Virus record (IMG/VR): IMGVR_UViG_3300032007_000018
Location: 72,445-136,444 of that record
DNA length: 64,000 nucleotides
Source: a virus
Strand: one strand, 5' to 3'
The position numbers and the translations under genes were made by a program. The notes beneath the pieces were generated by a model, which worked only from the letters and a program-made list of their open reading frames with translations, did not search any database and was not told the origin of the DNA. Positions 1 to 64,000 of the stretch are shown here, piece after piece (within the stretch, counting starts at the first letter, position 1; every line of letters starts with the position of its first letter).

Positions 1-1272
1 AGTATCTACGGTAGAGAACCCAATTTGCACCCATAAATTTATCTGGTTTCTTCGCACCTATACTTTCCCTATACCATCGAATTTCGTATTCCGAACTTGA
101 ATCTTCTCCAAGATTATTTATAAAATCTCTATAAGAAACGGATTGAATGCGGTCATTACCAAAATCATGAATCCAGCGTAATCCAATTTCTTTTTTGTAT
201 AAATCATTATCTGTGAAATATAATTCACCAGTATTTTCATCTTCTCCTGTGGCAACAGGAAAATCATATGTTAAAGTACTTAAAGTAATTAACATACCTT
301 TCTCTTTCTAAAATGAACCTAAATCATATCCAAGACATAGATATGGGTCTCTTAGAAATATATTTGGCAAAATTTGAAAAGCATTTTCCTCTGCATCTAC
401 AACTTCACTTAAGTCTTCTCCATCGCCACCATAGTATTTCTAATCATCGTTATTAGAAGGAATATAAGGTGGAGATTCAATTAATCTTTCTGCTCTATCT
501 TTAAAGTTTCCTTTCTGGTAAAAAAATAGAGCCATAGAAGTTATATACTAATCTTTTAATGAAGATATATCAAAAACGGCTTCTTGAACATAATAGGATT
601 CAAAACTATATTTATCTCCGTAAAAGTCATCACTATCTAAAAAGAAAGTTTTTGTTGATACATCTTCCTCAGATTCTACATCTTCCTCAGATTTTGCATC
701 TGGACGAAAACAAACACGGAGCAATATTCCATAGTTGCCTTCGCAACAACCTAAATTGCTTAACCAAGTAGAAAACTCTCCACGCAATCCTATTCTGTCA
801 TATCCTGTTAGCGCAGCGGAATTACTGTCTTCTGCTGACCAGGTCCAAAATGCGTGTTTATCACGATCAACATTACCTTTATAACCGTGATTAGCCCACA
901 ACCATAGATCTTTATATTCTCCCTCTATTAAATTATTAGTTACATTAACTAAAGTTTCAAAAGGAGACTAAAAAATAGCAGCGGTATTCTTTTTAGTGGC
1001 CTATCGACCAATAATAATTTTAGGCTGACTATAATCATTATTTGGAATAGTAACTAGAACGCCATCATCATTCTTATAGCCTGTTTCTAAAGAATAAGCA
1101 GTAAAAGATACTGAACCATCTGAAACAGTATATTCACCTTCATTGGCTTTTTCATCGTTGACTATTGTGCAAGCAATCGTTGTATCAAAGTTAATTGATT
1201 TAATTCTCTCCTAAAAAAGGATATCCATCGCTTGTAACAAATTTTCAGCAATGTCTTTATTAGCGCCCATCT
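1..1272 (-). CDS. Tail protein encoded just after the tape measure gene. The gene runs off the window start, so its 3' part is missing. TAG-recoded.
   Basis: Minus frame is open from the ATG near 1272 to the window edge if TAG is sense. A Shine-Dalgarno AAGGAGGG sits upstream. Track fragment 548..901 lies inside in the same frame. Position is directly 3' of the tape measure gene. Confidence 0.5.
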
Positions 1273-1350
1273 ACTTTCCCTCCTTTTTCTCATATTTCTA
1301 TAATAACATAATTTTTTTGCGAAGTCAAATAATCTCATTAGGCCAAATAA

Positions 1351-1388
1351 AAAATAAAAAGGGTAGACCTATAAGTCTACCCTTTTTA
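1351..1388. terminator. Rho-independent bidirectional terminator
   Basis: Hairpin GGGTAGACC-tataa-GTCTACCC flanked by an A-run and a T-run. It lies immediately 3' of the TGA stop (1389-1391) of the tape measure gene. Confidence 0.7.
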
Positions 1389-4300
1389 TCAAACCCTAGG
1401 GGTTTTATATGTAATATTTGACGGTCTTGCTGCATATTGAGTTGCGCGATTAATAAGATTATTAAAAGCTTCTTCAATTTCAGTATGATCTGTTGCATTT
1501 GGAAATTCTGCATGAATTGTAACTTCTTGCTCTAACGTCTAATCCAGCCCTCCAAACGAAGGAGAATTGAGTCCCGTTGAAACACTGCTTGCGGCTGCGC
1601 GCAAATCAATGGCAGAGCTAATCTAACGAACCAGCTCAATAGTAGCAAGTATATTAGCAGTGTCTTCTGCGCCAAGGACAAGCTCTTTTTCGTGTAAGAT
1701 AGCTAATTTACCATCTGAACCCCACTCACCAGTATATCCTCCAGAAGCCATGCCGACTATTTCATTATATAATTCTCTTGTAAAATACTTACCAGATAAA
1801 TTAATACCTTTTTGCTATGCAGTCTAAAATATCTATGCTAATTCATCATTAGAAAGATAGCCCGTCGTTCCTTTACTATTACGAGTTCTAGCTAAAGCAT
1901 TATATCTCCCTGAGAACCCATTTGCTGCATACTCATTTGCCATTTCTTGAGAAAAATCTGAAACATTACTAAAGTCATACTAAGTTGCAGCGTCTCTTTC
2001 AGCCATATCCATAGCAGCCGCCAATCGCATATACGCCTGAATCATAGCCATAATCTAATCATATTGTAATGCCCATTCCTTAGTAACATCTGCTACAGAA
2101 GTAAGTAAATTACCAATGGTTGGAATTGTATTCGTAATTAATTCAGTCTTTAATTGTTGATTAGCAAGTTTTAATTCATCAGTTTTCTTCTTTAAATCCT
2201 GCAAGCCAAGAGAAGTGTTATCTGTAACCACTTGTCTATCAGCATCAAGCTAATCCATGGTATCTTTAATTTCTGTGAATGTATCAATGGTATCCTGTCT
2301 ATAATCAGAACCAGCATCAATAACATCTTTATATGCTGTAGTCCAAGCCTCTCTATGATCTGTAGTGGCAACTTCATCTAACCAGCCAAGAGCAGTATAA
2401 TAACTATGTCTCTAAGCCTCAAGCAAATCATCGTAATAAGCCGCCGTCTATAAATACTTTTCATCAAATTCAGCCTAAGTAGTAATTCTGCCCTCTTGGT
2501 AATCAAGAGCTAATTGTTGTAAAGCTTCATACTTCTCACGCTCAATTTGAGTAATCTTTTCTCCATAGTCGTTAGCTTGACCTAAAACTAAATTATAAAG
2601 ATCATTTTGCTTATCAGCAAAGTTCTATTCTGCGTCATTGATTTTATCCTAATCCGCAGTATAAACATAACCATAATTACCTTCGCTATCTCTCTGCAAG
2701 CGCACAATAGACTTAGCATTTTGTGCTTCTTCAAGAGCAATTTGCGCAAGTAATAATTCATAACGTGCTTTAGCAATATCTAAATCACTCTAATTTAATT
2801 TTTCCTACTTTTGCATTTGTTCAATCTCAGTAGAGAAATTCTTTAATTTAGTCTTTGCTGCAACACTATCTGTCTTATCTATGTCTTGAGAGAGCTTTCT
2901 TAATAAAGTGTTAGTTTCGTATATCTAATTAGTTTTTGTTAAATACTCTTCTTGAACGGCTTTAGCTCTTTCCATAGAATCTGCTAAGAAGTCCCATCCT
3001 AATCCCTTTGTTAAAGCATCTTCTCTAGCCGCCATGATTTTATCTAAAGTGTTTTTATATAATTCAACAACAGACTCTAAATAAGCTTCTGCGTCTTCAT
3101 ACATCTTATTCTCTGCTTCACGGGCTTGCGCGATGGCGGGGTCAAGAACGGCTTCTTTGAATTCGCGAGCAGCCTCCTCAGAGACAGCTGGATTATTAAG
3201 TAATTCTTGATAAGTTTTTCTTGCATTATCGGCCTACTCCTGGAACATTTTGTACTCGGCAGTAGATTCTTCTAATGCATTTCTCTCCATTTCAACAGTA
3301 GCTTTAAGAACCGTTTCCATAGATTTATAATCAAATTCCTTACCAGTCAAACTTAATAAATTCTTTAAATGCTCCATAATCTCAACGTGATGAGCCATCT
3401 AATCTGTAAGCTTACGTAATTCTTCAACAGCGCCATCTATAGTATCAGAGTAGAATTGACGCATCTTTTCATTCATATCAAGCAAGCTATCTATAACTTC
3501 ATAAATTCCATCACGTGCGGTTTGAACTGCCTATATAAACTAATCTTGACTAATCTCTTCTGCCTCATAAAGAGCTTGAGCGTTCTTGTAAGCTTCCTCG
3601 TATTCTTTTCCTCTATTGAGGAATGTTGAATACTGGCTATCTATCTTATTATCAGCAGAGAAAAGATTTTTCATTACTTCGACTGTTTTATAAACACTAT
3701 CGCCTAAAATTTTGGCAGCCATCTCTAAACGTTTTAATTGAGATTCATTTAAATCGACTTTAAGATCTAATTCAGTTTGCCACTTCTCAAAATTTAAATC
3801 CTACAACTATCTAAGTTTTTCAGCAAGATCATCATTAGTATCTTGCCAAAGCTCTGAAGTTTCTTTATATTGTTCAATAATATCTTTAATAGCTTCATAT
3901 TGAGCATTATATAATTCCGTTTTACCAGCATTATCCCAAGCTTCCTATCCAGCTGCGTCTAATTTATTATACTCTTCAATTTGTTTATTTTTATAATCTT
4001 CAAGTGCTTGCATTAACTCCTCATAATTTAACAACAAGCCAGTTTCTGTGTCAATTAAAGGCTATATGGTAGTAGCTTCAACAACGCTCATTATGTCAGC
4101 ATAATGTCCAGTTATATTACCTGCTGCGTCTTTTGTAGTATAATAAGCACCAATACCTCTAGATTCATCTGCTGCTATACCAGACATTAAATTATTATAA
4201 TCAATATCTTTATATTTTTTAATTTCATTAATATAATCTTTTGTTTTGCCAATAATTTTATTTAAAGCAGCAGTTTCTTTGTCGATAGCATTAAGTCTAT

Positions 4301-7300
4301 TTGCGCCAAATAAACGATCTTTCTCAGAAGACGCTCTACTATATTCTCTAGATAACTAACCCAATGAAGACTAAACATTTGCATAACGATTTTCTGTATG
4401 CTATTTCTAAGTGGCTTTGGATTTGCTACCTCCACCACCGCCACCTTTAGATCCGCCGCCTCCGCCAGAACGACCAGATGTGCTACTTACTTTACCACCA
4501 CCAGATTTATGTGCATTTGATAATTTAATACCAGTGGCGGTTGTTTGTTTAGTTACTTCATCTGTTACTGTGACAGGAGTAATGGTTTTATGATATTCTG
4601 GGAAGTGAGTAACCTATTTATTTAATTCACCAGTTTCTGTCTCAGTAGAGAAAAACATACCTGGCTTATCAACCACAGTTACTTTTTCATCAAAAGCAGT
4701 ATCCTAATTAACATCGGTAGATTCTGCTGTTACCGTTTTAGTTTCTGCATCAATAGAAGCATTAGCAATAATTGCATCACCTGCGGCCGCAGCTGCATTG
4801 GCAGCATCTTCCATTGAACCCATAAATGGAGTAACATCACAGTCAATATGCATTCCAGAAAGACGTGCTTGAATTTCATCTGCAGTTAATCCAGCCTATA
4901 CCCATGCTTCAAGCATAGCCTATAAAGCTGGACTATTATCAATATCAATAATAGCTCCATCAGCTAAATTTGCTAATTCGCTCTTTAACTGTTCTGAAAT
5001 TTCTGATAAGCCATATTCTTCAGCCTAGGCATCAATAAAAGCATCTCTAAGTTTATCTAAAGCTTCTTGAGCTTTAGTTCCACCTTCAGCTAAATCATTA
5101 AGAATATCCGAATCAATATTAGACATAAAATCAATACTAATTAATTCTTCATTTGTGTCTAATATATCTGCTAAAGTTTTTCTTAATGCTTTATAATTCT
5201 TTTCGCTTGCAACAGTTGCTTTCGCTTCTGCTGTTTCGGCTTTATTTAATCTTTTTATAACTGTTTCATAATCGGTGTAATTATCAGCTAAATCATTAAT
5301 ACCATTATTTAAACGTTTATAACGAGTGGCTGCATCAGCAGCTGCTTCTGCTATATCAGCAGTAATTCGTGCAGTATCTTTTTCTTCTGCGTTTAAATTT
5401 CCTAATAAATCTGTATTTTGACTAAAGATATCTGCTAATACTTCTAATTCATCCGCTTCTAAGCTAAAAGCATCAGCATCTTCAGCGACAGAAGTAGCAA
5501 CTGCTAAATTATGTTCAGCTACTTTAATAGCCTCTTCATCATTACTTCTTAAAGCAGCTTGATAGGCTTCTATTTCTTGTTTAGTATTATCATACTAAGC
5601 AGCAAGAGTGGTTAATGCTTCACCATAAGCCTATTGAGCTTCTCGTGAATTATTAGTTAAACCAGTTAATTCAGAATGACGCTATCCTAATTCTTGCATA
5701 TTTTTAGCAAGAGAAAGATACTAAAAACTTAATCCTTCTAATTTAGTCTACTCTTGTTCTAAACTACTAGTTAATGTATCAATCTCCTGAGTATCAGTTG
5801 CTGTAGCCAACTATGTTTGTGTATTCTAAATATTAGTATCGCTATAAGCAATTTCTCGGCTAAGTTCAGTTTTTCTTTCATTGGTTGCATCATTACGTAG
5901 CTCTTCAGCAGAACCAACCATTGCATAAGAATCATCAGCTTTTTGTCTGAAATATCCTTGCTAGCTAGGACTCAATTCTGCATAATCTTTTGCAGATATT
6001 TCTCCACCAGTGCTTACCTTGTTAATAATTTTTTGAACTTTACCAAATTTTTCAGCAAGTTCATCTACATTGACATTTCTAATTGCTTGTCCAGCAATTT
6101 CTATCTTCTTGGCAAATTGATCAAGATCTACACCAAAATCCATACCAAGACTCTATAAATATTCTTTAAACTATTCAATACTATCAAAATCAGAAAAATT
6201 AACTTTAGAAAAAGCTTCCGCAACTTCTGCCTATAATTCTTCTGGAATCTAATTAATAATTTCAGAAAAATCTGCCTTAATTTCACTATTATTCTTAAAT
6301 AATTCTTTAAGATTAATTAGCTAATCTACAGGTAAACTATGAAAAATATTCTAAATATCTTGAGGCAATGAAGCAAATTCATCTAGTAAAGCGGTTCTTG
6401 CACCTGTAATTGCCGCTATAAATTCATTTCCTGTCATACCTACTAAAGTAGCTATAGCAGATAATTCTGTTTTAGAAATATTTAATACCTCTAAAATAGA
6501 ATCTGTATCTGTCATTTTAGATAACTGATCAGCAGATAGAGAACCTAAAACGTCTGAAAAATTAGCCTATCCGCCATTTCTCATAGCAGATTCAGATAAT
6601 CCATTCGCTAGGTTACGAGCGCTTGTACCAGCACCTACGCCCTCTAATTGTCTAGTGATAAAATCAAAACCTTCTTGAACAGCTTCTCCGGCTGCCTAGC
6701 CTGCTATGGCAAGTTTTATAGTTTCAGCATCGATTGTGTCAATAATATTTCCAGCGGCATCTGTAAATGTATATACAAATTTATTGCCTTCTTTTTTAAT
6801 CGCGACATTCGTCTGATCGACTAAATCTTCACTAAAACCTCTTACACTAGATAAATATTGTTTCTTTAAATCTACAACTTCTGCATTTTTAGAATCTGTA
6901 CTATGACCATAACCTTCTCTAAAGCCATTATAAACTTTACTAAAAGCTTCTTGGCCATATTGGCCACCATAAAATAGCTAGGCTGAATCAGCGGTAATGC
7001 CGTTATTAGCAGCATATTTAATAGCTAAATTATTAGCAGTATCCTAAATTGCCTAATCAATTCTTGTCTATCCCTATTCAACCACATCATTCATATGAAC
7101 ATAGCCCTATGTGGTTGCATTAATCTAAGACACTAAATCTTCTATACTTGCTTTTATTGTTGGATCATCCAAAAATAGATCATTAGAAGCTCGCTCTTCA
7201 TCTGACCGGATTTGTTTAATTAAATCTTCTGTAGTAATCTATTTACCAGCCTATAAGAAATCTTGAATTTCTTCCCAGCTTAATAATTGTGTTCCAGCAA

Positions 7301-10300
7301 CACCACTTAAACCGCCGTAGTAGTCAGATGCAAGTTTACTATAAGCAGTATTATTACTTGCGTATGTAGATACCGTAGTTTCCTTAGAATGATATTTGTT
7401 TGCTCCTGCTGCACGGCCAGCCTCACCAAATTGTGCATATGATAATGCTTGTGCTTTAGTGGTCTCCTAACCAAGAAGTCCTTCAAGTACAGAAAGATTT
7501 AACGTACCATCTGGATTTAAAGCTCCTTCCATAGCTAATAACTATGGATATTTTTGTAAAATTTCATCTGTTTTATCAAGAGCATCCTGTAAAGCATCTT
7601 TCCATTCAGTAGTGCCCTTTGTACACTCTTCAAGTTTATGGACAATATCGCCATAACTATCGAATTCATACTTTAAATCTTTTGCTGCCTATTGAGTTTC
7701 ATCGAGTTCTTCCTTTAACCCTTCCGTCTCTTCGGCGATACTCTTCATTGTCTTATCATAATTAGAAACAGAAATTTTTTTGAGCCAACCAACTAATTTA
7801 ATAATACCAATAATTAAAGCTCCAACAGCAATAACAATTAAACCTATAACTCCTAGAGAGGCAAGCATAGAAGTATTTAATGCATCCGTCGCTCCCTTTA
7901 ATAACCAAGTAGCTGCAGCATGGGCTTTCTTTGCCACTATACCTGTCATATCAGCAGTTGTATTGGCAATTTTAGACAACGTATTAAAGGCAAACGCTCT
8001 AGTTTGTTGATTAGTCAGCGTAGTAATTACTGGAATAATCATTGATAAAGCTGACATAATTTGAATCGCTTTTTCTCCCGCTGATAAAGAATCATTACTA
8101 ATGATTGAATCAATATTGCGAATTGCATTAACAGCAGTATTTACACTCATCAACGCAGAAGCTAAAGCCGTAATCCCCGTTGATACTAAATCTATCTATG
8201 TTGTTAAACCAGCAATAGAATTTTTAGCGCCATCTACAGCGTTCTTATGACGATTTAATCCTTCAGCAGCATCCGTTGCTGCTGAAGCTTCACGCTAAAA
8301 CTATGTTGCTAAACGCTAAGCCATAGCTTCGGCATTCTCAACGCCCATATTTCTTAAAATATTAGTTAAATTTTCTATAGAAGGAGATAATCCTCCATCT
8401 ATATCTATTTTTAAAGTATCTAAAATAGCTATAGCATCATCAAACTAATTATTTATTAATGCGTTATTTAATTCAACTAATTCTTGCTAAAATTCATCTG
8501 TTCCAACACTAGCAGCCTAAAAAGCTTGCACCATTTTCTATAAAGCTTCTTTATTATTCTATATGCCTTTAATGTCCATTGGCATATTAATAATCTTTTC
8601 AGCATAAATACTATATGCTTTTTCAGTTTCGGTATATGCCTATCTTAACTACTTCTATTCTTGTATTAAATAATAGCTTTGACTTTTATTTTTCCCCTAA
8701 ATAGATCCATTTTGCTATCTAATCAGCTGATCTGTTCTTCTTTTTTCTTCATCCGCCGCTTTTCCTAAAGCAATAACTTCCTAACCTAAAGCATTATTAA
8801 TATCCAGAATCATCTATAATTGTTTTTGGCCCTATTCGCCTAAAGTTTTTGCTTTTTCAATTGCCATATCCTGCAGTTCTGCCTGTCCAGAATAAGCAGC
8901 TTTCATCGCATCTCCTTCATTACTCCCAGAAGCTTTAGATGCAATCTCCAGAAGTCCCGCATTAGCATCTTGTCTCAGCTACTAAATTTCAGCTCTTCCT
9001 TTTGCTGTTAAAGAATGTAAATCATTAATAGCATTACGGATAGAATTAGCAATCTAATTGCCGAATACCTAGGTAACAATGCTACCAATCAGAGTTAAAA
9101 GTGGACCGACACCACCAATACCCTCAATAAAATTATCAACAACACTTAAAACTTTTTCAAAGCCATTTAATAATTTTATGAAGAATTTGTCATCTAATAA
9201 ATCATTATAAATGTCTTGTGTTGCAGCTTTTACTCTCTTGCCAGCAGCTTCCCACGATTCTGCATAAATATCAGCCTGCTACTACAAGGTTCCTTCTGAG
9301 CCTTCTGCTAAGGCTTGATTTGCTTGAATCTTTCCGTAGTTATTCATAATAGCCATGAATTGAGCATACTATCTTGTACCAGCAACAGTTTCAGCTAACG
9401 CAACTCGTTGAGCTTCGTTAATTTGATTCCATTTTTCGGCTGTTTCATCAAGTATATCATCCATGACTTTCAATTCACCATTGGCATCAAGAATATTAAC
9501 ACCAATAGTAGCCAAAGCTTTTGAATATTTATTCAAATCTACGCCATCTTCAAGAGTCTCTCCAAGAGATAGGCCCTGGAAACGCGCGAACATGGTCTTA
9601 AAAGCAGTACCAACAACATCTGCACTTTGTCTGGTCTCGGCAACAACGGTAGCGAGCGCTGCAGTAGCTTTTTCATAACTTAAACCAACAGTATCCGCAA
9701 CTGATGCGAACTTTTGCAAACCTTGAGCAATCTCGTCTGAGCTAGAAGCTGTAGCAGCGCCTAACTTGGCAATAACATCAGCATAATATTCTAATGATTT
9801 AGAACCGTCATTAAAATTATTCCAAATGGCGGTCATTTGACTAGACACGTCTTCAGCACTTTGACGAGATACATTTGCAAGTTTCATAGTTACATTTGTT
9901 CTATCTGTAACATCTTTTCCAGTTAAACCTTGCTGATAATAGATCAAAGCGGCATCTGTATATGCAGTAGTTGTCGTACTTAATGCTCTTGCAGCTTTAT
10001 TGGCCTAATCAGCGAATTTAGCCATCTAATCCACTGATTGTCCCGTTACAATTCTAATATTATTTAAAGATTCATTTAAATCTTGAGCATATCCATAAGC
10101 ACCCTATAAAGCACCCATAAAGCCATGTAAAATGCTTGAAGAAATTTGCCATCTTGCAGTATTTCTTAATGTAGTAGCAAAATTAGCCAATAACGTATTG
10201 GAACGTTTCAGAGGGACTTCGGCCTTCATTATAGAAGTAGCTAAATTAGAAAAAGCCTAAGTTCCACTAGGACCTAATGCCATAAGCGCATTTTTATAAT

Positions 10301-10568
10301 CATTAATAGTTGTTTTGCTAGCTCTTAATTCATTATTAAATTTAGTTAAATTTAAATTTCCTGTTGAACTAGTAGCGGATTCTAACTAAACTTTTAGCTA
10401 TGCTGCTAGTGTAGTTGCTTTCTAAATATCTTTAGATAAAGGCATTTGAGAATTTTTCTGCGCAGAAGTCATAAGCTCTGTTAGCTATCTTTGTAAAGCC
10501 TATAATTCCGCTTTAGCCTTACTTGTATCAGCAGTCATAGCTAAATTAATATTTAATTGTTTAGCCAT
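1389..10568 (-). CDS. Tail tape measure protein, about 3059 aa, with many in-frame TAG codons
   Basis: Track fragments 9369..9947 (TMP N-domain-like: MTAIWNNF, TAFKTMFARFQG), 7689..8153 (hydrophobic segments), 5961..6143 and 3540..3722 are all in one frame, with codon high coordinate = 2 mod 3. Each fragment ends at CTA on plus, which is TAG on minus. The frame stays open from the ATG at 10568 (SD GGAG) to TGA at 1389 when TAG is read through. A Gly-rich segment lies near 4440-4500. Confidence 0.8.
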
Positions 10569-10600
10569 TAATTATACTACTCCTTTCTCTCCAAAAATTT

Positions 10601-10646
10601 GATATAAAAAAATAAGGGGATAGGAAAATAATCATTCCTATCCCCG
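10601..10646. terminator. Rho-independent terminator between the chaperone gene and the tape measure gene
   Basis: GGGGATAGGAA-aataatcatt-CCTATCCCC hairpin, followed by a T-run on the minus strand. Confidence 0.6.
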
Positions 10647-10684
10647 ATTACTCCTATAATTTCTTAAAGAAGTAACATATCTAA

Positions 10685-11218
10685 TTAACCAAGTTTGGTT
10701 AGAACATCTTTTAACAGTGTGAGCTGATTGGGATCTGCCATTTTATCTTTTAACGAGTCTGCGTCAAATTCAAGATTACTATAATCCGTTTTCATAGCAT
10801 CAAGAATACCATAGATACTATTACGATATTCATAAATATTTTGCGCGGTCTTACTCAACCACATAACGATACTCTAATATTCTCTCTAAGGCAATACTGC
10901 AAAGAAATCATCAAAGAATCCGCTTCCCGCAAGTAAGTCATAAAGTTTGGCAGGATCTTCTTTTTGCTTTTCTGTAAAACTAATATTACTATATCTAAAA
11001 ACCATTTCCAAATTCATGAAAAGGGCAATTTTTGCTTCATTAATGAAGTTATTATCATCTTGGCATTGATTTAATACTGCCGCAATTAATTCCATCTTCT
11101 CCTGGATTGGTAGATACTACTTAACTTCTACAATCTATCCATTCCAGTCAAAAGATGCTACTTCTGTATTTTTGGTTAAACCAAGTTTTGTAAAGGCTAC
11201 TTTACTCATTATTATTTT
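10685..11218 (-). CDS. Tail assembly chaperone-like protein, TAG-recoded
   Basis: ATG at 11218 with SD AGGAGG. Track ORF 10886..11095 is in the same frame. TAA stop at 10685. Lies immediately upstream of the tape measure gene, and its start overlaps the end of the upstream homing endonuclease gene. Confidence 0.5.
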
Positions 11219-11801
11219 CCTCCTTTATCTCATAAAAACTCCATCTTAAGCGCTCTTTTGTAATAGGGTGTTTTCCAGCGGTTTTTCTTTCTCCATTGCA
11301 ACAACGACTAATTGGAGTGCTATTTTTTAGTCCAGCCCATTCGGCCGCAAGCATCTAACTATCAAAAATTTGATTATTATTTAGACAGATTACTTTTTTC
11401 TTAACTTTCTAATGCATTTTTTCTAGATGCAATCGTAATTTATCTATATTGTTTTTAGCATATTCTTTATTACTTAAACTAATTTTCTATTTAGTTTCTT
11501 TGGATAATTTATATCCAGAATTTCCACCTGTTTTTAAATTATATCCTTTATTACGATTTATTGTATCAAAGTATGAGATATAATATTTTTCTTTTTCATC
11601 AGCTTCTTCAATAGAAAGGTTATCTTCTAATATAATATGCTCAAAATTTTCCCAACCATATTTCTGTATAGCATTATAGAAATAAGAGCAATCTTTGTAA
11701 GAAATAGGGTGCCATCTAATTTTTAAATTACAACTCTATCCAATATAAATTTTCCCATTGACCTTATTTTTATGCATATATATACAATAATCTTTTGCCA
11801 T
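11211..11801 (-). CDS. GIY-YIG homing endonuclease (TAG-recoded) inserted between the tail genes
   Basis: Translation reads MAKDYCIYMHKNKVNGKIYIG[TAG]SCN...YGWENF...GYNLKTGG. A GIY...YIG motif is followed by TAG at the conserved Gln position. Paralogous to 23873..24583 and 60324..61150. SD AAGGAG. Confidence 0.75.
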
Positions 11802-11862
11802 TTATAAACACTCCTTTTTCTCTTTATATCTAAATATATTATAGCAAAAATTTTGATTTATG

Positions 11863-12915
11863 TCAAATATAAATTTTAACATCTTTAACCTACTAAATTC
11901 GTTCTAGCGCAGCGCCTATTTCACCATCTTTTTTCATTAATCCCGATAAAATCTTATTTAATTCAGTACTAATATCTTTATCTAAAACACTACTCATATA
12001 AATTGCTAATTTTGTTGCTACTTCATAAGGAGTTTTCTATTCATTAAAAATTTCTGAATATAACTAAATACCAGTTCGTAAATTCTTTATACTTGATAAA
12101 CGCAATGTAGTATTAGCACTTTTTTCAGTAACACGAGCTTGCTTAACTTGCGTAGAACCGACATCTCCTGCAGCAGTACCTCTTTGATAACCAAGACTCT
12201 CATGCATATGCATCCATACTGTATCAGCTGGCTCATGCCATTTTGAATCTGCATTTAATCTTTCCATTTCAGTCATTCTAGCTTGTAGCATATCAGAAGG
12301 AGTTAAATTTGGATCTTTAGACATTTTATATAATTGCATATGATGTTCCTACAAATGTCTTTCATGTGCTTCAGCTACGTGACCCATATTAATATTACTA
12401 CCCTTATCACCAATATGAATATGATGTTCATTACTCTATACATACATGGCATCTACATATTCACTATAAAGCTTATAATGTTCATTAAATAATTCTAAAA
12501 TTTTTAATTGAGCTTGATTTGTGGTTTCTTTTTCAATGTCTTCTGCTAGTGCTTTTAGATTTAACATCAAACCACTACCATTAGAACGAAGCCAATCAAC
12601 TCTTAAATGATTAGCATAAGAAATTTTACCACGAAAATAAATTGCATAATCAACAGAACTATAAGTTTCAACTTCAATACCGAATTTCTAAATTAAATTA
12701 CGAATCTCAATAGAAACCTAAATAATTCTAGTATATGCCTAAAAAAGATTTGCTACATTTCCTCTTTTTTTAATATTAGAAAGTTCTATTTCTTCTAATT
12801 CATCTACAGCTTTCATTAATCCCTAATAATTCTAACTATTTTTTCTAACTTCATCAATTAAAATTGTAAAATGATCAATTAATTCTGATAAAGAAAAGTT
12901 TTCTGCTTCAGCCAT
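11863..12915 (-). CDS. Hypothetical tail-module protein, TAG-recoded
   Basis: ATG at 12915 with SD GGAGAGG. Track ORF 12064..12339 is in frame. The frame is open to TGA at 11863 when TAG is sense. Confidence 0.45.
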
Positions 12916-12942
12916 ATTGAATTACCTCTCCTTTTTCGCATA

Positions 12943-12977
12943 ATAAAAAAATGGGAGAAGACTTGCGTCTCCTCCCA
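12943..12977. terminator. Rho-independent terminator after the major tail protein gene
   Basis: TGGGAGAAGAC-ttgc-GTCTCCTCCCA hairpin plus a T-run on the minus strand. Confidence 0.65.
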
Positions 12978-12988
12978 TTAAAGTTTCA

Positions 12989-13984
12989 TTAGTCAATGAA
13001 GAATGCATCGTGTGCTACTTCGTGAGCAGTGCGATGACGTACAAGATCGCTGTCGCTAAGTTCGTTAACGATCTGAATAGCAGCGAGAACCTTCTTTGTC
13101 TTATCAAATCTGGTGTAATCTGGGAATGCATCCATCGTAAAGGTGAATGTACTTGGATCGCCAGAAGAAGCCATAGTGAAGGTAAAGTTAGACTGAATCT
13201 TGCAGTTAGGAATAATGAATTCAGCAGGCATATCTACGCCATCAGTGTTGCGGAAGAGGGTAGAAGCCTCAAGATAATAGTTACCGCCAAACTTATCAGC
13301 AGAAATCTCAATTTGCTGAGTGTTAGAAGTCTTTTCAGTGTAATAGTCAACAAGAACAACTGCACCAGGACCAAATACACTTAAATCATCGCCATTGTCA
13401 ATGGTATTAGTGTTAAGAGTAAGCTTCCAAAGTCCAGCAAAATCTCCAGTACCTTCCTCAAGATCACCTGCAACAGCCTCAACAGGAATATAAGGCTCAG
13501 TTGCAACTTCGCCATTTTCCAGAGCCATTACATAAATGTAATCTTCTGTATCTGCAGAAGTAGGAAGATAAGGCTTTTGCTTTACATAAACTTCAACACT
13601 CTGTACAGCATAGTTGCTGGTACCCCAAATACCAGTAGAGGTAATGTGGGTAGCATCAGTTTGCTCGGTTACGTGAACCTTAATTGGCTTAGCTGCAGTA
13701 GCTTCAATAAGACCGGCACCAGAAAGAATCATGAAACCAGCAGGAGAGATAAGAGCATCTTCCATAGTGAAGGTTACTGTACGCTCACCTTCCCAAGCTA
13801 CGAGACGAGCATTACCACGACCACCCTGTGCATAAACAGTAGTAGCAGCACCTTCCATGCTGGAGGTCTTGAGACTATCAAAATAAATAACAGGCTCATT
13901 CTTATAGAAAACCTTATTACCAATCTTTTGAGCGGCCTTAGCCTTAAGGACTACATCGCAAATTTCGCGTACGCCAAATCTCAT
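12989..13984 (-). CDS. Major tail (tube) protein, putative
   Basis: Intact 331-aa ORF with no TAG and higher GC than its neighbours, which suggests high expression. Lies upstream of chaperone and tape measure genes and is followed by a terminator. Confidence 0.5.
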   Translation of the reverse strand: MRFGVREICDVVLKAKAAQKIGNKVFYKNEPVIYFDSLKTSSMEGAATTVYAQGGRGNARLVAWEGERTVTFTMEDALISPAGFMILSGAGLIEATAAKPIKVHVTEQTDATHITSTGIWGTSNYAVQSVEVYVKQKPYLPTSADTEDYIYVMALENGEVATEPYIPVEAVAGDLEEGTGDFAGLWKLTLNTNTIDNGDDLSVFGPGAVVLVDYYTEKTSNTQQIEISADKFGGNYYLEASTLFRNTDGVDMPAEFIIPNCKIQSNFTFTMASSGDPSTFTFTMDAFPDYTRFDKTKKVLAAIQIVNELSDSDLVRHRTAHEVAHDAFFID

Positions 13985-14010
13985 AATTAGTTTCCTCCTT
14001 AAATATTATT

Positions 14011-14720
14011 TTAGTGAATGTTTTTCATCCAGTTGTCAGGTTGATGATCAGGTTTGCCACCAGCCAAACGAGACCGGATATCGAGGTCCCAATTCACATA
14101 AAGCATATATCTTTCAACTAAGTCAAAAAGCTAATACATTGTCAGTTCTCCGCATTCTCTTAACGTCATGGAATTTAACCCAACGGTTAAAACTGACATA
14201 TACTGCGCGAAAACGCTTCCACCGCCATCACTTTTTTGTGCGGCAACGCGCTGTCGCGCACGCATCAGCTTTTCGGCGATTTCTCTAGCTTTTTCTCCTT
14301 GTGGATTAAAAGACTATGTTTCCATAGGACCATTGTTAATACAAAAAATTTTGCCTAAGATATTCTGAAAAGGTTCAAAGTTAGTTTCATCAATCATTAC
14401 ATTATTATCATCGTTTTTTAATATTATTGCTCTTGGAGTTAATAACATTTGATAGTTAGGTAAAATTAATGGAAAAATCTGTCGAACCGCTTCTTTCTTA
14501 TCAAGAGCTTCTTTTTCTTGCATTATCGTCATAAATATCTAAAAATTGTTAGTATTTGCTAAAAGAGTTTCGCCCTAAGCAATCATATTTTTATTCACCG
14601 ACAGAGTTTGTACTCCTGTGAAGAAATCTGAATCCCCTATAAGGGCAATTTCTCGTAAACGAGGTTGATGTACTATTAATTGACATTCTGGAATTGGAAT
14701 ATCAGTGCCGCACATCAGAG
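14011..14720 (-). CDS. Hypothetical neck or tail-terminator region protein, TAG-recoded
   Basis: Track ORFs 14314..14532 and 14575..14832 are in one frame. A likely start overlaps the upstream TGA as a TGATG junction. TAA stop at 14011. Confidence 0.35.
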
Positions 14721-14731
14721 CCAGCCGCATA

Positions 14732-15388
14732 TCAAAGGCCATTTGAAGGATCGTTAAATACCTTATTAAAATTTTCAAATAAGGTTTTATTGCCCTTAGA
14801 ATCCATTGGATACTTAGAATCTTCTCCCTCATAGCCGTGAATAGCCTAATACATTAAGGTTAAACCAGCAAATTCATCTGATAAAACGATTTGATTACAA
14901 CCTAAAAATTGCAATGTTCCAATACCAGTTAATTTTTTATTATTAAACATAGTATCAATTTCACTAGCAATTTTATAAGGTCTAAGTTGAAAATCGCCAA
15001 GATTCCACTGATTAAAATGACAAACAATATCAAAACTGACTATATTATCTCTAAATTCTGGATTTGTCATATTTGGAGTAAAATTATCAAAACTGATAAC
15101 AACATAACACAATTCTGGTCTATCAACCTTCAACTTAGGAATAATTTTTATCTATTGCCCAAACATTGACAAAGATTCTTCCTCAGTTAAATCCCTCCAT
15201 CCTTTACCAAGGATATGCTTTTCTCCAGAATCTTTATAATCTAACCCTGATATTAAAGCGTCAGATGAATCATACCATAATAATCTTTTTAATCGGTCAT
15301 TCTTTAAAAAGTAAGATACGATAATATTCATATCTTTTTCTACTGCTAAAAAAGAAGAATGAGGATACTAAAAAGTCTAAACCTTCAT
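14732..15388 (-). CDS. Hypothetical structural protein, TAG-recoded
   Basis: ATG at 15388 with SD AAAGGAG. Track ORF 14846..15133 is in frame. TGA stop at 14732. Confidence 0.45.
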
Positions 15389-15406
15389 AAGCAAAACTCC
15401 TTTATC

Positions 15407-16477
15407 TCAAAACAACGATTCAACTATAATAGTTTTTGTTGTTGTGCCTTTTATTAAATCAAACTGCCCACTATAACCAGCAGTCCATTCTAATTCAATA
15501 GTGTTTTTATCAATTTCTTTAAATTTTACAGGATATTTTTTATCAATAAACCAATCTCCAGAAGATAAACCGGTATAAGTATAAATATATTTTCCTTTTG
15601 GCTTAATAAAAGTTTCTCCTTCAATACTTTTTTCAGTACGTTCAGAGTTAGGATTCTCTTCCTAAAGAATTAATCCACCTGCAACGCCATTTTCTACATC
15701 GTCTTCAAATTCATTAGCGTAATACTCAACAGCATTTACCTGAAGAATTCCAGGAGTAGATATCCAGTCAATGGCTTCTACTCTCCAGCATACTTTTTTC
15801 TAATCTTCTAATACATAGAATTTTGCATATCGATTAAAATAGTTCAAATTAAACTAATTGGCTGGAAGTAAAATATTTAAAGAATAATTAGGTCTATCAA
15901 CACTAATACCATTTTTTTGAATATAATTTATTTTAGTTTCAACAGGGCCGCGAATTGCGGCATATGTCATATGCTCAATTCCGTCCTCATCTTGAAACCA
16001 AATCGTATATCTACATCTTCTAATTTCACCACGAAAATAAGCAAGTTCAGTTTTATCTTGCAAATAAATTAACCAATACGTATTTGTATTTACCCATTCA
16101 AAAACATCACCAGGCTAATAACCATGTTCATATCCTATTGAAATAATTTTATCATCATAATCCTGTTTTACTTTATCTGGATTAATTAAAGCACGAACAG
16201 GAGGCTAATTACGAAGCATTTCATCAATATTCTCCTCGATGGGAAAATATTTTTTTACAAAAGCTCCCTAATAAGAATAAAGCACGGCTTTATCTAAACT
16301 TCGACGCTTATCTCGGATCATTCGCTCTTGCTGCATCCTACCTCCAGCTTGGCGCAAACGCTAATACATATCAACCACTCCATCGCAAGCGGTAGCGCTA
16401 TTGAATTTTGGGGTAGAAAGTCTTCCTGTACGAGCACCCATTGATCTAATACTGGGACTTGAATAATTATGTTTCAT
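15407..16477 (-). CDS. Hypothetical structural protein, TAG-recoded
   Basis: ATG at 16477 overlaps the upstream stop as ATGA. Track ORF 15854..16063 is in frame. TGA stop at 15407. Confidence 0.45.
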
Positions 16478-16779
16478 TTCATCAACCCCCGTAATAGACT
16501 AATTGATTCAAATACGGTTTTTCTATAAAAATCAAAGTCAGTAGCTCCAACTCTAATTCCTTCTAATTTAGCAAGTAGCTATAAAAATTGCGGGTTCTCA
16601 ATAAAAATCTCATTAAGCCCCGCAATTTCCAGAATTACTGTATTAAGTTGTTTTTCCCAATTCTCACCGTTTTCACGCATGGGAATTAATTTCCACATCT
16701 GATTTGTTAATCGAGTAATATTCTTTTCAAACACGTCAAACGAGAAATTAAAATCGTATTTAGTAGCCATATCTATCAT
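16474..16779 (-). CDS. Small hypothetical protein, TAG-recoded
   Basis: Track ORF 16579..16803 is in frame. SD GGAAGAGG lies before the ATG at 16779. TGA at 16474 overlaps the next start. Confidence 0.4.
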
Positions 16780-17392
16780 AATAGACACCTCTTCCAAATA
16801 CATCCCAATTAGAACGATATATGCCAGTGCTTAAAGGACGTCTACGCTTATATAAGCGCTACATATGAATAGACTATCTTTGACATTCATTTAACAATCC
16901 CATTAATTTCTATAAATGATTTGCCTAAGAAGTCATTTTAAAATCGCTTCCAGAATACTTCATACGAGTATTTTCAATAGAAGTAACTTGTCTCTATACC
17001 CAAGCGCACATCATTAGAATAGCTATGATATTGATTTCTTCTGTTGTTAATTCAAAATTAAACGTAGAAGCATCTACCATAACAACATCTTCTTCTGGAG
17101 AATTTTCACCATCTAATTGCTCTGCTAAATCGTCTAAGACAGGATTATCTAATTCTTCCCATTTAATACGATCAATTACAAAGTCATGATCGTCAATATC
17201 TCCAGCATGTTTAGGAATTACTTTTAATTCATAATTACTTAAATTACACCTTGGGAATTCAAACCCCGGCAAAGCATCAATTAATAAATTTTGTAAGTCA
17301 CGATAAGTATCTTCGGGAGTTAACTCTACATACATATCATCTGTAATTTTTCCAAGAAAGCGATCATAAATAGCACCAAAAGGAGTACCCAT
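16760..17392 (-). CDS. Head-tail adaptor-like protein, TAG-recoded
   Basis: Track ORF 16994..17392 (acidic, DxxxLxxL-like N-terminus). SD AAGGAGGG. The frame extends through TAGs to TAA at 16760. Confidence 0.4.
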
Positions 17393-17421
17393 TTATTTAC
17401 GCCCTCCTTATATTAGTCTGT

Positions 17422-17985
17422 CTATTTGTTGACAACCTTATAGTTAGAAGCAGTACGGCGACCAGAGGTAGCGGTTTCAGTCTTCACTCTACGCTCGGGC
17501 GCAAGTGGCTCAATATGATCTTGCTCCTCTGCCTTTTCCTCTTCAATATGCACAAGAGCCTTATCAACATCAAATCCTGTTTTGTCTTTAAGAGCTTTTC
17601 TCTTATTAAGATCTGTTAAAGGAAGTTTAACAGCCATGGATTTAATAAGATCGATGACACCAAGCGGTGCAAAATCAAGAGCATCTAAGAAGGCATCAAG
17701 AGAGCCACTAATTAGAAGATCTCTTACCTACGCCTCAGACATATCATACTCAATTTCACGATGAACATTAAGGTCATTTGTTACAGCTTCATCAATAATC
17801 TGTAAAAACTGTTCTAACATTTCACGTCCGCCCTGTTGATAAGTAAGCTTCTCAAGTTCCCCAAAAGGAATTCTCTTCACTTCTCCTGGAGCAAATTCAC
17901 GACGCAAATTGCTTTCTGGAATCCTATAAACAACAGTGCTTGCGCTTCTATTCTTTACGTTATACATTGTATCTTGATTAATCAT
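17422..17985 (-). CDS. Hypothetical head protein, TAG-recoded
   Basis: Track ORFs 17728..17985 and 17422..17637 are in one frame, separated by TAG. SD AAAGGAGA. Confidence 0.5.
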
Positions 17986-18015
17986 AATTTTTCTCCTTTA
18001 TCTCTAAATACTAAC

Positions 18016-18052
18016 AAAGAAAAGGGGAGAGGGGAACTTCCCCGTCTCCCCC
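18016..18052. terminator. Rho-independent terminator after the major capsid gene
   Basis: GGGGAGAGGGG-aactt-CCCCGTCTCCCC hairpin plus a T-run on the minus strand. Confidence 0.65.
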
Positions 18053-18064
18053 TACATTTCTTTA

Positions 18065-19171
18065 TTAAATAGTACCACTTGGGCGACCATCATAGGTAGC
18101 TACATTACCACTTACACCATCAAGGTTCCAGGTAATCATCTGGCCGAGAAGTGAAGTATCAACATAGCAGCAAATATTATTAGCAAGGATAGCAGTTACG
18201 CCAACCTTCTTATAAACCTGAACTTCGCGAGAACGATCATAGTTGTTGAATTCATCAACAATTGTGCCGCCTTCAAAAGCGATCTTAACAGGCTTGCCAT
18301 CAGCACCAGTAGGAATTACCCAGCAATAACCAGGATCAATTACCTTACGAGTATTAGTTTCATCCTCGAAACCTTGCTCAAGAATGATAACTTTAGTGCC
18401 CTTGTAGCTTGCAAGACGACCAGTGTTCCAAAGCTCGGTCTTCATTGCTTCGGTATAACGCCAAGCTTCATTAGGAATCATCTTTACAGCAAACTCATAA
18501 GTGCAATAAATGGTTGGAGTGCCATAAGCAGCGGCAATCTGGATTAAGCGATCCATAGCAGCCTCATCGAAACCAACGGCAGCAACGCGGTTAGCAGGTG
18601 GGAGCTGGTTAATAGAAGCCTTGAGAGCAGCAGCAACCTCTTTGTAGATAAGCTCGTCCATACCTTCCATGATAATGCGAGTTACCTCAGCAAAATCAAC
18701 ACGACCATCAAGGAACTCCTCAAAGCCGATCTGAGCAGCTCCGCCGATAGCGCTGGTGCGTACTTCGAAGCTTTCTCTCTCGGCAGGACCGAGCTTGAAG
18801 ACTTCATAAATGCCAGCAAGTCCAACACGTGTTACAAACTGCTTTGCGCGAGCACGTGAATTAAGAGGACGACGGAAAACAGGCTTGTCGCCCTGTGCGA
18901 ATGTCTTAACCTCAGCGAATTGATCGTACTGCTGAGTTACCTTCTTAGGAAGAACTTCATCAAGAGTTTCTTCAATCATAGAGAAAATAAGGTTCTTATT
19001 TTCACGATATTGTGCGTAAGTGCCAGCCAGCTCATTCAACTCATTGCGGAGGGTCTCATTAAGAGCCGCATAGGAGAGTTGCTGATCGCCAAAGGAATAG
19101 GCTACAGGAGCAGAAGGGTCAGCCTTAGCAACTTGCTTCATTAAAGCAACTAAATTAGTTCTATCTAACAT
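18065..19171 (-). CDS. Major capsid protein, putative (lambda gpE-like or HK97-fold)
   Basis: Intact 368-aa ORF free of TAG. Relatively GC-rich and followed by a terminator. Lies downstream of the protease/scaffold gene. The C-terminal SYKG...G region loosely resembles lambda-E-type coat proteins. Confidence 0.6.
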   Translation of the reverse strand: MLDRTNLVALMKQVAKADPSAPVAYSFGDQQLSYAALNETLRNELNELAGTYAQYRENKNLIFSMIEETLDEVLPKKVTQQYDQFAEVKTFAQGDKPVFRRPLNSRARAKQFVTRVGLAGIYEVFKLGPAERESFEVRTSAIGGAAQIGFEEFLDGRVDFAEVTRIIMEGMDELIYKEVAAALKASINQLPPANRVAAVGFDEAAMDRLIQIAAAYGTPTIYCTYEFAVKMIPNEAWRYTEAMKTELWNTGRLASYKGTKVIILEQGFEDETNTRKVIDPGYCWVIPTGADGKPVKIAFEGGTIVDEFNNYDRSREVQVYKKVGVTAILANNICCYVDTSLLGQMITWNLDGVSGNVATYDGRPSGTI

Positions 19172-19189
19172 TACTCTTCTCTCCTTTCA

Positions 19190-20206
19190 TTAAGCGATAC
19201 GCATAATCTTTACGCCAGCCTGGTTGTCGGGCATTGTATAAACTTTAACAACCTGCCACTTCATATCGGTCTGAGCGTCAGCGTTAGCATTTGTACTAAG
19301 AACAAGAATACCATTGGTCTTGCCAGGGATAAGAATCTTGCCAACGGTAAGATCTTCAGCCTTTTCGTCAATTGTATTAGTAGTGAAAATATCACCAACA
19401 TTGGTCTTGAATACGCGAGGAACCATCTGGGTACCAGCTGGCATCTTCTTCTCGCGATAGATACCAAGACGTCTCCAAGGATCGTTAGTGAAGCCCCACT
19501 CATAGATATCTTCAACATCCTTAGTTACATCATCATAAGCATATTCAACAGGAATTTGTACCTTGGAAGTACCATTTTCATCAAGCTCATATTGAGTTCC
19601 CTTGTAAGTAAATACCTTAGCTTCACGAGTAGAAGCAGGAACATAGCCCTCTTCACCCTCTGTGCCTTGAGCAGGAACGTTAATAGTAGCGGTACTTACG
19701 GCATAACGATCGCCACCAATAGTAACAGTTTGACCTTCAACATCAAGAGTTACATACTGGTTAAGAGTCATAGAACCGTTGCCCTTTTCGTCAACACCAT
19801 TCAATCTATGCCAATCCTTATATTCAAGTTCGGCATTCTCATAATCATATGGGCTATAAATACGAGCCTGATAATCATCCTTAATCATTGCAAATTCGCA
19901 GTCCCACTGCTTACTTCCATCAGGATGATCACGATAGAGCTTAATCTCGTTGTAGACGAGCATCCATTCACCTGCACCGGTGAAATCGACTAAGCCAATA
20001 CCATTGCCATTTGCAGCATAATCATACTTTACAAACTGACCTTGCTCTAAAATCTGAATAGATGGATCAGCAGGAAGCTGAGCATAAATCTGACCAGTTC
20101 TTTGAGCAGAAAGATGATTTGGTTCAACTTGGCCATAGCCGAATTCAACGTATTTTGCTTGAGACTTTATTGGAAGACGGCTATTTAAAAAATCTTTAAA
20201 CATCAT
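19190..20206 (-). CDS. Capsid-associated protein (decoration or auxiliary), function uncertain
   Basis: Intact 338-aa ORF free of TAG, between the scaffold and major capsid genes. Confidence 0.45.
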   Translation of the reverse strand: MMFKDFLNSRLPIKSQAKYVEFGYGQVEPNHLSAQRTGQIYAQLPADPSIQILEQGQFVKYDYAANGNGIGLVDFTGAGEWMLVYNEIKLYRDHPDGSKQWDCEFAMIKDDYQARIYSPYDYENAELEYKDWHRLNGVDEKGNGSMTLNQYVTLDVEGQTVTIGGDRYAVSTATINVPAQGTEGEEGYVPASTREAKVFTYKGTQYELDENGTSKVQIPVEYAYDDVTKDVEDIYEWGFTNDPWRRLGIYREKKMPAGTQMVPRVFKTNVGDIFTTNTIDEKAEDLTVGKILIPGKTNGILVLSTNANADAQTDMKWQVVKVYTMPDNQAGVKIMRIA

Positions 20207-20226
20207 CGTTCAGTTTTCCTCCTTCA

Positions 20227-21795
20227 TTAATTTAATGTTTTTGCGGTGTTTAATGCAGCTTTCACCCAAGCTGGGGTAGAGCTATCATCACCTTCATTTC
20301 CGTTAAGATTGTAAGTTACTCCATTCTTGGTTTTATCTTCTTCTGTGGTGAAACTTACCTTATTACGGAAACAAATGACAGAAAGCTTTGCTTCAATATC
20401 ATCAAGAGAATACTGATCAATGTTCTCAAGAACATCTTTCTTATCCTCGTCAGATAACATATAAAATTCAGCAATCTTAGCTTCTTTTTCAGTGCGTTCA
20501 GCAGTATGCTTAAACTCACGTAAAGAAGTAAGCTCGCTATTTAAAGACTCAATAGTGTTATTGAGTTCAGCAACTTGGGTTTCAAGATTACTGTAATTAG
20601 TCTGAAGTTCGACATACTCAGGAATTTCTTCTAAAGTATCATAAGAGAATTTTTTATTCTTTTTCTTATCATCATCTGACTTATCTTCTTCGCCGTCATC
20701 AGACTTTTTACCATCTTCTGATGAATCTTCAGAATCCTTTTTACTCTCTTCACCAGAATTGCCCTTATTTTCTTCTTCTTCATCCTTTTTCTTGGCATAT
20801 TCAGCAATATATGCCTCAACGTCGGCAGCGGCAAACTGGGCCTCAGCAGCAGGAGTGTAGGTCTTGGTAACCTCAACCAGATCGCCCTCTGCCTTAAAAC
20901 CATCTGCTTCAGTAAGGGAGAAGTTTAAACGATAGTATTTCATCTCTGCGCGATTGCAAAGAACTGCGAACTTTTGACCATTCTCTTCAAATACGCCATC
21001 TACAGAATACTTAGAACACCAACGGTTTTCACTGTCAGGGTAAGTAGACTCAATGTAGCTATAAAGCGCAGACCAAAGAGCATCGCCGATTTCAACTGCA
21101 TAAGTATTAAACACTTTCGTTCCTCCTTCTGTTAATAATTCTTTTATCTCATTCATCATAGCGAACATCTTATTCTGGAAAGACTCGTCAATAACTAATG
21201 AGAAAGCAGTAATTTGTGACCCCTCAAAGCAGGGTTCACTTTGTTCCCCTAAAATACAAAGTTTAGAGATAAATGCCTCATTGATAATGAAAAATTGTGG
21301 CTTATCATTCTTATTTTTTGACCAAGTTGCATCTAAAGTTTCTTCGTCAAGTTCCATAGAATGATTATTGCCCTTCTCTGTTATTCTCTTAGCTTCTGGA
21401 TATACATGATCCCATATATATCCTTCGGTGCAGAGATAAAGATGCTCAACTTCTCCATCATCTAAATAAGTGGCGAACCAAATCTTAGCGTCTGTTGGAA
21501 CAAAACCATAAGGAGTTGTCGTATCAGTAATACGCCATTCTCCATTAGAAATATTTATCTAACGATTATGTTCCTCAAAATCGCCATCCTTCTCATTAAA
21601 AAATCCAACAATTGGGCATCCGCGCAAGCTAGGAGCCATTTCACGGGCCACTTCTTTTGTAATGATAGAATGATTACGATTTGGTTCATCGCCAACATAG
21701 CAAACTTTTATCTATACTTTAGAAATAAAAGGACTAATCTTTGTACTTTCGATAAATTCGATAGGAGTTTCTAACAATACACTTGTATGTTTCAT
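20227..21795 (-). CDS. Prohead protease / scaffold protein. An in-frame nested scaffold start is possible at 21357.
   Basis: ATG at 21795 with SD GGAGG. The frame continues through two TAGs into track ORF 20227..21357, which has an acidic Lys/Asp/Glu/Ser-rich stretch and a coiled-coil C-terminus. The arrangement resembles lambda C/Nu3. Confidence 0.5.
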
Positions 21796-21811
21796 TTCAG
21801 ACCTCCTCAAC

Positions 21812-23477
21812 TCATAGACTCTTTGTTCTAAATAGTTTTCTCACTTTTCTAATCATTATCTTTTTCTGGACGACCAGCCTATTTAGTTTCAGCTTTTTTT
21901 ACAGTCGTTTTCTGTTCTTCTGTTTTCTTTTGATTTTTTGAATCACCAGTTTGATTATTTTTACCCAACAAATCGGCCAAATTCATTGTAGAACTTAACA
22001 AATTAGGTAACATCAATTCAGTAAGATGAAGAACTTCGTTTTCAAAGTGAGCAGTATTTAAAATAAAGCTCTGTGAATGTCCAAGAGCAATTTGAGGAAG
22101 AATCTTAGAATGGCCCATTTGTGATTGCTCTTTATATAGTTTAGAAAGATTTTGATAATTATACTACGTAGTTTCAAGCATATAAAATCTAAATGCGTAT
22201 TTCTTTTTCGCAGTATTTCTTTCTTGTACTATTCTATCAAAAAATATTACGAATTGCAACAAAAGATTTCTTACGGTTGACTCATCTTCTAAAATTGATT
22301 TCTCTAAAGCCAAATTACCATCTGTATTAAAGATATTTTTTGAAGTACCGGCTGCCATAAAGACGCCTCGCTCAACCTTTGCTAAGTCATCTCTTGTCAC
22401 TGTAGTATTTTTATCAGACATATCAATACTTTCAACGTCCGCAAATGTAGTTAATACATCAACGCCAATAGCACGCTGCAACATAGCTACCGCATTATTA
22501 TGAATATCTCTAGCTTCATCAACATCAAAAATTAAATCCCCATTTTTATCTAAGGGAAGTTTTTGAATAATAATTTTTAATAGCTATTGCATCTGTTTAC
22601 GTCTATCTAAATCCTAAGCCGCATCTAAATCTAATATATAAGGAATAACATTAATAAATGTAGGCATATCGCTACCATTCATATTAAATTTAAACGCTGC
22701 TCCTGGATCTAATAGATACCAGCCATATCCAATACCTTGATGATCTGGTCCAAGTTTCCCTTGTTTATATAAAGCATACCCCTTCTTAAATTCATCAGGA
22801 AAAAGATTAATAATTCTCATACGATAATTAACATCTCCAAATGTATCAAAGAAAGCCATATTAAATTCAATGGCTGGCATGCCCATTACAGAATATTGAG
22901 TTCGGCAATACTCAATTGGAAGCTCTTGTATAATTATTGCGTCATTTGAAGGAACAATGTATCCATAATAGCATCCATCAACGAGAACTTTAAGTGCCAT
23001 CTCGCCGCAGATTTTTTTAATATAACTATTATCTAAAAAATTAAGCATTTTAGAAAAATCCTTCAATATTTTCTCTTCTTTTACAGTATCATCAAAAATC
23101 TCTGGGACAATATACCAATCGTAACGATACATAAAAGATACATACTAACAAAGTCTTTGATAGATACCACTTGTCTTATAAAAGAATCTTGAAAATTCGC
23201 GCAAAATTTTATAATCATTAGTCATAATGGCTTGATATAATATTCTTTTATCTCCAAATGGAAGAGTTTTTGGCATAATGCGTTTTAAATTTCCTAAATC
23301 AAGAACTGCATCATCTAAATTTTTCATACCAACTTTAATTTTCTTAAATTCATTATCAAGGGTACGAAATTCAATATCTCTACCGCCATGAATCATATCA
23401 AAACCTTTTGAATAAATGGTTTCTTTACGACTTGGCGCAAGCAACCCATCTTGCGCAAGTTGTTTTTCAATTTCCAA
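21812..23477 (-). CDS. Portal protein, TAG-recoded
   Basis: Track ORFs 23145..23477, 22614..23132, 22164..22484 and 21879..22118 are all in one frame, with codon high coordinate = 2 mod 3. They are separated only by TAG. About 555 aa, between the terminase and the protease. SD GAGAGGAGG. Confidence 0.65.
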
Positions 23478-23499
23478 ATGATTTACCTCCTCTCTTTTA

Positions 23500-23856
23500 T
23501 TAATAGCCAGCTTTGTGCATTATATAGTCATAAGAAATTAAATTTTCTTCGGTATAAGGAATTTCAATTAACTTAAAATCATGTAAAGCACAAAATCTTC
23601 GCTTTCGGTTATCATTGTATTGTTGTTGATAGAGGCCACGTTTTCCACCAAACTTCTAGCTAGCCTCATAATGCTACCTACCTTGATATTCTATAATAAA
23701 GTCAATTTGTCCATCATCATCAAATACAACAAAATCAAAACGAAGAGGTCTGCCACTGTCAGCCTTCAAATCTGGAAAGCTATACTCCTCTTTAAAAGTA
23801 AGCCCAGACTCAGCCAGAATTTCTTCAATCTTAATTTCTCCTCTTGAAGCTCGCAT
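23500..23856 (-). CDS. Vsr/DUF559-like (PD-(D/E)xK) endonuclease, TAG-recoded
   Basis: Motif FDFVVFDDDGQIDFIIEYQGR[TAG]HYEAS[TAG]KFGG. This aligns to IRLIEFDGEQHYKPVQRFGG of 30490..31241, and both TAGs align to Gln. SD AAAAGGAGAGG. Confidence 0.6.
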
Positions 23857-23872
23857 AATACCTCTCCTTTTC

Positions 23873-24583
23873 TCATATAAATATCCATCTATATTTTGGT
23901 CCTTTATTTCCTCCGACAGCAATCTAACCATTTGATTTACAACTTTTACTAATAGTAATATTTGATATATTATATTTTCGTGCCGCATCATTTATAGAAT
24001 CAAAAATTTCGCCAGTGTCTAAATTTTTCACTTTTTTTGCTCCAGGCTTTTGTTTTATCTAAGATTGCTCTTTATTTAATAAATCCTATTTTTCAAAACA
24101 CCAATGCAAAGGCTCTTTTGTAATAGGATGTTTTCCAGCAGATAATCTATCTCCTTTTATCTAACTAGCAATATTACTACCACCTGTTGCCGTTAAACCA
24201 GCCCACAATGCAGCCGCAGTTAAAGATTCAAAACACTATCCAGTTTCTTTACAATATACTTTTTTCCTGGCAGTGTAATTTATTGAATGATGAGGAACTT
24301 TTCCTCCAGTTTTTATATTATAGCCTTTTTTAGGGTTTGTTGAATCAAAAACAGCAATCCAATATTTTTCTCTTTCATCTGCTTGCGCACTTGTTAAGCC
24401 CTCTTCAAGAATGAAATGCTCAAAATTCTCCCATCCATACTCTTGAATTGCTTTATAAAAGTGAGAGCACCCCTGATATCCTGATCCTCCTCTAGCACGT
24501 CTTTCTATTGTATCTTTTGTCTATCCAATATAAACTTTTTTAGTAATTTTATTTTTATGTAAATAAATAATATAATTATTCAT
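23873..24583 (-). CDS. GIY-YIG homing endonuclease, TAG-recoded
   Basis: MNNYIIYLHKNKITKKVYIG[TAG]TKD...YGWENFEH...GYNIKTGG. Paralog of 11211..11801; the two share a nucleotide block near 11240 and 24110. SD AAGGAG. Confidence 0.75.
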
Positions 24584-24650
24584 ATACTATTCAACTCCTT
24601 CCATAGAAATATGAAATTAGTTTTAATAGTATTGACTTATACTGTCCAAG

Positions 24651-26405
24651 TTAGTTAAGGAACATCCAATCTTTAGCATTAAATTTCTTTTTTCTCTTCT
24701 TATTATCTTCTTCGACTTTAATATAATACAAGCCATATTCAAACGCAGAAAATTTATCCTTCTTAATTGACTTATTTGCCTATTTAAGAATAATATTTGT
24801 TCCCTCATTTTCTTCTCGGAGATTCATCATCTCTTCTTTTAATATGGAAGTTAAGGTGAATGGTTTTAAATAAATTGACCTCTCTTCAGGTTTCATTGCC
24901 TAACCAACTTTAGTTCCTAATAATTTTATCTTAGCATCTCTTTCTTCAATAAGCATTTTTACTTTACCGGAAGAAAGATTTACTTGAGCATTAGCATGCG
25001 CTTCTGTGTTAATTGGCGCATTCGCTTTGATAATATAAATTGCATTTTCTTCGCAATCAGGAGTTCTATACTTCTTATACTCTTCAGCCGCATCTTCTTG
25101 AGTACCACCATAAACGCCAAAATCAGCAATGGTATCTCCGGTTTCTGGATCAATAGATGGTTTAACCATATAATCAATCAAACCAATACCAAGACCATTA
25201 CCATCGATTACGATACGACGCGCATTATATTTATAATACAACTTCTTAAGCGCAAGAGCCTAATCACCAAAGTGTTCATCAGTTAACGTATAAATATTAA
25301 CAAGAGACTTCAATGAAGGTCCTTGCGGCTGCGGGCTAACTTTAAATACGCAAACAACAGTATCGCATCCCTTACGACCTACATCAACTGCGAGAATATA
25401 ATATTGATTTTTACTTGAACGACCAGATGCTTCATATTCTGGTTGCTTCAAAATTCTTCCACGATTAAACATTTCAGAATTGAAATAAGCATCTTCTACA
25501 TCACCAGTCCAACGAGATTCATATTCACGTTCAAATGAAGCCTCGTTAAATGTTCCTTCATCCTTCTGGTCTTGAATAAATGTTTTACTTTGAAGTCCTA
25601 CTTCAACAGGTAGTCGCCAAGTTCCGCCAAGAACGATGCATCGCTCTGGCTGAGTAACCATACGAACTAAGAAACCAATAAGTCGCTCATAAGGATAAGT
25701 ACCTTTATATCCTGCCGTAGTAACAAATACCTGACTTTTATTCAAAGTTTCCGTTGGCTAAGTTGAACCATCCATACATCTGCGGGAAATAGCCATCGTA
25801 GGAATAATGACTTCGCGCAAGATTTGGTCATCAACGCCAACACACTCTTCGACAAGTCCGCCATGCTTACGCTTACCTCTTGAAGACTCTCTTGCCGCAA
25901 TATTATCAAGAGTGGAACCACTCTTAAATACGTATTTACAATAATCCTTTCCTTCAAGAGTCTTACCACGACGTCGATCAATTTCTCGATCGAACGCAGG
26001 AATCAAGGTACAAATTTCATTTACTTTATCTTTCAGAATGCCTGCAGCCTGTTCTTTACCACCAGACGTTACAAACAAGTTAGCTCGTGGATAAAGAATA
26101 CATCTAATCATTAATGCCATAACTGACAAGAAAGATTTGGAGTAAGCACGAGGGAATACCGCATAAACATACTGATGGCGCATTACACAACGTAAAAATA
26201 CTCGCTGATAAAAATAGAAGTGGAACTCGCCTTCTTTTACCTCTGTGCGAGTTCCTCTTACCATAAAATCTACAAATAAATCAGGATATTCACGCCAAAA
26301 AGCTATGTAATCGCGCAAGTATGGTTTGATAGCATTTATTCTTTCTTCTGAAAGACCAATTTTCTATCGCTTATTATTTAAGTCTAATAAATCTTGAAGA
26401 CCCAT
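24651..26405 (-). CDS. terL: Terminase large subunit, TAG-recoded, about 585 aa
   Basis: Track ORFs 25758..26318 (ATPase region), 25260..25745 and 24900..25241 (RNaseH-like nuclease region) are all in one frame and split only at TAG. ATG at 26405 with SD GAGGAG. TAA at 24651. Confidence 0.85.
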
Positions 26406-26409
26406 TAAG

Positions 26410-27060
26410 TAATCGCTCCTCTCTCATTTTCCTTTGACAGGAATTCTAATAAGTCTGCATCGCTAGCTTCTTCATTATCAAGAAATTCACTATACTCTTC
26501 GAAATCATCATCGTGAAGCTACTCTTCAAGTGCCTCAATATCATCGTCGTCAAGAAGTCCTGTATCAGTATCATCTGCATTAGCATCTGCTTCATCTTCT
26601 TTTTGATTATTTTTAATAGCTTCTTCAATAAGATTTCCTAAGTTAGTTTCTTCTGTTATCAAAGTTCGCGTATAACGCTTCATATCAATAATAGTCTAGT
26701 CAACCTTATCATTAGGTTCACCGACATAATATCTTGGAATAAATCCATCCTTTTCACAGAGCATAACTAATTCGCCAACTGAATCAACATACTCTCCGCT
26801 TTCTGCTTTATTCTGGGCCGCAGTAAACTTACCAGACTTCATTAACTAATCATAAACTCTGCTCATCTTTTGGAAACCCTCAACATCACCTATATCGATA
26901 AGTTGATTTGCTTTTAAAGATGTCTTACATAATAATTTTAAGTTATCTTCGTGTCCAGCACCTTGAATGTCATAAGAGTTCATCATATCATTATATAACT
27001 ATTCAAGTCTTACCCATTCTTCGGGTTTGTAAGTTTTACCCCATTTTAATCGCAGATAGA
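26410..27060 (-). CDS. Acidic protein upstream of terL (possible small terminase), TAG-recoded
   Basis: The frame ends in TAA overlapping the terL ATG. C-terminus is rich in Asp and Glu. Start not resolved. Confidence 0.3.
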
Positions 27061-27076
27061 TTCTATCTTCATCAGT

Positions 27077-27640
27077 TAAATCGATTTCATCATCATCCGA
27101 TGCGCCAGATTGTTCAGCAAAATAATCTTCTTCCCCAGTTGCGAGGAACGGATTCTCTGGCTACGCAGAAAAATCTGGTTTCGGTGCTTCCTCTGGAACA
27201 ACGAAAGCCGCACGCTCATTTGCGAGCGCAATTTGTTGAGCGTCATAGCCTTGCTGCTTCATTATTTGCTCACGCTTGCTTTTTTCCAATTCTTGTAAAA
27301 ATTCAGTATCTTTCCAACGATAATCTTTATATTGATTTAAACGCATTTTGGAAAGATATCTACCAACAATAGTTAATCCAGTAACTTTACTTTTATCTTT
27401 CGCATAAGAAGCCATTAATTTATTCCACTCTTCTGGAACGTATGGAACATCAGCTTCCTACAAAATCCACATAAAAGTATCTGGTTTCCAGTTATCGACG
27501 TGCATTGTCATACACTTTTTACAGATTGGGAATTTGCCATCGTTAGGATATTTTTCTAAGTTATTTGAAGTGTAAAACTAGTCAGCAGCCATCGTTCTAT
27601 TGCATTTTTCGCAATAATATTGTTTTTTTTCATCAGGCAT
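27077..27640 (-). CDS. Zn-ribbon protein, TAG-recoded
   Basis: ATG at 27640 with SD GGAGGAA. Translation verified: MPDEKKQYYCEKCNRTMAAD[TAG]FY...ICKKCMTMH... continues into track ORF 27161..27415. The 3' end is uncertain (TAG at 27161 or TAA near 27077). Confidence 0.5.
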
Positions 27641-27680
27641 AAAAATTCCTCCTTCTATTGAGTCTAGTGTTTATGCCAAC

Positions 27681-28745
27681 TTAAATTGTGCTTTTCTGCC
27701 CAGTTTTAGCATTTCTACAACATTTACATATACTGTAAAAGCCATCTTTACTTGTTTTATTTTTACTGAAATATTTATTGTGAGCTAACTTAAGCTAGCC
27801 ACAGCGACTACATCTTTTATACTTACCGCGCTCAACGTTTAGGTAGTACCAGCTCAAATACTCGTCTTCAGCGGCGGACGCAATCAACTTTGGAATTTTA
27901 TTGCGCCATAAACTTGAAATATATTCAACACTATGTTTAATGCCAAATTCCTATTGTAAAATTTCCTAAATCTCAACATTCTACATACCATCTATTTTAC
28001 ATTCTAATAATCTCTAATATAATGGAAAATCTTCTAATGCTTTATCACATACTCTTTCAAAATCATATAACATATACCAAGTGTCGCCTTCAAATCTGTC
28101 CCAGCTATCTTGCTTTAATTTTGAGTAATTACATAAAATAGCTTCACAAACCTTTGGATTCATTAAACTAAATCCTTCTGGAATAGGATACCCATTTTCA
28201 TCAAAACTATGCGTATTATCGGTTAATTCTATAAAATGACTTGATCGAGTTAATTTATTAAAAACAATTGGAGCTCTATAAGCATTCTTAATTACATATT
28301 GATCTTTTCGCATTTCTATTAACGCTTTTTTGATGGTAAATCGATCTTTACCTTGGACAGTTTTAAGTTTAGCTTCCCAAATATTAATGGTATCGCGCAA
28401 TTGTCGTAGCATTGGAATTTCTTCTAAATCTTTTTTTGTTATTGTTACTTTTGGCTAAAAAATTACTTGTTTATTCTCTGTTATTAAATTATAAATACCA
28501 TCTTCGCCATTTTCTAATTGGGCTACTAGACCTTCGAATGATGTTTCGCGTTTATTTACTGTAGTCATTCGATTATCAGTAAGAATTTTTTTCTCCTTTT
28601 TCTCCTATTTCTCCATAGCGAAAATTAAATAATCAGTTAAGATTTCTAAATATTTTTCATTAGGTTCAGGATTTTCTTCTAAAATTTTCTTAACTAATTC
28701 ATTTCTCTCTTCTGGAGAAGTTAAAGTATAATCGAGTTTTATCAA
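27681..28745 (-). CDS. First gene of the leftward operon. Hypothetical protein with a C-terminal CxxC..CxxC Zn-ribbon. TAG-recoded.
   Basis: TTG start at 28745 with SD GGAGGT. Frame verified through track ORF 28014..28412 and four TAGs to TAA at 27681. Confidence 0.5.
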
Positions 28746-28764
28746 TTTTCTTCTTACCTCCAGT

Positions 28765-28800
28765 CTCTAATCGTATTATAACAAAAAAATTTTTTAGAGT
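28765..28800 (-). promoter_or_regulatory. Leftward sigma-A-type promoter of the structural operon
   Basis: Minus strand TTGACT, 17 bp, tgtTATAAT. Its -35 box is the inverted partner of the rightward promoter's -35 (AGTCAA...TTGACT). Confidence 0.5.
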
Positions 28801-28825
28801 CAAATTTCATTAAGTTGACTTTTTA

Positions 28826-28858
28826 AAAAAATTTTTATATAATATTTATAGAATAAAA
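28826..28858 (+). promoter_or_regulatory. Rightward promoter (class B-like) for 28876..
   Basis: TTGACT, 17 bp, TATAAT, then AAAAGGAGA SD. Confidence 0.5.
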
Positions 28859-28875
28859 CAAAAAGGAGATTTTAT

Positions 28876-29448
28876 ATGATTATCGCCATTATTATTCTTG
28901 GAATTCTTTTGGTAATATCCATTTTGTTTAATCTAGCCTCTTTTAGAACTTTATTCGCAGTAATGCGTGATATCCGAGATCTTGAAAATCTCCGAGAAGA
29001 ATACGATTTTATCAATGGCGATGTTGAAATTGATGAAAATCGTATTGCAAATAAATTTCCAAACACAATTCTACTTTGTCATGTTGAAAAAAATCATGAT
29101 CCTAAAGACACAAGCACAACAAAAGTTGTAGATATATCAAGTTATCCGAAAAATCATGTAATTGGAATAACCTATTTTGTCCAACATCAGTTTTTCTCTG
29201 ATCTCAAAGATAGCGTAAAAATGGACGAATTACGCAATCACCTTCGCGCAGAATTTATTGAGGACCATCCAGAGGAAGATGATTTAGAATTCATTGACAA
29301 GATGATCGATGAAGCAATTCATGAAACATTAGGCGGAGAATATAATATTGATGAAGCGGGAGGCGCAATGACACGTCCACTAATCCCCAACTGCACTGTA
29401 TATCAATTAAAGGACGGTAGATGGCTATGGCGGCAAGAATCATTTTAA
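28876..29448 (+). CDS. Membrane-anchored hypothetical protein
   Basis: Track ORF, intact. N-terminal transmembrane helix. Confidence 0.6.
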   Translation: MIIAIIILGILLVISILFNLASFRTLFAVMRDIRDLENLREEYDFINGDVEIDENRIANKFPNTILLCHVEKNHDPKDTSTTKVVDISSYPKNHVIGITYFVQHQFFSDLKDSVKMDELRNHLRAEFIEDHPEEDDLEFIDKMIDEAIHETLGGEYNIDEAGGAMTRPLIPNCTVYQLKDGRWLWRQESF

Positions 29449-29663
29449 TTATCGCATGGATAATTATGGTGCTCCTTACGCTGACGCAGTATGCTGACCT
29501 CGTGGCGGATTAGGACGTCCCTCGCGCAAGAAAAATTTTAGCAGGTTTGGTATTCATCTTAGGAGCCCCGATATTCTGTGCTTATACAGCACTGTCGGGG
29601 CTTCTTGACTATTTTTTGCCAGAAGGATGGGACGATGATGATGATAGCGAATACAAACATTAA
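29426..29663 (+). CDS. Small two-transmembrane protein with an Asp-rich tail (holin-like), one in-frame TAG
   Basis: MAMAARIILIIAWIIMVLL...ADLVAD[TAG]DVPRARKILAGLVFILGAPIFCAY...DDDDDSEYKH. Ends at TAA. Confidence 0.4.
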
Positions 29664-29674
29664 GGAGAACCATT

Positions 29675-30022
29675 ATGCTTATTAAAAAATCAGATTTACT
29701 TTTTGAAAATCCGTACCGCAAGATTTTTAAGTATCACTTGGAAGAAGGCGGACAGACAACTATCGCCGCATACTGGGGTGAACTTTTAGATATTCAGGTC
29801 CAAGAGGACGATATCGTACTTTGGGCTGCTATAGCTCCATACTATACAGATATCATGGGAGAAGCGCATAAACGTGAAGACAAACCCACGATACTAACTT
29901 TTACGGCTGTAGGAACGGGCTGGGAATATAAAGATCGCAATATCGGCCAGTACTTCAAGACTGTCCAAATGCCTTCTGGATTGGTTTGGCACATTTTCGT
30001 AAAGAAGGGCTCAGAAACATGA
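29675..30022 (+). CDS. Hypothetical protein
   Basis: Track ORF, SD AAGGAGAA. Confidence 0.6.
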   Translation: MLIKKSDLLFENPYRKIFKYHLEEGGQTTIAAYWGELLDIQVQEDDIVLWAAIAPYYTDIMGEAHKREDKPTILTFTAVGTGWEYKDRNIGQYFKTVQMPSGLVWHIFVKKGSET

Positions 30023-30489
30023 GTATAGATGGGCGCATCCTGGACACGGATAATCGCTTTTACGATTACTGTAATACCTTCGGTATTACGAATCCGTTCC
30101 AAGAGGAATAGAAACGATTTGCCGCACGCTGTAAAAAAGAAGAAAAATATACAATAATAGAAAAAGAAAGTCCAGAAGACATAGCATGGCGGAAAGAGTG
30201 GTCCAAAAAAAGAGATGAATACCTGCGGCTGAGCCATACTTTCCGCCTCTGGGACTTCCACTTCTGGATGCCGTGGGAGAGGTTTAAGTGGCATTGTGGC
30301 TTTGATAAAGAATATACGGATGTGAGTATATATATGCCGTGCGACTGCGCCGAACGGCAATGCAGTATGGAGTGCGCATATTTTTTGCACGAGTGTCCTC
30401 GTGCAAAGGGAGAGTTGAAAACTCCTGAAATTTTAGGATTTGACGGACGGTGGGAGTATCATGACAAAGACTATGGAGGTATTTATTAA
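30019..30489 (+). CDS. Cys-rich hypothetical protein with one in-frame TAG
   Basis: The ATGA overlap with the upstream gene marks the start. The frame is open to TAA at 30487 if the TAG at 30109 is sense. Confidence 0.45.
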
Positions 30490-31241
30490 TGGCAGCTAAA
30501 GATTATACTGGGCAACTTTGTGGATGTTGGAAAGTAATTGAAAGAGATTTTCATCCTACTTCAAAATCGCACGAAACTTTTTGGATTGCAGAATGTTAGA
30601 ATTGTGGAAATATAGCAAGCGTACGAAAAACCGATTTAGATAAAAAGCCAGTAAGTTGTAATGAATGCAAGGGCGATTTTTCAAGTATTGCAGAAAGAAA
30701 AAAGTATGACATAAAACCCGGTGATGTTTTTGGATATTTAACAGCTCTTGATAAGCCTCATTCGGCACAAAAACTTGGTTTAACTGATAAACTAAAAACG
30801 AATGAGCCCTATGTAAGATGTAAATGTAAATGTGGAAAAGAATTATATGTGCGTAAAAGTCATCTATTAGGACTTTATAGGCATAGCAGAACAATTTCTT
30901 GCGGATGTGCCTCTATGAGCAGTGGGGAACTAAAAATTCAAACAATTTTAGAAGATGCAAAAATTCCATATGTTTATAATTATGTTATTCCTGAGTTTTC
31001 AAAATCTTCTCCGTTTGATTTTGCTATTTTAGATGAATATGATAATATAATACGTTTGATAGAGTTTGACGGAGAGCAACATTATAAACCCGTTCAACGG
31101 TTTGGTGGAGAAGAGGATTTTATTAAGCAGCAACAATATGACGCAAATAAAAATAAATATTGCGAAGAGCATCATATTGATTTGAAGCGAATTCCGTATT
31201 GGGATTTTGACAAATTGACGGTAGATTATTTGTTGTCGTAA
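30490..31241 (+). CDS. Zn-finger plus Vsr/DUF559-like endonuclease fusion, one in-frame TAG
   Basis: N-terminus CGCW...C[TAG]NCG...CNEC...CKCKCG. Its C-terminus equals track ORF 30849..31241 (FDFAILD...IEFDGEQHY...FGG). Paralog of 23500..23856. Confidence 0.6.
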
Positions 31242-31679
31242 TCCGAAAACGAAAATTGGTTTCAGGATTATTTTGGCCAGACAAAAAGATTTTCGCGAGT
31301 GAAAAAAAATTTTTTCCCGAAATAGTACCCGGAGTACAGCATGTAAAACGTATTGTCGCTTCGCGGAATACGCAAGGCCTACTGTCGCGTCTCACCCCCG
31401 TCAAATAGCCCGGGTCAAATTAAAGTCCCCCCAACATTACTCGCCCACTATTGTTGCTCGCACGGCCGGCGTTGGGCGCGGCGGCCGTTGTTTGCGATAA
31501 CGCAGGCCTTCAGCAATTCACACGCGCACACGTCCCACACACAGCGCACCACACGCACGCCCAAAAGTCAATACACAAAATGCACAAACAATACCCGGAC
31601 ATTTTTGTGCAACATTACCATTGACAACTACCTGCGCCTGTGCTACAATGTAGACAACAAAGGAAAGGAGATACCCCCA

Positions 31680-32033
31680 ATGACTAACTTCTTCAAAGAC
31701 TCCAACACTCGCCCCTTCGCTATCACTATTACCATTCTGTTGGTTATCCTTCTCAGCTTCTGCATCTGGTTTATACTGGACGGCGAGCTTAAGAACGCCG
31801 AGGAGCGCAAGCCCGACTACTACGCGCTGGCCACCACAGTCAACGCCATTGACAGAGATACAGACGTCGTGACCTGCGAGGACAGCACAGGCAACTTGTG
31901 GGAGTTCTACGGCGTGGAAGATTGGCAAGTGGGGGACAACGCCAACCTGCTGATGGACACAATGGGAACAGAGAACATCTACGACGATGAAATCTGCGGC
32001 GCGACCTTCGGCGCGTGGACACTCACCAAGTAA
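31680..32033 (+). CDS. Early small membrane protein. First gene of the GC-rich promoter-cassette array.
   Basis: Class A promoter TTGACA 31621, tgcTACAAT 31641. SD AAGGAG. A transmembrane helix. The track ORF start at 31353 is an upstream artefact. Confidence 0.6.
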   Translation: MTNFFKDSNTRPFAITITILLVILLSFCIWFILDGELKNAEERKPDYYALATTVNAIDRDTDVVTCEDSTGNLWEFYGVEDWQVGDNANLLMDTMGTENIYDDEICGATFGAWTLTK

Positions 32034-32185
32034 ACAACAACAGCGCAGTTAAAAGGCTGCGCTGTTTGTCTATTGTTGGTTATTTAACTAACTAACAGCC
32101 GGACGGCATTGTTAAAAAACTAACGCTTGACAACACCGTGCGATTGTGCTATTATAATGATAGAAAGAGAAAGGAGATTAAAACA

Positions 32186-32326
32186 ATGTACGAATACGAA
32201 ATCTACAACGAGCGCACCAACGAGCATGACTTCATCCACGGCTACAACCGCGAGGACGCTTGGGCGCGCAACAAGTGGGCAGACCGCCGCGAGTGGCGCA
32301 TCATCCACACCGAATACATCGACTGA
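32186..32326 (+). CDS. Early small protein (46 aa)
   Basis: Own promoter (TTGACA 32127 / TATAAT 32153). SD AAAGGAGAT. Terminator hairpin after the stop. Confidence 0.5.
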   Translation: MYEYEIYNERTNEHDFIHGYNREDAWARNKWADRREWRIIHTEYID

Positions 32327-32587
32327 GAGGACGCGCAAGCGTCCTTTTTCTTTTGCCTATACATTGTTAGTTAATTAACTAACGAATGCCGATGACGAGC
32401 GCGCGGCCGCGAACTTCACCGCGCTAAAGTGCTACAGTAATAAATTACGCAAATGATTGTTAAATAACTCACAATCAGCCATCCCGAAACTACATTGTTA
32501 AAAAAATAATTATTAAAAAACTCTTGACATTTATCCGGTTGTATGTTATTATAATTACAGAAAGAAAAAGAAAAGGAGAACAAAAAA

Positions 32588-32746
32588 ATGAAAAAGCACA
32601 TCACTTACATGAATTGCGAAACGGGCGAAATCACTGAGATCCACAAGGACGCGATGGAATGGTATCGCGCGGGCGTTGAGGTGGCGCTGATGGACTACAG
32701 CGAAACGCTTGGCGAATGGGTAGAGAGAGGGCGCTGGATTCACTAA
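32588..32746 (+). CDS. Early small protein (52 aa)
   Basis: Promoter TTGACA 32524 / TATAAT 32550. SD AAAAGGAGAA. A terminator hairpin overlaps the 3' end. Confidence 0.5.
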   Translation: MKKHITYMNCETGEITEIHKDAMEWYRAGVEVALMDYSETLGEWVERGRWIH

Positions 32747-32869
32747 TCCAGCGCTTTTTATCCGGGTGCTTGTTAGTTAATTAACTAACAAAGTATTTTG
32801 AAAAAAACGCTTGACAAATAATCCGGTCTATGCTATACTATAATCAGAAAGAGCAAGGAGGAAATAAAA

Positions 32870-33052
32870 ATGACGCACACTGACTACTTTATCACCGCGT
32901 TTCGTTTCAATGAGACTTTCGATACTGAAGCCAAAGCCCGCAAACGTTTTGAAGAAGTCAAAACCCGCTTCACCTACTGCGAGTTGAAGCAAGCGGAAAC
33001 TGACGATGAAACCTACTACTACGCCAAAAGTCTGGAGATTTATCGCAAGTAA
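32870..33052 (+). CDS. Early small protein
   Basis: Track ORF. Promoter TTGACA 32811 / tgcTATACTATAAT 32831-44. Confidence 0.6.
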   Translation: MTHTDYFITAFRFNETFDTEAKARKRFEEVKTRFTYCELKQAETDDETYYYAKSLEIYRK

Positions 33053-33135
33053 GTCTCCAGACTTTTTCAAAAAACACTTGACATTTTCCCGGCTTTGTGC
33101 TATTATAATTATAGAAAAAGAAAGGAGATACTAAA

Positions 33136-33254
33136 ATGTTTTACTGGTACACTTTTGAAGATGGCTATGCGGTCTGCGTCAAGGGCTTTTCCAAGAACGA
33201 GCTTATCCGCGAGACGCGCAAGCATGGTTGCATTGTTTCCAAGGTTCCCGCGTG
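33136..33254 (+). CDS. Early small protein (39 aa)
   Basis: Promoter TTGACA 33078 / TATAAT 33104. SD AAAGGAGAT. Confidence 0.45.
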
Positions 33255-33345
33255 AACCTTGGAAATTTTTTTTAGATTTTTTTGAAAAAAGTCTTGACAT
33301 TCTGCGCCCGGTGTGCTATAATACAATCAGAAAGGGGATAGAGAA

Positions 33346-33513
33346 ATGAACGAATTCCGTGAAAAGCTGATTGACCGAATGATTAAGCAATTCGGGTTTG
33401 AGCATCCCAACACCATCGCCTTTGCTAACCTGTGCGAAGCCACTTGGATTAGTGACGAAGCCCTTGAGAAAGCGGTGGAACACCACGAAGCCAACAGCAT
33501 CTTTGAGGACTGA
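33346..33513 (+). CDS. Early small protein (55 aa)
   Basis: Promoter TTGACA 33294 / TATAAT 33317. SD AAAGGGGAT. Confidence 0.5.
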   Translation: MNEFREKLIDRMIKQFGFEHPNTIAFANLCEATWISDEALEKAVEHHEANSIFED

Positions 33514-33692
33514 GAAATCAGCCCTCTTTTTTATTCCAATAGCAAGATTGTTAGTTAATTAACTAACGAGCGTGCGCCCGGGCGGATTCACCGACTGCCG
33601 CAGATTGTTAAAAAAATAATTATTAAAAAATGCTTGACATTTTGCCCGGTCTGTGCTATTATAATTACAGAAAGAGAAAGGAGGCCACTAAA

Positions 33693-33800
33693 ATGGCTAT
33701 GACGATTGAATACTTTGAGACCATGGGCGATGCCCTTGATGAACTCCGCGACTGGGAGGCCTACGAGGCCGACATCGCCGATAGCGACCCCTGGGCCTAA
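33693..33800 (+). CDS. Early small acidic protein (35 aa)
   Basis: Promoter TTGACA 33634 / TATAAT 33660. SD AAAGGAGG. Confidence 0.4.
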   Translation: MAMTIEYFETMGDALDELRDWEAYEADIADSDPWA

Positions 33801-34071
33801 GCCCGGGGGATTTTTAATTCGTTTTTTCGGGCGCGCCGCCCACGACCCAGCCGGCGCGTTTTCGCACTAAATCAGTAGTTCGATAATTTGTTAGCGTTTT
33901 AGTGCGCTAAAGCGCTAACGTGCAATGTCCCGAAATGAATAATCATACATGGAAAATGAATAAAAATTTTTTTGCCAAATTGCATTTTGGGGGTTGACAT
34001 TCCCGGATAATCTGGTATAATAGGTTACAGAAAGGGCAAGGAAAAGCCCCCAAACCAGAAAGGAAAAAACA

Positions 34072-34224
34072 ATGTACTCTGTGTGGATGACCGATGACCT
34101 CTGCTGCGACGATGTGATGGTGTTCGAAGGAACCCTCGCTGACTGCCTCGCCTACACCGCCGATGACGAATTCGACGAAATGTACATCGTAGAGCCAGAT
34201 GGTTTCACCGTGTACGGTGACTAA
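34072..34224 (+). CDS. Early small acidic protein (50 aa)
   Basis: Promoter TTGACA 33994 / TATAAT 34016. Conserved leader ACAGAAAGGGCAAGGAAAAGCCC..AAACCAGAAAGGAAA, shared with 35277. Confidence 0.45.
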   Translation: MYSVWMTDDLCCDDVMVFEGTLADCLAYTADDEFDEMYIVEPDGFTVYGD

Positions 34225-34244
34225 TCCAAAAGGAGGACAACTCA

Positions 34245-34421
34245 ATGACCACTTTCTTCAACCGCACCCCTGCCGAGCAGGAAATCATCCGCAAGGCTTA
34301 CGACTTTGAAGTCGCCGCCATTGAAGCGGAAAGCTCCGAACGTAACCCCTACTTTGAAGCCCTACAAACTATGGGGCTGTGGGAAGCCGTCAATGAAGCG
34401 CTGGAAATGCGCCACAACTAA
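34245..34421 (+). CDS. Early small protein (58 aa)
   Basis: SD AAAGGAGGA. Co-transcribed with 34072. Confidence 0.45.
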   Translation: MTTFFNRTPAEQEIIRKAYDFEVAAIEAESSERNPYFEALQTMGLWEAVNEALEMRHN

Positions 34422-34706
34422 GAGAGCCGAGCCAATCGACTCTCTTTTCATTTGTCCAAGAGGATAAATAGCCACACGTGAGTAATGAATAATTATTCAT
34501 CGGCCGGCCGCCCACGCGCCATGCGGCCGGTTTTTCCATTATACCACAGCCCCAGTAATTTGTCAATAGACAATTTGCACAAATTTTCAATACACCGGGC
34601 GCCCGAAATTTGTGCATTTTGCCAAGAGTAGAAAATGAAAAAATAGTTGACAAAATGCCGCGCATCTGCTATACTGTTATCAGATAAGGAAAGGAGATAC
34701 AAAACG

Positions 34707-35153
34707 ATGAAAATTTGGTTTGACATGGATGGGACGCTGGCTGACCTGTACGGCGTTGATAACTGGCTGGATAAGCTCCGCTCTGGCGACCCCTCCCCCT
34801 ATATGGATGCCGCGCCGTTACTCCGCCTGTCCGCTCTGGCGCGAGTGCTGAATCGCCTGCTCCGCGAGGGCAACGAGGTCAGCATCGTGAGCTGGCTGTC
34901 TAAAAACAGCACCCCCGAATATGACAATATGGTGACTGCGGCAAAACACGCATGGCTGGCGAAACACCTGCCGAGCGTCAAGTGGACTGCGGTGCGGATT
35001 GTCCCCTACGGCACACCGAAAAGCGAGGTTGCCGAGCTTGACCCCCACGACGTGCTGTTTGACGATGAAGAAAACAACATCATCGAATGGGAAGAAGCTG
35101 GCGGTTGGGGCTTTGACCCCTCCGAGATTATGAGTTTTCTGCGGGCGGCATAA
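34707..35153 (+). CDS. HAD-superfamily 5'(3')-deoxyribonucleotidase-like (NT5C family) hydrolase
   Basis: MKIWFDMDGTLADLYG, which is HAD motif I DxDGT. Promoter TTGACA 34647 / TATACT 34670. The track ORF has an N-terminal artefact extension from 34647. Confidence 0.6.
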   Translation: MKIWFDMDGTLADLYGVDNWLDKLRSGDPSPYMDAAPLLRLSALARVLNRLLREGNEVSIVSWLSKNSTPEYDNMVTAAKHAWLAKHLPSVKWTAVRIVPYGTPKSEVAELDPHDVLFDDEENNIIEWEEAGGWGFDPSEIMSFLRAA

Positions 35154-35276
35154 GCCCGCGGGGCGCTCGCCCGGGCTGAAAAAAATTTTCAAAAACCCCT
35201 TGACATTTCCGGGAAACCTGCTATAATAGATTACAGAAAGGGCAAGGAAAAGCCCAAAAACCAGAAAGGAAACGCT

Positions 35277-35465
35277 ATGTATACTCTGATTATCACCCGC
35301 ACTTGCGGCGAGACCCCCACCGAGGTCAACTTCCCCATCTCCGGCTGCGATGCGGCTTATACCGCATTCCGCATGGCTTGCGAGCTGTGCGATCTCGCGG
35401 GCGGCGGTGTCTACCTGACAGATGCCAATACGGGCGAGATTCTCGCCGACAACTCCGAGGACTAA
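35277..35465 (+). CDS. Early small protein
   Basis: Track ORF. Promoter TTGACA 35209 / TATAAT 35221. Shares its leader with 34072. Confidence 0.5.
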   Translation: MYTLIITRTCGETPTEVNFPISGCDAAYTAFRMACELCDLAGGGVYLTDANTGEILADNSED

Positions 35466-35654
35466 TCCTCGGAGTTTTTTTGAGCCGCGCGTGCCCGGGC
35501 GCCACGCGCGGTTTTTGCATAATTATACGTCATTTATGAATTTTTATTCATTACACCTAGTAATCAAAAATTTTTTCATTTTTCCTAAAAAAGTTCTTGA
35601 CATCCGGGCGCAAGTGTGCTAATATAGTATCAGAAAACGAAAGGGGATAAAAAA

Positions 35655-36140
35655 ATGACTATCATCACTTCTGAACTGCCTATCAGCTTCATCTATGACC
35701 CTGCGCACAATCGCGCCCGTTATTCCATCAATAATGGCGAAAGCTGGATGAATCACGGCGAATTTTGTGAGCGCATGGCAAAAGTCATTCTCGGCTTCAG
35801 CCCCGACAAGGATTCCGTGGCTTTTGATAAGGGATATGACATTCCCGAACTCAAGGCGAGCGTTAAGTCCTATAAGTGCGGCCTCAGCAACTGCAAGGAC
35901 ATGCCTAAGACCCCCACCGAGTTCATGGCTGAGTTCTGGAGACGCGATATTGCCGAGCTCCACATATATGTCTGTGACCATGGCGATTATATGGCGCTCT
36001 ATATAATGAACACGCCAGAATTTCAGCGGTTCATTGAGCACTTCGCCAAGTGGGAAGAGGACACTCACAACTTCAGAATGTATACCTGCGACAGCAAGGT
36101 TGAACGGTGGTTGACAAATAATTATGCAGAGGATGAATAA
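35655..36140 (+). CDS. Early hypothetical protein (161 aa)
   Basis: Track ORF. Promoter TTGACA 35597 / TAATAT 35620. A palindromic terminator lies at 36122-36165. Confidence 0.65.
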   Translation: MTIITSELPISFIYDPAHNRARYSINNGESWMNHGEFCERMAKVILGFSPDKDSVAFDKGYDIPELKASVKSYKCGLSNCKDMPKTPTEFMAEFWRRDIAELHIYVCDHGDYMALYIMNTPEFQRFIEHFAKWEEDTHNFRMYTCDSKVERWLTNNYAEDE

Positions 36141-36400
36141 TCCTCTGCATAATTATTCATTTTCCGGCGGCGCGCTCACGGGCCTGGCGCGCCGACTTTC
36201 ACGCGCTAAAGTGCTAAAGTAATAAAAATTTGGATTATCACGCTTTCGCACGTTAAAGTATTAATTCCCGAAAGTAGTCCATCGCTGGACTATCCAAGAG
36301 TGGCGAAGATTGTTAAAAAAAAGATTATTAAAAAAGGGGTTGACACCCGGGCGATTGTGTGCTATACTGTTACCAGAGTTAAGGAAAGGAGATAACCACC

Positions 36401-36850
36401 ATGACTACCTACACTATCAACCGCCCCGCCGCCGCCCCGAAAAATGAGGGCATCGCCCGCGAATGGGCTCTGTGTGCCTACTATAAGGTTACCCGCACGT
36501 CACACGACAGCCTTGCCTATGACAAGGGCAGCGACCTTGACGCGGGTAGCAAGCATATCTCCATAAAGGCAAGCGCGTTCACTCTGATGGCGGGTTGTCT
36601 GTGTGAGGGTCTGACCTCCTTTGACGCCATCTGGAATCTTTATGCCAGCAAGGTGCATAGCAACACCTTCGCCTATGTCACCGCGGACTTCACCGTGTAC
36701 GAGATGAACCTTGACGAGTTCAAAAAGTTCGTATATGCTTTCGCTCATACCGAACGCGAGAGCGAGAAAAACGGCGGTCAGGTCAAGATTCGCCTCCGCA
36801 AGGAAAGCGGCAAGATGCTCAAGTGGCTGGCCAATATGGCCGCCGCTTGA
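36401..36850 (+). CDS. Early hypothetical protein (149 aa)
   Basis: Track ORF. Promoter TTGACA 36340 / TATACT 36364. Confidence 0.65.
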   Translation: MTTYTINRPAAAPKNEGIAREWALCAYYKVTRTSHDSLAYDKGSDLDAGSKHISIKASAFTLMAGCLCEGLTSFDAIWNLYASKVHSNTFAYVTADFTVYEMNLDEFKKFVYAFAHTERESEKNGGQVKIRLRKESGKMLKWLANMAAA

Positions 36851-36929
36851 ACGCCCCGCAAAAATAATGCTTGACAAATCAATGAATATATGCTATAATA
36901 CAAATAGAAAATGAAAAGGAGATAAAAAA

Positions 36930-37127
36930 ATGAGAGATATTAACAGAATTATGCCGCTGATGGAACAGCTCGGCAATGTTTGGGAGCAGTTTCCCGACCT
37001 GCGCTTTATGCAGTTCATCGTCAACTTCCAGTCGTGGCTCGGCTCCGATGGCTTCTATATGGAAGATGACAAATTGATCGAGAAGATTTGCGAGTTCGCA
37101 ACCGAAATGAGAAAGGGGTACTTCTAA
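36930..37127 (+). CDS. Early small protein
   Basis: Track ORF. Promoter TTGACA 36871 / TATAAT 36894. Confidence 0.55.
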   Translation: MRDINRIMPLMEQLGNVWEQFPDLRFMQFIVNFQSWLGSDGFYMEDDKLIEKICEFATEMRKGYF

Positions 37128-37393
37128 TGGCTATCACAATCAAGCGCGAAAAGAACAACCGCGGCGTTCCTCTGCGCGGTCTGCGAGTTGGCGAAACTTT
37201 CCTATATGACAACCGCGTGGGCGTAGTGGTCGAGCGCAATGGGCATCAGTTCTATCTTGACCTGACCACCTGCCACAACTTCCGCAAAAGCAATGACCTG
37301 CGGTGGGACACTTATTACAAAAACAGCGAGCTTGACCCCGATACCCTTGTCCTGCCTGTGGAAATTGAACTTACTTACAAGGTCGTGGGCTAA
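37127..37393 (+). CDS. Early small protein (88 aa)
   Basis: TAATG overlap with the upstream gene. It is the C-terminal part of track ORF 37088..37393. Confidence 0.5.
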   Translation: MAITIKREKNNRGVPLRGLRVGETFLYDNRVGVVVERNGHQFYLDLTTCHNFRKSNDLRWDTYYKNSELDPDTLVLPVEIELTYKVVG

Positions 37394-37496
37394 GCCTGCG
37401 ACCTTTGGCCCGGGCGGCGCGAAAAAAATTTAATTTTATGCTTGACATTTGCTTACACCTGTGGTATATTAGTTATAGAAAGAGAGGTTGATTGAA

Positions 37497-37619
37497 ATGC
37501 GTGATTACTTCAAGCGTATTCGTTGCAAAGGTCGGTATTGCCGCTATGAGATTACGAACAAAACTGTTCGTAGCGTGGCAAAGAATGAAACTAAAAAGGA
37601 GATGGCGAAACGTGGATAA
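37497..37619 (+). CDS. Small basic Cys-containing protein (40 aa), tentative
   Basis: SD GAGAGG, 7 nt, ATG. Promoter TTGACA 37442 / TATATT 37465. An alternative overlapping frame is track ORF 37492..37761. Confidence 0.3.
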   Translation: MRDYFKRIRCKGRYCRYEITNKTVRSVAKNETKKEMAKRG

Positions 37620-37761
37620 GGAACTGAAAGCCTATCGGCAGAAAATGAGCGCAGAAGATTTACAGATGTATCTGCATTTCAAGAAGCGCGGGAGCAAGGT
37701 TGCCGCAAAGAAAGGCAAAGGGTCGTATGACCGCAAGGACTTTAAGAAAGGGGTTGCGTAG
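37609..37761 (+). CDS. Small basic protein, tentative GTG start
   Basis: SD AAGGAG, 8 nt, GTG. It is the C-terminal part of the track ORF. Confidence 0.3.
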   Translation, partial: NVDKELKAYRQKMSAEDLQMYLHFKKRGSKVAAKKGKGSYDRKDFKKGVA

Positions 37762-37762
37762 A

Positions 37763-37957
37763 ATGATGGAATGGCAGAAGAAAATGCTTGAGGGTATGCG
37801 CCTGATGCAGGAAGCCTGCGCCGAGGTCGGTTCTTGGAATGACTGTCGCAAATGCCCTTTTGGTCGGTATTGCGATACGCTCATGGAGAACGATGACATT
37901 GATTCCTTCATGGGATTGCAAGACAAAGAATGGATTGGCGATGAGAAAGTCGATTGA
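37763..37957 (+). CDS. Small Cys-containing protein (64 aa)
   Basis: MMEWQKK... is the C-terminal part of track ORF 37700..37957. Confidence 0.4.
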   Translation: MMEWQKKMLEGMRLMQEACAEVGSWNDCRKCPFGRYCDTLMENDDIDSFMGLQDKEWIGDEKVD

Positions 37958-38157
37958 TTTTTTCAATCGGTTTTTTACTTTGTTCCATTTTTGGCCCGCG
38001 CGGCGACGGTCGCTGGGCAACCGAGGCGCGCGGTATTCGCGCCGGGCGCGCGTTTTCAACAAATTTTGAGCGCCAAGTTTGTTCATAATTACCAGTTGAC
38101 ATTTCCCAAAAGGTGTGCTATACTCTAATTGTAATTTGAAGAAAGGACACCAAACCA

Positions 38158-38820
38158 ATGTATGATTTTGACATTTTCGAGCGATTTATCGTGGTAGATA
38201 CTGAAACCACGAATACGCTTGACGAGCCTATCTGTTATGATGTGGGCTTTGCGGTTGTTGACAGATTCGGCGCGGTTTACGAGAAGTTTTCTTTCGTAGT
38301 TGCCGAAGTGTTCCTTGACCGCGAGTTAATGTCTTACGCCTATTACGCCGACAAAATCGAGCAGTATTGGCAGGACATTAAAGCAGGTCGGCGCAAGCTG
38401 GCGAAATTCTCCACCATTCGGCGCGTTTTCGCTGATGCTTGCAAGCGAAATCAAGTGAAAGTTGTGCTTGCCCACAACGCCCGCTTTGATAACCGCTCCC
38501 TCAATCTGACACAGCGTTATCTGACCGCCTCAAAGTATCGCTATTTCTTTCCTTTTGGCTTGCAAGTATGGGATACGCTGAAAATGTCGCGTGAAGTGCT
38601 GAAAAACGATGATGACTATGGCGCGTTCTGCTACAACAACGACTTTCTGACGCAACGCCTTTGCAAGCAATTTACCGCCGAAGTGCTTTTCCGCTTCATC
38701 ATTGGCGAGATTGATTTTGAGGAATCGCACACAGGGCTTGAAGATGTGCTGATTGAAAAGGAAATTTTTGCCTATCTCATGTGGCGCAAGCCCGAAATCT
38801 GCGGCAAGCTCTGGGGTTAA
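38158..38820 (+). CDS. DnaQ-like DEDDh 3'-5' exonuclease
   Basis: VVDTETT (Exo I), AHNARFD (Exo II), HTGLEDV (Exo III). Promoter TTGACA 38096 / TATACT 38119. Confidence 0.7.
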   Translation: MYDFDIFERFIVVDTETTNTLDEPICYDVGFAVVDRFGAVYEKFSFVVAEVFLDRELMSYAYYADKIEQYWQDIKAGRRKLAKFSTIRRVFADACKRNQVKVVLAHNARFDNRSLNLTQRYLTASKYRYFFPFGLQVWDTLKMSREVLKNDDDYGAFCYNNDFLTQRLCKQFTAEVLFRFIIGEIDFEESHTGLEDVLIEKEIFAYLMWRKPEICGKLWG

Positions 38821-38940
38821 TTACCCTAGGGCAACCGCCCGGGCGGCCGGCAAATTGCACAATCAGCACAAGGAAAAAATCTTATTCTTTGTGTATTTTG
38901 CCTATTGTAATTTTCGTAGGGCTATGCTATACTATAATTG

Positions 38941-39037
38941 TTCCAAGGGAAAGGGAACGCAAGCCGAACCAAGGTCGGGAGAATTGAGAACCATCCGAGG
39001 CCGCTCAAAAAAATCCGAAAAAAAATGAAAAAAAGGC
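38941..39037 (+). ncRNA. Promoter-driven ORF-less structured RNA (about 100 nt). Shares its 5' end with the RNA at 46262.
   Basis: Promoter TTGTAA 38905 / tgcTATACT 38928. Begins AUUGUUCCAAGGGAAAGGGAACGC, with hairpins GUUCC..GGAAC and CCGA..UCGG. No ORF. The next promoter starts at 39038. Confidence 0.4.
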
Positions 39038-39118
39038 TTGACAAATCCCCAAACCTGTGGTACAATAAAATCACAAAAGGAGAGCTGAACTCCACAAACA
39101 GAGAAAGGGTTGATACCA

Positions 39119-39489
39119 TGACCACTTCCAAGACCACCAACAAGACCGCCCTTCAGTTCGCGCTGGACAATCTGCCGAACGCTCCCGCCGATGTGCGCGA
39201 GAAGTGGCAGAAGATGATCGACCAGCTCGACAAGAAGAACGCCGCACCCAAGAAGCTGACCGCCCAGCAGGAGAAGAATGTCGCCATGAGCGGCGAGGTG
39301 CTGGACTTCCTGCTCGACCACGAGGGCGAGGGCTTCACTGTGAGCGACCTGCTCAAGTCTGTGCCTGTCCTTGAGGGCGACAGCAACCAGCACGCCTCTG
39401 CGCTGATGCGTGCGCTTGTGCTGGCTGGCTCTGTGGAGAAGTACACCGACAAGCGGCGCACCTACTTCCGCGCGGTGACTGCCGCGTAA
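39119..39489 (+). CDS. Early protein, paralog family 1 (with 45643 and 59848)
   Basis: Promoter TTGACA 39038 / TACAAT 39061. Shares ...KRRTYF... C-terminus and ATGACC start context with its paralogs. Confidence 0.6.
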
Positions 39490-39649
39490 TCCCCAGCGGC
39501 AGGGGGGGCAATAGCCCCCCCAATTCTTTTACCCTGCCACTTTAATACTTTAGCGCGCGAGCGCGCCCGGGCGACGGTTTACATAATAATTTTCTGCTTG
39601 ACATTTTCCAAAAGGTATGCTATACTATCCACAGAAAGGAGAGATAGCT

Positions 39650-40012
39650 ATGACCGAAAAGGAAATTCTTCACGCGATGAAAACCCTTGACTTGACCCGC
39701 GAAGAAGCGATTGAAATGCTCCAAGAGGATGAAGCAATCGACCGCGGCGCTGACCCGCACCCGCTGACCCCCGAACAGGAGAAAGCAAGTAAAGCGGCGC
39801 GTATTGTCTCTACTGGACCGCGCACCGCCCAAGTAAAGCGAGAGCGCAAGCCGAATGAGGACAAGCGCGAACTGATTGCGGCGATTGAAGAAATGCTGAC
39901 TTACAGCGACATTCAAGCCGAGAGCGTCACCATCACCAACCCCGAGCGTCAAATCGACTTTGAATTCCGCGGCAATCGCTACCGCGTAGTGTTGAGCGCC
40001 CCGCGCAAGTAA
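39650..40012 (+). CDS. Early protein, paralog family 2 (with 42632)
   Basis: Promoter TTGACA 39598 / TATACT 39621. SD AAAGGAGAGAT. Shares LT.EQEK...ERKPN motifs with 42632. Confidence 0.6.
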   Translation: MTEKEILHAMKTLDLTREEAIEMLQEDEAIDRGADPHPLTPEQEKASKAARIVSTGPRTAQVKRERKPNEDKRELIAAIEEMLTYSDIQAESVTITNPERQIDFEFRGNRYRVVLSAPRK

Positions 40013-40100
40013 GCGCGGGGTAATTCGCCCGGGCGCAAGTTAAAAAAATAACTTTTAAAAAACTATTGACATTTAGCGCCCCCTGTGCTATACTAGAGTG

Positions 40101-40440
40101 GCCATTGACCGAGGAACTGTGGAGGGAAGCCAACATCAACCCTGCGAGTACCAAAGAATGTGTGTTGGTGATGATTACACGATGAAGTCGGCCTGCGGAC
40201 AAAAGTTTTCTTAAATGGGAGAAAGGTTATAGATGCAGCAGGAACGATGAATTTTTTAGGCAGTTTGTTTCCTGTCGGTGAAAAGGAAAAAAGACTCCCC
40301 CTTGAGGGGGCGGTGAGCAAAAATGGCAAAAGACTTAGTAGTGAGCGAGCGAGTCTTCAACTCTCAACACGCAAAAGCGAATGGTGAGCCAGAAAGCAAG
40401 AGACGCCCCCAAGAAAGGGTAAAAAAAAATGAAAAACCTA
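40101..40440 (+). ncRNA. ORF-poor transcript of about 340 nt immediately upstream of the tRNA (candidate structured ncRNA or tRNA leader)
   Basis: Promoter TTGACA 40066 / TATACT 40089. No plus-strand ORF in the track. Hairpins CCCCCUUGAGGGGG and AAGACU..AGUCUU. One weak 42-codon ORF ends at a TAG inside the next -35. Confidence 0.35.
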
Positions 40441-40474
40441 TTGACAAATAGCCAAAAGTGTGCTATACTATAAT
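40441..40474 (+). promoter_or_regulatory. Class A promoter driving the tRNA
   Basis: TTGACA, 17 bp, tgcTATACTATAAT, ending 9 nt before tRNA position 1. Confidence 0.6.
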
Positions 40475-40482
40475 CACAACAA

Positions 40483-40558
40483 GGGAATGTAACTCAAATG
40501 GTAGAGTAGCGGATTCTTACTCCGAAGGTTGCGGGTTCAACTCCTGTCATTCCCACCA
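40483..40558 (+). tRNA. tRNA-Lys (anticodon CUU) with encoded CCA
   Basis: Cloverleaf: acceptor GGGAATG/CATTCCC (7 bp); D-arm ACTC-AAATGGTA-GAGT; anticodon stem GCGGA/TCCGA (one G.A); loop TTCTTAC with U33-CUU-A37; variable AGGTT; T-arm GCGGG-TTCAACT-CCTGT; discriminator A, CCA. Confidence 0.75.
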
Positions 40559-40729
40559 ATGTTTCTAATCTCCTTTCTATTCCTCTCTTTCTGTGCAGGG
40601 CGGCTCCTATTGGGGCCGCTTTGTGCGCCCGGGCGGGCGATTGTTAAAAAATAAACTTTTGAAAAAAGTATTGACAAAACGCATCAAAGATGCTATACTA
40701 TAATCACCAAGAGAAAAGGAGATAAAAAA

Positions 40730-40942
40730 ATGTTCAATGATGCTATTCTCGTAGGTCGCAACTGCCCCTTCTGCGGCGAGTACCATGAGGTCATGGTCAG
40801 CGAAGCTGACTATGTCGCGTGGCAGAGCGGGGAACTGGCGCAGAACGCCTTCCCCTACCTCTCCGCCGATGAGCGTGAAATCCTCATCAGCGGCATCTGC
40901 CCCAAGTGCTGGGCAAAAACTTTCGGGGAGGAGGATGAATAA
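40730..40942 (+). CDS. Small Zn-ribbon protein
   Basis: Track ORF with CPFCG...CPKC. Promoter TTGACA 40671 / TATAAT 40699. Confidence 0.6.
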   Translation: MFNDAILVGRNCPFCGEYHEVMVSEADYVAWQSGELAQNAFPYLSADEREILISGICPKCWAKTFGEEDE

Positions 40943-41208
40943 TGAAAGCAACTGGAATTGTGCGCCGACTGGATGACCTCGGACGCATCGTGCTCCCCAA
41001 GGAGATTCGCCGCACTCTCAATGTTCACGAGGGCGACGCAATGGAGATTTGGGTGGATGATGAACACAAGGGCATCGTCCTCACCAAGTACAACTGCGAC
41101 GAAAACGCGGTAACGCTTCTCAAGCAGGCTGCGCAGATGCTGGAGGGCAGCGAGAACGCCGCTTATCGCGACCTTATTTTCCACATCGCATCTAAGCTGG
41201 GGGAATAA
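40942..41208 (+). CDS. AbrB/SpoVT-family (swapped-hairpin) DNA-binding regulator
   Basis: VRRLDDLGRIVLPKEIRRTLNVHEGDAMEIWVDDE matches the AbrB N-domain signature. ATGA overlap with the upstream gene. Confidence 0.7.
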   Translation: MKATGIVRRLDDLGRIVLPKEIRRTLNVHEGDAMEIWVDDEHKGIVLTKYNCDENAVTLLKQAAQMLEGSENAAYRDLIFHIASKLGE

Positions 41209-41343
41209 TTACCCCCAGCTAACCGCCCGGGCAAAAGATTGTTAAAAAATAAACTTTTCAAAAACCTATTGACAAAACAAAAAAGGTATGCTATACTATA
41301 ATCACATTGAGGGTGATGACCGAACATCGAAAGGAGATACAAA

Positions 41344-41673
41344 ATGACTTATCTTGTTAAGAGGGAAATGACAAGAGCGTGGAAGCGTTTTTCAACTTTC
41401 GCATTTCTCGACCAGTACCTGCGCGCCCACGTGGGCGACACTTTCACAGTCCGCGACCTGCGGGCTATCTGCCCCGACATCTGCCCGAACACCGCTGCCG
41501 CTTGGCTGAGCGACTACGCCAGAGCTTTCGGCGTCAAGGTCAGCGTGAGCAATACCTACATCGAACTTGACAAGCCCATCAAGATTGACAGCTGGGGCGG
41601 GCGCGCTGTCTACATTGAGGGGTATAAAGCCCACCTGTACCATGTGGACGCGCTCGACCCCACCTGGGAGTAA
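41344..41673 (+). CDS. Early hypothetical protein
   Basis: Track ORF. Promoter TTGACA 41269 / TATAAT 41297. Leader GGGTGATGACCGAACATCG. Confidence 0.6.
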   Translation: MTYLVKREMTRAWKRFSTFAFLDQYLRAHVGDTFTVRDLRAICPDICPNTAAAWLSDYARAFGVKVSVSNTYIELDKPIKIDSWGGRAVYIEGYKAHLYHVDALDPTWE

Positions 41674-41864
41674 TTCCCACGAGAACATCACCGACATTCA
41701 CGACAGCCCGCTTTTCAAGAGTCTGTTTGGGGAGTAATCCCCAGCGGGCTCTGCCCGGGCGATTCGTCAGAATCAATAAATCCAAAAGCAAAAGTTTGTG
41801 TAACATTCTAAATTGATTTTTATAAAAAATTATGTTATTATAATAATAGAAAGGAGAATGAGAA

Positions 41865-42038
41865 ATGAGATTGTTAATGTTCGTATTTTGTGGGCTTCTG
41901 GCTCTGCGCTTCGTGTGGGACTTCTCCCAAATGTCCAAAAGCAAAGACGCAACAGCCTTTACAAGAGGGTTAATGTCTGCGGCGTTTGATGCCGCTGTGA
42001 TTATCCTGTTTGCAATTATTGAGAAAGGAAGATGGTAA
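41865..42038 (+). CDS. Small membrane protein (57 aa) in an AT-rich islet
   Basis: Class B promoter TTGATT 41814 / TATAAT 41839. SD AAAGGAGAA. Two hydrophobic segments. Confidence 0.45.
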   Translation: MRLLMFVFCGLLALRFVWDFSQMSKSKDATAFTRGLMSAAFDAAVIILFAIIEKGRW

Positions 42039-42039
42039 A

Positions 42040-42516
42040 ATGAAAATGTTGATTATTTTTGCCCTTGCTACTCTTTTGAATGTGGTGCTTGCCACTATCA
42101 AAAGTGTAATGACAATCAAGGGGACTAAAATTTCTGCGGCGGTGTGGAACGCGCTGTCTTTCGGTCTGTATTCCTACATCGTCATTTTGACCGCCACCGC
42201 TGATTTAACCACGCTTGAAAAAGTTGTTGTTACTGTGGTGTGTAACCTCATCGGCGTGTATGGCGTCAAGTGGGTTGAGGAAAAAATGCGGAAAGACAGA
42301 ATGTGGAAATTAGAAATGACTGTGCTTTCTGCCGAAGCGGACACAATGCACCGCGCATTGGAAGATGCTAACATTCCTAATCACTATGTAAACGCAGGGC
42401 GTCACGCCGCTTTCAGTTGCTACTGTGCAACTAAGGCAGACACCGATGCCGCCCTTGCGATTGGTGAAAAGTTTAACGCAAAAACCTTTGCGGCTGAAAC
42501 CCATTTAGCGCCCTAA
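42040..42516 (+). CDS. Membrane protein (about 3 transmembrane helices) with a soluble C-terminal domain
   Basis: Track ORF 42010..42516 with ATG at 42040 (MKMLIIFALATLL...). Co-transcribed with 41865. Confidence 0.55.
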   Translation: MKMLIIFALATLLNVVLATIKSVMTIKGTKISAAVWNALSFGLYSYIVILTATADLTTLEKVVVTVVCNLIGVYGVKWVEEKMRKDRMWKLEMTVLSAEADTMHRALEDANIPNHYVNAGRHAAFSCYCATKADTDAALAIGEKFNAKTFAAETHLAP

Positions 42517-42631
42517 TAGTTTAGGGCGCTAAAGCGCCCGGGCCGCGATTGTTAAAAAACTAACGCAAAAAATCTCTTGACAACTGTTCCAAAGTGTGCT
42601 ATACTGTATTACAGAAAGGGGGATAAAGCAC

Positions 42632-43015
42632 ATGGCAGAAACGCAAAAAGAAAAAATCATGCGCGTTCTGCAAGTGGACAGCCGACAGGCCGATGAAATC
42701 CTTGCCTATGACAAAGCGGTGGAGCGCGGCGAGAAAACACCCTATGACCTCACCGCCGAGCAGGAAAAGGAAGTCCGCAAGTATCGGCAGGCTGAACGCA
42801 AGCCCACGCTTTACAAGTGGGACACCAAAAAGCGTGAGCGTAAACCCAACGCCACAAAAGAGGGAATTGTCGCAGAAATCGCAACTTTTCTCAAAGAAAA
42901 CAGCGATTTTGACACAAAAGATGTGGAAATCACGAACAAAAATCGCGAGATTACTTTCCAAATCTCCGACGATACCTTTACTGTGACACTGGTGCAGAAG
43001 CGCAAGCCCAAATAA
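42632..43015 (+). CDS. Early protein, paralog family 2
   Basis: Promoter TTGACA 42577 / TATACT 42600. SD AAAGGGGGAT. Confidence 0.6.
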   Translation: MAETQKEKIMRVLQVDSRQADEILAYDKAVERGEKTPYDLTAEQEKEVRKYRQAERKPTLYKWDTKKRERKPNATKEGIVAEIATFLKENSDFDTKDVEITNKNREITFQISDDTFTVTLVQKRKPK

Positions 43016-43161
43016 TGCGGAAAAACCGCGGTTTTCGCAAGAAAATCGCGGTTTTTCTAACTTTTTTCGCATTTTTTAACGATTTACTGCGCGAAAGTGC
43101 GCCGCCCGGGTTGATTTTGTAAAAAATTTTTTGTATAATAATAATGTAAGGAAGTGAAAGA

Positions 43162-43413
43162 ATGAATGTGGTAAAGAAAATGGATGACATTGGAAGAATT
43201 GTCATTCCCCAAGATTTGCGGCGTTCATTGCGTTGGATGGGCGGAGATGAAATTGAAATCATTTCAAACAATGATGGAAGTCTTACTTTGCGCAAGCACG
43301 AAAATGATACTGCCAAAAGATTAAAAGAAATAAGTTTGGAATGGTCTAATGACATTGATGTTGAACAGCAATTCACTGAACTAATCAAACTAATTGAAAG
43401 TAAAACAAAATAA
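43162..43413 (+). CDS. AbrB/SpoVT-family regulator (second copy)
   Basis: MDDIGRIVIPQDLRRSLRWMGGDEIEI. Class B promoter TTGATT 43111 / TATAAT 43134. AT-rich islet. Confidence 0.65.
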   Translation: MNVVKKMDDIGRIVIPQDLRRSLRWMGGDEIEIISNNDGSLTLRKHENDTAKRLKEISLEWSNDIDVEQQFTELIKLIESKTK

Positions 43414-43429
43414 CGGAGGAGCCAAAGCA

Positions 43430-43546
43430 ATGTCTATTGAATTGTTAGAAGCCCTAATCTTAATTGTCAAACACTGTTTGGAATCAAACGGTTGCGATGA
43501 TTGTATTCTAAAGGGTTTCTGTGGTAAGTTGCCAAAAGACTGGTAA
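43430..43546 (+). CDS. Small Cys-rich peptide (38 aa)
   Basis: SD GGAGGAG, then ATG. CLESNGCDDCILKGFCG. Confidence 0.35.
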   Translation: MSIELLEALILIVKHCLESNGCDDCILKGFCGKLPKDW

Positions 43547-43716
43547 CCGACACCGGCCGCAGTGCGGTCGAATTTTCACGAGGCAAGCCCTTTGGCTCTT
43601 TTTGTTTTGATTGCCCGGGCCGCAGGTTTACATAATAATTTTCCCGAAAAAAACTGTTGACAAACCGCCAAGAGTATGCTATACTATAATCACCAAGAGA
43701 AAAGGAGATAAATCAA

Positions 43717-44007
43717 ATGGCTACTAGGTATTCTGCGCGTTGGCGCTGGGAGGGTAAGGACAGCGAAAGCATTGCGCTTTTCTCTGCTGATGTTCCGCAG
43801 GAAGTCCTTGTTGACTTCGTGGATTCCCTCTGGGCGAATGCCGCAAACTGGCAGGCTGGCGAGGGCGAAGACATTCGCTGGGTTGACTGCATCGACATGG
43901 AAACTGGCGAGGTCATTGCCGAGCGTTCCGACTGGGACGAACCTGACAACTGCGACGACGATTGCGGCTTCGACCCCTACATGGGTTGCTATACCGATGA
44001 CTGCTAA
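43717..44007 (+). CDS. Early small acidic protein
   Basis: Track ORF. Promoter TTGACA 43657 / TATAAT 43685. Confidence 0.6.
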   Translation: MATRYSARWRWEGKDSESIALFSADVPQEVLVDFVDSLWANAANWQAGEGEDIRWVDCIDMETGEVIAERSDWDEPDNCDDDCGFDPYMGCYTDDC

Positions 44008-44020
44008 GGGGGGTGGAACT

Positions 44021-44167
44021 ATGACCTTGATGCAATGTTATAGTAAAATCATCAGCGAGGTATTCTGGCGCTCCATCTATTTCGGCGTCCCTTTCTCGCA
44101 GGTTTGGCCTCTGCCTGTCATCCTCTGCGTAGCAATCACTGTTTACCACTTCATCACGCGAGAGTGA
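44021..44167 (+). CDS. Small hydrophobic peptide (48 aa)
   Basis: ATG after GGGGGGTGG. It is the C-terminal part of track ORF 43772..44167. Confidence 0.35.
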   Translation: MTLMQCYSKIISEVFWRSIYFGVPFSQVWPLPVILCVAITVYHFITRE

Positions 44168-44261
44168 TGAAGTGGCCCGGGCCAAAATTTTTTTTGAAAA
44201 AGGTATTGACAAATAAACACAAGTATGCTATACTGTATTCAGAAAGTGAGGGATACAGAAA

Positions 44262-44570
44262 ATGAAAAACGAAGTGAAATACAAAGATTATCGCATCGGG
44301 CGTGATGTGTACACTGTAAAACTGACCTATTCTCCGCAAGGTAGCCTTTTCGGCCCTGAAGTGCGTGTGGAAGTGATGAAATGGCATCAGCCGCCCCGCA
44401 ACCTGTGGGAGCGCATCACCGAATGGTGGAAATATTATCTTTCTGGTTGGGTATGGAACCCCGCTTTGACAAATGCTTCGCTTAATGCTTACTGCATTGA
44501 CAAGTGCAACTATGAAGCAGCACAACGCCTCGCAATAGAGAGGGGCGACAAGGAATGGGAGGCTATGTGA
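44262..44570 (+). CDS. Early hypothetical protein
   Basis: Track ORF. Promoter TTGACA 44206 / TATACT 44229. Confidence 0.6.
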   Translation: MKNEVKYKDYRIGRDVYTVKLTYSPQGSLFGPEVRVEVMKWHQPPRNLWERITEWWKYYLSGWVWNPALTNASLNAYCIDKCNYEAAQRLAIERGDKEWEAM

Positions 44571-44611
44571 GCCTCCCTGCCGCCCGGGCGCGATTGTTAA
44601 AAAACTAACGC

Positions 44612-44643
44612 TTGACAATAGGCCAAAAGTGTGCTATACTATA
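44612..44643 (+). promoter_or_regulatory. Representative class A promoter (one of about 34)
   Basis: cTTGACAatag...tgTGCTATACTATAAT. Preceded by a GCCCGGGCG box and an A-tract (GATTGTTAAAAAACTAACG). Confidence 0.6.
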
Positions 44644-44684
44644 ATCACATTGAGGGTGGTGGCCTACACTAAGGAGATTTTTCT

Positions 44685-45311
44685 ATGGAAAAGCACAAAT
44701 TTTTTGAGCGTGAAATCTTGCTTCTTGAAAGTGAAGATTTGCGCGACTTCGCCCGCTGGTATCTTGACAATCATGTGGGCAACTGGTTCTGGAAGTCTGG
44801 CGCGTCCGCAAGTGGGAAGTATCATCCCTCTTTCACTCATGGCGAGGGCGGGCTTGTGCGTCACACTCGCGCGGTGTGTATGGTCTGCGAGGAACTTCTG
44901 CGCATGAGCGGCTACGCATACATGAAAGCGGAATACAAAGACTTTGCGCGGCTTGCCTGCCTGCTCCACGATACGCGCAAGTATGGAAGCGGCGACGAGG
45001 AAGATAAGAGTTATTATCCGCGACATGGTGAAGCCGCCGCAAATGATGTTGGCGTTGCGTGGCGTGAGTTTTTCCACAGTCATTCCTGCCCCGAATTGCT
45101 CTTGATGGCTATTCGCTCCCACATGGGACAGTGGACTGAAAACCGCGATGACCGCCCCTTTACCAACATTGACCGCCTTGTGCATCTGTCGGACTACATT
45201 GCAAGCCGCCCATTTTGGGACATTCCCGAACTGACATCGCAGTATTACGAGGACGCGGCGCGAGAAATTCTTGATGCCCCGCCTGCTGGTATGGTGGACT
45301 ACCCCTTTTAA
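44685..45311 (+). CDS. HD-domain phosphohydrolase
   Basis: KYHP...H...LLHDTRKY motifs. Track ORF. Confidence 0.6.
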   Translation: MEKHKFFEREILLLESEDLRDFARWYLDNHVGNWFWKSGASASGKYHPSFTHGEGGLVRHTRAVCMVCEELLRMSGYAYMKAEYKDFARLACLLHDTRKYGSGDEEDKSYYPRHGEAAANDVGVAWREFFHSHSCPELLLMAIRSHMGQWTENRDDRPFTNIDRLVHLSDYIASRPFWDIPELTSQYYEDAAREILDAPPAGMVDYPF

Positions 45312-45642
45312 TGGGGGTAGTCCGCGCCCGGGCAGCCGGCAAATTGCACAAAAGGGGTCTAAAATTTTAACACTTTTTGTGCAAAATCCCATCTTGCAAT
45401 TTTCTGAAAATCTGCTATAATAATAATTGTCAAGAGGCGGTGGACACCGCAGAACAAAAACGAGAGGCGCGGACAGCGGTGAACAGTGCGGAGCGCCCAG
45501 CCCGAAAAAATTTTTCAAAGAAATTTGAAAAACCTCTTGACAAACAGCGCGAAGTGTGCTACAATAAGAATGTAAGCAAGAGGGAAACAAAACCCCTGCT
45601 AATAAAATGGGTGGTGACCGACACCAGAAAGAGGTAGATACT

Positions 45643-46044
45643 ATGACCAAGACTGAAAAGATGACCAACCGCAAGGCTCTGACCTACTGCATTGACAACT
45701 GCGACCTGCCCGCCGATGTTGCGGAGAAGCTGACCGCCATGGTCGCCGCGCTGGATAAGAAGTCCACCGCCGAGCGCAAGCCCACCGCCAAGCAGGGCGA
45801 GAACGCCACTGTGCGCGCCGCTGTCGTGAAGTTCATCAACGACAACGCCGAGGGCGACGGCTTCACCTGCTCCGACCTTATCAAGGCCTGCCCCGCTGTT
45901 GAGGGCAAGTCCAACCAGTATGTCTCCGCCATCCTGCGTCAGGCGGTGCTGGCTGGCGAGATTTCCAAGGGCACTGTGAAGCGTCGCACCTACTTCGCCC
46001 CTGTGGGCGTCTACGCCACCGCTGACGAGGACGAGGGGGAGTAA
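45643..46044 (+). CDS. Early protein, paralog family 1
   Basis: Promoter TTGACA 45537 / TACAAT 45560. Leader hairpin UGGUGACCGACACCA directly upstream. The track ORF has an upstream extension. Confidence 0.6.
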   Translation: MTKTEKMTNRKALTYCIDNCDLPADVAEKLTAMVAALDKKSTAERKPTAKQGENATVRAAVVKFINDNAEGDGFTCSDLIKACPAVEGKSNQYVSAILRQAVLAGEISKGTVKRRTYFAPVGVYATADEDEGE

Positions 46045-46261
46045 TCCCCCTCCCCTCACAAGGGGCAAGCGCCCCTTTACATGGGCCGTCGGGGGGTCAG
46101 GCCGCGAAAGTCAACGCTTGCCTGTGGCGTTGATAAGTAGTGCCCTTGGGCGGTCGATGTAAGGGGGCGCTTGCGCGCCCGGGTGATTGACAAAAACTTA
46201 ACGAAAATTTTTTTGAAAAAAGTATTGACAAAAGCAGACCTGTGTGCTATACTATAATTGT

Positions 46262-46545
46262 TCCAAGGGAAAAGGGAGCGCGGCGAGGGCTAACAGCGAC
46301 GAGTGGACGCACTTAGGACACCTTGACCGCGCAGGAACATTCAAGGTCGCCACGCGACCAAAAGAGCAAAAGGCAAGATGTGAGAAAGGACGAGCTTACA
46401 ATGGGTTTGCCGATGTGTTATCCTAAGTGGTGGAAGTGACCCACCCGCCAAAAAGAGGTCACCGCCTGTGGCGTCCAAAACCGCAGGTGTTGGATAAGGG
46501 GTCGTTGCCGCGAGGAGTTGCTAACCTTGCGGCAGTCGGCCCGGG
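46262..46545 (+). ncRNA. Promoter-driven ORF-less structured RNA (about 285 nt)
   Basis: Promoter TTGACA 46225 / TATACTATAAT 46248-58. Begins UUGUUCCAAGGGAAAAGGGAGCGC like the RNA at 38941. Stems GGUCGC-cac-GCGACC and UGCCGCGAGG-aguugcuaa-CCUUGCGGCA. No credible ORF; track ORF 46244..46426 starts inside the promoter. Confidence 0.45.
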
Positions 46546-46637
46546 TGATTGTTAAAAAAATAATTAGCAAAAAAGACTTGACAACGACGTAGTTATCTGC
46601 TATACTATAATCACCAAGAGAAAAGGAGATAACTAAA

Positions 46638-46862
46638 ATGTTCAGAGGTTGGTTTGACGATTTGGAAAGGGCAATCGTGGCGTTTCGTGCGCTTGGGATT
46701 GATGACCTGTTTTGCTCCATCAGTGTCAACCTGTATGGCGATTTTGTTTTTGAAATTGCCGAAGGTGTCAAATACTTCGTGAAGCATGACAGCCTTGGCA
46801 ACTACAGCGTGTGGCGCAACTTCGGGGATTGGAGAAATCCCGATTGGAGGGAAATCAAGTGA
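46638..46862 (+). CDS. Early small protein
   Basis: Track ORF. Promoter TTGACA 46578 / TATAAT 46604. Confidence 0.6.
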   Translation: MFRGWFDDLERAIVAFRALGIDDLFCSISVNLYGDFVFEIAEGVKYFVKHDSLGNYSVWRNFGDWRNPDWREIK

Positions 46863-47011
46863 CTGTCAAAGAACTAATCAAAAAGTTGGAAACCATGCCA
46901 CAAAATGTGGAAGTCATTTTTTGGAATGAACAGCCCGAAACATGGTATTCCACTAAGACCTGCGAAATCTCTGTTAATTCGCACACAGGTTATGTCGATT
47001 TTGAAATCTAA
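46859..47011 (+). CDS. Early small protein (50 aa), GTG start
   Basis: GTGA overlap with the upstream stop. C-terminal part of track ORF 46811..47011. Confidence 0.4.
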   Translation: MTVKELIKKLETMPQNVEVIFWNEQPETWYSTKTCEISVNSHTGYVDFEI

Positions 47012-47029
47012 GAAAGGAATCTGATTACT

Positions 47030-47221
47030 ATGACGAACGAACTGAAATGCCCCAAGTGTGGCGGAACGCACATCATGGAAGATGACTGCTATGACGTCAT
47101 CGGCGGAGCGGAAAACACCATCAAAGAACTGATGTGCGGTTGCTGTGAGGACTGCGGTGCTGATGTTCAATGGGAAAGGGTTTATAAATTCATTGGCTAC
47201 GATGGCATCGAGGAGGGCTAA
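47030..47221 (+). CDS. Small Zn-ribbon protein
   Basis: Track ORF with CPKCGG...CGCCEDCG. Confidence 0.6.
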   Translation: MTNELKCPKCGGTHIMEDDCYDVIGGAENTIKELMCGCCEDCGADVQWERVYKFIGYDGIEEG

Positions 47222-47320
47222 GCCCTCTTCGGTCGCCCGGGTCATTGTGAAAAAACTAACGCTTGACAAAATGCCGCTAATGTGCTATACTAAGAGCGTA
47301 AACAGAAAGGGGATAACAAA

Positions 47321-47542
47321 ATGATTGACGAAGAACTTATTTACAAAGCACAGCGTATACTTAATGACAGATGCCTCTGGTGGGAAGATAGCTGGCGCAA
47401 GCTTTCCATAAAAGGTGAAACAGAGGCAAGTGCGCGGTCTGCGGCTCGCGCAAATGCTTATAAATCCGCATGTGATATTCTTCTCGCGGCGGTGCAGGGA
47501 AATAAAGAAGTTTTGAAGGAGTTTGATTACTATGCTGACTAA
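47321..47542 (+). CDS. Early small protein
   Basis: Track ORF. Promoter TTGACA 47264 / TATACT 47286. Confidence 0.6.
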   Translation: MIDEELIYKAQRILNDRCLWWEDSWRKLSIKGETEASARSAARANAYKSACDILLAAVQGNKEVLKEFDYYAD

Positions 47543-47783
47543 AAAGTTTTTCTGCCCTGTGAATGGCTGGGACTGCCCCTACTTCAAAAAGGATGGTTCT
47601 TGCTCCATGATTGACAAGGGGCTTGACCCCGAGGACGAGTGCGACGATGCCGCCTGCTTTTTGGAGGACGAGGATGATTGCCCCTGCGTGTGGGAAGATG
47701 AAAATGGCAATCGCTATGATGTTGATGAACTTCTTGCGCAGGGGTATCGCTTCGCCAATGGTGAGCCTGTGTTAGCCGAGTAA
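47532..47783 (+). CDS. Small acidic Cys-containing protein
   Basis: Track ORF 47523..47783. The ATG at 47532 is the preferred start. Confidence 0.5.
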   Translation: MLTKKFFCPVNGWDCPYFKKDGSCSMIDKGLDPEDECDDAACFLEDEDDCPCVWEDENGNRYDVDELLAQGYRFANGEPVLAE

Positions 47784-47883
47784 ACCTCGGCTAACCTCCC
47801 GGGCGCAAGTTAAAAAAATAACGCTTGACATTTTCGTTTTTGTATGCTATACTATGTATAGAAAACGAAAGGAGATAACAAAA

Positions 47884-48255
47884 ATGTTTGACATTAAAAA
47901 CTGCCCCGATGAAGCGTGGAACTATGAGTTTATCGTCTGCGAGACCCGCGACGATGGACTGGTTTTCAACAGTTACCACAAGAGCGGCTGTGCCGCTGAA
48001 ACTGTCGCAAGCCATCTGAATTGTGGCGTCGTCGTTCACAATGTCCGCATCCAAGGCTACAAGGACCCCGCTCCTATGAAGCGCTTCACCTTCAGCGGCA
48101 AGTGGTATTGGGACTGCTTCGCGCATGACATTGAAGAGGCAAAGCAGAAGTATTCCGATGAATCCTACCCCGAAGACATTTACATCGCCAACTATGATGA
48201 TGTAGAGGTTGAAGAGTGCGATTCTGCCGCAAATGAAAAGGAGATAAAAAGATGA
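47884..48255 (+). CDS. Early hypothetical protein
   Basis: Promoter TTGACA 47825 / TATACT 47848. SD AAAGGAGAT. The track ORF is extended upstream. Confidence 0.6.
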   Translation: MFDIKNCPDEAWNYEFIVCETRDDGLVFNSYHKSGCAAETVASHLNCGVVVHNVRIQGYKDPAPMKRFTFSGKWYWDCFAHDIEEAKQKYSDESYPEDIYIANYDDVEVEECDSAANEKEIKR

Positions 48256-48575
48256 AGATTGAATCTAAAATCAGCGGTTGGAGCATCACTGATGTGAGCA
48301 TCAAGATTTTTCCCCACCTGCGCAGCGAAATCGTGACGCTGAACGACATTGACAAGTTATCCCAGCGTTCGGCACAGTGGATTTTTGACCACTACAACCT
48401 CGTGGGGCTGAACGCCGAAATTGCGGGATGCCATTTCGGTGTGCTTATGTCGCATGATGACATGTGTAAAGTCTCCATCATGGAGAGCTACCCCGAAATT
48501 GAAAAGGAACTTGCGGATTATTTCAATCCCTCTTTCGGGGACTGGACAAAGTGCTACTTGCGGTTTGGGCACTAA
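48252..48575 (+). CDS. Early hypothetical protein
   Basis: Track ORF, ATGA overlap with the upstream gene. Confidence 0.6.
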   Translation: MKIESKISGWSITDVSIKIFPHLRSEIVTLNDIDKLSQRSAQWIFDHYNLVGLNAEIAGCHFGVLMSHDDMCKVSIMESYPEIEKELADYFNPSFGDWTKCYLRFGH

Positions 48576-48682
48576 GCCCAAGCCGCGGTAGCCCGGGCGC
48601 AAAATTTTTTCAAAAAACCTCTTGACAACCTCGCGTAAATGTGCTATAATCAAGGTACAAAAAACGAAGGGAGACTTCAAAA

Positions 48683-48955
48683 ATGACTTTGGTTCTGAAT
48701 CGCGACTGGGGCGGCTACTCTCTGCCGCAGGACTTCTGTGATGCCTATGGTATCGGCGATGCGTGGGATGCGCCTGTCGAGCGCGATGACCCCCGTCTTA
48801 TCAAGTGGGTGCGCGACCACGCCGATGGCCGCGGCAAGTGCGGCGACCTCGCCTGTGTGGAAATCCCCGACAACTGCACCGACTACAAGATCGATGACTA
48901 CGATGGCATGGAATCCGTCATCTATGTGGTGGACGGCAAAATCTATCACGCCTAA
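48683..48955 (+). CDS. Early hypothetical protein
   Basis: Track ORF. Promoter TTGACA 48622 / TATAAT 48645. Confidence 0.6.
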   Translation: MTLVLNRDWGGYSLPQDFCDAYGIGDAWDAPVERDDPRLIKWVRDHADGRGKCGDLACVEIPDNCTDYKIDDYDGMESVIYVVDGKIYHA

Positions 48956-49071
48956 GCAGGGGGCAACCCCTGCCGCGGCCCGGGCGGTTTACATAATAAT
49001 TTTCTGCTTGACATTTTGAAAAAGGTATGCTATAATCAGTGTAGAAAATGAAAAAGGGAGGGTTTGCTGTA

Positions 49072-49220
49072 ATGACGCTTGATGAGATGAAAGAAAAAGC
49101 CATTGAAAATTTCATCAATGCTTGGGACGAGCTTACGATGCTTGGTCTGATGGTCTGCGACGATGTTACTAAAGAGTACATTGACAAAGACGACATTGAT
49201 GTGCGCGAAGTGGAGGGTTG
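49072..49220 (+). CDS. Last small gene of the GC-rich array (49 aa)
   Basis: Promoter TTGACA 49008 / TATAAT 49031. SD AAGGGAGGG. Confidence 0.4.
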
Positions 49221-49436
49221 ACATAACCCTCCTCGCGCCCGGGTGATTTCGCCGGGCCGCTGACGCAGGCAGCTGGTCCGTTCTTCGCCCCCAAAACACA
49301 TATGCAAATTTTTTCGTCACACGAGTGGCATATGCCGCGATCCCTATTACTCCCGAAACCCCCGGTCGGGGGCCGATACCTAGCATATGGCCTTCCGGCC
49401 TTGACTTTTATAAAAAAATATGTTATAATATAAAAA

Positions 49437-49523
49437 AAAGACATATGCCAGGAGCAGACACACAAACCCCGGCCGGGGCAAGCGCAAAACTAAAAATCCC
49501 AAGCGTCAGCGCAGGGATTTTAT
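49437..49523 (+). ncRNA. Candidate small RNA (about 85 nt) with its own promoter and terminator
   Basis: Class B promoter TTGACT 49401 / TATAAT 49424. Transcript carries hairpin CCCCGGCCGGGG. Intrinsic terminator AUCCC-aagcgucagcgca-GGGAU plus UUUUAU at 49496-49523. Confidence 0.45.
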
Positions 49524-49593
49524 AGTTCAAAATGCCTCGTTTGCTATGCCCTAGCTCCATTGAAATCTAATCAACGTCTTTTTCTCCGTTGGC

Positions 49594-49622
49594 TTGATTT
49601 TCATAAAAAATTTTGATATAAT
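49594..49622 (+). promoter_or_regulatory. Representative class B promoter
   Basis: TTGATTTTCATAAAAAATTTTGATATAAT, then TTATATAGAAAAT, then AAGAGG SD. Confidence 0.5.
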
Positions 49623-49654
49623 TTATATAGAAAATAAGAAAAGAGGTAAACCAT

Positions 49655-50113
49655 ATGAATTATACTAACGACATTCTTATCCGTCTACAGCACGGCGAGG
49701 ATGTAAACACAATCGCAACCGAACTCACCAAGAGCATCAACGATGCCAACAACCGCTATAAGGCGGAGATTGAGGCCAAGAGAAAGGCAGAACAGGAAGC
49801 CAAGCTCAAGGCCGCCGCAGAGGAGGCCGAGCGCAATGACAAGGTTAAGGCGTGCGAGGATCTGCTCGACGCATTCTATGCGATAGTCGTAGCCTGGGAG
49901 ATTGATAGCGACCTGCTAGATGAAATCGAGCACTATGACGCGGCCGAACTCGCCTCTCAACTGGATGATATCATCCCTGCCATCCAGAAGTGGGCAGAAT
50001 TGGTGGATATGCTGCGCGCGGACGATGAGTTGCGGCCGACCCCGGTCGGGGACAGCTCTGTGAAGAAAGCATCCAGTCCCATTGAAGAGTTTTTGAATAA
50101 GTACGTGCGATAA
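49655..50113 (+). CDS. Coiled-coil hypothetical protein
   Basis: Track ORF. Followed by a strong terminator. Confidence 0.6.
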   Translation: MNYTNDILIRLQHGEDVNTIATELTKSINDANNRYKAEIEAKRKAEQEAKLKAAAEEAERNDKVKACEDLLDAFYAIVVAWEIDSDLLDEIEHYDAAELASQLDDIIPAIQKWAELVDMLRADDELRPTPVGDSSVKKASSPIEEFLNKYVR

Positions 50114-50121
50114 TAAGTAAA

Positions 50122-50160
50122 AAGAAAAACCCCCTAGACTAATGTCTAGGGGGTTTTATT
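50122..50160. terminator. Bidirectional rho-independent terminator
   Basis: AAAAACCCCCTAGAC-taat-GTCTAGGGGGTTTT between convergent genes. Confidence 0.75.
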
Positions 50161-50200
50161 ATTTGTATTATAAACGATGACGGTCACGGAGAAACGAACA

Positions 50201-50410
50201 TCATATTTGACACCGGTCGGGGGCACGCAAACTCCACTCAAAACATCTTTCTCTGGCTGGAATTGCTATTCTCATATTCCTATACTTCATTAATTTTTTA
50301 TACATATCATATGCTGTTTTATTCGCAAACAAATGACCTTGGTATCTGTATACTTTATTTTCCCCACACCAAGGAATTATACGCTTAAGCTGGCATCGAT
50401 TTCGTCCCAT
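50201..50410 (-). CDS. Small hypothetical protein
   Basis: Track ORF. Confidence 0.4.
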   Translation of the reverse strand: MGRNRCQLKRIIPWCGENKVYRYQGHLFANKTAYDMYKKLMKYRNMRIAIPARERCFEWSLRAPDRCQI

Positions 50411-50799
50411 AGTTTATCCAGTCCTTTGAAAAAGTCATCAACAACCTTACTATATGCACCATAACCAAACTCCACGTTGAGTGCTGACGCACTCAGGTCA
50501 AGCTCGGGAACTTCCTTTTGTTGCGGAGCAACAAAAGGCTTCTTATCTTGCGGCCAACGATAGTTTCTGCTCCCATCGAACAGGGTGACATTACCACCAT
50601 CGGTCATCTCTCCAATAAACTTACCCTCGAGCACAAGTTCAAGATTCTGATGCTTCGCATCAGTTCTCACCGCATAGATGGTATCTTTATCATACTTCCA
50701 CTCAGGCTCTAGGTCTCCGTAGGAGACCACATAAACATCATGTCCTCTGTATTTTCCAACTATTCCATTTTTATCTCGATATCCCATAGTTTCCTCCAT
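50377..50799 (-). CDS. Hypothetical protein (140 aa)
   Basis: Track ORF, intact. Confidence 0.55.
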   Translation of the reverse strand: MEETMGYRDKNGIVGKYRGHDVYVVSYGDLEPEWKYDKDTIYAVRTDAKHQNLELVLEGKFIGEMTDGGNVTLFDGSRNYRWPQDKKPFVAPQQKEVPELDLSASALNVEFGYGAYSKVVDDFFKGLDKLWDEIDASLSV

Positions 50800-50916
50800 A
50801 TGTTTTTGATTCGATTTTTCAATTCACTTCTTCTATCTTCTACTTATATTATATCAAATTTTTCAAAATAATTCAAGTTCATTTTCCTCTAAAAACATAT
50901 TTGGAATGATTTTCTC

Positions 50917-51093
50917 CTATGTTTCCTTTTTTATTCCATAATGCTTCAATTCATAGGCTTCTAAATCACCTTTACCAACGAAGTATATTGCTCCACTATC
51001 ATCTACAAATACTTCTACTTTCTCTGGATTTCTTTCCATCATAGCATCTATCCTATCGGCAGATACGCTATAAAACTTTACTTGTCTAGACAT
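50917..51093 (-). CDS. Small hypothetical protein
   Basis: Track ORF 50917..51117. The preferred start is MSRQVKF, which has SD GGAGATAAAGGA. Confidence 0.45.
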   Translation of the reverse strand: MSRQVKFYSVSADRIDAMMERNPEKVEVFVDDSGAIYFVGKGDLEAYELKHYGIKKET

Positions 51094-51229
51094 TCCTTTA
51101 TCTCCAATCATTCGCAAGAGGATTTAGAAGGCCCGAATGGGACTTCTAAAGCCTCTATTTAAAAAACTATTTAGTAACATATTTATATTTATAAGGATAC
51201 TATTTTTTTAACAACTCTATATAAAAATG

Positions 51230-51292
51230 CCGAAAATTTTTAACACTAGGCGTCTAAATTTTTAACACTAAGCGTCTAAATTTTTAACACCT
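51230..51292. repeat. Iteron array 1 (3 direct repeats of GCGTCTAAATTTTTAACAC, about 22 bp period)
   Basis: Copies at 51234, 51250 and 51272. Confidence 0.7.
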
Positions 51293-51406
51293 TCAAATTT
51301 CAATATAGTTAGTTAAAAAGTCAATCTAATAAACCGTTCTAACGTCTTTATATTCAATGTTTTCCTACTGTAAAGTAGTTAAATGATATTTAATTAAACC
51401 AATTTT

Positions 51407-51922
51407 CTACAATACAAACAAAATATTATTAATAACTTCATCATTACTTCTTGTTGTAGTACATATACCAATATGCTTCTTCACGTCGCTTAATAAAAAA
51501 GTAAATGGTTTTTCATCATTAGCGACATATCTCATTAATAAATATAAATAAGCAGAAATACAATGCTCGCTTAATGTGTCATTAATCAGTTTTAAAGTGG
51601 GCTCCGGAATCAATCCAGCCGCCTCCGCAGGTAATATACTTAAATAATACCTACCCCTACTATCGGGAAACTCTGATACCAATTTTAATTTAACTAAATT
51701 CTAAAATTTAGTAGATGCTGTTTGACGACTAATACCTAATAATTTACCTATTTGGCTAAAATTAATTAACGACTTTTCAATATATCTCTAATGTCCCTAT
51801 ACGCCATCCCATTGTGAATGCTCTTGAAGATAGCCATAAAGTATATCGTGATATTTTTTATCAGCACAAATTTTTTCTATTTTAGGAATTTGTCTAGTGT
51901 CTAATCCTTTTAAATTTTTCAC
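51407..51922 (-). CDS. Helix-turn-helix DNA-binding protein, TAG-recoded, flanked by iteron arrays (candidate replication initiator or iteron-binding regulator)
   Basis: Track ORF 51407..51682 extends upstream in frame through 4 TAGs. HTH motif: INFSQIGKLLGISRQTASTKF[TAG]NLVK. A possible GTG start lies near 51922. Confidence 0.45.
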
Positions 51923-51964
51923 GAGTTAATACACATCCTTTCATAGTATCTTCAATTTTTTGTT

Positions 51965-52160
51965 AAATATTTTAACACTTCATACCCAAACTTTGTAATA
52001 CCCAGTAAGACCGTGTAATACAGGGTCTAAAATTTTAACACATTTTTTTAACAGTTCATATATCGGTCTAATTTTTTAACAATTAATTAGTGCGTCTAAA
52101 ATTTTAACACACTCAGTCTAAAATTTTAACAATTTATATAAGCGTCTAAATTTTTAACAT
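51965..52160. repeat. Iteron array 2 (6-7 copies of GTCTAAAATTTTAACA)
   Basis: Copies at about 51965 (half), 52024, 52065, 52093, 52116 and 52143. Two GTAATAC repeats at 51996 and 52014. Confidence 0.7.
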
Positions 52161-52312
52161 ACGACTATCCAAAATTACCTATAATTTTTACCCATCCGTT
52201 CCTGCGGCGACCCCGTCTCAACGCTCCTCACACCGAGCACAGCCGCATCCATTTGACTTTTATAATTTTATATGTTATAATATATATAGAAAAATAGGAA
52301 AGGAGTATAAAG

Positions 52313-52612
52313 ATGCTACCATTTATCGCTAAAGTTCATTACTACAATGAGGCTACATATCCGGCAACCCTGGAACATACCAGCGTTCTTCTTTATGGCG
52401 ATAGTTTCGCACAAGCAACTCAAATCATGGAAGATTACTTCGGCAACGATATAGAGAGTATAAAGCTCACTTGCGTTGCCTGTGAGGGAACTTTCTTTGA
52501 GGTTCCCAATCACATCGCAGAGGTTTTTATTGCTGGTGAAGGTGATTTCCGCAATGGTAAAAAGAATCTCAAAATGATTAAGGAGGACGAGAAGAATGAG
52601 TTACACACCTGA
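52313..52612 (+). CDS. Hypothetical protein
   Basis: Track ORF. Class B promoter TTGACT 52254 / TATAAT 52276. SD AAAGGAG. Confidence 0.6.
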   Translation: MLPFIAKVHYYNEATYPATLEHTSVLLYGDSFAQATQIMEDYFGNDIESIKLTCVACEGTFFEVPNHIAEVFIAGEGDFRNGKKNLKMIKEDEKNELHT

Positions 52613-52949
52613 AGCAGTCGTTCTTGCTGGATATAAAATCTCTCCAGAGGTTTGGGCGTATGCCTGGAGCAAGTATGAAGATGGTTATGATAACTATCCC
52701 GGCTGGATTGAGGATATGTTTATTGACGCAAACCCGGCAACCGGCAGAGGTCCACTGTTTTTCGGTTCAATTATTCATAACGTTGCAGAAGATTGCGAGC
52801 CTGTTGAGTTCGATTCCATCCTCGCCGACTCTGAAACCATCAACCGCACTCTCGTAGCGTTCACAAGCCTCTTCGAAGAATACTACAAACAGCACCCCGA
52901 AGAGAAAGTGCCAAAGTTCACGAAATATCTTTTCTGTCGGTGGATGTAA
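52596..52949 (+). CDS. Hypothetical protein
   Basis: Track ORF, SD AAGGAGG. Confidence 0.6.
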   Translation: MSYTPEAVVLAGYKISPEVWAYAWSKYEDGYDNYPGWIEDMFIDANPATGRGPLFFGSIIHNVAEDCEPVEFDSILADSETINRTLVAFTSLFEEYYKQHPEEKVPKFTKYLFCRWM

Positions 52950-53188
52950 TGTTCCAGAAGAAATGTAGTACCTGCCATCTATATCTGCCGCAGCAACTAA
53001 CCTGCCAGATTATGATACAACAAATGCAGGGTAAAATCAAACCAGACGATTATTGCTCTCAACACAACGACCATATCCCCCAGTGCGAATCTTGCGGCGC
53101 TGGGTTGTTGGAGCCTATCATCGTAGTAGACGAACAAAAACACGGACATTATTACTGTCCGCAATGTTATAGAATTAAAAATCCGTGA
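52949..53188 (+). CDS. Zn-ribbon protein
   Basis: Track ORF 52940..53188 with CSTCH...CSQH..CESCG...CPQC. Confidence 0.55.
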   Translation: MFQKKCSTCHLYLPQQLTCQIMIQQMQGKIKPDDYCSQHNDHIPQCESCGAGLLEPIIVVDEQKHGHYYCPQCYRIKNP

Positions 53189-53302
53189 CGGTTTACGAAT
53201 GATTCCGTGACGATTCGTGAACCTTTTCAAAGCCGGAAAGCCAATTTTTCGGCTTTGAAACTACATTTTGATAATTTCATCCAAAAAAAAGGAAATTTCA
53301 AT

Positions 53303-53740
53303 ATGCCTGATAATATCAAAACCGAAAACCAGATTATGATGGAACTCAATCAAAAGATCGTGCGCGAGGTCGAAGAGTTTATCTCCTACTTTGATGGTAC
53401 ACAGGATAATTTCCTTCACGGAAATTGTTTCTGGTTCGCGGTGATTCTTAAAGAGCGTTTCAATCCATGGTACGTCTGTAATATTATGTATAACCCCGTC
53501 GATAATCATTTCGCCGCTTATATTCATGGTATGCTCTTTGATGCAGGTGGCCTGCGGCCGGAGCAATGCCCGTTTGACGGTTGGAGGCTGTGGGAGAAAT
53601 TCGAAAAAGAGGAATATATCGAAGCAAGACGTATCTATCGTGATTGCGTCTACCATATGACTCCGGAACAGTGGGAGAATCTGTCCTTCAGTCAGCGGAA
53701 TGGCGCAGTTCATCACGCATCCTATATCTCATCTCACTAA
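53303..53740 (+). CDS. Hypothetical protein
   Basis: C-terminal part of track ORF 53207..53740. SD AAAAAGGAAAT. Confidence 0.55.
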   Translation: MPDNIKTENQIMMELNQKIVREVEEFISYFDGTQDNFLHGNCFWFAVILKERFNPWYVCNIMYNPVDNHFAAYIHGMLFDAGGLRPEQCPFDGWRLWEKFEKEEYIEARRIYRDCVYHMTPEQWENLSFSQRNGAVHHASYISSH

Positions 53741-53792
53741 AATAATTATATCATAATAATTCACATAAGTCAATCCAGGAGGGAGAATCTAT

Positions 53793-54083
53793 ATGATCGT
53801 TTGTGCGGCACTTAAAATTCGCGATGGTATATATGAATATACTGTTTGCGGCTTGCGGCATAGTGACTGCTATGCCACACTATTTGATTTAAATAAAGAA
53901 CTTTCTAAGAAAGCCAGAGCGAGTTCTGCTGTCATTGAAGGTTTCTTAACTACCGATAATGAGTTCCTTGACCGCTATGAGGCATATGAACACGCCAAAG
54001 CTTGCGGCCAGATACCTGCGCAATTACGATATGATAAAGGAGTAAAGCATGAAACAGTCCTGTATTCCGAAGATCTCTACTAA
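53793..54083 (+). CDS. Hypothetical protein
   Basis: Track ORF. Confidence 0.55.
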   Translation: MIVCAALKIRDGIYEYTVCGLRHSDCYATLFDLNKELSKKARASSAVIEGFLTTDNEFLDRYEAYEHAKACGQIPAQLRYDKGVKHETVLYSEDLY

Positions 54084-54315
54084 AATGACACTTCGAGACA
54101 TACTTGAAGGTCATCCTCCTGTAAAATATTGTCAGGAGAGAACCAACTTCGCAGACGAACCTGATGGTATTTTTACCGGTTCTTGCGAATGGACTGGGAC
54201 AGAGCTTCTTCCTTTAGACGGAGATTGCTATTCTCTTGATGTAGAAATTTACCGATATGAATGGGAAGAAGATGGCTCTTTGACGTATTGGGTTTGGTCT
54301 AACTGGATCACCTGA
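54049..54315 (+). CDS. Hypothetical protein
   Basis: Track ORF, SD AAGGAG. Confidence 0.5.
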   Translation: MKQSCIPKISTKMTLRDILEGHPPVKYCQERTNFADEPDGIFTGSCEWTGTELLPLDGDCYSLDVEIYRYEWEEDGSLTYWVWSNWIT

Positions 54316-54407
54316 TAATCATATCCAAAAAATTTTTCTTCTTTTGATTTTTATAAAAAAATAATATATAATATATATAGAAAATGAATGAAAGGGGGTT
54401 TTCAGAA

Positions 54408-54671
54408 ATGTTCCGTGATATCGACAGATGGAGAAAGTACTTTGCCGAGGCCGTTCGCATCGCGCAGGAGCAGGATTACCTGTCCGATATGGACTATTTC
54501 GATATGGGGCTTGAAGACGCAGTAAGAAATGCCCCCAATGAAGACTGCGAAAACGCTATCTATGAAGCGTTTGAGAACGAAAAGCGCGACATGTTCCGCC
54601 AGGTCTTCGGTGAAGACTGGTACAATCAGTTCCCGTTTAAATCTCCGTATGAGGAGGATGAAGATGGTTGA
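54408..54671 (+). CDS. Acidic hypothetical protein
   Basis: Class B promoter TTGATT 54345. SD AAAGGGGG, then the ATG at 54408. Track ORF 54384..54671. Confidence 0.5.
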   Translation: MFRDIDRWRKYFAEAVRIAQEQDYLSDMDYFDMGLEDAVRNAPNEDCENAIYEAFENEKRDMFRQVFGEDWYNQFPFKSPYEEDEDG

Positions 54672-54936
54672 GTTTATCAAAGTAACAGCAAAAACTCCCT
54701 ACGGAGATACAAACGACTATCTCTTTATGGGCGATTTAGATGATTATGACGATCAAGTGCGCTTCACTAAATTCATGCTCGACTGCTGCGATGACTGCGC
54801 CGACCGCTTCTCTGCGCCAGATGAGTGGGACCCTAAAGATTGGCGCGACCAGACTAGCGCAATGTGGGAGCCGATGGAGACAAAACGAGATAGTTTTGGA
54901 GATTGGCCTGGTGTATTTACGAAAGGAGTGTTCTAA
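54668..54936 (+). CDS. Acidic hypothetical protein
   Basis: ATGG overlap with the upstream gene. C-terminal part of track ORF 54529..54936 (MVEFIKVTAKTPYGD...). Confidence 0.45.
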
Positions 54937-55650
54937 ATGGTAGCAAAATCCTATCAGAGCCTTGAGGTGGTAGGCGATGTTTACATCTCTAAAGGCCGTC
55001 AGTATGTGCAGGTTCGCACCAAGAATGGCGCCCTGAAGCCTGTCCGTTGGTATACGGATAAGGAGTACGCCAAGATGTACCCCGACGATGTAAAACCGAA
55101 TACTATGCAGCTGAAGACTCAGAAGGAAATCCTCGGCTTTGAGAAGGGTTATATTACCATTTTCAAGGGCAACACCTACGAAGACAAGGATTATTTCAAG
55201 TATAATTCGGCTCGCTATGCTCGTCCCTGGGGTTGGTATTTCATCTCTACCGAAGAGCTTCCCGATGATATTCCGGACGATGTTGAGCCTGTGCGCCTGC
55301 CCTGGGAACTTGTCGGCAATGAAGATGGAACTCTGAAGCCGGAGAATGTGGTTGCGGCCGCCGTTGAAACGCTTATCTACGACGAGGACGAAAGCGAATG
55401 GCAGGGTGAAATTGGCGATAAACTCGAACTTATCGTGACGATTGAAAATGCTATTCTGCTCGATGGATACTATGGTCCGAGTACCATGCATATCATGCGG
55501 GACTATGATGGCAACTGCTATGTCTGGACAACTGCGGCCAGGTCCTGGAGTGCCGGCACCGAGCATCACATCATAGGAACCATTAAGGAACTCAAGCAGT
55601 ATAAGGGTACTAAGCAGACCGTGCTGACCAGATGCAGGGAGGTTGACTAA
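54937..55650 (+). CDS. Hypothetical protein (237 aa)
   Basis: Track ORF. Confidence 0.65.
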   Translation: MVAKSYQSLEVVGDVYISKGRQYVQVRTKNGALKPVRWYTDKEYAKMYPDDVKPNTMQLKTQKEILGFEKGYITIFKGNTYEDKDYFKYNSARYARPWGWYFISTEELPDDIPDDVEPVRLPWELVGNEDGTLKPENVVAAAVETLIYDEDESEWQGEIGDKLELIVTIENAILLDGYYGPSTMHIMRDYDGNCYVWTTAARSWSAGTEHHIIGTIKELKQYKGTKQTVLTRCREVD

Positions 55651-55929
55651 ATGGCAGCTTTTGCTTTTACGCTCGCATCCATCAAGTTCTTCGCCGTATA
55701 TTTCATCATCATCGGCGTTCTCATCTATCTATGGTGGGATCTCTGGCATTCTAATATAAAAAATGCAAAGTATTCTGGCAAAAAGACCGAGACATTTTTC
55801 ATGTATTGCCTCGGCCCTGTAAATAAAGCCAGAATGTTCTGCAACTGGTTTGTGGTAATCGTCTTTCTGTTCAATATCTTTCGACTGATTTGCACAATTA
55901 TTTTCGGGTTTGCCCCGCCTGTGGCATGA
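55651..55929 (+). CDS. Small membrane protein
   Basis: Track ORF with two or three hydrophobic helices. A terminator hairpin follows at 55932-55975. Confidence 0.6.
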   Translation: MAAFAFTLASIKFFAVYFIIIGVLIYLWWDLWHSNIKNAKYSGKKTETFFMYCLGPVNKARMFCNWFVVIVFLFNIFRLICTIIFGFAPPVA

Positions 55930-56039
55930 AGAAATGCCTTTTGGAGCATAAATCCAAAAGGCATTTCTTCATATAGTATTGCTTTTTATTAAAAAATAAT
56001 GTATAATATATATAGAAAATAAAAAGGAGTATTCTCTAT

Positions 56040-57254
56040 ATGAAAGATTTGAAGAAAATTGTAGATAGAGTTCAGCTCCTCGACGATTTTGCTGGTGCTG
56101 TTGCAGATAAGCTCTATAGAAAAATGCCGTATCCCGACTGGCGCAATCTTGCGCATCGCTCGGACAAGTACATTGGCATTGTTTATATGATCGACACTCA
56201 TTCGTTCAAGGTATATACCTTGAATCTTACGGGTGGCATCAACGAAGTCCTTGGGGAGTTCAAAGATACCGACAATAGTTTCGGTTGTTACCTACATGTA
56301 AAATGGGATAGAATTACTCCTGTACAAGGAGGCTTTTTAGGTACTTTGAGTAGCAACTATTACTGCGATACCCCAACCGCATCCAATGCCACCGTTCTGA
56401 ATGGTGCATCGTATGCTGGAAATACTGCTGGAAATACTGTAAGTTCAACCACTTACCCCCTTGACTATAGTACATATAGTGGCAGTATTTCCCTTTGCGA
56501 CACACTTATCAATGAAGAAAAATGTCGTAAATTTATTCGAGAAGAAATTGAAAAAGATAAAAATAAAAATGAGGAGACAAGTAAAATGAATACCAATGAT
56601 CTGTTCCACTTCGAGTTCGGCCCCGTATCCAGCAACATTTTCCGCATGAGTCCTTATGGTCTGGCTGTTCGCACTGAGAAGAATGGCTGGATCGCCTACA
56701 ACGCCAAGACTGGCGACCTGATGGATGTTGAGGTTCTCAACTTCGACATTTCCAAGATGATCTACAAGATGCCTGTTGCGCTTTCCGCGATTGCGCCCGG
56801 CGATATCCTGATGCACGGCGGCAAGCCTGTGTTCGTACGCGATATCGGCACTGGTACTATGGCAGGCCCGACTGTGAATGTCATTGACTACGCGACTGCG
56901 TCTGTTATGGACATTCTGCCTGTGAAGAGCCCCTTCGGCTTCAACTTCTTCACCAAGGTTTGCCCGCTGATCGATATGAGCGGTATGACCGCTAATCCCG
57001 ACAATCCTTTCGGCAATATGCTTCCGTTCCTGATGCTCAACGGTGAGAATAACGATTTCGATCCGACTCTGCTCTTCCTGGCTGGTGGCATGAACAACAT
57101 GGATTTCTCTAAGAATCCCATGATGCTCTACTTCCTGATGAACAGAAAGGATAAGGGTGATCTGCTCCCTTTCATGCTGATGATGAATGGCGGAATCCCT
57201 GGCTTGACGAAGGCCACATCTGGTACACAGCCCGCAGTCACGGTGCTCAAGTAA
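56040..57254 (+). CDS. Hypothetical protein with a Met/Leu/Asn/Gly-rich repetitive C-terminus
   Basis: Track ORF. Class B promoter 55978-56007. SD AAAAAGGAG. Confidence 0.6.
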   Translation: MKDLKKIVDRVQLLDDFAGAVADKLYRKMPYPDWRNLAHRSDKYIGIVYMIDTHSFKVYTLNLTGGINEVLGEFKDTDNSFGCYLHVKWDRITPVQGGFLGTLSSNYYCDTPTASNATVLNGASYAGNTAGNTVSSTTYPLDYSTYSGSISLCDTLINEEKCRKFIREEIEKDKNKNEETSKMNTNDLFHFEFGPVSSNIFRMSPYGLAVRTEKNGWIAYNAKTGDLMDVEVLNFDISKMIYKMPVALSAIAPGDILMHGGKPVFVRDIGTGTMAGPTVNVIDYATASVMDILPVKSPFGFNFFTKVCPLIDMSGMTANPDNPFGNMLPFLMLNGENNDFDPTLLFLAGGMNNMDFSKNPMMLYFLMNRKDKGDLLPFMLMMNGGIPGLTKATSGTQPAVTVLK

Positions 57255-57356
57255 AGTGCGCCGGTTATGACTGTAAGAATTGCAGTATATGGACCACTTG
57301 TGATAAGTGGCGTTTCTAAATAAACACCTTACAAAGGGAGAACAAAAGTTCTCCCT

Positions 57357-57386
57357 TTGATTTTTATAAAAAATTATAATATAATA
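57357..57386 (+). promoter_or_regulatory. Class B promoter preceded by a terminator hairpin (57340-57360)
   Basis: TTGATTTTTATAAAAAATTATAATATAATATATATAGAAAAT. Confidence 0.5.
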
Positions 57387-57419
57387 TATATAGAAAATGA
57401 AGAAAGGGGGCAACTTGAG

Positions 57420-57959
57420 ATGGAACTTATTAACCGTGTCAATAAGGCTATCGAGGACTTCCTCGCTCCAATCGGTGGAGAAGTAAGAATCTCTTGTGAC
57501 CTCGATTTCGCTTATTTTGAGAGTGGATTTGAAGATGAGGCAGATGAAATCACGTGGTCTTTCCTTACCACTGAGCGTGCTGATCGTAATTTTAGCCGGT
57601 TCTTTGAAGAAGAGTTGAATTGCCATATGAATTTGTTTATCTACAGTATTTTCCATGAATACGGCCACAAAGTTACAAGAACCTGTTTTGACACAAAAGC
57701 ATATAATTATTACCATAAAACCGTCGAAGATCTCGATGTAATCGAAGATGCAGATGAGCGCGACAATATTTATTTTCATCTACCCCTTGAAATGGCTGCT
57801 TCTAAATGGGCTGCTGATTATATCAATAATCATTTCCAAAGTATCGTTGATTGGTGGAATAATGTTTTAAGCCCTTTGATGAATGAATTTCTGTCCAACA
57901 GCGAAGCGGTTCGTGAGATAACCGACATTTTAGAATCAGACGAAGAAGCTTTCTTATGA
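57420..57959 (+). CDS. Small HExxH (putative Zn-metallopeptidase-like) protein
   Basis: IFHEYGHKV motif. SD AAAGGGGGC. Start chosen as the ATG 63 nt into track ORF 57357..57959. Confidence 0.45.
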   Translation: MELINRVNKAIEDFLAPIGGEVRISCDLDFAYFESGFEDEADEITWSFLTTERADRNFSRFFEEELNCHMNLFIYSIFHEYGHKVTRTCFDTKAYNYYHKTVEDLDVIEDADERDNIYFHLPLEMAASKWAADYINNHFQSIVDWWNNVLSPLMNEFLSNSEAVREITDILESDEEAFL

Positions 57960-58038
57960 GAGAAAAAGAGCTTTCTTTGATTTTTATAAAAAATTATTGT
58001 ATAATGTATATGTAAGATGAAAAAAGGAGATATTGCTG

Positions 58039-59736
58039 ATGCTGATTGATAAAATTACTCCCGACGAAAGAGAAATCATTGATATTCTGCGAAATAGTGT
58101 GGAGGAAGAAGGAAGTGATTTCTTCACTGGTCAATTCGCTGATCTTCCTACCTTTCTGCGTTTTTGGGAGAATGCTAAGGCTCCTATCGCCAAAGCTTTC
58201 GGTGGCGAGTTAATTTTGAAGAAAAAAATCAAGTCTGTCGTCGAGGACGATGAGCTGTATGATAACATGCGGCGAATTTTCTGGAGCTCTGACTACGAAT
58301 ACATTAGAAATAAACTTTTTGAAATTTTGGAAGAGACCAACGGAAAAGACTGGCACTGTAGTGTATTTCGCAAGAGCGATGGCGGCCGTGGATATAGTAT
58401 GGACTTTTCCATTCGCCAATGGCTTCTCAGTGCTGATAATTGGGTTTCCAATCGTTATGATGGACCTACATTTGAAATCAAACTGCCCAATAATCAGGTT
58501 TACAAACTCATTGAGGGCTGTAAAGTTATGAAAGCTCTTGGTCGCATCATTAAGGGTTGTAATAACGCTGAAATGTCTTCTCGTTTCGAGAATCTGCGCC
58601 TGCGTCAGTCCCAGATTATGAATGAGGCTAATATCCAGGCAACGCTGTGCATCAGTATCCACCCTCTCGACTATATGACCGCCAGCTATAACGCGAACGA
58701 CTGGAGCTCTTGTATGAACTGGGAAGATGGCGAATTCCGTCGTGGCGTCATTGAAATGATGAACTCTCCGATGGTTGTTGTGGGCTATATCAAGTCTGAT
58801 TCCAATAAGCTGAGCTGGGATAGCGACGACTATGGCACTATCACCTGGAACTCCAAAAGATGGAGAGAGTTCTTTATCGTCAATGAAAACATGATTGCTG
58901 GTATCAAGGGTTATCCCTATTGGAACCGCACCTTGGAAGACGAGGTTATCATGTGGCTCCGCGAGCTCTTTGTAAAGAGCACTGGTCGAAAGTATCTGGA
59001 TAAGATTGTCAACTGGCATTATCCTGATACCTGGGGCAGTCGTCCAACCTATAAGGATGATCATGTTGATGTCAAGCTCGGTTTTGAATGCGGTCCCGCT
59101 ATGTATAATGACTTCTACGGAGGAAATGATTATCATTTCATCTTCGTTGATGGTCTTGAAGGCGAAATTTATACCAGTTATTCCGGCGAGAGCGAATGCG
59201 TGTGCTGCGGCGATGCTTATAGCGATTTTGATGGTGAAAGTGCTTTAGTCTGTAACAACTGCATTACTGTCTATTCTTGCTGTAAATGCGGCGATACTAT
59301 TACCAGCGAACACGATCTCATTGAATGTAATGGTAATTATTACTGTCGTTATTGCTTCGAGCAGTTAGATAATTGTGATAATTGCGGCGAAGTGATGGAC
59401 GTGGATAATGACGATTGGAGTTATGCCTTTGTTGTTGGACGTGACGGTGAGACTGAAACCGATGTTTTGCGTGAAGCAGTAACTGAAGATAGTGTCTTTG
59501 GTCGTTATGATATGACTTCGGTTATCGTTATTAAAGTCTGCGAAAATTGCGCTCCCTCCATTTTCAAAGATTGGGAAAACTTTCAACACAAGCGCTTAAA
59601 TGATTTTAATGATTGGTATCATTACTATCCAATTGTGCCGATTGACGATCTTACTGAAGCAGGTCTGGCTCTTATAGACCCCGAGGATCTTGAATACTTC
59701 AAGTCGGGCAAAAGCTACCGAGAAAATAGCGCATAA
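58039..59736 (+). CDS. Large hypothetical protein (about 565 aa) with a Cys-rich C-terminal region. Paralog of 63291.
   Basis: Track ORF. HPLDY...W.SC...WNSKRWR block is shared with 63291. Multiple CxxC pairs. Confidence 0.65.
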   Translation: MLIDKITPDEREIIDILRNSVEEEGSDFFTGQFADLPTFLRFWENAKAPIAKAFGGELILKKKIKSVVEDDELYDNMRRIFWSSDYEYIRNKLFEILEETNGKDWHCSVFRKSDGGRGYSMDFSIRQWLLSADNWVSNRYDGPTFEIKLPNNQVYKLIEGCKVMKALGRIIKGCNNAEMSSRFENLRLRQSQIMNEANIQATLCISIHPLDYMTASYNANDWSSCMNWEDGEFRRGVIEMMNSPMVVVGYIKSDSNKLSWDSDDYGTITWNSKRWREFFIVNENMIAGIKGYPYWNRTLEDEVIMWLRELFVKSTGRKYLDKIVNWHYPDTWGSRPTYKDDHVDVKLGFECGPAMYNDFYGGNDYHFIFVDGLEGEIYTSYSGESECVCCGDAYSDFDGESALVCNNCITVYSCCKCGDTITSEHDLIECNGNYYCRYCFEQLDNCDNCGEVMDVDNDDWSYAFVVGRDGETETDVLREAVTEDSVFGRYDMTSVIVIKVCENCAPSIFKDWENFQHKRLNDFNDWYHYYPIVPIDDLTEAGLALIDPEDLEYFKSGKSYRENSA

Positions 59737-59847
59737 AAACTTCCCATTGATTTTTTAAAAAAAATAATATATAATATATATGTAAGGTAAAGAAAGAAAC
59801 CCTTACAAAATCAAAAAATATTTTGGGTGGCGACCGACGCCAGAAAG

Positions 59848-60246
59848 GTGAATACCATGACCAATACTGATAAGCTGACCGACCGCAAGATTTACACCGC
59901 CATCGTTGAGGGTACCTTTGATGACCTCGACACCGATACCATCGTGGCTTGGGCTGAGAAGAAGATCGCCCAGCTCGACCATAAGGCTGAGAAGGCCAAG
60001 GAGACCGCCGCGAAGAAGAAGGCCGATGGCGACGCTCTTACCAATGCCGTTATTGCGGCTGTGGGCGAGGATTTTGAGTCTATCGCTGACATCGCGGCCC
60101 GCATCGAGGGCGAAGATGTAAGTCTGTCTAAAGTGGCCTACCGCCTCAACGCTGCCGCCAAGGCAGGGACTCTGGAAAAGGGTGAGCTCACTCTCGTTGG
60201 AGAGGGTAACAAAAAGCGCAAGGTCGTTGCGTACCGCAAAGCTTGA
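59848..60246 (+). CDS. Paralog family 1 protein (third copy)
   Basis: Leader hairpin UGGCGACCGACGCCA covaries with the one at 45612. ATGACC start context. Confidence 0.55.
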   Translation: MNTMTNTDKLTDRKIYTAIVEGTFDDLDTDTIVAWAEKKIAQLDHKAEKAKETAAKKKADGDALTNAVIAAVGEDFESIADIAARIEGEDVSLSKVAYRLNAAAKAGTLEKGELTLVGEGNKKRKVVAYRKA

Positions 60247-60323
60247 TTTTCCACAACCTGTCGGGCAAAAGTAAATAAATTACCTCCTCTAAAACGCAAT
60301 ATGTTTTAGAGGAGGTAATTTTT

Positions 60324-61150
60324 ATGATAGGAATTTATAAAATCACAAATAAAATTAACCAGATGGCCTATATTGGATAGTCTATTCGAATAGAGTAGAG
60401 ATGGCAGGAGCATATCGCCGGAAATAAAAATTCATATATTCATAATGCGATAAAAAGATATGGTGTTGCTAATTTTAGTTTTGAAATATTGGAAGAGTGT
60501 CCTAAAGAATTATTAGACGAAAGAGAAATTTATTGGATAAAATATTATAATACTTTTGAGAATGGATACAATCTAACAGTTGGTGGCAATTCTGGTTTTC
60601 ATTATAATATTGACGCTATTTTTGAGGATTATTAGAAAACTAACAGTCTAAGTGAAACCGCTAAACATTTCAATTGTCATTATAATACCGTAAAAAATAT
60701 ACTTAAAATCTTTGGTTGCGAGAATTTCGGAGAGTGGCAAGAAGAAAAGCCAGTAGAACAAATAGATCCTAAAACATTGACTGTTATTACTACATACCCG
60801 TCGTTGCGTGCGGCAGGAGAGGCATTTGGCTGTTCTTGGACTGCTATATAGGCTGCGGCCGCAGGTAAACACAAAAGTTCTTGTGGATTTTACTGGAGAT
60901 ATGTTGGAGATAACAATAAGATTTTTGAAAAAGTAAATAGCACACGCAGTTAGAAAACTCCAGTTATTTAGTTGGATTATAATACACTAGAAGAATTAAA
61001 CTATTTCGAATCTGCTACAGAGGCAGCAAGAGCTTTAGGAAAAACAGTTGGAAAGCCAGGCTCTTGTATTACTGCTGCGTGTAGAGGCTCTGCAAAATCA
61101 GCCTATGGATTTAAATGGAAATATGCAGATTCTTCATATTTTTAGGCGTA
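60324..61150 (+). CDS. GIY-YIG homing endonuclease with a NUMOD-like C-terminal repeat region, TAG-recoded
   Basis: MIGIYKITNKINQMAYIG[TAG]S...RW[TAG]EHIAGN...YGVANF...GYNLTVGG. Repeated G(C/K)SWTAI-like modules. SD GAGGAGG. The 3' end is uncertain: a terminator hairpin lies at 61164-61202. Confidence 0.7.
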
Positions 61151-61306
61151 ATCAACGCCACAATCAAGAGCCGAGGGAATTATCCCTCGGCTCTTTTTGT
61201 CTTTAACCTGCTCGCCGCGCCAGCGCACGTGCCTACCGTCCGCAGAAATAAAAGTTGCATTACCTATTTTTTTTTGTTATAATTATAATATAAGGGAGTG
61301 ATTATT

Positions 61307-62134
61307 TTGAAATTTATGGTTTCTTGTCGTCAGCCTTTAACTTTTTTAAAATAGGTTTAGGAAATTAGGGTTGATTATAAAGATATAGAGCGTCTCAAAG
61401 ATTTTATATCTGATGATTGGACTTGCGCCGCTGATATTGTAATATATATTCCAAAAGATTAGATTATTGATTGGAATACACTAAATTTGTATAAAGGCTT
61501 GCTTAATATTATAATTGCCGCTGAAGATTCTTCAGTTATCAAAGAAGCTCACGAAAATGGATATAAGGCATTTTGGTCTTATCCCGCTTCTACGTTCTGG
61601 GAGCTAAGAGGACTTTTAGATTTACAAGTGAATTAGGTTCTACTTGATGCGCCATTATATTTTAATTTAATGAAAGTAAAAAATATTTGCGGCGATGTTG
61701 AAATTAGATTAGTTGTAAATAAATGTATAAACAGCTATATGGTGCGTAAAAATGGAATTTGCGGGACATATGTACGACCAGAAGATGTAGAGGTATATGA
61801 AGAATATGTTTCGCATATGGAATTTGACACATCAGATTTACAAAATGAAAGGACACTGTATAAAGTTTATGCAGAATAGAAAAATTGGCCTGGAAATTTA
61901 AATCTTTTATTAACTTATCTAAATGAAAATGTTGATAATCGCGGTTTTGAATTATTGCCAGTAGAGGATGATGATAAACACTATTTTGCACATCGACGTC
62001 TTAACTGCGGCCAGCGCTGTCAGGAAGATCCAACCAGATGTAGTTACTGCGTAAAGGCCTTTAATTTAATCAATGCCATAGATAAAAATAGTAAAAGGAT
62101 TCTCGAACAGATAGAAAAAGTAGAAGCAAAGTAA
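61307..62134 (+). CDS. Hypothetical protein with 5 in-frame TAG codons
   Basis: A single frame is open from TTG/ATG (61307/61316) to TAA at 62132 only if TAG is sense. Track ORF 61670..61879 is an internal fragment. SD AAGGGAG. Confidence 0.5.
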
Positions 62135-62194
62135 TATATATAGTTGATTTTTATTAAAAAATATAATATAATATATATAGAAATAAGAAGAAAG

Positions 62195-63283
62195 GTGCAA
62201 AAGAATATTGTGACTAGATGGACTGATACGGATCAAGCATTATTCAATACAATCGCAAGAATGTCACAGACTGCTCTTATGCGGTCAATGAAGAATTTTT
62301 TGAATAAATATTACACTAAAAAGAATATTGATATAACCAAGGATTATATTCTTTGTGAAGGCGATATTCCTATTGTTTTAGTGGCCCACATGGATACAGT
62401 ATTTAAAACTCCGCCGGAGAAAATTTATTATGATTCAAAATATCATGTTATGTGGTCTCCTCAAGGGCTGGGCGCAGATGATAGAGCAGGAGTATATCTA
62501 ATTTGGAGAATAGTGCAGGCCGGTTATCGTCCTCATATTATTCTTACTACGGATGAAGAAAAAGGCGGATTAGGTGCAATCGCTCTCGTTCATCAAATTC
62601 CAGAAGTGCCATTTGATGTAAAGTATATAATTGAACTTGATCGTCAGGGCATGAATGACTGTGTATTTTATTCTTGTGCTAATGATGAGTTTGAGAAATA
62701 TATTGAAAATTTCGGATTTGTAACCGATTGGGGAACTTTTAGCGATATTAGCGATATATGCCCGGCATGGAAAATTGCTGGTGTAAATCTTTCTGTTGGG
62801 TATTTTGGAGAGCATAGAGAAACTGAAACTTTAAACACAAGTGCTATGATGAGTACTTATAATAAAGTAATTAATATGCTGAATTCAGCGAATGATGCTC
62901 CTCATTTCGAATATATTCCCGATATGCTTGAAAAGTATTATTTTTCTCTAGGTAGAAAATATATGACAGCATACGGATATCCTCTCGATGATGAAGATGA
63001 ATGGGAATATGAACGCAAACTCGGTGGTTATTTTCCAGCGGCTAATTCCATTGCTTCAGAAAAATGTCAATGTTCTAAATGTGGAAAAATTTATGACAAA
63101 GATGACGTTTTTCTTGTTAAGGCTAAAGACTTTGAGGGATCTTTATATTACTGCGTTGATTGCATTGACACCAACATCAACTGGTGCAAAAAATGCGGCG
63201 AACCCTTTGAGGTGGAACATGAAGATGATGAAATTTGTCCCGACTGCGCTGGAAAAAAGAGAGTAAAGACTGTTGTAATGTGA
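62195..63283 (+). CDS. M20-family metallopeptidase-like domain fused to C-terminal Zn-ribbons
   Basis: AHMDTVF and GLGADDRAGV (M20/ArgE-type metal-binding motifs). C-terminus CQCSKCG...CVDCID...CKKCG...CPDC. GTG start after class B promoter 62145. Confidence 0.5.
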   Translation: MQKNIVTRWTDTDQALFNTIARMSQTALMRSMKNFLNKYYTKKNIDITKDYILCEGDIPIVLVAHMDTVFKTPPEKIYYDSKYHVMWSPQGLGADDRAGVYLIWRIVQAGYRPHIILTTDEEKGGLGAIALVHQIPEVPFDVKYIIELDRQGMNDCVFYSCANDEFEKYIENFGFVTDWGTFSDISDICPAWKIAGVNLSVGYFGEHRETETLNTSAMMSTYNKVINMLNSANDAPHFEYIPDMLEKYYFSLGRKYMTAYGYPLDDEDEWEYERKLGGYFPAANSIASEKCQCSKCGKIYDKDDVFLVKAKDFEGSLYYCVDCIDTNINWCKKCGEPFEVEHEDDEICPDCAGKKRVKTVVM

Positions 63284-63290
63284 GGTTGTA

Positions 63291-64000
63291 ATGGAACAGC
63301 ATTTTGATATAGAGCAAATTAAACAAGATGTGGCCGAAGTCCTAAGTTATTCTTAGGGCTTCGACAGCAAATTAGATGGAATTTCATCTATTATTGACGA
63401 TTGGCTTAAAAATAAACAATTTTTTATTGAAAAAATGGGCGGTAATCTAATTTATCAGTGCGATGAACCAGTTTCCTTTGAGCTGGACAATGAGGCTAAG
63501 TGTGATAAATTGGATCATTTTGCCAATCAAGTCGATGAACATTATAATAACTTTCCATTAAGTAATTTCCTTAGTAGTCTTAGTGTTGAAGACTTTTATA
63601 ACAATAAGACGAGCAAAGAATATATTACATATTATAAAGATGTGATTATTCCTAAAAACTATAAAGTTGTAAAAGCATTTAAATTCTTCGAGAAGGACGT
63701 TGATAGACTTAAACAACTACAAAGCGAAGCAAGCAGAATCATTCAAGAGAATATTATCTCTGGATATTTATGCTTCTCAGTTCATCCTTTAGATTATTTA
63801 AGTATAAGCGAAAATGCTCATAACTGGCGTTCATGCCACGCCCTAGATGGGGAATATCGTTCTGGTAATATGAACTATATGGTTGATGATACTACAGTTG
63901 TATGCTATCTGCGCGCAGATAAACAAGCTATTTTACCACATTTTCCAGATACAATTCCGTGGAATTCTAAAAAATGGCGAGTTTTATTGTTCTTTTCCAA
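63291..64000 (+). CDS. Paralog of 58039..59736, TAG-recoded. The gene runs past the window end, so its 3' part is missing.
   Basis: ATG at 63291. In-frame TAG at about 63355. HPLDYLSISENAHNWRSC...WNSKKWR aligns with 58039. Confidence 0.55.

What the first reader, a model, noticed from the sequence alone, without database searches (positions are those of the whole stretch)
40483..40558. A phage tRNA-Lys(CUU) with its own class A promoter inside the GC-rich island, and no suppressor tRNA in this window
The cloverleaf is canonical and CCA is encoded. AAG, the codon this tRNA reads, is favoured in the GC-rich early genes. Low-GC hosts often lack or under-express tRNA-Lys(CUU), so this looks like codon supply for the island. 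The expected TAG-decoding tRNA(CUA) is not in these 64 kb, so it must lie elsewhere in the genome, or recoding relies on a host factor.
Basis: partly seen in the sequence, partly recalled or inferred. Interest (0 to 1): 0.55.

Follow-up and report, generated by a model that had tools for sequence, protein, structure and literature searches.

The report
Early-promoter lysine tRNA in recoded phage
This is a real, conserved lysine tRNA gene (it reads the codon AAG) with its own strong promoter in the early region of a large gut phage that reads the stop codon TAG as glutamine. It is an ordinary kind of phage gene, and the "missing" TAG-reading tRNAs lie about 19 kb beyond the window.

Summary
ARAGORN and Rfam (64.4 bits) both find one tRNA in the window, tRNA-Lys(CUU) at 40483-40558. 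It has A73 and an encoded CCA, and its minimum-energy fold is a cloverleaf. It sits 13 nt downstream of a TTGACA-17-TG-TATACT promoter, one of about 23 near-identical copies in the 32-50 kb island.

The window belongs to a phage of at least 175 kb, related to SPbeta and Phass-1, that reads TAG as Gln. I walked along the same genome. An array of at least 33 tRNAs starts 2.7 kb past the window end. It holds two tRNA(CUA) suppressors at window-equivalent 83.4 and 83.7 kb, a second, divergent tRNA-Lys(CUU), and a tRNA-Lys(UUU).

The early tRNA is a discrete promoter-plus-tRNA cassette of about 128 nt. It is absent from the closest relative sampled. It is present, under the same promoter type, in two more distant lineages, with six compensatory stem changes and an invariant CUU, A73 and CCA.

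AAG makes up 60% of Lys codons in island genes, in line with their GC3. It makes up 92% in the three TAG-free major virion genes, whose GC3 is only 0.35.

The best reading is early, phage-supplied AAG decoding. A defence-evasion role is not excluded. The host is unknown. I classify it as a new member of a known kind, of modest interest.

The parts
40420..40440 (+). A-rich tract upstream of the -35 hexamer (UP-element-like). It is shared by the other promoters of this class.
   Evidence: Sequence. The same A-rich tract precedes the roughly 22 class A promoters listed. Function is inferred.
40441..40469 (+). Class A promoter: -35 TTGACA (40441-40446), 17-nt spacer, TG extension (40461-40462), -10 TATACT (40464-40469). 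The predicted start is about 40476, giving a 5' leader of about 6-8 nt.
   Evidence: 11 of 12 consensus positions, TG present; family statistics. The transcription start and early timing are inferred.
40483..40558 (+). tRNA-Lys(CUU) gene: anticodon at 40516-40518, discriminator A73 at 40555, encoded CCA at 40556-40558, and a conserved G27.A43 mismatch at the top of the anticodon stem.
   Evidence: 64.4 bits; cloverleaf is the minimum-energy fold. Orthologues with 6 compensatory pairs.
40429..40556 (+). Promoter-plus-tRNA cassette of about 128 nt (boundaries +/- 3 nt). It is present here and exactly absent from the otherwise collinear relative L157.
   Evidence: Pairwise alignment; sequence of L157. 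In L159 the cassette sits 2.2 kb away from the flanking unit.
40559..40592 (+). Pyrimidine-rich 3' trailer containing ATCTCCTTTCT (40568-40578), the reverse complement of the early-gene ribosome-binding site. It belongs to the flanking noncoding unit, not to the tRNA.
   Evidence: the only + strand copy among 16 matches. It is conserved without the tRNA in L157, L159 and L167.
40593..40626 (+). 15-bp G+C-rich hairpin ending in UUUGUGC. It is the probable terminator of the unit, but its U-tract is imperfect.
   Evidence: -35.3 kcal/mol, z = -3.8, 0 of 200 shuffles fold as well. The terminator scan did not flag it. It is conserved, with compensatory changes, in relatives (helix 12).
40066..40428 (+). 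Upstream class A promoter (40066-40094) and a conserved noncoding body of about 335 nt into which the tRNA cassette is inserted. Read-through from it could also produce the tRNA precursor.
   Evidence: 94% identical over 221 nt in L159, 83% in L157. The ENA gene calls place no gene here. Structure is only weakly supported.
32800..49450 (+). GC-rich early island. The 31.7-50.1 kb stretch holds 41 small TAG-free genes, most with their own class A promoter and an AGGAG-type ribosome-binding site. AAG is 60% of their Lys codons.
12989..13984 (-). Tail tube gene (Pfam YomU_Tube). TAG-free, with AAA 0 and AAG 17. One of the three strongest users of AAG.
18065..20206 (-). Major capsid gene (Pfam YonB, 18065-19171) and the adjacent 338-aa virion gene (19190-20206). 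Both are TAG-free, with AAA 5 and AAG 37 together.
1..28775 (-). Late and structural operon read with TAG = Gln: 172 in-frame TAG codons in 17 complete genes. These are the genes that need the tRNA(CUA) genes found outside the window.
   Evidence: (ORF coverage rises from 29% to 98% if TAG is read through), and (TAG aligns with Q 204 times and with TAG 104 times in relatives).

Best explanation
A functional tRNA-Lys(CUU) gene carried as a self-contained promoter-plus-tRNA cassette in the early region of a phage of at least 175 kb. The phage reads TAG as Gln, is related to SPbeta and Phass-1, and infects an unidentified Bacillota host from the ruminant or animal gut.

Proposed mechanism:
- Host sigma-A RNA polymerase fires the consensus extended -10 promoter as soon as the DNA enters the cell (inferred).
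- The short leader is removed by RNase P. The 3' end already carries CCA.
- Host LysRS charges the tRNA through U35, U36 and A73 (inferred from E. coli identity rules).
- The tRNA then decodes AAG from the start of infection.

It tops up AAG decoding before the large tRNA array is available. That array has a different promoter class and contains a second, less canonical tRNA-Lys(CUU), a tRNA-Lys(UUU) and the two TAG suppressors. AAG makes up 60% of Lys codons in early genes and 92% in the most heavily translated virion genes.

Shown: the gene, its promoter and hairpin, the cassette structure, its conservation, the codon counts, and the rest of the tRNA set.

Inferred: expression timing, charging, and the benefit to the phage.
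For: - Gene and fold.
- Promoter and its 23-copy family.
- Orthologues under the same promoter type in two other lineages. Six stem pairs changed on both sides, 93% of cells are paired, and CUU, A73, CCA and the G27.A43 mismatch are invariant.
- Two unrelated phage tRNA-Lys(CUU) genes share the identical anticodon arm.
- Codon use: island AAG 0.60 against 0.28 in TAG-containing late genes. The major virion genes have AAG 0.92 but Glu GAG 0.42 (Fisher p = 9e-10), with GTG, CCG and GGG at zero and GCG at 1 of 20.
- AAG bias in the capsid gene recurs in most relatives (193 AAG to 81 AAA).
- The array copy of tRNA-Lys(CUU) scores only 38.5 bits, against 64.4 for the early copy.
- The array tRNAs examined (both suppressors and the array tRNA-Lys(CUU)) follow class B promoters.
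Against: - The island's AAG share is no more than its GC3 predicts. GAG is equally common there without an early tRNA-Glu(CUC).
- The genome already has another tRNA-Lys(CUU).
- The cassette is absent from the closest relative sampled (L157) and from two other lineages within +/-7-8 kb of the marker gene, so it is dispensable.
- One variant (L160) carries a T-loop substitution.
- The host and its tRNA-Lys genes are unknown.
- The early timing of class A promoters rests on sequence and position only.
Confidence: 0.6

Rival explanations
1. Defence evasion. The early tRNA-Lys replaces, or outlasts, host tRNA-Lys that is cut by an anticodon nuclease triggered on infection (PrrC-like or PARIS AriB-like). 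Virion genes written almost entirely with AAG would then stay translatable.
For: - tRNA-Lys(UUU) is the main target of PARIS AriB, and a T5 tRNA-Lys variant neutralises that system (PMC11464382, PMC12409363).
- Phage tRNAs have been proposed to escape nucleases through anticodon-loop changes (PMC10264068, PMC11555353).
- Here there are three phage tRNA-Lys genes, one of them on the earliest promoter type.
- The anticodon loop and stem read U36-A-C-U-C-C, lacking the U36-A-A-U-C|A41 motif that AriB cuts (one search compared).
- Major virion genes use 54 AAG to 5 AAA.
Against: - A CUU tRNA cannot read AAA, and early genes still contain 99 AAA codons, while late TAG-containing genes contain 435. 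It could not rescue infection on its own.
- No defence system or host sequence is available for comparison.
- The known cases concern Proteobacteria and UUU isoacceptors.
- The patchy distribution of the cassette fits either model.
Confidence: 0.2
2. A largely redundant accessory cassette. It is one of many shuffled promoter-gene modules in the early region, kept by drift or weak benefit, with the array tRNA-Lys(CUU) doing the real work.
For: - A clean presence/absence difference of about 128 nt against L157.
- Different positions in L159 and L161.
- Absent from three of the six related lineages sampled.
- The L160 variant has a U-to-G change in the T-loop.
- A second tRNA-Lys(CUU) exists in the array.
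Against: - Where the cassette is present, the tRNA keeps its cloverleaf through six compensatory changes, with anticodon, A73 and CCA invariant. This holds between lineages whose marker protein is only 71-86% identical. That is purifying selection.
- In all three lineages it keeps a strong promoter and a short leader.
Confidence: 0.12
3. Not primarily a decoder. It could be an integration (attP) site, or a tRNA-shaped processing signal that makes RNase P or RNase Z cut the surrounding noncoding RNA.
For: In this phage the tRNA lies inside a conserved noncoding unit, between its body and its 3' tail, so excising the tRNA would split that RNA.
Against: - In L159 the tRNA and the noncoding unit are 2.2 kb apart, and in L157 the unit exists without the tRNA.
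- No integrase lies nearby.
- The tRNA has its own promoter, full identity elements and a conserved anticodon.
Confidence: 0.03

Closest known systems
Phage-encoded tRNAs as codon supply (the classical codon-compensation model, e.g. the tRNA sets of T4 and T5). This comparison rests on my own knowledge and on the summary in PMC10264068.
   Same: A phage tRNA whose codon is over-represented in highly expressed phage genes, charged by the host synthetase.
   Different: It is a stand-alone cassette with its own consensus promoter and terminator in the early region, separate from the genome's array of at least 33 tRNAs, and it duplicates an isoacceptor already in that array.
tRNA complement of Phass-1 (OQ749652, proposed genus Phassvirus; PMC10607447)
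   Same: - It is the closest deposited complete genome (capsid protein 51% identical).
- It is also a TAG-to-Gln phage, with a likely Clostridia host.
- It has 36 tRNAs, including tRNA(CUA) suppressors next to tRNA-Leu(UAA), plus both Lys(CUU) and Lys(UUU).
   Different: All Phass-1 tRNAs lie in the replication and metabolism module, with none in the 50 kb that holds the small-gene and structural regions. Its Lys(CUU) is only 67% identical to this one.
T5 tRNA-Lys(UUU), which neutralises PARIS (PMC11464382, PMC12409363), and the anticodon-loop escape hypothesis (PMC10264068)
   Same: A phage-encoded lysine tRNA available during infection, with an anticodon stem-loop sequence that differs from the motif the nuclease cuts.
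   Different: The anticodon here is CUU, not UUU. The host is a Bacillota member, not E. coli. No defence system or cleavage has been shown. The tRNA cannot read AAA.
Stop-codon-recoded gut phages with suppressor tRNAs (bioRxiv 10.1101/2021.08.26.457843; PMC9523058)
   Same: In-frame TAG is concentrated in structural and late genes. The regions read first are in standard code. The suppressor tRNAs are phage-encoded and Gln-like, and the recoded genes are low in GC.
   Different: This finding is not the suppressor but an ordinary sense tRNA. Here the most abundant virion proteins are TAG-free, and no gene in the 111 examined ends in TAG.
Bacillus prophage SPbeta and its relatives (virion module)
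   Same: The structural genes hit the SPbeta-derived Pfam families YonB, YomU_Tube, YomW, YomV and YonD_N.
   Different: Similarity is at the protein-family level only (capsid about 26-29% identical to the Bacillus and Brevibacillus phages found). I did not examine the tRNA content or genetic code of SPbeta itself.

Membership tests
tRNA (Rfam RF00005) | A score above the curated gathering threshold, with a full-length cloverleaf. | tested here: met
   64.4 bits against 29, model positions 1-71. ARAGORN agrees. The minimum-energy fold is a cloverleaf.
tRNA (Rfam RF00005) | Stems maintained by compensatory substitutions in homologues. | tested here: met
   Four sequences from three lineages: 6 pairs changed on both sides, 92.9% of cells paired, against 38-60% when partners are slid by 1-3 columns. 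The sample is small.
tRNA-Lys, CUU isoacceptor | Anticodon C34-U35-U36 in a 7-nt loop, with U33 and A37. | tested here: met
   The loop reads UUCUUAC. The anticodon is invariant in all orthologues.
tRNA-Lys, CUU isoacceptor | LysRS identity elements (U35, U36 and discriminator A73, as defined for E. coli; my own knowledge). | tested here: met
   U35, U36 and A73 are present and invariant. Their relevance to the unknown host's LysRS is inferred.
tRNA-Lys, CUU isoacceptor | The best-scoring isotype-specific model is Lys (tRNAscan-SE). | not testable with these tools
   tRNAscan-SE is not available. As proxies, BLAST against annotated phage tRNAs gave mixed isotypes at 74-83% identity. The identical 20-nt anticodon arm occurs in two other phage tRNA-Lys(CUU) genes.
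tRNA-Lys, CUU isoacceptor | Aminoacylation with lysine and decoding of AAG in vivo. | not testable with these tools
   This needs charged-tRNA sequencing or in vitro charging.
Sigma-70 / sigma-A promoter with extended -10 | -35 TTGACA, 17-nt spacer, TGn, and a TATAAT-like -10. | tested here: met
   11 of 12 consensus positions with TG. 10 promoter-like sites were found in 2 kb against 1.8 expected. The family has about 23 copies.
Sigma-70 / sigma-A promoter with extended -10 | Mapped transcription start and early timing. | not testable with these tools
   Inferred from the consensus strength and from the position between the late and replication modules.
Intrinsic terminator | A G+C-rich hairpin followed directly by a U-tract. 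| tested here: inconclusive
   There is a strong 15-bp hairpin (z = -3.8), but its 3' side reads UUUGUGC and the scan did not flag it.
Genetic code 15 phage (TAG = Gln) | In-frame TAG in conserved genes, aligning with Gln in homologues. | tested here: met
   ORF coverage rises from 29% to 98%. Opposite this phage's TAG codons, relatives have Q 204 times, TAG 104 times and E 75 times. In the two GIY-YIG proteins TAG falls in the YIG-x-T/S motif; that the usual residue there is Gln is my own recollection.
Genetic code 15 phage (TAG = Gln) | A phage-encoded tRNA(CUA) with Gln-like features. | tested here: met
   There are two genes at window-equivalent 83.4 and 83.7 kb in the same genome, scoring 38.2 and 57.1 bits. 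Both have G73 and a weak 1-72 pair. They lie outside the window.
Anti-defence tRNA (evasion of PARIS or PrrC type nucleases) | The host isoacceptor is cleaved on infection and the phage copy resists. | not testable with these tools
   The host is unknown. All that can be said is that the AriB motif U36AAUC|A41 is absent here.

The most novel reading that the evidence does not exclude
The early tRNA-Lys(CUU), together with the near-exclusive use of AAG in the major virion genes, forms a second codon-level control or immunity layer alongside TAG suppression. The phage would make synthesis of its most abundant proteins depend on its own C34 lysine tRNA. That synthesis would then be independent of the host's U34 tRNA-Lys, the known target of PrrC-type and PARIS-type nucleases. 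The tRNA is delivered as a mobile promoter-plus-tRNA cassette that moves around the early region.
Probability: 0.15. Interest if true: 0.6.

Novelty: new member of a known kind. Interest (0 to 1): 0.3.

Why it matters
The finding gives a clean, compact natural example of a tRNA carried as a single promoter-gene cassette, in a phage family that is very abundant in gut and rumen metagenomes (about 5,900 homologues of one early protein). Natural variants with and without the cassette exist. This makes the long-running question of codon supply versus defence evasion for phage tRNAs directly testable once a host is found.

It also corrects the picture of this genome. The recoding machinery is phage-encoded and lies just outside the window. 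The strongest demand for AAG comes from the major virion genes, not from the GC-rich island.

Tried and rejected
- Megablast of 12-14 kb of the island and of the late region against deposited phages gave no match.
- An exact search of IMG/VR for the tRNA with a free anticodon gave no match, so there is no CUA or other anticodon variant of this tRNA there.
- A protein-based search of IMG/VR with the neighbouring exonuclease-like gene gave no relatives.
- Three guesses at gene starts near the right end were needed before a look-up worked.
- My single metagenome scan used the class B promoter.
- The search with the radical-SAM protein did not return the identical protein and was largely wasted. 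Walking succeeded only through cluster look-ups.
- BLAST of the tRNA against annotated phage tRNAs did not settle the isotype.
- Ideas considered and rejected:
  - A CUU tRNA could misread TAG. Rejected because U36 cannot pair with the U of UAG.
  - The tRNA is a disguised relative of the suppressors. Rejected because it is only 53-55% identical to them.
  - The tRNA is an attP site. Rejected because there is no integrase nearby and it has its own promoter.
  - The 3' anti-RBS motif is a feature of the tRNA. Rejected because it belongs to the flanking noncoding unit.
- The host could not be identified. MAG bins holding relatives are inconsistent: Bacillota, Clostridia, Lachnospiraceae, Mollicutes, Erysipelotrichaceae and even Muribaculaceae.

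Full report
**Observation.** ARAGORN reports one gene in the 64 kb, tRNA-Lys with anticodon CTT at 40483-40558 on the + strand. Rfam's tRNA model scores it 64.4 bits against a threshold of 29, over the full model. A permissive Rfam scan and ARAGORN with lowered thresholds find no other tRNA-like sequence in the window. The sequence folds into the cloverleaf as its minimum-energy structure and ends in A73-CCA. The coordinates, anticodon, encoded CCA and "only tRNA in the window" are all confirmed.

**What the window is.** If TAG is read through, ORFs of at least 150 aa cover 98% of 1-28,500 instead of 29%.
- The late operon on the - strand includes a 3,059-aa tape-measure-like gene with 94 in-frame TAG codons.
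- Its products hit the SPbeta-derived Pfam families YonB, YomU_Tube, YomW, YomV and YonD_N.
- TAG means Gln. Opposite this phage's TAG codons, relatives have Q 204 times, TAG 104 times and E 75 times.
- None of the 111 genes examined ends in TAG; 81 end in TAA and 30 in TGA.
- The closest deposited genome is Phass-1 (capsid protein 51% identical). It is a described TAG-to-Gln phage with 36 tRNAs (PMC10607447).
- Relatives with 65-88% identical capsid proteins sit on 154-175 kb contigs binned into assorted Bacillota MAGs from ruminant and other gut samples.
- The same sequence, with zero mismatches, is found in JGI contig Ga0256407_10000190 (155,515 bp) and in two ENA contigs. Together the ENA contigs span about 175.5 kb. 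The longest contig on record is 200,444 bp.

**The transcription unit.** The tRNA lies 13 nt downstream of TTGACA-17 nt-TG-TATACT.
- This promoter is one of a family. The 14-mer TGCTATACTATAAT occurs 9 times exactly, and 17 times with up to 2 mismatches against 0.74 expected by chance. Fifteen of the 17, including all exact copies, lie on the + strand between 32.8 and 46.6 kb.
- A looser pattern finds 23 copies in 30.9-51.2 kb. Most of them precede an AGGAG-type ribosome-binding site and a small gene.
- Consensus sigma-A promoters with a TG extension, strong Shine-Dalgarno sites, AbrB-like genes and SPbeta-type virion genes all point to a Bacillota host. That conclusion is an inference.
- Downstream of the tRNA comes a 34-nt pyrimidine-rich stretch and a 15-bp hairpin. 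The hairpin is terminator-like, but its U-tract is imperfect.

**A cassette.** Alignment with the collinear relative L157 shows that about 128 nt (40429-40556) are exactly missing there, while both flanks align at roughly 85-90% identity. L157's exonuclease-like marker protein is 95% identical to the window's. The missing piece is the promoter plus the tRNA.
- The flanks form a conserved noncoding unit with its own class A promoter at 40066.
- In L157, L159 and L167 this unit is uninterrupted. In L159 the tRNA cassette lies 2.2 kb away from it.
- The pyrimidine tail and hairpin therefore belong to that unit, and the tRNA borrows its terminator.

**The rest of the tRNA set.** Walking rightwards in the same genome, with every overlap identical, shows a tRNA array that begins at window-equivalent 66,724. 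That is 2.7 kb beyond the window end.
- ARAGORN finds 27 tRNAs up to 79.2 kb and six more by 86.0 kb.
- The six are two tRNA(CUA) genes at 83,380-83,455 and 83,664-83,738, tRNA-Leu(UAA), a second tRNA-Lys(CUU) at 85,094-85,170, tRNA-Lys(UUU) at 85,395-85,470, and tRNA-Cys. All six score above the Rfam threshold.
- The suppressors have G73 and a weak 1-72 pair, as glutamine tRNAs do.
- They follow a second promoter type, class B (TTGATTTTTAT-N12-TATAATATATATAGAAA). This type has 7-8 copies at 52-62 kb. A short core of it matches more than 119 metagenome stretches, a minority of which share gene homology with the window and many of which hold tRNA arrays, some with suppressors and Lys(CUU)/Lys(UUU) pairs.
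- The array copy of tRNA-Lys(CUU) is only 57% identical to the early one and is less canonical (38.5 against 64.4 bits).

**Codon use.** I used gene calls that read through TAG.

| Gene set | GC3 | Lys AAG | Glu GAG | Gln CAG |
|---|---|---|---|---|
| 41 island genes | 0.64 | 151/250 = 0.60 | 0.46 | 0.67 |
| TAG-containing late genes | 0.23 | 167/602 = 0.28 | 0.24 | 0.22 |
| Tube, capsid and neighbouring virion gene (TAG-free) | 0.35 | 54/59 = 0.92 | 0.42 | 0.60 |

- The island's enrichment in AAG is real (p = 8e-19 against late genes). It is mostly the general shift in GC3.
- In the three TAG-free virion genes, GTG, CCG and GGG are absent and GCG occurs once in 20. Lys against Glu gives p = 9e-10.
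- Capsid genes of most relatives share the AAG bias (193 AAG to 81 AAA). One relative, L026, is reversed at 0 AAG to 22 AAA.
- The strongest specific demand for AAG therefore comes from the most heavily translated late proteins.

**Conservation.** I used homologues of the exonuclease-like early gene at 38158-38820 as markers (5,939 homologues).
- The early region of two other lineages carries a lone tRNA-Lys(CUU): L159/L160 (marker 86% identical) and L161-163 (71% identical). In both it sits behind a TTGACA/TG-TATAAT-type promoter with a short leader.
- It was not found within +/-7-8 kb of the marker in L157 (95%), L164-166 (67%) or L167-168 (72%).
- Across the three lineages, six stem pairs changed on both sides while 93% of cells stay paired. 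The anticodon, A73, CCA and the G27.A43 mismatch are invariant.
- L160 carries a U-to-G change in the T-loop.
- The gene is therefore under purifying selection where it is present, but it is accessory.

**Mechanism and rivals.**
- Best supported (confidence 0.6 for the purpose, about 0.9 for "functional tRNA-Lys(CUU) with its own promoter"): early, phage-supplied AAG decoding that precedes and supplements the array.
- Defence-evasion rival (0.2): it draws on the finding that tRNA-Lys is the main target of PARIS AriB and that a T5 tRNA-Lys neutralises it (PMC11464382, PMC12409363; see also PMC10264068 and PMC11555353). This tRNA lacks the motif AriB cuts. However, a CUU tRNA cannot read the 99 AAA codons of early genes or the 435 of late TAG-containing genes, and nothing is known of the host.
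- Redundant-cassette reading (0.12): it fits the patchy distribution but not the covariation.
- Integration-site or processing-signal role (0.03): unlikely.

**Comparison and novelty.** A sense tRNA in a large recoded phage is expected (PMC10607447; bioRxiv 10.1101/2021.08.26.457843). What is particular here is the following:
- its packaging as a stand-alone cassette with an early-type promoter;
- its duplication of an array isoacceptor;
- its mobility within the early region;
- the Lys-specific AAG bias of the major virion genes.

I classify it as a new member of a known kind, with interest 0.3.

**Limits.** tRNAscan-SE could not be run. The host, the expression timing and the charging are all inferred. 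About 52 kb to the left of the window and about 34 kb to the right of window-equivalent 89.8 kb were not read, so the count of at least 34 tRNAs is a lower bound.

Noticed in passing
window 40066-40428 and 40559-40626 (homologues: L157 8290-8664, L159 10997-11420, L167 about 3165-3560): A conserved early noncoding unit of about 400-450 nt with its own class A promoter and hairpin.
- Its 3' tail carries ATCTCCTTTCT, the exact reverse complement of the early-gene ribosome-binding site (and similar, from my recollection, to the 3' end of 16S rRNA). This is the only + strand copy among 16 matches in the window.
- It is 94% identical between phages whose neighbouring protein is 86% identical.
- RNAalifold pairs the purine-rich 5' end with the pyrimidine tail. 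With only four sequences, 12 of 80 pairs are compensatory.
- There is no Rfam hit.
- It could be a regulatory RNA acting on early-gene translation.
   Followed up: partly
L147 18740-19990 (window-equivalent about 71,000-72,250), outside the window but in the same genome: A GC-rich stretch of about 1.25 kb with no called gene, downstream of a class B promoter inside the tRNA array. It has a sub-threshold HDV-like ribozyme hit (RF02682, 31.4 bits against 44) preceded by a T-arm-like sequence. This recalls the theta ribozymes found next to phage tRNAs (PMC10879173).
   Followed up: no
L150 18057-18169 (window-equivalent 78,802-78,914) and L152 18642-20186 (88,075-89,619): A sub-threshold Y-RNA-like (YrlA) hit of 36.4 bits next to tRNA-Pro. 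A 514-aa DUF2828/DUF7788 gene lies about 9 kb further on and has extreme AAG bias (2 AAA to 30 AAG).
   Followed up: no
L152 12719-13555 (window-equivalent 82,152-82,988): A Thg1-family gene (tRNA-His guanylyltransferase-like) lies directly upstream of the two tRNA(CUA) suppressor genes. A radical-SAM gene with 8 in-frame TAG codons lies just before it.
   Followed up: no
L147 16063-16135 (window-equivalent 68,323-68,395): A tRNA of 54 bits with anticodon UGA, but with a short variable arm and no CCA, so it is not a normal tRNA-Ser. A look-alike in the metagenome locus L105 has anticodon UUU.
   Followed up: no
window 51,247-52,159: Six copies of GCGTCTAAATTTTTAACA (76-100% identical to the reference copy) in the AT-rich gap between the island and the middle genes. 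They look like iterons or operators.
   Followed up: no
window 52,234-62,194 and beyond: A second promoter family, class B (TTGATTTTTAT-N12-TATAATATATATAGAAA), heads the middle genes and several units of the tRNA array, including both suppressors. Its roughly 50-nt region is 85-93% identical in many of the more than 119 metagenome stretches recovered.
   Followed up: partly
window 11202-11801, 23873-24583, 60324-61151: GIY-YIG homing-endonuclease-like genes are inserted in the late and middle operons. They themselves carry 4-7 in-frame TAG codons each, so they are adapted to the phage's code.
   Followed up: no
window 12989-13984, 18065-19171, 19190-20206: The three most abundant virion genes contain no TAG and are richer in GC (41-45%) than their neighbours (27-39%). 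This suggests that suppression is avoided where translation load is highest.
   Followed up: partly
L026 7440-8543 (MAG contig binned as Muribaculaceae): The capsid gene of this relative (87% identical protein) uses AAA 22 to AAG 0, and GAA 30 to GAG 0. This is the opposite of the AAG bias in most relatives and may reflect a different host or tRNA set.
   Followed up: no

What the first reader, a model, noticed from the sequence alone, without database searches (positions are those of the whole stretch)
45600..45642. Conserved 5' UTR hairpin with compensatory base changes upstream of the three family 1 paralogs
Upstream of 45643 the leader reads GGGUGGUGACCGACACCAGAAAGAGGUAGAUACUAUGACC. Upstream of 59848 it reads GGGUGGCGACCGACGCCAGAAAGGUGAAUACCAUGACC. 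The stems UGGUG/CACCA versus UGGCG/CGCCA differ by a compensatory pair, U-A to C-G, which argues for selection on RNA structure next to the ribosome-binding site. Related leaders occur at 41300 and 44650 (CACAUUGAGGGUG[A/G]UG[A/G]CC...). This may be a translational operator for autoregulation by these small proteins, or a shared regulatory RNA element.
Basis: seen in the sequence. Interest (0 to 1): 0.6.

Follow-up and report, generated by a model that had tools for sequence, protein, structure and literature searches.

The report
Phage leader RNA hairpin beside ribosome site
The small hairpin is real: it belongs to a previously uncatalogued RNA motif that sits directly before the ribosome-binding site of one family of small winged-helix protein genes (and a few other genes) in many uncultured phages of Gram-positive gut and rumen bacteria, and it probably controls how much of those proteins is made.

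Summary
GGGTGGYGACCGACRCCAGAAAG occurs exactly twice in the window (45609-45631, 59825-59847). Degenerate copies lie at 41311 and 44654. All four are on the sense strand and abut the Shine-Dalgarno sequence.

Across related and unrelated phage contigs the 5-bp stem covaries extensively, with at least 11 different stem triplets and about 96% of cells paired. The GGG 5' flank, the closing G-C pair and the RCC-N-A loop stay nearly invariant. The motif matches no Rfam 15 family.

It is widespread in IMG/VR and metagenome phage contigs. In 185,579 species genomes one stem-restricted form of the pattern found only 9 matches. Others precede an HD hydrolase, major capsid genes and small ORFs.

Only two of the three window paralogs carry it. 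Sister leaders in other phages form an H-type pseudoknot with the same topology, so the hairpin may be stem 2 of a mini-pseudoknot (GG:CC as stem 1).

Function is inferred, not shown. The best guess is a protein-recognised translational operator, possibly autoregulatory. The main rival is a host-dependent stabiliser or translation enhancer.

The parts
45609..45631 (+). Motif copy 1: GGG flank 45609-45611, 5' arm TGGTG 45612-45616, loop ACCGA 45617-45621, 3' arm CACCA 45622-45626, then the extended SD AGAAAGAGG (45626-45634). Start codon at 45643.
   Evidence: model R1, 39.2 bits, E 2.9e-6
59825..59847 (+). Motif copy 2: GGG 59825-59827, 5' arm TGGCG 59828-59832, loop ACCGA 59833-59837, 3' arm CGCCA 59838-59842, SD AGAAAGGTGA 59842-59851. 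Start codon at 59857.
   Evidence: hairpin is in the MFE structure; 42.7 bits
44654..44676 (+). Motif copy 3, in the HD-gene leader: GGG, TGGTG 44657-44661, loop GCCTA 44662-44666, CACTA 44667-44671 (one G-U pair), SD AAGGAG. Start codon at 44685. It lies about 8 nt from the predicted transcription start.
   Evidence: 34.9 bits; orthologous HD leaders in at least 12 related contigs keep it
41311..41336 (+). Motif copy 4: GGG, TGATG 41314-41318, 6-nt loop ACCGAA 41319-41324, CATCG 41325-41329, SD GAAAGGAG. Start codon at 41344.
   Evidence: 22.7 bits, E 0.022. The G-C to A-U change at stem pair 3 is compensatory.
45643..46044 (+). Family-1 gene (133 aa): three N-terminal helices plus a C-terminal winged helix. 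GC3 0.85; AAG:AAA 13:0.
59857..60246 (+). Family-1 paralog (129 aa), 30% identical to the 45643 protein.
39118..39489 (+). Third family-1 paralog (123 aa, 50% identical to the 45643 protein). It does not carry this motif. Its leader has a different 5'-proximal hairpin at 39079-39093.
   Evidence: Relatives show GGAG/CTCC, GGGG/CCCC, GGAC/GTCC and GAGG/CCTC stems.
44685..45311 (+). HD-domain protein gene (208 aa) whose leader carries motif copy 3.
   Evidence: (PF01966, E 5.4e-8)
41344..41673 (+). 109-aa ORF whose leader carries motif copy 4. It has a weak local similarity to the start of the family-1 winged helix.
   Evidence: (hhalign probability 55%, 24 columns)
45537..45565 (+). Sigma-70-type promoter TTGACA-17-TACAAT with TG extension. 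Predicted start near 45572, which places the motif about 37 nt into the transcript.
59747..59775 (+). Promoter-like site TTGATT-17-TATAAT. Predicted start near 59782.
45575..45600 (+). 5'-terminal hairpin of the 45643 leader (AGCA.A.GGG / CCCCUGCU), followed by an A-rich spacer.
59782..59806 (+). 5'-terminal hairpin of the 59857 leader (GUAAGG / CCUUAC).

Best explanation
Shown: the element is a conserved RNA structure in the 5' untranslated leader, on the sense strand. It consists of an invariant GGG, a 5-bp stem whose pairs 2-4 vary freely but stay complementary, a near-invariant closing G-C pair, a loop RCC-N-A (5-6 nt, rarely longer), and then the extended Shine-Dalgarno sequence (AGAAAGG...), directly or within about six nucleotides in most copies; in a few relatives a second small hairpin lies between. 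It is one member of a widespread phage-associated motif that matches no Rfam 15 family and is preferentially linked to one family of small winged-helix proteins.

Inferred: it is a recognition site for a protein that controls translation initiation. The most economical candidate is the abundant family-1 winged-helix protein itself. Once in excess, that protein would bind the structure next to the SD of its own mRNA and of a few other mRNAs (HD gene, 41344) and hinder 30S binding. This would resemble T4 gp32 and gp43 on their own leaders, or RegA on a regulon.

Also inferred: the hairpin may be stem 2 of a compact H-type pseudoknot whose stem 1 is the invariant GG of the flank paired with the CC of the loop. 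Sister leaders of the same gene family form a larger pseudoknot of identical topology in which both stems covary.
For: - **Structure.**: 96-97% of stem cells paired, covariation 0/500 shuffles as high (alignments fitted to the model); 54/112 free-stem matches fully complementary, with at least 11 stem triplets; pair 2 is GC 23, UA 10, AU 6, CG 4; pair 3 is GC 41, AU 9; pair 4 is CG 30, UA 19; the GGG flank is present in 50/50.
- **Strand.** All 64 model hits in the loci related to the window lie on the strand of the adjacent gene.
- **RNA rather than DNA.** Loop length varies from 5 to 9 nt, even within one genome. Flanks are asymmetric. The position is fixed relative to the SD, not the promoter: about +9 in the HD leader and about +37 in family-1 leaders.
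- **Recognition rather than bulk stability.** The flank, closing pair and loop are invariant while stems drift. Hairpin energies are modest, -2.5 to -8 kcal/mol, median -4.9.
- **Link to family 1.**. The proteins are 30% identical while the motif is 21/23 identical.
- **Mostly phage-borne.** A stem-restricted form of the pattern found only 9 matches in 185,579 species genomes. The plausible ones sit mostly on short MAG contigs or next to an integrase and a capsid gene; one lies on a contig that also carries an arginyl-tRNA synthetase gene.
- **Fold.** The family-1 fold is a winged helix, a class that includes the SelB domain that binds the SECIS RNA hairpin.
- **Pseudoknot.** 25/74 protein-anchored leaders fit a pseudoknot of at least 7 bp ending at the SD, against 1.5 in shuffles, and both stems covary in the larger variants. 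With stem 2 fixed, GGG and RCC co-occur in 15/15 real sites and 0/17 chance sites.
- **Precedent.** T4 gp43, gp32 and RegA (PMC3014915).
Against: - No binding or expression data exist.
- The motif also precedes major capsid genes, a phi29-SSB-like gene (below the Pfam cut-off) and about ten unrelated small ORFs. No family-1 gene was seen in the DNA held for those contigs (only 4-14 kb each).
- About half of family-1 genes lack the motif.
- Most winged helices bind dsDNA.
- Family-1 genes have the strongest codon bias in the window, so the link could simply mark the most highly expressed genes.
- Stem 1 of the proposed pseudoknot never varies in this motif, so it has no covariation support of its own. 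With no linker nucleotide, not all pairs could form at once.
Confidence: 0.4

Rival explanations
1. A constitutive cis element that works with host machinery only. The compact hairpin or pseudoknot abutting the SD would protect the message from 5'-to-3' decay, or mark or withstand an endonucleolytic processing site in the A-rich spacer. Alternatively it would pre-stack the SD or stack on the SD/anti-SD helix. Either way it would give high expression of proteins needed in bulk.
For: - The motif precedes genes for abundant proteins: major capsid genes, one inside an operon 56 nt after the upstream ORF, an SSB-like gene, and family-1 genes with extreme codon bias and exclusive AAG use next to a phage tRNA-Lys(CUU).
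- AGAAAG, which by my own knowledge of Firmicute 16S rRNA is complementary to its very 3' end, starts directly or within a few nucleotides of the last stem pair in most copies.
- An A-rich single strand lies upstream of the structure. In Staphylococcus, RNase Y cleavage is guided by a downstream duplex and stabilises the downstream fragment (PMC5449607).
Against: - Hairpin stability is modest, with some copies near -2.5 to -3.5 kcal/mol.
- Invariant loop and flank bases are not needed for a passive block.
- The tested form of the motif is almost absent from bacterial chromosomal genes, which is odd for a host-recognised enhancer.
- Only 4 of about 35 equally promoted early genes in the window carry it.
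- The HD gene carries it without strong codon bias.
- The RNase Y guide structure described in the literature is a 24-bp duplex, not 5 bp.
Confidence: 0.33
2. A DNA-level operator. The inverted repeat TGGYG-N5-CRCCA would be bound as duplex DNA by a dimer of the winged-helix family-1 protein and act as a transcriptional roadblock downstream of the promoter.
For: Family-1 has a winged-helix fold whose closest structural matches are mostly Fur, ArsR and MarR repressors. Half-sites of 5 bp spaced by 5 bp lie one helical turn apart. Counts of G-U versus A-C mismatches do not discriminate between strands.
Against: - Spacing between the arms varies (5, 6, 7 and 9 nt), even among copies in one genome.
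- Conservation is asymmetric: GGG on one side only, and a non-palindromic RCC-N-A centre.
- At least 11 different arm sequences occur, while the putative recognition helix (residues 91-102) is nearly invariant among the close homologs aligned in A5.
- The position is fixed relative to the SD, not the promoter.
- Sister leaders form pseudoknots, which have no meaning in duplex DNA.
Confidence: 0.05
3. Another RNA role: a tiny ligand- or RNA-sensing pseudoknot, or a target for a phage or host endoribonuclease (for example the adjacent HD-domain protein) that times the shut-off of these messages.
For: The pseudoknot topology abuts the SD as in small translational riboswitches. The HD gene next to the family-1 gene itself carries the motif in every related genome examined.
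Against: There is no Rfam match, even at E<=10. The SD is not sequestered in the modelled fold. The HD gene is confined to the window's clade, whereas the motif is much wider. The element is only 18-23 nt.
Confidence: 0.1
4. A chance similarity or passive inheritance of a duplicated leader with no function. Alternatively, an intrinsic terminator for antisense transcription.
For: The two window copies belong to paralogous genes. The consensus scan flags the minus-strand reading of 45626-45612 as terminator-like.
Against: The motif is far more conserved than the coding sequences and is maintained with compensatory changes across hundreds of kilobases of unrelated phage DNA. On the minus strand the T-run begins 6 nt after a 5-bp stem and is absent from the HD-type leaders.
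Confidence: 0.02

Closest known systems
T4 gene 43 (DNA polymerase) translational operator
   Same: A short hairpin with sequence-specific loop bases lies in the leader, and the operator reaches the ribosome-binding site. The nucleic-acid-binding protein encoded downstream binds it to repress its own translation (PMC3014915).
   Different: There is no sequence or protein homology. The binder here is unknown. The loop here is RCC-N-A, not UAAC. The motif here also precedes unrelated genes and has an invariant GGG flank.
T4 gene 32 autoregulatory leader (5' pseudoknot plus unstructured region)
   Same: A phage gene for an abundant nucleic-acid-binding protein is preceded by a compact H-type pseudoknot close to the ribosome-binding site (PMC3014915; pseudoknot details from my own knowledge).
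   Different: The gene 32 pseudoknot is larger and separated from the SD by an A/U-rich tract where the protein binds cooperatively. Here the structure touches the SD, and stem 1 would be only 2-3 G-C pairs, unproven for this motif.
Lambda/P22 N-boxB (nut) hairpins
   Same: A 15-nt hairpin with a 5-bp stem and a pentaloop, in which stems can vary while loop bases are fixed. It lies early in phage transcripts (my own knowledge).
   Different: boxB loops are GNRA-like (GAAAA, GACAA); this loop is ACCNA. No boxA-like element was noticed by eye. Family-1 shows no evident arginine-rich motif. The position here is tied to the SD.
T4 RegA regulon
   Same: A small phage protein (122 aa) represses its own and about 30 other early mRNAs at their initiation regions (PMC3014915). 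This is similar in logic if family-1 controls the HD and 41344 messages too.
   Different: RegA sites are unstructured and A/U-rich and overlap the AUG. The fold is different.
5' mRNA stabilisers of Gram-positive bacteria and their phages (aprE leader stem-loop, ermC, SP82 polypurine element, STAB-SD)
   Same: These are structures or SD-like elements in leaders of Firmicute or phage messages that raise mRNA half-life (my own knowledge; a lead, not a test).
   Different: They act at or within a few nucleotides of the 5' end and have no conserved loop or flank. In the family-1 leaders a separate 5'-terminal hairpin already occupies that position.

Membership tests
Any Rfam 15 family | Match to a curated covariance model at its gathering score | tested here: not met
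   The whole window gave only a tRNA at 40483-40555. The two leaders searched at E<=10 with permissive filters gave only noise hits far below gathering scores.
Structured cis-regulatory 5' UTR element (generic kind) | A conserved secondary structure supported by compensatory changes, on the sense strand between promoter and start codon | tested here: met
Autogenous translational operator (gp43/gp32/r-protein type) | The structure lies at or next to the SD of the gene encoding the binding protein | tested here: met
   The stem ends 0-6 nt before the SD in most copies. Most copies precede family-1 genes.
Autogenous translational operator (gp43/gp32/r-protein type) | The encoded protein binds the RNA and represses its own translation | not testable with these tools
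   Only indirect evidence is available: a winged-helix fold. Binding and reporter assays are needed.
H-type pseudoknot | Two stems in the order S1a-S2a-S1b-S2b, each supported by covariation | tested here: inconclusive
   The topology fits (GG(U)...(A)CC around the 5' arm). S2 covaries, but S1 is invariant in this motif. In sister leaders (L203, L207, L210, L223, L249, L253, L254) both stems covary, and 25/74 leaders fit against 1.5 in shuffles. L1 = 0 nt is sterically doubtful (my own knowledge).
Lambda-type nut site (boxA + boxB) | GNRA-like pentaloop | tested here: not met
   Loops are ACCGA, ACCAA, ACCTA, GCCAA and similar.
Lambda-type nut site (boxA + boxB) | boxA element and an arginine-rich N protein | not tested
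   No dedicated search was run. By eye, the sequence upstream of GGG is an A-rich spacer and the family-1 sequences show no evident arginine-rich stretch.
5'-terminal mRNA stabiliser hairpin | A stable structure within a few nt of the transcript 5' end | tested here: inconclusive
   The motif lies about 8-9 nt from the predicted start in the HD and 41344 leaders, but about 37-43 nt in family-1 leaders, which have their own 5'-terminal hairpin. Energies are -2.5 to -8 kcal/mol. Transcription starts are predicted, not mapped.
Palindromic DNA operator of a dimeric winged-helix repressor | Symmetric half-sites at fixed spacing with base-specific conservation | tested here: not met
   Spacing varies from 5 to 9 nt. 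Flanks are asymmetric. At least 11 arm sequences occur against a nearly invariant recognition helix among close homologs.
Intrinsic terminator (either strand) | A G+C-rich stem followed directly by a U-run | tested here: not met
   On the sense strand the stem is followed by GAAAGG. The antisense T-run starts 6 nt after the stem and is absent from the HD leaders.

The most novel reading that the evidence does not exclude
The element is a phage-associated mini-pseudoknot of 18-23 nt, with GG:CC as stem 1 and the covarying hairpin as stem 2, welded to the extended Shine-Dalgarno sequence. Either it is read by a winged-helix protein acting as an RNA-binding translational autoregulator, an unusual activity for this fold in phages. 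Or it stacks on the SD/anti-SD helix or blocks RNase J1, acting as a portable high-expression module that diverse phages of Gram-positive bacteria, but apparently few of their hosts' own genes, have adopted.
Probability: 0.3. Interest if true: 0.75.

Novelty: new member of a known kind. Interest (0 to 1): 0.55.

Why it matters
If confirmed, this would add a very small, easily recognisable, widespread RNA motif to the short list of phage-encoded cis-regulators of translation. It would also give a first functional handle on a large family of uncharacterised winged-helix proteins that are present in several copies in many gut and rumen phages, including large TAG-recoded ones such as this one. 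The motif is short and modular and sits right at the ribosome-binding site. It could therefore be tested directly with reporters, and perhaps reused as an expression or regulation part in Gram-positive hosts.

Tried and rejected
- **Single-sequence folding** of the five leaders gave non-significant z-scores, and the MFE structure misses the hairpin in two of them. It is not informative for a 5-bp stem.
- **MAFFT alignment** of leaders with different loop lengths misaligned the 3' arms. I replaced it with a covariance model.
- **Exact two-position-free pattern in IMG/VR** found nothing. The looser pattern worked.
- **Megablast and blastn against cultured phage records** found no relatives and no motif copies.
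- **Pfam and PHROGs** gave nothing for family 1 or the 41344 ORF.
- **G-U versus A-C mismatch counts** as a test of RNA versus DNA or of strand were equivocal.
- **Upstream in-frame start codons** (ATG 45607, GTG 59827) as N-terminal extensions: rejected, because the two leaders put the conserved motif in different frames (34 versus 32 nt to the ATG) and the AUG is not conserved in relatives.
- **STAB-SD-like reading** of GGGUGGUGA: rejected, because complementarity to the anti-SD is lost in the GGGUAGCG, GGGUUGCG and GGGUCGCG variants.
- **K-turn/K-loop and T-loop readings** of the loop: rejected, because position 4 of the loop is free.
- **Antisense terminator:** rejected.
- **Stem 1 covariation** with stem 2 held fixed: none found; GGG and RCC are simply always together.
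- **Broad family-1 alignment** was too divergent for a locus search, so a subfamily alignment was used.
- **Family-1 co-occurrence:** I could not test whether contigs carrying the motif before non-family-1 genes encode a family-1 protein elsewhere.

Full report
**1. The observation**

The two quoted leaders are present as described. The 23-mer GGGTGGYGACCGACRCCAGAAAG matches exactly at 45609-45631 and 59825-59847. It matches nowhere else in the window with up to three mismatches, and none is expected by chance. The stems TGGTG/CACCA and TGGCG/CGCCA differ by one compensatory pair.

- The start codons are at 45643 and 59857.
- The downstream proteins are paralogs of only 30% identity, and a third paralog lies at 39118-39489. 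The leader is therefore far better conserved than the genes.
- The third paralog does not carry the element. Its leader has another hairpin, GGAG-AGCTGAA-CTCC, at 39079-39093.
- The 'related leaders' are real. GGGTGATGACCGAACATCG lies at 41311 before a 109-aa ORF. GGGTGGTGGCCTACACTA lies at 44654 before an HD-domain gene.
- The upstream in-frame ATG (45607) and GTG (59827) do not explain the conservation, because the motif falls in different frames in the two leaders.
- Folding single sequences gives no significant signal, so the case rests on comparison with relatives.

**2. Context**

The window is phage-like.

- Positions 31.6-49.4 kb hold about 35 near-identical sigma-70-type promoters (TTGACA-17-TGCTATACT), each before a small gene.
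- The minus-strand region 1-28 kb has 33% G+C and reads as long ORFs only if TAG is translated.
- No cultured phage is close.
- Predicted transcription starts put the motif about 37-43 nt into the family-1 messages. It lies behind a 5'-terminal hairpin and an A-rich spacer. In the HD and 41344 messages it is only about 8-9 nt from the start.

**3. Relatives anchored on the proteins**

This sampling is independent of the leader sequence.

- Family-1 homologs are numerous: 336 hits, and loci.
- Their leaders show UGGUG/CACCA, UGGCG/CGCCA, UAGCG/CGCUA and UUGCG/CGCAA. One ortholog has UGGCU/AGCCA with an unrelated 9-nt loop.
- A covariance model built from 13 of them found 64 copies in 0.5 Mb of related DNA. 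All are on the strand of the adjacent gene, and almost all lie directly before an SD.
- They precede family-1 genes of all three subtypes. They also precede the HD gene in every related genome examined, the 41344 ORF and one membrane ORF.
- Pair counts on that alignment show 96.9% of cells paired against 86% in shuffles. Four of the five pairs have changes on both sides.

**4. A test with the stem left free**

- The pattern GGGTNNNGACCNACNNNARAARG was scanned over IMG/VR. In 54 of its 112 matches all three free positions are complementary, where about 5% is expected. The stem triplets are AGC, AGU, CAC, CGC, GAC, GAU, GGC, GGU, UAC, UGC and UGU. Nearly all of these matches are followed by an ATG within 25 nt, and the remaining matches look like chance hits.
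- Model-based counts on this second set give 96.1% paired against 78.5%, and covariation 0.499 against 0.175, with 0/500 shuffles as high.
- A curated table of 50 distinct copies shows GGG in 50/50. Pair 1 is U-A 44. Pair 2 is GC 23, UA 10, AU 6, CG 4. Pair 3 is GC 41, AU 9. Pair 4 is CG 30, UA 19. Pair 5 is G-C 48. Loops are RCC-N-A with zero or one extra base, rarely longer.
- The hairpin is therefore a genuine, selected RNA structure with sequence-specific flank, closing pair and loop.
- It matches no Rfam 15 family.
- A stem-restricted form of the pattern found nine matches in 185,579 species genomes. The credible ones lie mostly on short MAG contigs or in mobile-element context, for example next to an integrase and an SU10-type capsid gene in Bacillus massiliigorillae. 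One lies on a Nanosyncoccus contig that also carries an arginyl-tRNA synthetase gene.

**5. RNA or DNA**

- The arms are spaced by 5, 6, 7 or 9 nt, and the spacing differs among copies in one genome.
- The flanks and the centre are asymmetric.
- The position is tied to the SD, not the promoter.
- The arms take at least 11 sequences, while the putative recognition helix of family 1 (residues 91-102) is nearly invariant among its close homologs.
- These points argue against a palindromic DNA operator. Counts of G-U against A-C mismatches do not help.
- The antisense terminator-like call at 45626-45612 fails on the distance to the T-run and is absent from the HD leaders.

**6. Which genes carry it**

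- About two thirds of the pattern hits precede family-1 homologs, as judged by a profile HMM.
- In an unbiased, protein-anchored sample of a distant family-1 subgroup (starting MTKRE...), 34 of 73 unique leaders carry it, all with at least 4 of 5 pairs.
- Non-family-1 genes with the motif include two SU10-type major capsid genes, a phi29-SSB-like gene (below the Pfam cut-off), the HD gene and about ten small unknown ORFs.
- Family-1 is predicted with confidence (pLDDT 86.6) as three helices plus a winged helix. Structural neighbours are Fur, ArsR and MarR regulators, Z-alpha domains and the SelB domain that binds the SECIS RNA hairpin.
- In the window, two of the three family-1 genes have the highest GC3 (0.85-0.86) and use AAG, never AAA; the third has GC3 0.67 and AAG:AAA 14:3. 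A phage tRNA-Lys(CUU) has its own promoter nearby. This suggests very high expression, which is an inference.

**7. A possible pseudoknot**

- Some family-1 leaders that lack the motif have a different element, again ending exactly at AGAAAGAGG. Its segments are arranged S1a-S2a-S1b-loop(4-7)-S2b.
- Both stems vary and stay complementary. S1 is GGCG:CGCC, CGCG:CGCG, UGGU:ACCA or UGCG:UGCA. S2 is CCCAC:GUGGG, CUUAC:GUAAG, CCACU:AGUGG, CCAGC:GCUGG or CACC:GGUG.
- A topology scan finds such a pseudoknot of at least 7 bp ending at the SD in 25 of 74 leaders, against 1.5 in shuffles.
GG(U) of the flank pairs with (A)CC of the loop as stem 1, the hairpin is stem 2, and N-A is the crossing loop. This would explain why GGG and CC never change.
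- Within this motif stem 1 shows no covariation. With stem 2 held fixed, GGG and RCC are present together in 15/15 real sites and absent in 17/17 chance sites.
- With no linker nucleotide, not all pairs could form together (my own knowledge of pseudoknot geometry). I therefore rate the pseudoknot as plausible, not shown.

**8. Mechanism**

Shown: a conserved sense-strand RNA structure with fixed flank and loop bases, next to the SD, mostly phage-borne, and linked preferentially to one winged-helix gene family.

Inferred, and my preferred reading (0.4): a protein-recognised translational operator, most simply for the family-1 protein itself. The HD and 41344 messages would be co-regulated. This is analogous to T4 gp43, gp32 and RegA (PMC3014915).

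Main rival (about 0.33): a constitutive, host-dependent element that gives stability, processing or SD presentation for bulk proteins.
- It is supported by the capsid and SSB-like cases, the codon bias, and the start of AGAAAG at or just after the end of the helix.
- RNase Y precedents show a downstream duplex guiding cleavage and stabilising the downstream fragment (PMC5449607).
- It is weakened by the modest hairpin energies, the invariant unpaired bases, and the near absence of the tested pattern from host genes.

Minor rivals are a DNA operator (0.05), another RNA role such as a nuclease or ligand target (0.1), and no function (0.02).

**9. Comparison and novelty**

By anatomy it resembles the gp43 operator and boxB (a short hairpin with a specific loop) and, if the pseudoknot holds, the gene 32 leader. 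It is a member of none of them. There is no homology, the loop is not GNRA-like, and the binder is unknown. I file it as a new member of a known kind: an uncatalogued cis-regulatory leader motif. Interest is moderate. The motif is small and its function unproven, but it is widespread, cleanly defined, testable, and attached to a large family of unknown phage proteins.

Noticed in passing
window 1-28000, minus strand: Under the standard code there are only 6 ORFs of at least 200 codons. If TAG is read through there are 17, including ORFs of 3060, 590 and 570 codons. The late, 33% G+C region appears TAG-recoded, while the plus-strand early region reads normally. No suppressor tRNA lies in the window.
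   Followed up: partly
window 31621-49430, plus strand: About 35 near-identical consensus promoters (TTGACA-17-TGCTATACT, with A-rich tracts upstream) each precede a small gene. They form an array of apparently monocistronic early units at 45-55% G+C in a 33% G+C phage. Three of the leaders are identical (after the promoters at 40671, 43657 and 46578).
   Followed up: partly
window 40483-40558: tRNA-Lys(CTT) has its own consensus promoter at 40441. Two of the family-1 genes use AAG and never AAA (12:0, 13:0) and have GC3 0.85-0.86, the highest in the window.
   Followed up: partly
window 39079-39093; related loci L025, L028, L029, L056-L065: The third family-1 paralog type has its own 5'-proximal leader hairpin with a conserved loop AGCYGAA and covarying stems (GGAG/CUCC, GGGG/CCCC, GGAC/GUCC, GAGG/CCUC). 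This is a second leader motif class.
   Followed up: partly
L203, L207, L210, L223, L236, L242, L249, L253, L254 (about 35 nt before position 401); L149 near 10450, minus strand: Family-1 leaders with an H-type pseudoknot ending exactly at AGAAAGAGG. Both stems covary.
   Followed up: partly
L122, L171, L185, L187, L188, L205, L213, L216, L248 (leaders of family-1 genes): In some phages the motif is separated from the SD by a second mini-hairpin, often closed by a GAAA-type tetraloop (for example GCC-GAAA-GGC).
   Followed up: no
window 45575-45600 and 59782-59806: 5'-terminal hairpins whose 5' arm is purine-rich and SD-like and whose 3' arm is CCUC/CCCU-like (anti-SD-like), followed by an A-rich spacer. 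In relatives the sequence differs but a hairpin remains.
   Followed up: partly
window 45633-45642, 59848-59856, 39108-39117; many related loci: The SD-to-AUG spacer (U)UGAUACY is conserved in family-1 leaders of the window's wider clade whether or not the hairpin is present. It is absent from the HD leaders.
   Followed up: no
window 34030-34075 and 35235-35276: Two other early leaders share a hairpin, GGGC-AAGGAAAA-GCCC, followed by CCAGAAAGG.
   Followed up: no
window 46254-46577, 40095-40440, 49430-49650: Consensus promoters at 46225, 40066 and 49401 are followed by stretches with no convincing ORF. These are possible non-coding RNAs or long leaders. Rfam finds nothing there.
   Followed up: no
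window 40942-41208 and 43162-43413: Two small early proteins start with an AbrB/MazE/SpoVT-like N-terminus (MK..G.VRRLD.LGRIV.P). Related loci carry PF04014 hits at the same positions.
   Followed up: no
L067 1777-6981 (Bacillus massiliigorillae NZ_HG428741.1): A phage integrase lies only about 3.4 kb from an SU10-type major capsid gene that carries the motif. This could be a small prophage or satellite-like element.
   Followed up: no

What the first reader, a model, noticed from the sequence alone, without database searches (positions are those of the whole stretch)
49437..49523. Self-contained candidate sRNA (promoter, about 85-nt transcript, intrinsic terminator) at the module junction
A class B promoter at 49401-49429 is followed by a transcript containing CAUAUGCCAGG and a CCCCGGCCGGGG hairpin, then a canonical terminator at 49496-49523. 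The upstream junction, 49300-49400, contains several CATATG-centred palindromes (GGCATATGCC at about 49331, AGCATATGGCC at about 49384) that could pair with the sRNA 5' end. It also contains CCCCCGGTCGGGGG hairpins (49364), repeated at about 50041 and 50213.
Basis: seen in the sequence. Interest (0 to 1): 0.55.

Follow-up and report, generated by a model that had tools for sequence, protein, structure and literature searches.

The report
Orphan early promoter, not conserved sRNA
The promoter is real and strongly conserved in related uncultivated gut and rumen phages, but the 85-base RNA drawn behind it is not conserved: its hairpin is one copy of a repeated 8-base DNA box and its terminator exists only in this phage, so the stretch is better read as the untranslated start of a regulated tandem-promoter region than as a small-RNA gene.

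Summary
This includes a near-consensus sigma-70 promoter (P1, 49401-49429), CCCCGGCCGGGG (49467-49478), a hairpin with a short U-run (49493-49521), four clustered CATATG sites and four CCCCGGYCGGGG-like sites. I compared about 20 related phage loci, whose neighbouring 152-aa protein is 25-79% identical. P1 is 85-95% identical to the window in seven closer relatives, and it always lies in a gene-free gap upstream of a second promoter (P2) for that gene. The proposed RNA body is the least conserved part of the region (24-52% identity). Its predicted fold shows no covariation. The terminator hairpin is found only in this phage. The 5' CAUAUG is not conserved. No antisense target in the window exceeds chance. 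The "hairpin" is an instance of a DNA box, CCGRYCGG, made of two inverted CCGR half-sites. The box is about 14-fold over-represented in these phages. In six related loci it sits at a fixed distance from P1. It is even kept inside the neighbouring gene through Val/Ala/Thr codon choice. The best reading is a conserved early control region with tandem promoters and operator-like boxes, in which an 85-nt RNA would at most be a lineage-specific attenuated leader. What binds the boxes is unknown.

The parts
49253..49280 (+). Hairpin H1 (CGGGCCGCUG-ACGCAGG-CAGCUGGUCCG), at the start of the conserved noncoding region
   Evidence: It folds at -15.9 kcal/mol. RNAalifold on 14 relatives keeps only this helix, and 5 of its 7 pairs show compensatory changes.
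49293..49336 (.). Most conserved non-promoter block, AAAACACATATGCAAATTTTTTCGTCACACGAGTGGCATATGCC, carrying two CATATG boxes 30 bp apart
   Evidence: It is 77-100% identical to the window in 7 relatives. A pair of CATATG sites 28-36 bp apart recurs in most of the related loci, including distant ones.
49362..49369 (.). Box 1, CCGGTCGG (extended palindrome 49359-49372), centred about 70 bp upstream of the P1 start
   Evidence: One or two boxes lie upstream of P1 in most related loci.
49384..49389 (.). CATATG box immediately upstream of the P1 -35 element, followed by the small hairpin GGCC-UUCC-GGCC (49389-49400)
   Evidence: -7.0 kcal/mol. A CATATG at this position is conserved in L007, L013, L016 and L018.
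49401..49441 (+). Promoter P1: -35 TTGACT (49401-49406), TG-extended -10 TATAAT (49424-49429), A8 run (49432-49439), then GA. The start is about 49436.
   Evidence: It matches 11 of 12 consensus positions with an upstream TG. It is 85-95% identical across relatives, spacer included. It is the only copy in the window.
49442..49483 (+). 5' part of the candidate RNA, containing CATATG (49442-49447, not conserved), CCAGGAGCA (49448-49456), box 2 and GCGCAA
   Evidence: Identity to the window is 26-83%. The only invariant positions in 8 relatives are AAAAG, GC at about +19-20, a C at +28, the core of box 2 and CGCA.
49469..49476 (.).
   Evidence: It lies 67-68 nt from the start of the -35 element in the window, L007, L013, L014, L016 and L018, although the intervening sequence differs. 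The outer C-G pairs are broken in 5 of 8 relatives.
49493..49521 (+). Lineage-specific hairpin with a U4 tail (AAAAUCCC-AA-GCG-UCAG-CGC-A-GGGAUUUU): a weak terminator or attenuator
   Evidence: It folds at -12.3 kcal/mol, z = -4.5. It is absent in all other relatives. Helix cells are 48% paired in relatives.
49594..49654 (+). Promoter P2 (-35 TTGATT 49594-49599, -10 TATAAT 49617-49622) with the conserved 5'UTR TTATATAGAAAATAAGAAAAGAGG
   Evidence: Searches place P2 57-71 nt upstream of the start codon in all related loci. Identity to the window is 73-93%.
49655..50113 (+). Conserved 152-aa early gene of unknown function, an all-helical coiled coil, with in-CDS box 3 (CCGGTCGG) at 50042-50049
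   Evidence: It has 24 homologues at 47-100% identity and no Pfam family. The predicted structure is helical, pLDDT 79. The in-CDS box is kept in 9 of 10 close relatives through PVG, PAG or PTG codons.
50126..50157 (.). Strong bidirectional intrinsic terminator that ends the gene
   Evidence: 14 pairs; -25.2 kcal/mol.
50213..50220 (.). Box 4, CCGGTCGG, inside a conserved noncoding block that follows the terminator
   Evidence: A box lies 91-230 nt after the stop codon in 13 of the 21 loci mapped. The block AACGATGACGG...CCGRYCGGGGCCAC is shared with distant relatives.

Best explanation
Positions 49437-49523 are the untranslated first part of the transcript made from P1. P1 is the upstream member of a conserved pair of host-type (sigma-A / sigma-70) early promoters, P1 and P2. 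Both lie in a conserved noncoding control region of about 430 nt (49222-49654) in front of a conserved 152-aa early gene of a TAG-recoded, uncultivated phage.

The 'CCCCGGCCGGGG hairpin' is not an RNA structural element. It is one of four copies of an 8-bp DNA box, CCGRYCGG, made of two inverted CCGR half-sites. One copy sits at about -70 and one at about +37 relative to the P1 start. A third lies inside the gene and a fourth lies after its terminator. CATATG boxes accompany them.

My inference is that these boxes are operators for an unidentified dimeric DNA-binding protein. That protein would control P1, and perhaps P2, by acting as a roadblock or by looping DNA between the flanking boxes.

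The hairpin with U4 at 49493-49521 is a feature of this lineage only. It may stop part of the P1 transcripts, giving an RNA of about 85 nt, while the rest read on through P2 into the gene. Any such short RNA is an attenuated leader, not a conserved trans-acting sRNA.

Shown by the data: the promoter and its conservation; the absence of coding; the lack of conservation and covariation in the RNA body and terminator; and the statistics, fixed spacing and half-site behaviour of the box. Inferred: protein binding, looping or roadblock, and partial termination.
For: - P1 matches 11 of 12 consensus positions with an upstream TG. It is 85-95% identical to the window in relatives whose neighbouring protein is 49-77% identical at the DNA level.
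- P2 with its own conserved 5'UTR sits 57-71 nt before the start codon in all related loci. The promoter pair as such is therefore conserved.
- The candidate body is 26-83% identical to the window (5' part) and 24-52% identical (terminator part), the lowest values in the region.
- The window's fold shows no covariation: 58% of cells paired against 56% in shuffles, with 63 of 500 shuffles reaching the observed value.
- No equivalent terminator exists in any of the 16 other loci examined.
- The CCGRYCGG box occurs 4 times in the window, all within 860 bp, against 1.08 expected.
- There are 180 distinct box instances in 785 kb of related loci, against about 13 that I expect from base composition (my own estimate).
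- The bases flanking the box are complementary in only 20-31% of instances, which is chance level. The box is therefore a sequence motif, not a stem.
- The central dinucleotide counts are AT 139, GT 31, AC 25 and GC 13. Two independent CCGR half-sites would give 133, 67 (GT and AC together) and 8. Other central dinucleotides occur 3-15 times, apart from CC/GG, which belongs to a different motif.
- Box 2 keeps a distance of 67-68 nt from the start of the -35 element in six loci, despite different intervening sequence.
- The in-CDS box is kept in 9 of 10 close relatives while the encoded residue changes among Val (GTC), Ala (GCC) and Thr (ACC), three of the four codons the box allows.
- No antisense target in the window exceeds chance.
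- Rfam finds nothing at 49437-49523.
Against: - No binding protein has been identified. The neighbouring proteins have no recognisable DNA-binding domain, and the 152-aa protein is a coiled coil with no fold match.
- The roughly 35 other early promoters in the window carry no such boxes. A general early-promoter repressor is therefore unlikely, and the locus may have a single-copy function of another kind.
- P2 alone looks sufficient to express the gene, which leaves P1's role unexplained.
- Promoters of the P1 type (A-run start) are almost never gene-proximal. Of 108 distinct examples, 3 are followed directly by a gene. This may mean they are dedicated to noncoding transcripts.
- L146 and L147 lack box 2.
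- No expression data exist.
Confidence: 0.5

Rival explanations
1. P1 drives a genuine, independent short noncoding RNA. In this reading, A-run promoters of this type are dedicated to noncoding transcripts in this phage group. Each lineage ends the RNA differently: at the 49493-49521 hairpin here, and at weak hairpins overlapping the T-rich -35 region of P2 elsewhere. The RNA, or the act of making it, has a regulatory role. Possibilities are interference with P2, a decoy or sponge, or a short transcript that awaits antitermination as lambda 6S RNA does.
For: - Of 108 distinct A-run promoters in related contigs, only 3 are directly followed by a gene. 64 are followed first by another promoter (median 90 nt) and 41 by neither.
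- P1's initial transcribed sequence (A8-GAC) is conserved and differs from the P2-type 5'UTR.
- The window hairpin is statistically real (z = -4.5).
- Small hairpins followed by TTGAYTTTT precede P2 in L013, L014, L016, L030, L090 and L029.
- The region is noncoding in all relatives.
Against: - The RNA body is mosaic, with no conserved sequence beyond short boxes and no covariation.
- Nine relatives have no terminator-like structure at all between P1 and P2.
- The P2-overlapping hairpins are weak: -6 to -10 kcal/mol with 10-11 nt loops, and -0.8 kcal/mol in the window.
- Tandem arrays such as L055 have no hairpins between the promoters.
- No target exceeds chance.
Confidence: 0.25
2. The locus works at the DNA level as a single-copy site, such as a replication origin, a partition site or a packaging-related site. 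The CCGRYCGG and CATATG boxes would bind an initiator-type protein. The very A+T-rich promoters would supply transcriptional activation or an unwinding element. T7 (tandem promoters 1.1A/1.1B plus an A+T-rich stretch) and T4 (promoter plus unwinding element) have origins of this design, as I recall from the literature and did not check here.
For: - The boxes are confined to one 860-bp locus in the 64 kb and are absent from the roughly 35 other early promoters.
- One box lies inside a coding sequence and one lies beyond the terminator, which is odd for simple promoter control.
- Two palindrome types cluster with two 40-50 bp stretches that are almost entirely A+T.
- The locus sits where transcription converges.
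Against: - There is no replication evidence. GC skew in the window follows gene orientation only.
- No initiator, helicase or partition gene is recognisable nearby.
- The box spacing (107, 573 and 171 bp) is wide for iterons.
- The A+T-rich stretches are perfect extended -10 promoters, and the same promoter type occurs in many other contexts.
Confidence: 0.15
3. The stretch is evolutionary debris. It would be an orphaned promoter and ribosome-binding site (AGGAG at 49451-49455) left after a small gene was lost, or a decayed copy of the 3' end of the 152-aa gene, with a chance hairpin.
For: - AGGAG has no start codon after it.
- The spacer is mosaic and fast-evolving.
- The region around box 2 resembles the in-CDS box region at first sight.
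Against: - P1 and its orphan state are retained in the same position in relatives down to about 30% protein identity.
- The family profile scored against all six frames of both intergenic regions gives only negative scores.
- The boxes keep a fixed spacing.
Confidence: 0.05

Closest known systems
Tandem strong early promoters of virulent phages (T7 A1-A2-A3, T5 early promoters) and bacterial P1-P2 pairs
   Same: Two or more near-consensus host-type promoters lie in series upstream of an early gene. The upstream promoter gives a long untranslated leader. In some relatives there are arrays of three or four (L055, L039).
   Different: - P1 has its own conserved start region (A8-GAC) that differs from that of the gene-proximal promoter.
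- P1 is flanked by conserved palindromic boxes.
- Read-through from P1 into the gene has not been shown.
- The comparison with T7 and T5 rests on my own knowledge of the literature.
Operator pairs that flank a promoter and repress it by DNA looping (gal operon OE/OI with GalR; lac O1/O3)
   Same: Two copies of a short inverted-repeat box bracket P1 at about -70 and +37, which is 107 bp apart in the window and L007 and 121-123 bp apart in L013-L018. This resembles the roughly 114 bp between the gal operators. The half-site degeneracy behaves as expected for binding by a dimer.
   Different: - No repressor is identified.
- The box spacing does not keep helical phase between lineages.
- Further boxes lie in the CDS and after the terminator.
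- Some relatives lack the downstream box.
- Membership in any repressor-operator family could not be tested.
Lambda pR'-6S RNA-tR' unit (a strong promoter makes a short terminated transcript until an antiterminator acts)
   Same: A strong promoter is followed by a short noncoding transcript and a hairpin terminator, at a junction between gene modules.
   Different: - The terminator is weak and private to this lineage.
- What lies downstream is a single small early gene with its own promoter and a strong terminator, not a late operon.
- No Q-like or N-like protein and no conserved RNA hairpin (nut or put type) was found.
Trans-acting phage or bacterial sRNA genes with a promoter, a structured body and an intrinsic terminator
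   Same: The layout in this one sequence: promoter, about 85 nt, then a hairpin with a U-run.
   Different: The body and the terminator are not conserved. There is no covariation, no Rfam match and no complementarity above chance.

Membership tests
Sigma-70 / sigma-A promoter | -35 TTGACA-like and -10 TATAAT-like hexamers 16-18 bp apart, optionally with a TG extension | tested here: met
   TTGACT-17-TATAAT with an upstream TG, 11 of 12 positions. It is conserved across relatives.
Sigma-70 / sigma-A promoter | Demonstrated transcription start | not testable with these tools
   No transcript data are available. The start at about 49436 is inferred from the position of the -10 element.
Intrinsic (Rho-independent) terminator | An uninterrupted G+C-rich stem with a short loop, directly followed by a U-run | tested here: inconclusive
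   - The stem is 3+3 G-C pairs with a 2x1 internal loop, extended by A-U pairs.
- The tail is A-UUUU-AUAG.
- It folds at -12.3 kcal/mol overall, with a core of -7.5 to -8.6 kcal/mol.
- The consensus scan did not call it.
Intrinsic (Rho-independent) terminator | Conserved presence at the same place in relatives, if it is functional | tested here: not met
   It is absent in all 16 other loci examined. The segment is 24-52% identical to the window.
Conserved structured sRNA gene | Conserved sequence, or a secondary structure supported by covariation | tested here: not met
   58% of cells are paired against 56% in shuffles. Two pairs show a change on both sides, which equals the shuffle mean. The sequence is mosaic.
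Conserved structured sRNA gene | Noncoding: no conserved ORF | tested here: met
   No gene is called in the gap in any relative. The ATG at 49445 is not conserved.
Conserved structured sRNA gene | Match to a described RNA family | tested here: not met
   Rfam gives nothing at the gathering threshold. The permissive E-value scan gives nothing overlapping 49437-49523. The sub-threshold hits pile up on the terminator at 50126-50157.
Antisense or base-pairing sRNA | Complementarity to a target beyond chance | tested here: not met
   The longest perfect complement in the window is 11 nt. In 300 shuffles, 169 give a match of 11 nt or more. The proposed CAUAUG pairing is a 6-nt self-complementary site and is not conserved. 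Only the 64-kb window was searched.
Palindromic operator for a dimeric DNA-binding protein | An inverted-repeat sequence box, over-represented and with position conserved relative to a promoter | tested here: met
   The evidence is the half-site independence, the fixed spacing of 67-68 nt, and the retention of the box inside the CDS.
Palindromic operator for a dimeric DNA-binding protein | An identified cognate protein and demonstrated binding | not testable with these tools
   No DNA-binding domain was found in the neighbouring proteins.
Phage replication origin | Initiator-binding repeats next to an A+T-rich unwinding element, with replication starting there | tested here: inconclusive
   Repeats and A+T-rich stretches are present. 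No initiator gene is present, GC skew is uninformative, and no replication data exist.

The most novel reading that the evidence does not exclude
The A-run 'orphan' promoter P1 and the CCGR half-site and CATATG boxes may together define a previously undescribed, single-copy noncoding control locus. It would be shared by a large clade of uncultivated, TAG-recoded gut and rumen phages. It could be a transcription-activated origin or a switch in which short non-conserved transcripts from dedicated noncoding promoters matter through being made rather than through their sequence. Upstream of P1 there would be a separate structured RNA element: hairpin H1 plus the conserved boxes, which has its own promoter in distant relatives.
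Probability: 0.25. Interest if true: 0.6.

Novelty: new member of a known kind. Interest (0 to 1): 0.33.

Why it matters
- For the sRNA claim itself, little follows. An 85-nt RNA private to one lineage is at most a leader by-product.
- The surrounding locus is more useful. It gives a defined, testable cis-regulatory vocabulary for a large group of phages that have no cultured member and almost no annotated proteins. That vocabulary is two promoter classes, an 8-bp box with clear half-site logic, and CATATG boxes.
- The boxes could be used to fish for the binding protein, to recognise this phage group in metagenomes, and to study how early transcription is organised in phages that switch genetic code between early and late genes.
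- The box kept inside a coding sequence through Val, Ala or Thr codons is a clean example of a DNA signal constraining a protein.

Tried and rejected
1. Close homologues for covariation. The contigs that carry the identical protein (L001-L006) are 100% identical over 1.8 kb and give no information.
2. Protein-seeded locus searches in IMG/VR and JGI metagenomes found nothing, and the exact 20-mer of the candidate is absent from IMG/VR. Relatives came instead from exact-protein look-ups and from two DNA-pattern scans.
3. Cultured phage relatives: none by DNA or protein.
4. Genome-collection hits to the CATATGCAAATTTTTT block (L139-L142) are chance matches with no homology beyond the 21-mer, so they allow no host inference.
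5. Small-protein reading. The 26-aa ORF from ATG 49445 has no SD and its start is not conserved. It ends in TAG, which this phage appears to read through in late genes, but that does not rescue it.
6. Pseudogene remnant of the C-terminus of the 152-aa gene. This was suggested by TPxG-like translations at all four boxes. It was rejected because a profile search of all six frames gave only negative scores. The resemblance comes from the DNA box itself.
7. RNA-hairpin reading of the box. Rejected because the flanks are not complementary and the outer pairs break in relatives.
8. Structure prediction and a PDB fold search of the 152-aa protein, done to find a DNA-binding or initiator fold. The protein is a helical coiled coil with no significant match.
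9. Literature search for CCGATCGG in phages found nothing relevant.
10. A supposed repeated junction motif, GCCCGGGCGGTTTACATAA, occurs only once in the window at up to 3 mismatches.

Full report
**Context.** The window comes from a large uncultivated phage.
- The identical sequence lies on a 155.5-kb JGI contig and a 103.9-kb ENA contig.
- The minus-strand late region at 1-28775 is open only if TAG is read through. An example is a 3060-codon frame at 1389-10571.
- The plus-strand block at about 29-50 kb uses the standard code. It is packed with small genes, each behind a near-consensus sigma-70-type promoter.
- The finding lies in the 434-nt gap between a 49-aa ORF (49072-49221) and a 152-aa gene (49655-50113). 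That gene is the last of the plus-strand block. It is followed by a strong bidirectional terminator (50126-50157) and then by convergent genes.

**Observation.** The sequence features are there.
- P1 is TTGACT-17-TATAAT with an upstream TG at 49401-49429, followed by ATAAAAAAAAGAC. The start is therefore about 49436.
- CCCCGGCCGGGG lies at 49467-49478.
- A hairpin at 49493-49521 reads AAAAUCCC-AA-GCG-UCAG-CGC-A-GGGAUUUU. It folds at -12.3 kcal/mol with z = -4.5.
- That hairpin is not a canonical terminator. The G+C part is 3+3 pairs split by an internal loop, with a core of -7.5 to -8.6 kcal/mol. Only four U's follow, and they are themselves paired to the A-run. The consensus scan did not report it. 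The gene terminator at 50126-50157 folds at -25.2 kcal/mol.
- Four CATATG sites lie within 149 bp (49299-49447), after 18 kb with none.
- The four CCCCGGYCGGGG-like sites are the only ones in the 64 kb, against 0.04 expected.

**Relatives.**
- The 152-aa protein has 23 homologues at 47-79% identity.
- Exact-protein look-ups gave loci L007-L016 and L143-L148.
- A scan for the conserved block CATATGCAAATTTTTT gave two IMG/VR contigs.
- A scan for the P1 -10 element plus A-run gave more than 120 metagenome contigs. Fourteen of these carry distant homologues of the protein (25-58% identity) directly downstream.
- In every relative, gene callers leave a gap of 430-810 nt in front of the gene.

**What is conserved and what is not.**
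- Aligning the gap and measuring identity to the window block by block in seven relatives gives:

| Block | Identity to the window |
|---|---|
| P1 | 85-95% |
| Block with two CATATG sites (49293-49336) | 77-100% |
| P2 plus its 5'UTR | 73-93% |
| CDS | 49-77% |
| Candidate, 5' part | 26-83% |
| Candidate, terminator part | 24-52% (lowest in the region) |

- The window's predicted fold was imposed on eight relatives. It is 58% paired against 56% in shuffles, reached by 63 of 500 shuffles. There are no more double-sided changes than in shuffles. The outer pairs of CCCCGGCCGGGG are broken in 5 of 8 relatives, and the terminator helix is 48% paired.
- A search for a hairpin plus T-run between P1 and P2 finds one at mid-spacer only in the window. 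L144 has one about 40 nt before P2. Six loci have a weak hairpin overlapping the T-rich -35 region of P2. Eight loci have nothing, and L147, at 76% protein identity one of the closest relatives for which upstream DNA was recovered, also has nothing.
- The CATATG at the 5' end of the RNA is absent in most relatives. The 26-aa ORF it would start is therefore absent too.
- In L029, L032 and L090, P1 lies only about 80 nt from P2.
- The longest perfect antisense match of the candidate elsewhere in the window is 11 nt, which is what shuffled sequences give.
- Rfam finds nothing here, even at permissive thresholds.

**The 'hairpin' is a DNA box.**
- Across relatives, what persists at the hairpin position is the core CCGRYCGG, not a stem.
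- In 785 kb of related loci there are 180 distinct instances. My estimate from base composition is about 13.
- The flanking bases are complementary in only 20-31% of instances, which is chance.
- Among CCGNNCGG sites the centres are AT 139, GT 31, AC 25 and GC 13, while other centres occur 3-15 times. CC and GG belong to a different motif.
- That distribution fits two independently degenerate, inverted CCGR half-sites. With A at 0.8 per half-site the expectation is 133, 67 (GT and AC together) and 8.
- Both orientations of the asymmetric variants occur at the same site in different relatives. This is expected for recognition of double-stranded DNA by a dimer.
- Box 2 keeps a distance of 67-68 nt from the start of the P1 -35 element in six loci whose intervening sequences differ. 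One or two boxes lie upstream of P1. A further box lies 91-230 nt after the stop codon in 13 of the 21 loci mapped.
- The box inside the gene (50042-50049) is kept in 9 of 10 close relatives while the encoded tripeptide changes among P-V-G (GTC), P-A-G (GCC) and P-T-G (ACC). These are three of the four codons the box allows.
- An early idea was that the boxes are remnants of duplicated gene ends. It fails a six-frame profile search.

**P1 as a class.**
- Of 108 distinct promoters with this -10 element and A-run in the fetched loci, 3 are followed directly by a gene. 64 are followed first by another promoter (median 90 nt). 41 are followed by neither within 260 nt.
- Many are followed by GAC plus a T-run, which forms an A8-GAC-T6-8 inverted repeat. 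Some stand in arrays of three or four.
- P1-type promoters are therefore typically upstream or 'orphan' promoters. This is the main argument left for a noncoding-RNA role.

**Interpretation.**
- The best-supported reading (confidence about 0.5) is a conserved early control region with tandem promoters P1 and P2 and operator-like boxes flanking P1.
- The candidate stretch is the untranslated start of the P1 transcript. The hairpin with U4 is a private, probably partial, attenuator.
- The operator, looping and roadblock function is inferred from the statistics and the geometry. The box centres lie at about -70 and +37 and are 107 bp apart.
- No binding protein was found. The neighbouring proteins have no recognisable domains. 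The 152-aa protein is a helical coiled coil without a fold match.
- Three rivals remain. A dedicated short noncoding transcript whose sequence is unimportant has confidence 0.25. A DNA-level single-copy site such as an origin has 0.15. It is suggested by the confinement of the boxes to this one locus and by boxes lying in the CDS and beyond the terminator. Debris has 0.05.

**Comparison with known systems.**
- The layout resembles tandem early promoters of virulent phages and operator pairs that bracket a promoter, as in gal. In this one sequence it superficially resembles the lambda pR'-6S-tR' unit or an sRNA gene.
- Membership as a conserved sRNA fails on conservation, covariation, terminator conservation and target complementarity. 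Membership as a sigma-70-type promoter is met. Operator status is met at the sequence level only.

**Verdict.**
- The interpretation as a self-contained sRNA is only partly supported. A noncoding start is supported, but a conserved functional sRNA is not.
- The element is a new member of a known kind, a phage early regulatory region. Its box grammar is unusually clear and its binding partner is unknown.
- Interest is 0.33.

Noticed in passing
window 1-28775 (minus strand), e.g. 1389-10571: The late region is open only if TAG is read as a sense codon (genetic code 15-like). A 3060-codon frame and a continuous series of long frames appear only with TAG read-through. The 29-50 kb plus-strand block uses the standard code and has a much higher G+C content, about 48% against about 33%. 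No suppressor tRNA lies in the window, only tRNA-Lys(CTT).
   Followed up: partly
window 31621-47853 (+ strand): About 30 near-perfect promoters, TTGACA-17-TATACT/TATAAT and all with an upstream TG, occur roughly every 500 nt, about one per small gene. The one at 40441-40469 sits directly in front of tRNA-Lys (40483-40558), so some of them drive RNA genes.
   Followed up: no
window 49253-49280 and 49237-49400; L090, L032, L056, L022, L132: Hairpin H1 has 5 of 7 pairs with compensatory changes in 14 relatives. In distant relatives, H1 and the following conserved boxes (CATATGCAAAATTT..., TTTCCCGAAA, CCGRYCGG) lie directly behind their own consensus promoter. This part upstream of P1 may therefore be the 5' end of a separate noncoding transcript. 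In the window it follows the 49-aa ORF.
   Followed up: partly
window 50042-50049 inside the CDS 49655-50113: The CCGRYCGG box inside the gene is kept in 9 of 10 close relatives while the encoded residue changes among Val (GTC), Ala (GCC) and Thr (ACC). A DNA signal appears to constrain the protein sequence.
   Followed up: yes
window 50168-50228; L018 5935-6000; L029, L056, L064 downstream regions: A conserved noncoding block follows the gene terminator: AACGATGACGGTCACGG, then 25-35 nt, then CCGRYCGGGGCCAC. In L018 it is followed by degenerate TTTCACA/TTATCACA repeats. Its function is unknown.
   Followed up: no
L019-L138 (metagenome contigs), e.g. L055, L039, L046, L105: Promoters of the form TATGTTATAATAT(A/T)AAAAAAAGAC, often continuing into a T-run (an A8-GAC-T6-8 inverted repeat) and then CCGC, are widespread in gut and rumen contigs. 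They are rarely gene-proximal (3 of 108). They sometimes stand in tandem arrays 60-70 nt apart.
   Followed up: partly
L003 start (window 49411), L006 end (window 49014); L013, L143, L039, L055, L018 ends: The short-read contigs L003 and L006 break inside the promoters at 49401-49429 and 49008-49036. In several relatives the contig ends within 0-1100 nt after the 152-aa gene. This suggests repeated promoter sequence and strain-variable DNA at this junction. Genome ends were not tested.
   Followed up: no
window 49389-49412 and 49575-49605; the same positions in relatives: Small G+C hairpins sit immediately before or overlap the T-rich -35 regions (TTGAYTTTT) of P1 and P2 in many relatives. This looks like compact terminator-promoter cassettes. 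They are weak: -7.0 kcal/mol before P1 and -0.8 kcal/mol before P2 in the window.
   Followed up: partly
window 33578, 37410, 38835-38839, 40629, 41223, 43102, 44580, 48980: A second G+C motif, CCGGGCGG/CCGCCCGG, recurs in the early block. The example at 48980 lies in the intergenic stretch just after a gene end, within GCCCGGGCGGTTTACATAA. The longer 19-mer is unique in the window.
   Followed up: partly

What the first reader, a model, noticed from the sequence alone, without database searches (positions are those of the whole stretch)
51230..52160. Two iteron arrays flank a recoded helix-turn-helix gene: candidate origin of replication or centromere-like site, plus a solitary iteron at 45356
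Direct repeats of (G)CGTCTAAAWTTTTAACA(C) occur 3 times at 51234-51290 and 6-7 times at 51965-52160, with a period of about 22-28 bp. They bracket 51407-51922 (minus), which encodes a TAG-recoded protein with a clear helix-turn-helix (GKLLGISRQTASTKF). One more copy, GGTCTAAAATTTTAACAC, lies at 45356-45373 in the early region, next to a promoter at 45394. The architecture resembles iteron-type origins with a Rep initiator, or a ParB/centromere arrangement. The cluster also lies at the switch between leftward genes (50201-51922) and the rightward class B module.
Basis: partly seen in the sequence, partly recalled or inferred. Interest (0 to 1): 0.7.

Follow-up and report, generated by a model that had tools for sequence, protein, structure and literature searches.

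The report
Iteron cassette around a winged-helix gene
A phage gene for a two-domain DNA-binding protein is flanked by arrays of its own probable binding sites, a layout conserved in hundreds of related gut phages that most resembles a plasmid-style replication origin with its initiator, although origin activity is unproven.

Summary
The repeats are real. GTCTAAAWTTTTAACA occurs 8 times at ≤1 mismatch, all on the + strand (0.36 expected). Two plus two variant copies abut the stop codon of a minus-strand gene. Five plus a half-site lie upstream of it, and one is at 45357.

The gene is 51293-51922, not 51407-51922; 51407 is an in-frame TAG (Gln). It encodes a 209-aa tandem winged-helix protein.

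Gene plus flanking arrays are conserved in every relative examined, at 35-85% identity. Remote homologues (28-31%) in a Clostridium perfringens prophage and in Tenericutes and Bacilli MAGs carry their own different repeats with a 22-23 bp period, in an array on one side of the gene.

A palindrome of the invariant repeat half (TGTTAA-N3-5-TTAACA) sits about 50-60 bp before the start codon in 11 of the loci scanned. An AT-rich conserved element follows the downstream array.

This matches the iteron/operator logic of RepE/pi/P1-RepA replicons, and fold searches weakly favour initiators. No sequence membership in any Rep, ParB or ScpB family was found. There are no DnaA boxes and no neighbouring replication genes.

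Best reading: an iteron origin with an autoregulated initiator (~0.5). The main rival is a pure transcription switch.

The gene is a TAG-dense island among standard-code genes.

The parts
51293..51922 (-). Gene for a 209-aa tandem winged-helix (WH1 + WH2) DNA-binding protein. GTG start, TGA stop, 6 in-frame TAG read as Gln.
   Evidence: ORF and translation. 141 homologues of 200-209 aa. AlphaFold model with two winged-helix domains, pLDDT 78. TAG falls on the invariant Gln67 in relatives. TAG is 50% of Gln codons and GC is 0.29, the same as the recoded late genes.
51274..51289 (-). Downstream array, copy 1 (TGTTAAAAATTTAGAC). It starts 3 bp after the stop codon.
   Evidence: The same position in relatives.
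51252..51267 (-). Downstream array, copy 2, 22 bp from copy 1.
51228..51245 (-). Downstream array, copy 3, a variant tail (TGTTAAAAATTTTCGGCA), 22 bp from copy 2.
   Evidence: (family D3). The same variant sits in the same place in L094, L095 and L003.
51195..51214 (-). Downstream array, copy 4, a variant (TTGTTAAAAAAATAGTATCC), 32 bp from copy 3.
   Evidence: Invariant in 9 aligned relatives.
51160..51202 (-). Conserved AT-rich element. The block TAGTATCCTTATAAATATAAATA is at 51180-51202, and the AT-rich stretch continues to 51160. It is a candidate DNA-unwinding element, or alternatively a promoter for the next gene.
   Evidence: Near-invariant block in alignment A4. Unique in the window. 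51147-51226 is among the 7 least stable 80-bp windows in 64 kb.
51118..51155 (-). Long hairpin conserved in structure but not in sequence. It has an A-tract, a GC stem and a T-rich tract, so it is probably the terminator or attenuator that ends the cassette.
   Evidence: Eight relatives each fold into a 15-20 bp stem (-15 to -24 kcal/mol) with different sequences.
51961..51977 (.). Palindromic operator TGTTAAA-ATA-TTTAACA, made of two inverted copies of the invariant repeat half. It begins 55 bp upstream of the GTG start, at 51977 on the gene strand, and overlaps an extended -10-like TGTTAAAAT.
   Evidence: The same palindrome with invariant arms and a variable 3-5 nt spacer begins 48-61 bp before the start in 11 of the loci scanned. 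The window has 2 such palindromes against 0.65 expected.
52025..52040 (-). Upstream array, copy 1.
52045..52056 (-). Half-site (CTGTTAAAAAAA) between upstream copies 1 and 2.
   Evidence: (D2, D4). Conserved in L094, L095, L001 and L002.
52066..52081 (-). Upstream array, copy 2 (1 mismatch).
52094..52109 (-). Upstream array, copy 3.
52116..52131 (-). Upstream array, copy 4. Together with copy 5 it forms a sigma-70-like site (TTTAGA-16-TAAAAT with TG) that points at the gene.
52144..52159 (-). Upstream array, copy 5.
52253..52281 (+). Strong divergent promoter (TTGACT-17-TATAAT with TG) of the rightward standard-code operon, whose ATG is at 52313. It is 93 bp from the array here but 12-13 bp from it in relatives.
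45357..45372 (+). Solitary repeat. It lies in the centre of an inverted repeat (TTGCACAAAA at 45344-45353 and TTTTGTGCAA at 45375-45384) and ends 21 bp upstream of the -35 of a promoter-like site at 45394-45421.
   Evidence: Equivalent solitary copies lie in the same kind of inverted repeat in L001, in the opposite orientation.
50863..51093 (-). First co-oriented downstream gene (about 76 aa, 1 TAG). Conserved in close relatives, function unknown.
50377..50799 (-). Second co-oriented downstream gene (140 aa, no TAG), with its own promoter-like site at 50848-50876. Conserved in relatives, no family match.

Best explanation
The locus is a self-contained cassette of an iteron-binding protein and its sites. 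It most likely works as a theta-type replication origin with its own initiator.

Proposed mechanism:
1. The 209-aa protein has two winged-helix domains. As a monomer it would read the asymmetric 16-19 bp repeat. One domain would contact the invariant half (TGTTAAAA) and the other the clade-specific half (TTTAGAC here). The two halves lie one helical turn apart.
2. As a dimer it would bind the palindrome TGTTAAA-N3-TTTAACA, which overlaps its own promoter, and so repress its own gene.
3. Protein bound to the 22-bp-phased repeats just after the stop codon would open the adjacent conserved AT-rich element and recruit a helicase.
4. The upstream array would serve autoregulation, control of the divergent promoter, and possibly pairing with the downstream array.

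Shown by the data:
- The repeats, their phasing, the palindrome, the AT-rich element and the tandem winged-helix fold.
- Conservation of the layout across the family.
- Co-variation of repeat sequence with protein.

Inferred only:
- That this protein binds these sites.
- The monomer and dimer binding modes.
- DNA opening, helicase recruitment and origin activity.
For: - Repeats are far above chance and all co-oriented.
- In 24 related loci at 35-85% protein identity, arrays lie 95-270 bp upstream of the gene. In all but one of those scanned they also start 1-70 bp after its stop codon.
- Remote homologues at 28-31% identity sit in a C. perfringens prophage and in Tenericutes and Bacilli MAGs. 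Each has 3-5 repeats with a 22-23 bp period and quite different sequences, in one array beside the gene: downstream in the first two, upstream in the Bacilli MAG. In a phage with two paralogues the repeats change with the paralogue, and the recognition helices differ accordingly.
- Most downstream-array spacings are 22-23 or 32-34 bp, about two or three helical turns. Rep cooperativity on iterons depends on such phasing (PMC4980987).
- A palindrome built from the invariant half-repeat begins 48-61 bp before the start codon in 11 of the loci scanned. This parallels the RepE dimer on its operator (PDB 2z9o, listed) and Rep monomers on iterons.
- The fold is a tandem winged helix. RepE54 and Rep-iteron complexes make up most of the top 20 Foldseek-PDB hits, at E 1e-3 to 1e-2. 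The BFVD full-length matches that carry a functional name include 'Replication protein O' (E 1.8e-5, TM 0.60) and 'Replication initiator protein'. The second winged helix of a remote homologue hits the PHROG 'DnaD-like helicase loader' at 7e-5.
- A unique, near-invariant AT-rich block lies next to the downstream array and is among the least stable DNA in the window.
- In the C. perfringens prophage the order is gene, terminator, 22-bp x3 repeats, 10-bp x4 repeats, then an ~85-nt AT-rich tract, in a noncoding stretch about 0.5 kb before the first clear open reading frame. No other replication gene is seen in that arm.
Against: - No sequence-level match to Rep_3, RepA_N, phage O, DnaD or any initiator family reaches significance for the window protein. 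Only generic winged-helix transcription-factor families match the first domain, and below Pfam cut-offs.
- No DnaA-box cluster.
- No polymerase, helicase, primase or loader within ±10 kb of the gene in any relative.
- The cumulative GC-skew minimum of the window is at ~29 kb, with only a local dip at 52 kb.
- The gene is as TAG-dense as late genes, so the protein cannot be made before suppression is active. That is unusual for an initiator, though replication genes are variably recoded in such phages (bioRxiv 10.1101/2021.08.26.457843).
- Every array also lies just upstream of a promoter-like element, and solitary copies sit upstream of early promoters. That fits a transcription factor equally well.
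- Enterococcus phage relatives at 24% identity show no repeats.
Confidence: 0.5

Rival explanations
1. The protein is an autoregulated transcription factor and the site is not an origin. It would be made only after TAG suppression begins. It would bind the palindrome and the arrays to repress its own promoter and the divergent promoter of the rightward standard-code operon. It might also activate the conserved element in front of the small downstream genes and modulate a few early promoters through the solitary sites.
For: - The only sequence-level similarities of the first winged helix are to MarR, ArsR, Crp and PadR-type regulators.
- In relatives the upstream array starts 12-13 bp from the -35 of the divergent promoter.
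- Pairs of repeats form sigma-70-like sites that point at the gene.
- Solitary copies lie about 20-30 bp upstream of the -35 of early promoters, inside another inverted-repeat operator, in this window and in L001.
- The gene has the same codon class as the phage sigma-factor gene.
- No replication genes are nearby.
Against: - It does not explain why a second, 22-bp-phased array always follows the stop codon.
- It does not explain why a unique, near-invariant AT-rich block follows that array.
- Nearly all sites in a genome surround the gene itself. Early promoters of relatives mostly lack the motif: 0-1 of 14-33 promoters in most of the relatives scanned, 3 of 14 in L001.
- The full-length structural neighbours that carry a functional name are initiators rather than regulators.
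Confidence: 0.28
2. The locus is a centromere-like or DNA-organising site. The arrays would be bound and coated by the winged-helix protein in the manner of ParR, TubR or AspA, or of ScpB as PHROG 3396 labels the family. The purpose would be to position or condense phage DNA.
For: - Phased direct repeats in two clusters around a promoter resemble parC/tubC-type centromeres (general knowledge of ParR and TubR systems).
- The best PDB sequence match of a divergent family profile is the archaeal centromere protein AspA (E 1.4e-4), and TubR appears at E 0.09.
- PHROG 3396, annotated ScpB, matches at 3.5e-10.
Against: - No ParA, ParM or TubZ-like NTPase next to the gene in any relative. The larger neighbouring proteins have no such matches.
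- No ParB or SMC_ScpB Pfam match in 34 family members.
- ScpB is not known as a sequence-specific repeat binder (general knowledge).
- The genome looks virulent, with about 35 strong constitutive early promoters, so plasmid-style partition has no obvious role.
Confidence: 0.07
3. The locus is a packaging (pac) recognition site. A late-made DNA-binding protein would mark a unique site for the terminase, as TerS does at pac sites that lie in or near their own gene.
For: - The gene is coded like the late packaging genes.
- The site is unique in the genome and built from phased A4T4-containing repeats flanking the gene. This is reminiscent of the SPP1 and P1 pac layouts (general knowledge).
Against: - The large terminase and portal genes are 25 kb away, with another unassigned gene directly upstream of TerL as the more likely TerS.
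- The fold is a tandem winged helix, not a TerS-like oligomerisation fold. The terminase small subunit PHROG matches only at E 0.32.
- In the C. perfringens prophage the gene follows the tail genes, not the terminase.
- Contig ends of relatives do not coincide with the locus.
Confidence: 0.04

Closest known systems
Iteron replicons of RepE (mini-F), RepA (P1 prophage plasmid) and pi (R6K), Pfam Rep_3 type
   Same: - An initiator-sized protein (about 210-290 aa) built from two winged-helix domains.
- Asymmetric direct repeats of about 19-22 bp, helically phased.
- Arrays on both sides of the gene, as in P1 (incC-repA-incA) and F (ori2-repE-incC).
- An inverted repeat containing part of the iteron at the gene's own promoter, for dimer autorepression.
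- An AT-rich region beside the iterons.
(the P1 and F layouts come from general knowledge)
   Different: - No detectable sequence homology to Rep_3. Structural matches are weak, TM about 0.35.
- No DnaA boxes.
- The host element is a large, apparently virulent phage, not a plasmid, so a copy-control role for a second array is not obvious.
- The gene is TAG-recoded.
Lactococcal theta plasmids of the pCI305/pWV02 type (RepB with 22-bp x3.5 iterons plus an AT-rich region with short repeats)
   Same: - 22-bp tandem iterons in three to four copies next to an AT-rich tract.
- In the C. perfringens relative there is also a set of 10-bp repeats between the iterons and the AT tract.
(the plasmid layout comes from general knowledge)
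   Different: - In those plasmids the origin lies upstream of repB. Here the best-phased array and the AT-rich block lie downstream of the gene.
- No sequence relationship was shown.
Phage initiators with repeats: lambda O/ori-lambda, SPP1 G38P/oriL, and DnaD-like replisome organisers of Firmicutes phages
   Same: - A phage-encoded origin-binding protein with its cognate repeats physically linked to its own gene.
- Modular exchange of protein-repeat specificity pairs.
- BFVD neighbours named replication protein O, replication initiator or replisome organizer, and a PHROG DnaD-like hit for a remote homologue.

   Different: - In lambda and SPP1 the repeats lie inside the gene. Here they lie outside it on both sides.
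- No adjacent helicase-loader or helicase gene.
- Sequence matches to O-like PHROGs are not significant, at E about 0.1.
Bacillus phage phi105 immunity region (repressor with asymmetric direct-repeat operators between divergent promoters)
   Same: A divergently transcribed regulator gene, with several co-oriented non-palindromic sites between two promoters and further copies at a distance (general knowledge; layout).
   Different: - The phi105 repressor is a small single-domain helix-turn-helix protein of a temperate phage.
- No 22-bp-phased array follows its stop codon, and there is no conserved AT-rich block.
ScpB (the label of PHROG 3396, the only significant family match)
   Same: Two consecutive winged-helix domains. 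PHROG 3396 matches at 3.5e-10 over residues 19-186. The Enterococcus phage homologues are annotated this way.
   Different: - No match to Pfam SMC_ScpB in 34 members.
- ScpB works with ScpA and SMC, and no cognate repeats are known for it.
- The label is probably a fold-level mis-annotation.

Membership tests
Rep_3-type iteron initiators (RepE, pi, P1 RepA, pPS10 RepA) | Two winged-helix domains in one chain of about 200-290 aa | tested here: met
   AlphaFold model with WH1 at about 45-95 and WH2 at about 140-203, pLDDT 78. RepE and Rep complexes make up most of the top 20 Foldseek-PDB hits, at E 1e-3 to 1e-2 and TM about 0.35.
Rep_3-type iteron initiators (RepE, pi, P1 RepA, pPS10 RepA) | Sequence membership (Pfam PF01051 Rep_3 or a significant match to a solved Rep) | tested here: not met
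   No Rep_3 hit for the window protein or for 34 divergent members. No Rep among PDB sequence hits up to E = 10.
Rep_3-type iteron initiators (RepE, pi, P1 RepA, pPS10 RepA) | Tandem, helically phased direct repeats (iterons) next to the gene | tested here: met
   22-bp phasing downstream. Arrays sit beside the gene in all relatives examined except the 24%-identity Enterococcus phage relatives, which show none. The arrays lie on both sides at 35-85% identity, and remote homologues have their own sequences on one side.
Rep_3-type iteron initiators (RepE, pi, P1 RepA, pPS10 RepA) | Inverted-repeat operator containing part of the iteron at the rep promoter | tested here: met
   TGTTAA-N3-5-TTAACA begins 48-61 bp before the start codon in 11 of the loci scanned. 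Binding and repression themselves were not tested.
Rep_3-type iteron initiators (RepE, pi, P1 RepA, pPS10 RepA) | AT-rich unwinding element and DnaA boxes beside the iterons | tested here: inconclusive
   An AT-rich, low-stability conserved block adjoins the downstream array. No DnaA-box cluster.
Rep_3-type iteron initiators (RepE, pi, P1 RepA, pPS10 RepA) | Origin activity that depends on the protein | not testable with these tools
   Needs a replication assay or marker-frequency data.
Phage O-like / DnaD-like replisome organisers | Sequence match to an O-like or DnaD-like family | tested here: inconclusive
   The window protein matches phrog_678 at E 0.12 and phrog_8102 at E 0.1. A remote homologue's second winged helix matches phrog_186 (DnaD-like) at 7e-5. 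BFVD structural hits are named replication protein O or initiator.
Phage O-like / DnaD-like replisome organisers | Adjacent helicase-loader or helicase gene | tested here: not met
   The neighbours have no such matches, and Pfam tables for ±10 kb in relatives show none.
ParB/ParR/TubR centromere systems | ParB, ribbon-helix-helix or TubR-type centromere-binding protein | tested here: not met
   No ParB domain. Only weak winged-helix similarity to AspA (1.4e-4) and TubR (0.09).
ParB/ParR/TubR centromere systems | Partner NTPase (ParA, ParM or TubZ) in the same operon | tested here: not met
   The downstream genes encode about 76, 140 and 69 aa with no family match. The larger neighbours have no NTPase match.
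ScpB (PHROG 3396 label) | Pfam SMC_ScpB membership and an ScpA/SMC partner | tested here: not met
   PHROG 3396 matches at 3.5e-10, but no SMC_ScpB Pfam hit appears in 34 members. A partner was not searched for beyond the window.
MarR/ArsR/Crp-type winged-helix transcription factors | Pfam match above the gathering score | tested here: not met
   MarR_2 scores 19.7-25.6 bits against a cut-off of 27, and HTH_Crp_2 scores 17.7-20.8 against 27.
MarR/ArsR/Crp-type winged-helix transcription factors | Palindromic operator at a regulated promoter | tested here: met
   Palindrome at 51961-51977, overlapping an extended -10-like TGTTAAAAT.
Small terminase / pac site | Gene adjacent to the large terminase gene, with a TerS fold | tested here: not met
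   TerL is at 24651-26405, 25 kb away. The fold is a tandem winged helix. phrog_141 matches at E 0.32.

The most novel reading that the evidence does not exclude
The cassette could be a switch gated by the genetic code. The gene is a TAG-dense island among standard-code genes. It has 6 TAG in 209 codons here and up to 13 in relatives, including the invariant Gln in the middle of the WH1 recognition helix. The protein that binds the iterons and operator therefore cannot be made until the phage's amber suppression is working. Its appearance would then license initiation at this origin, or the shut-off of the divergent standard-code operon. That would couple the replication or transcription programme directly to the change of genetic code.
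Probability: 0.25. Interest if true: 0.8.

Novelty: new variant of a known kind. Interest (0 to 1): 0.55.

Why it matters
- The family has 758 clusters at 50% identity. It is spread over uncultivated phages with contigs up to about 220 kb that are binned with Clostridia and Lachnospiraceae genomes, and it extends to Clostridium perfringens prophages.
- Its only database label is a probably wrong 'ScpB'.
- If the cassette is the origin, it gives a sequence-defined origin and initiator for a whole group of gut phages that have none. It also gives a simple marker (gene plus 22-bp repeats) for annotating them and a minimal replicon for building vectors.
- If it is a regulator, it is a compact switch whose synthesis depends on stop-codon reassignment. 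That would be a direct molecular link between recoding and the infection programme, which so far is only a hypothesis.

Tried and rejected
- Nucleotide search of 50000-54000 against 50,697 phage records found no match. Protein search against plasmids also found none.
- Rfam found only tRNA-Lys, and no suppressor tRNA lies in the window.
- DnaA boxes are not enriched and do not cluster at the locus.
- An exact scan of viral contigs for one repeat gave mostly chance single hits. Only family members had multiple hits.
- I considered that the repeats are a promoter class for the phage sigma factor. I rejected this because neither the motif nor the TAGTATCC-TATAAATA block occurs upstream of late genes, and because the repeats follow the winged-helix gene even in phages of other types.
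- I considered that the protein regulates all early promoters, through the GATTGTTAAAAAACTAAC elements found at 6-10 early promoters here. I rejected this as a conserved function because early promoters of relatives mostly lack the motif.
- RNAalifold on the hairpin region failed because of indels. Folding each sequence separately showed the hairpin.
- Enterococcus phage homologues at 24% identity have the same lone opposite-strand placement but no detectable repeats.
- Walking beyond the window by exact-protein look-up failed.
- The paper on the phAss-1 recoded phages says nothing about origins or repeats.
Full report
**Setting.** The window is part of a large phage genome that reads TAG as an amino acid.
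- Treating TAG as sense turns fragmented frames into long ORFs, one of 3059 codons with 94 TAG.
- Positions 1-28.7 kb carry leftward, AT-rich, recoded late genes. A phage sigma factor is at 27681-28745, the large terminase at 24651-26405 and the portal at 21807-23477.
- Positions 29-50 kb carry rightward small genes in standard code with 45-51% GC. They are driven by about 35 near-identical strong sigma-70-type promoters.
- A bidirectional terminator lies at 50126-50157.
- A short leftward unit follows at 50201-51922. A rightward standard-code operon then starts from a strong promoter at 52253-52281.

**The observation.**
- GTCTAAAWTTTTAACA occurs 8 times at ≤1 mismatch, always on the + strand, against 0.36 expected.
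- The left array has two full copies 22 bp apart (51252, 51274). A third copy 22 bp further on has a different tail (51228-51245, TTCGGCA).
- The right array has five full copies (52025, 52066, 52094, 52116, 52144) and a half-site at 52045-52056.
- The solitary copy at 45357 is real.

**The gene.**
51407-51409 is an in-frame TAG at a conserved Gln.
- The ORF runs from GTG at 51922 to TGA at 51293. It is 209 codons with 6 TAG, and it ends 3 bp from the first repeat.
- The full length matches 141 homologues of 200-209 aa.
- In relatives TAG encodes the invariant Gln67, which confirms that TAG means Gln.

**The protein.**
- An AlphaFold model built on 49 homologues (pLDDT 78) shows two winged-helix domains joined by helices.
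- At sequence level, only generic winged-helix regulator families match the first domain, and below Pfam cut-offs.
- The only significant family match is PHROG 3396 at 3.5e-10, labelled 'ScpB'.
- A profile search finds 758 clusters in the family, but none of those scanned reaches a Rep, ParB or ScpB Pfam model.
- Full-length Foldseek matches are weak. In the PDB, RepE54 and Rep-iteron complexes make up most of the top 20.
- Among viral models, the best matches that carry a functional name include 'Replication protein O' and 'Replication initiator protein'.
- The second domain of a remote homologue hits a 'DnaD-like helicase loader' PHROG at 7e-5.

**Comparative evidence.** This is the strongest evidence.
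- I fetched 24 related loci at 35-85% identity.
- In each, co-oriented copies of TGTTAAAAWTTT plus a clade-specific tail lie 95-270 bp upstream of the gene. In all but one of those scanned they also start 1-70 bp after its stop.
- Within the intergenic alignments the repeats are the conserved columns and the spacers vary.
- The tail changes with clade: TAGAC, TGTACA, TTCTAT, ATGTAGAT.
- In three clades the upstream array is inverted. In one there is just one copy on each side.
- Remote homologues at 28-31% identity lie in a C. perfringens prophage and in Tenericutes and Bacilli MAGs. Each carries 3-5 repeats with a 22-23 bp period and unrelated sequence, in an array on one side of the gene.
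- In a phage with two paralogues the repeats differ with the paralogue, and the recognition helices differ as well.
- This co-variation argues that the protein binds the repeats. It also argues that gene plus repeats move as one module.

**Anatomy of the cassette.**
- A palindrome made of two inverted copies of the invariant half-repeat begins 48-61 bp before the start codon in 11 of the loci scanned, with invariant arms and a variable spacer. It overlaps an extended -10-like TGTTAAAAT.
- Most downstream-array spacings are 22-23 or 32-34 bp, about two or three helical turns.
- After the downstream array comes a near-invariant AT-rich block, TAGTATCC-TTATAAATA. It is unique in the window and among its least stable DNA.
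- A long hairpin follows, conserved in structure but not in sequence.
- In relatives the upstream array starts 12-13 bp from the -35 of the divergent promoter. Here a 65-nt GC-rich insert found only in this genome separates them.

**Interpretation.**
- The combination matches RepE, pi and P1-RepA replicons: a tandem winged-helix protein, asymmetric phased repeats on both sides of the gene, a half-repeat palindrome at its promoter, and an adjacent AT-rich block.
- In those replicons monomers bind iterons, dimers bind the operator, and cooperativity needs helical phasing (PMC4980987; PDB 2z9o).
- The C. perfringens relative looks even more like a classical origin. Its order is terminator, 22-bp x3 repeats, 10-bp x4 repeats, then an ~85-nt AT-rich tract, in a noncoding stretch about 0.5 kb before the first clear open reading frame. 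That arm shows no other replication gene.
- I therefore favour an iteron origin with an autoregulated initiator, at about 0.5.

**Why confidence is not higher.**
- No sequence membership in any initiator family.
- No DnaA boxes.
- No replication genes within 10 kb in any relative.
- The cumulative GC-skew minimum is at ~29 kb, though skew here simply follows gene orientation.
- Every array also lies upstream of a promoter-like element.
- Solitary copies sit in the centre of another inverted-repeat operator about 20-30 bp upstream of early promoters.
- A pure transcription switch therefore remains a serious rival, at about 0.28.
- A global role at early promoters is unlikely, because relatives mostly lack the motif there.
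- Centromere and pac-site readings lack their partner genes.

**An unusual aspect.**
- The gene is as recoded as the late genes. TAG makes up 50% of its Gln codons and its GC is 0.29, the same as the phage sigma gene. Its neighbours on both sides have no TAG.
- Relatives carry 0-13 TAG in this gene.
- The protein can therefore appear only once suppression works.
- Published work proposes recoding as a timer of late functions and notes that replication genes are variably recoded.
- A code-gated initiator or regulator would be a concrete example, but this remains inference.

Noticed in passing
window 31600-49450, + strand: About 35 near-identical strong promoters (TTGACA-17-TGCTATACT/TATAAT) each precede a small gene. 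Most follow a hairpin and the motif GCCCGGGC. This early region has 45-51% GC against 30-36% for the late genes of the same genome.
   Followed up: partly
window 31600-31640, 34570-34620 (serving divergent promoters), 38850-38900, 45344-45384: A second operator-like inverted repeat, GGCAAAWTGCACAAA-N~20-TTTGTGCAWWTTGCC, lies just upstream of four promoters. Only the copy at 45.35 kb has the iteron in its centre. L001 has two copies with an iteron, and L108 has related sites.
   Followed up: partly
window 32110, 32496, 33606, 36315, 40646, 41244, 42550, 44595, 46550: An element GATTGTTAAAAAA(C/A)TAAC lies 2-17 bp upstream of the -35 of several early promoters. It shares the TGTTAAAA core with the iterons and is almost the same as the iteron of relative L115 (TGTTAAAAAAACTAACAT). 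It may be an UP-element or a weak binding site. It is not conserved at promoters of other relatives.
   Followed up: partly
window 27681-28745 (-): A phage sigma-factor gene (PHROG 5767, 5e-55) heads the late operon. It has 7 in-frame TAG and a C-terminal zinc-ribbon/HNH-like tail.
   Followed up: no
window 12989-13984, 18065-19171, 19190-20206 (-): Three late structural genes inside the recoded operon have no TAG at all and a higher GC (0.41-0.45). They may be the most highly expressed ones.
   Followed up: no
window 11202-11801 (-), 23873-24604 (-), 60324-61151 (+): Three paralogous genes with a GIY-YIG-like N-terminus (KxYIGQS). They are probably homing endonucleases inserted in late and right-hand regions, and all are TAG-recoded.
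   Followed up: no
window 52186-52250: A 65-nt GC-rich block between the upstream array and the divergent promoter. It is absent from L094, L095, L001 and L002 and is not repeated in the window. The region 52160-52312 folds better than shuffled sequence (z = -3.1).
   Followed up: partly
window 40483-40558 (+): tRNA-Lys(CTT) lies directly downstream of one of the early promoters. It is the only tRNA in the window, so the TAG suppressor must be elsewhere.
   Followed up: no
L119-L121 (Clostridium perfringens prophage and related contigs): The remote homologue sits right after the tail genes. It is followed by a Rha/ANT antirepressor, a roughly 970-aa protein of the RdRP family (PF05183) and a large serine recombinase. 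L120 has two tandem paralogues of the winged-helix gene.
   Followed up: partly
L040 4840-5500: In this relative the gene is flanked by only one repeat on each side. The two form perfect 20-bp inverted repeats (TAGCGTCTAAAATTTTAACA ... TGTTAAAATTTTAGACGCTA), next to NAD-salvage genes.
   Followed up: no
L113 7941-8636 (Enterococcus phage VRE9_4) and EF1/EF5/H1: Homologues at 24% identity are annotated ScpB or hypothetical. Each is a lone opposite-strand gene inside a long block of small early genes, the same placement as here, but without detectable repeats.
   Followed up: partly
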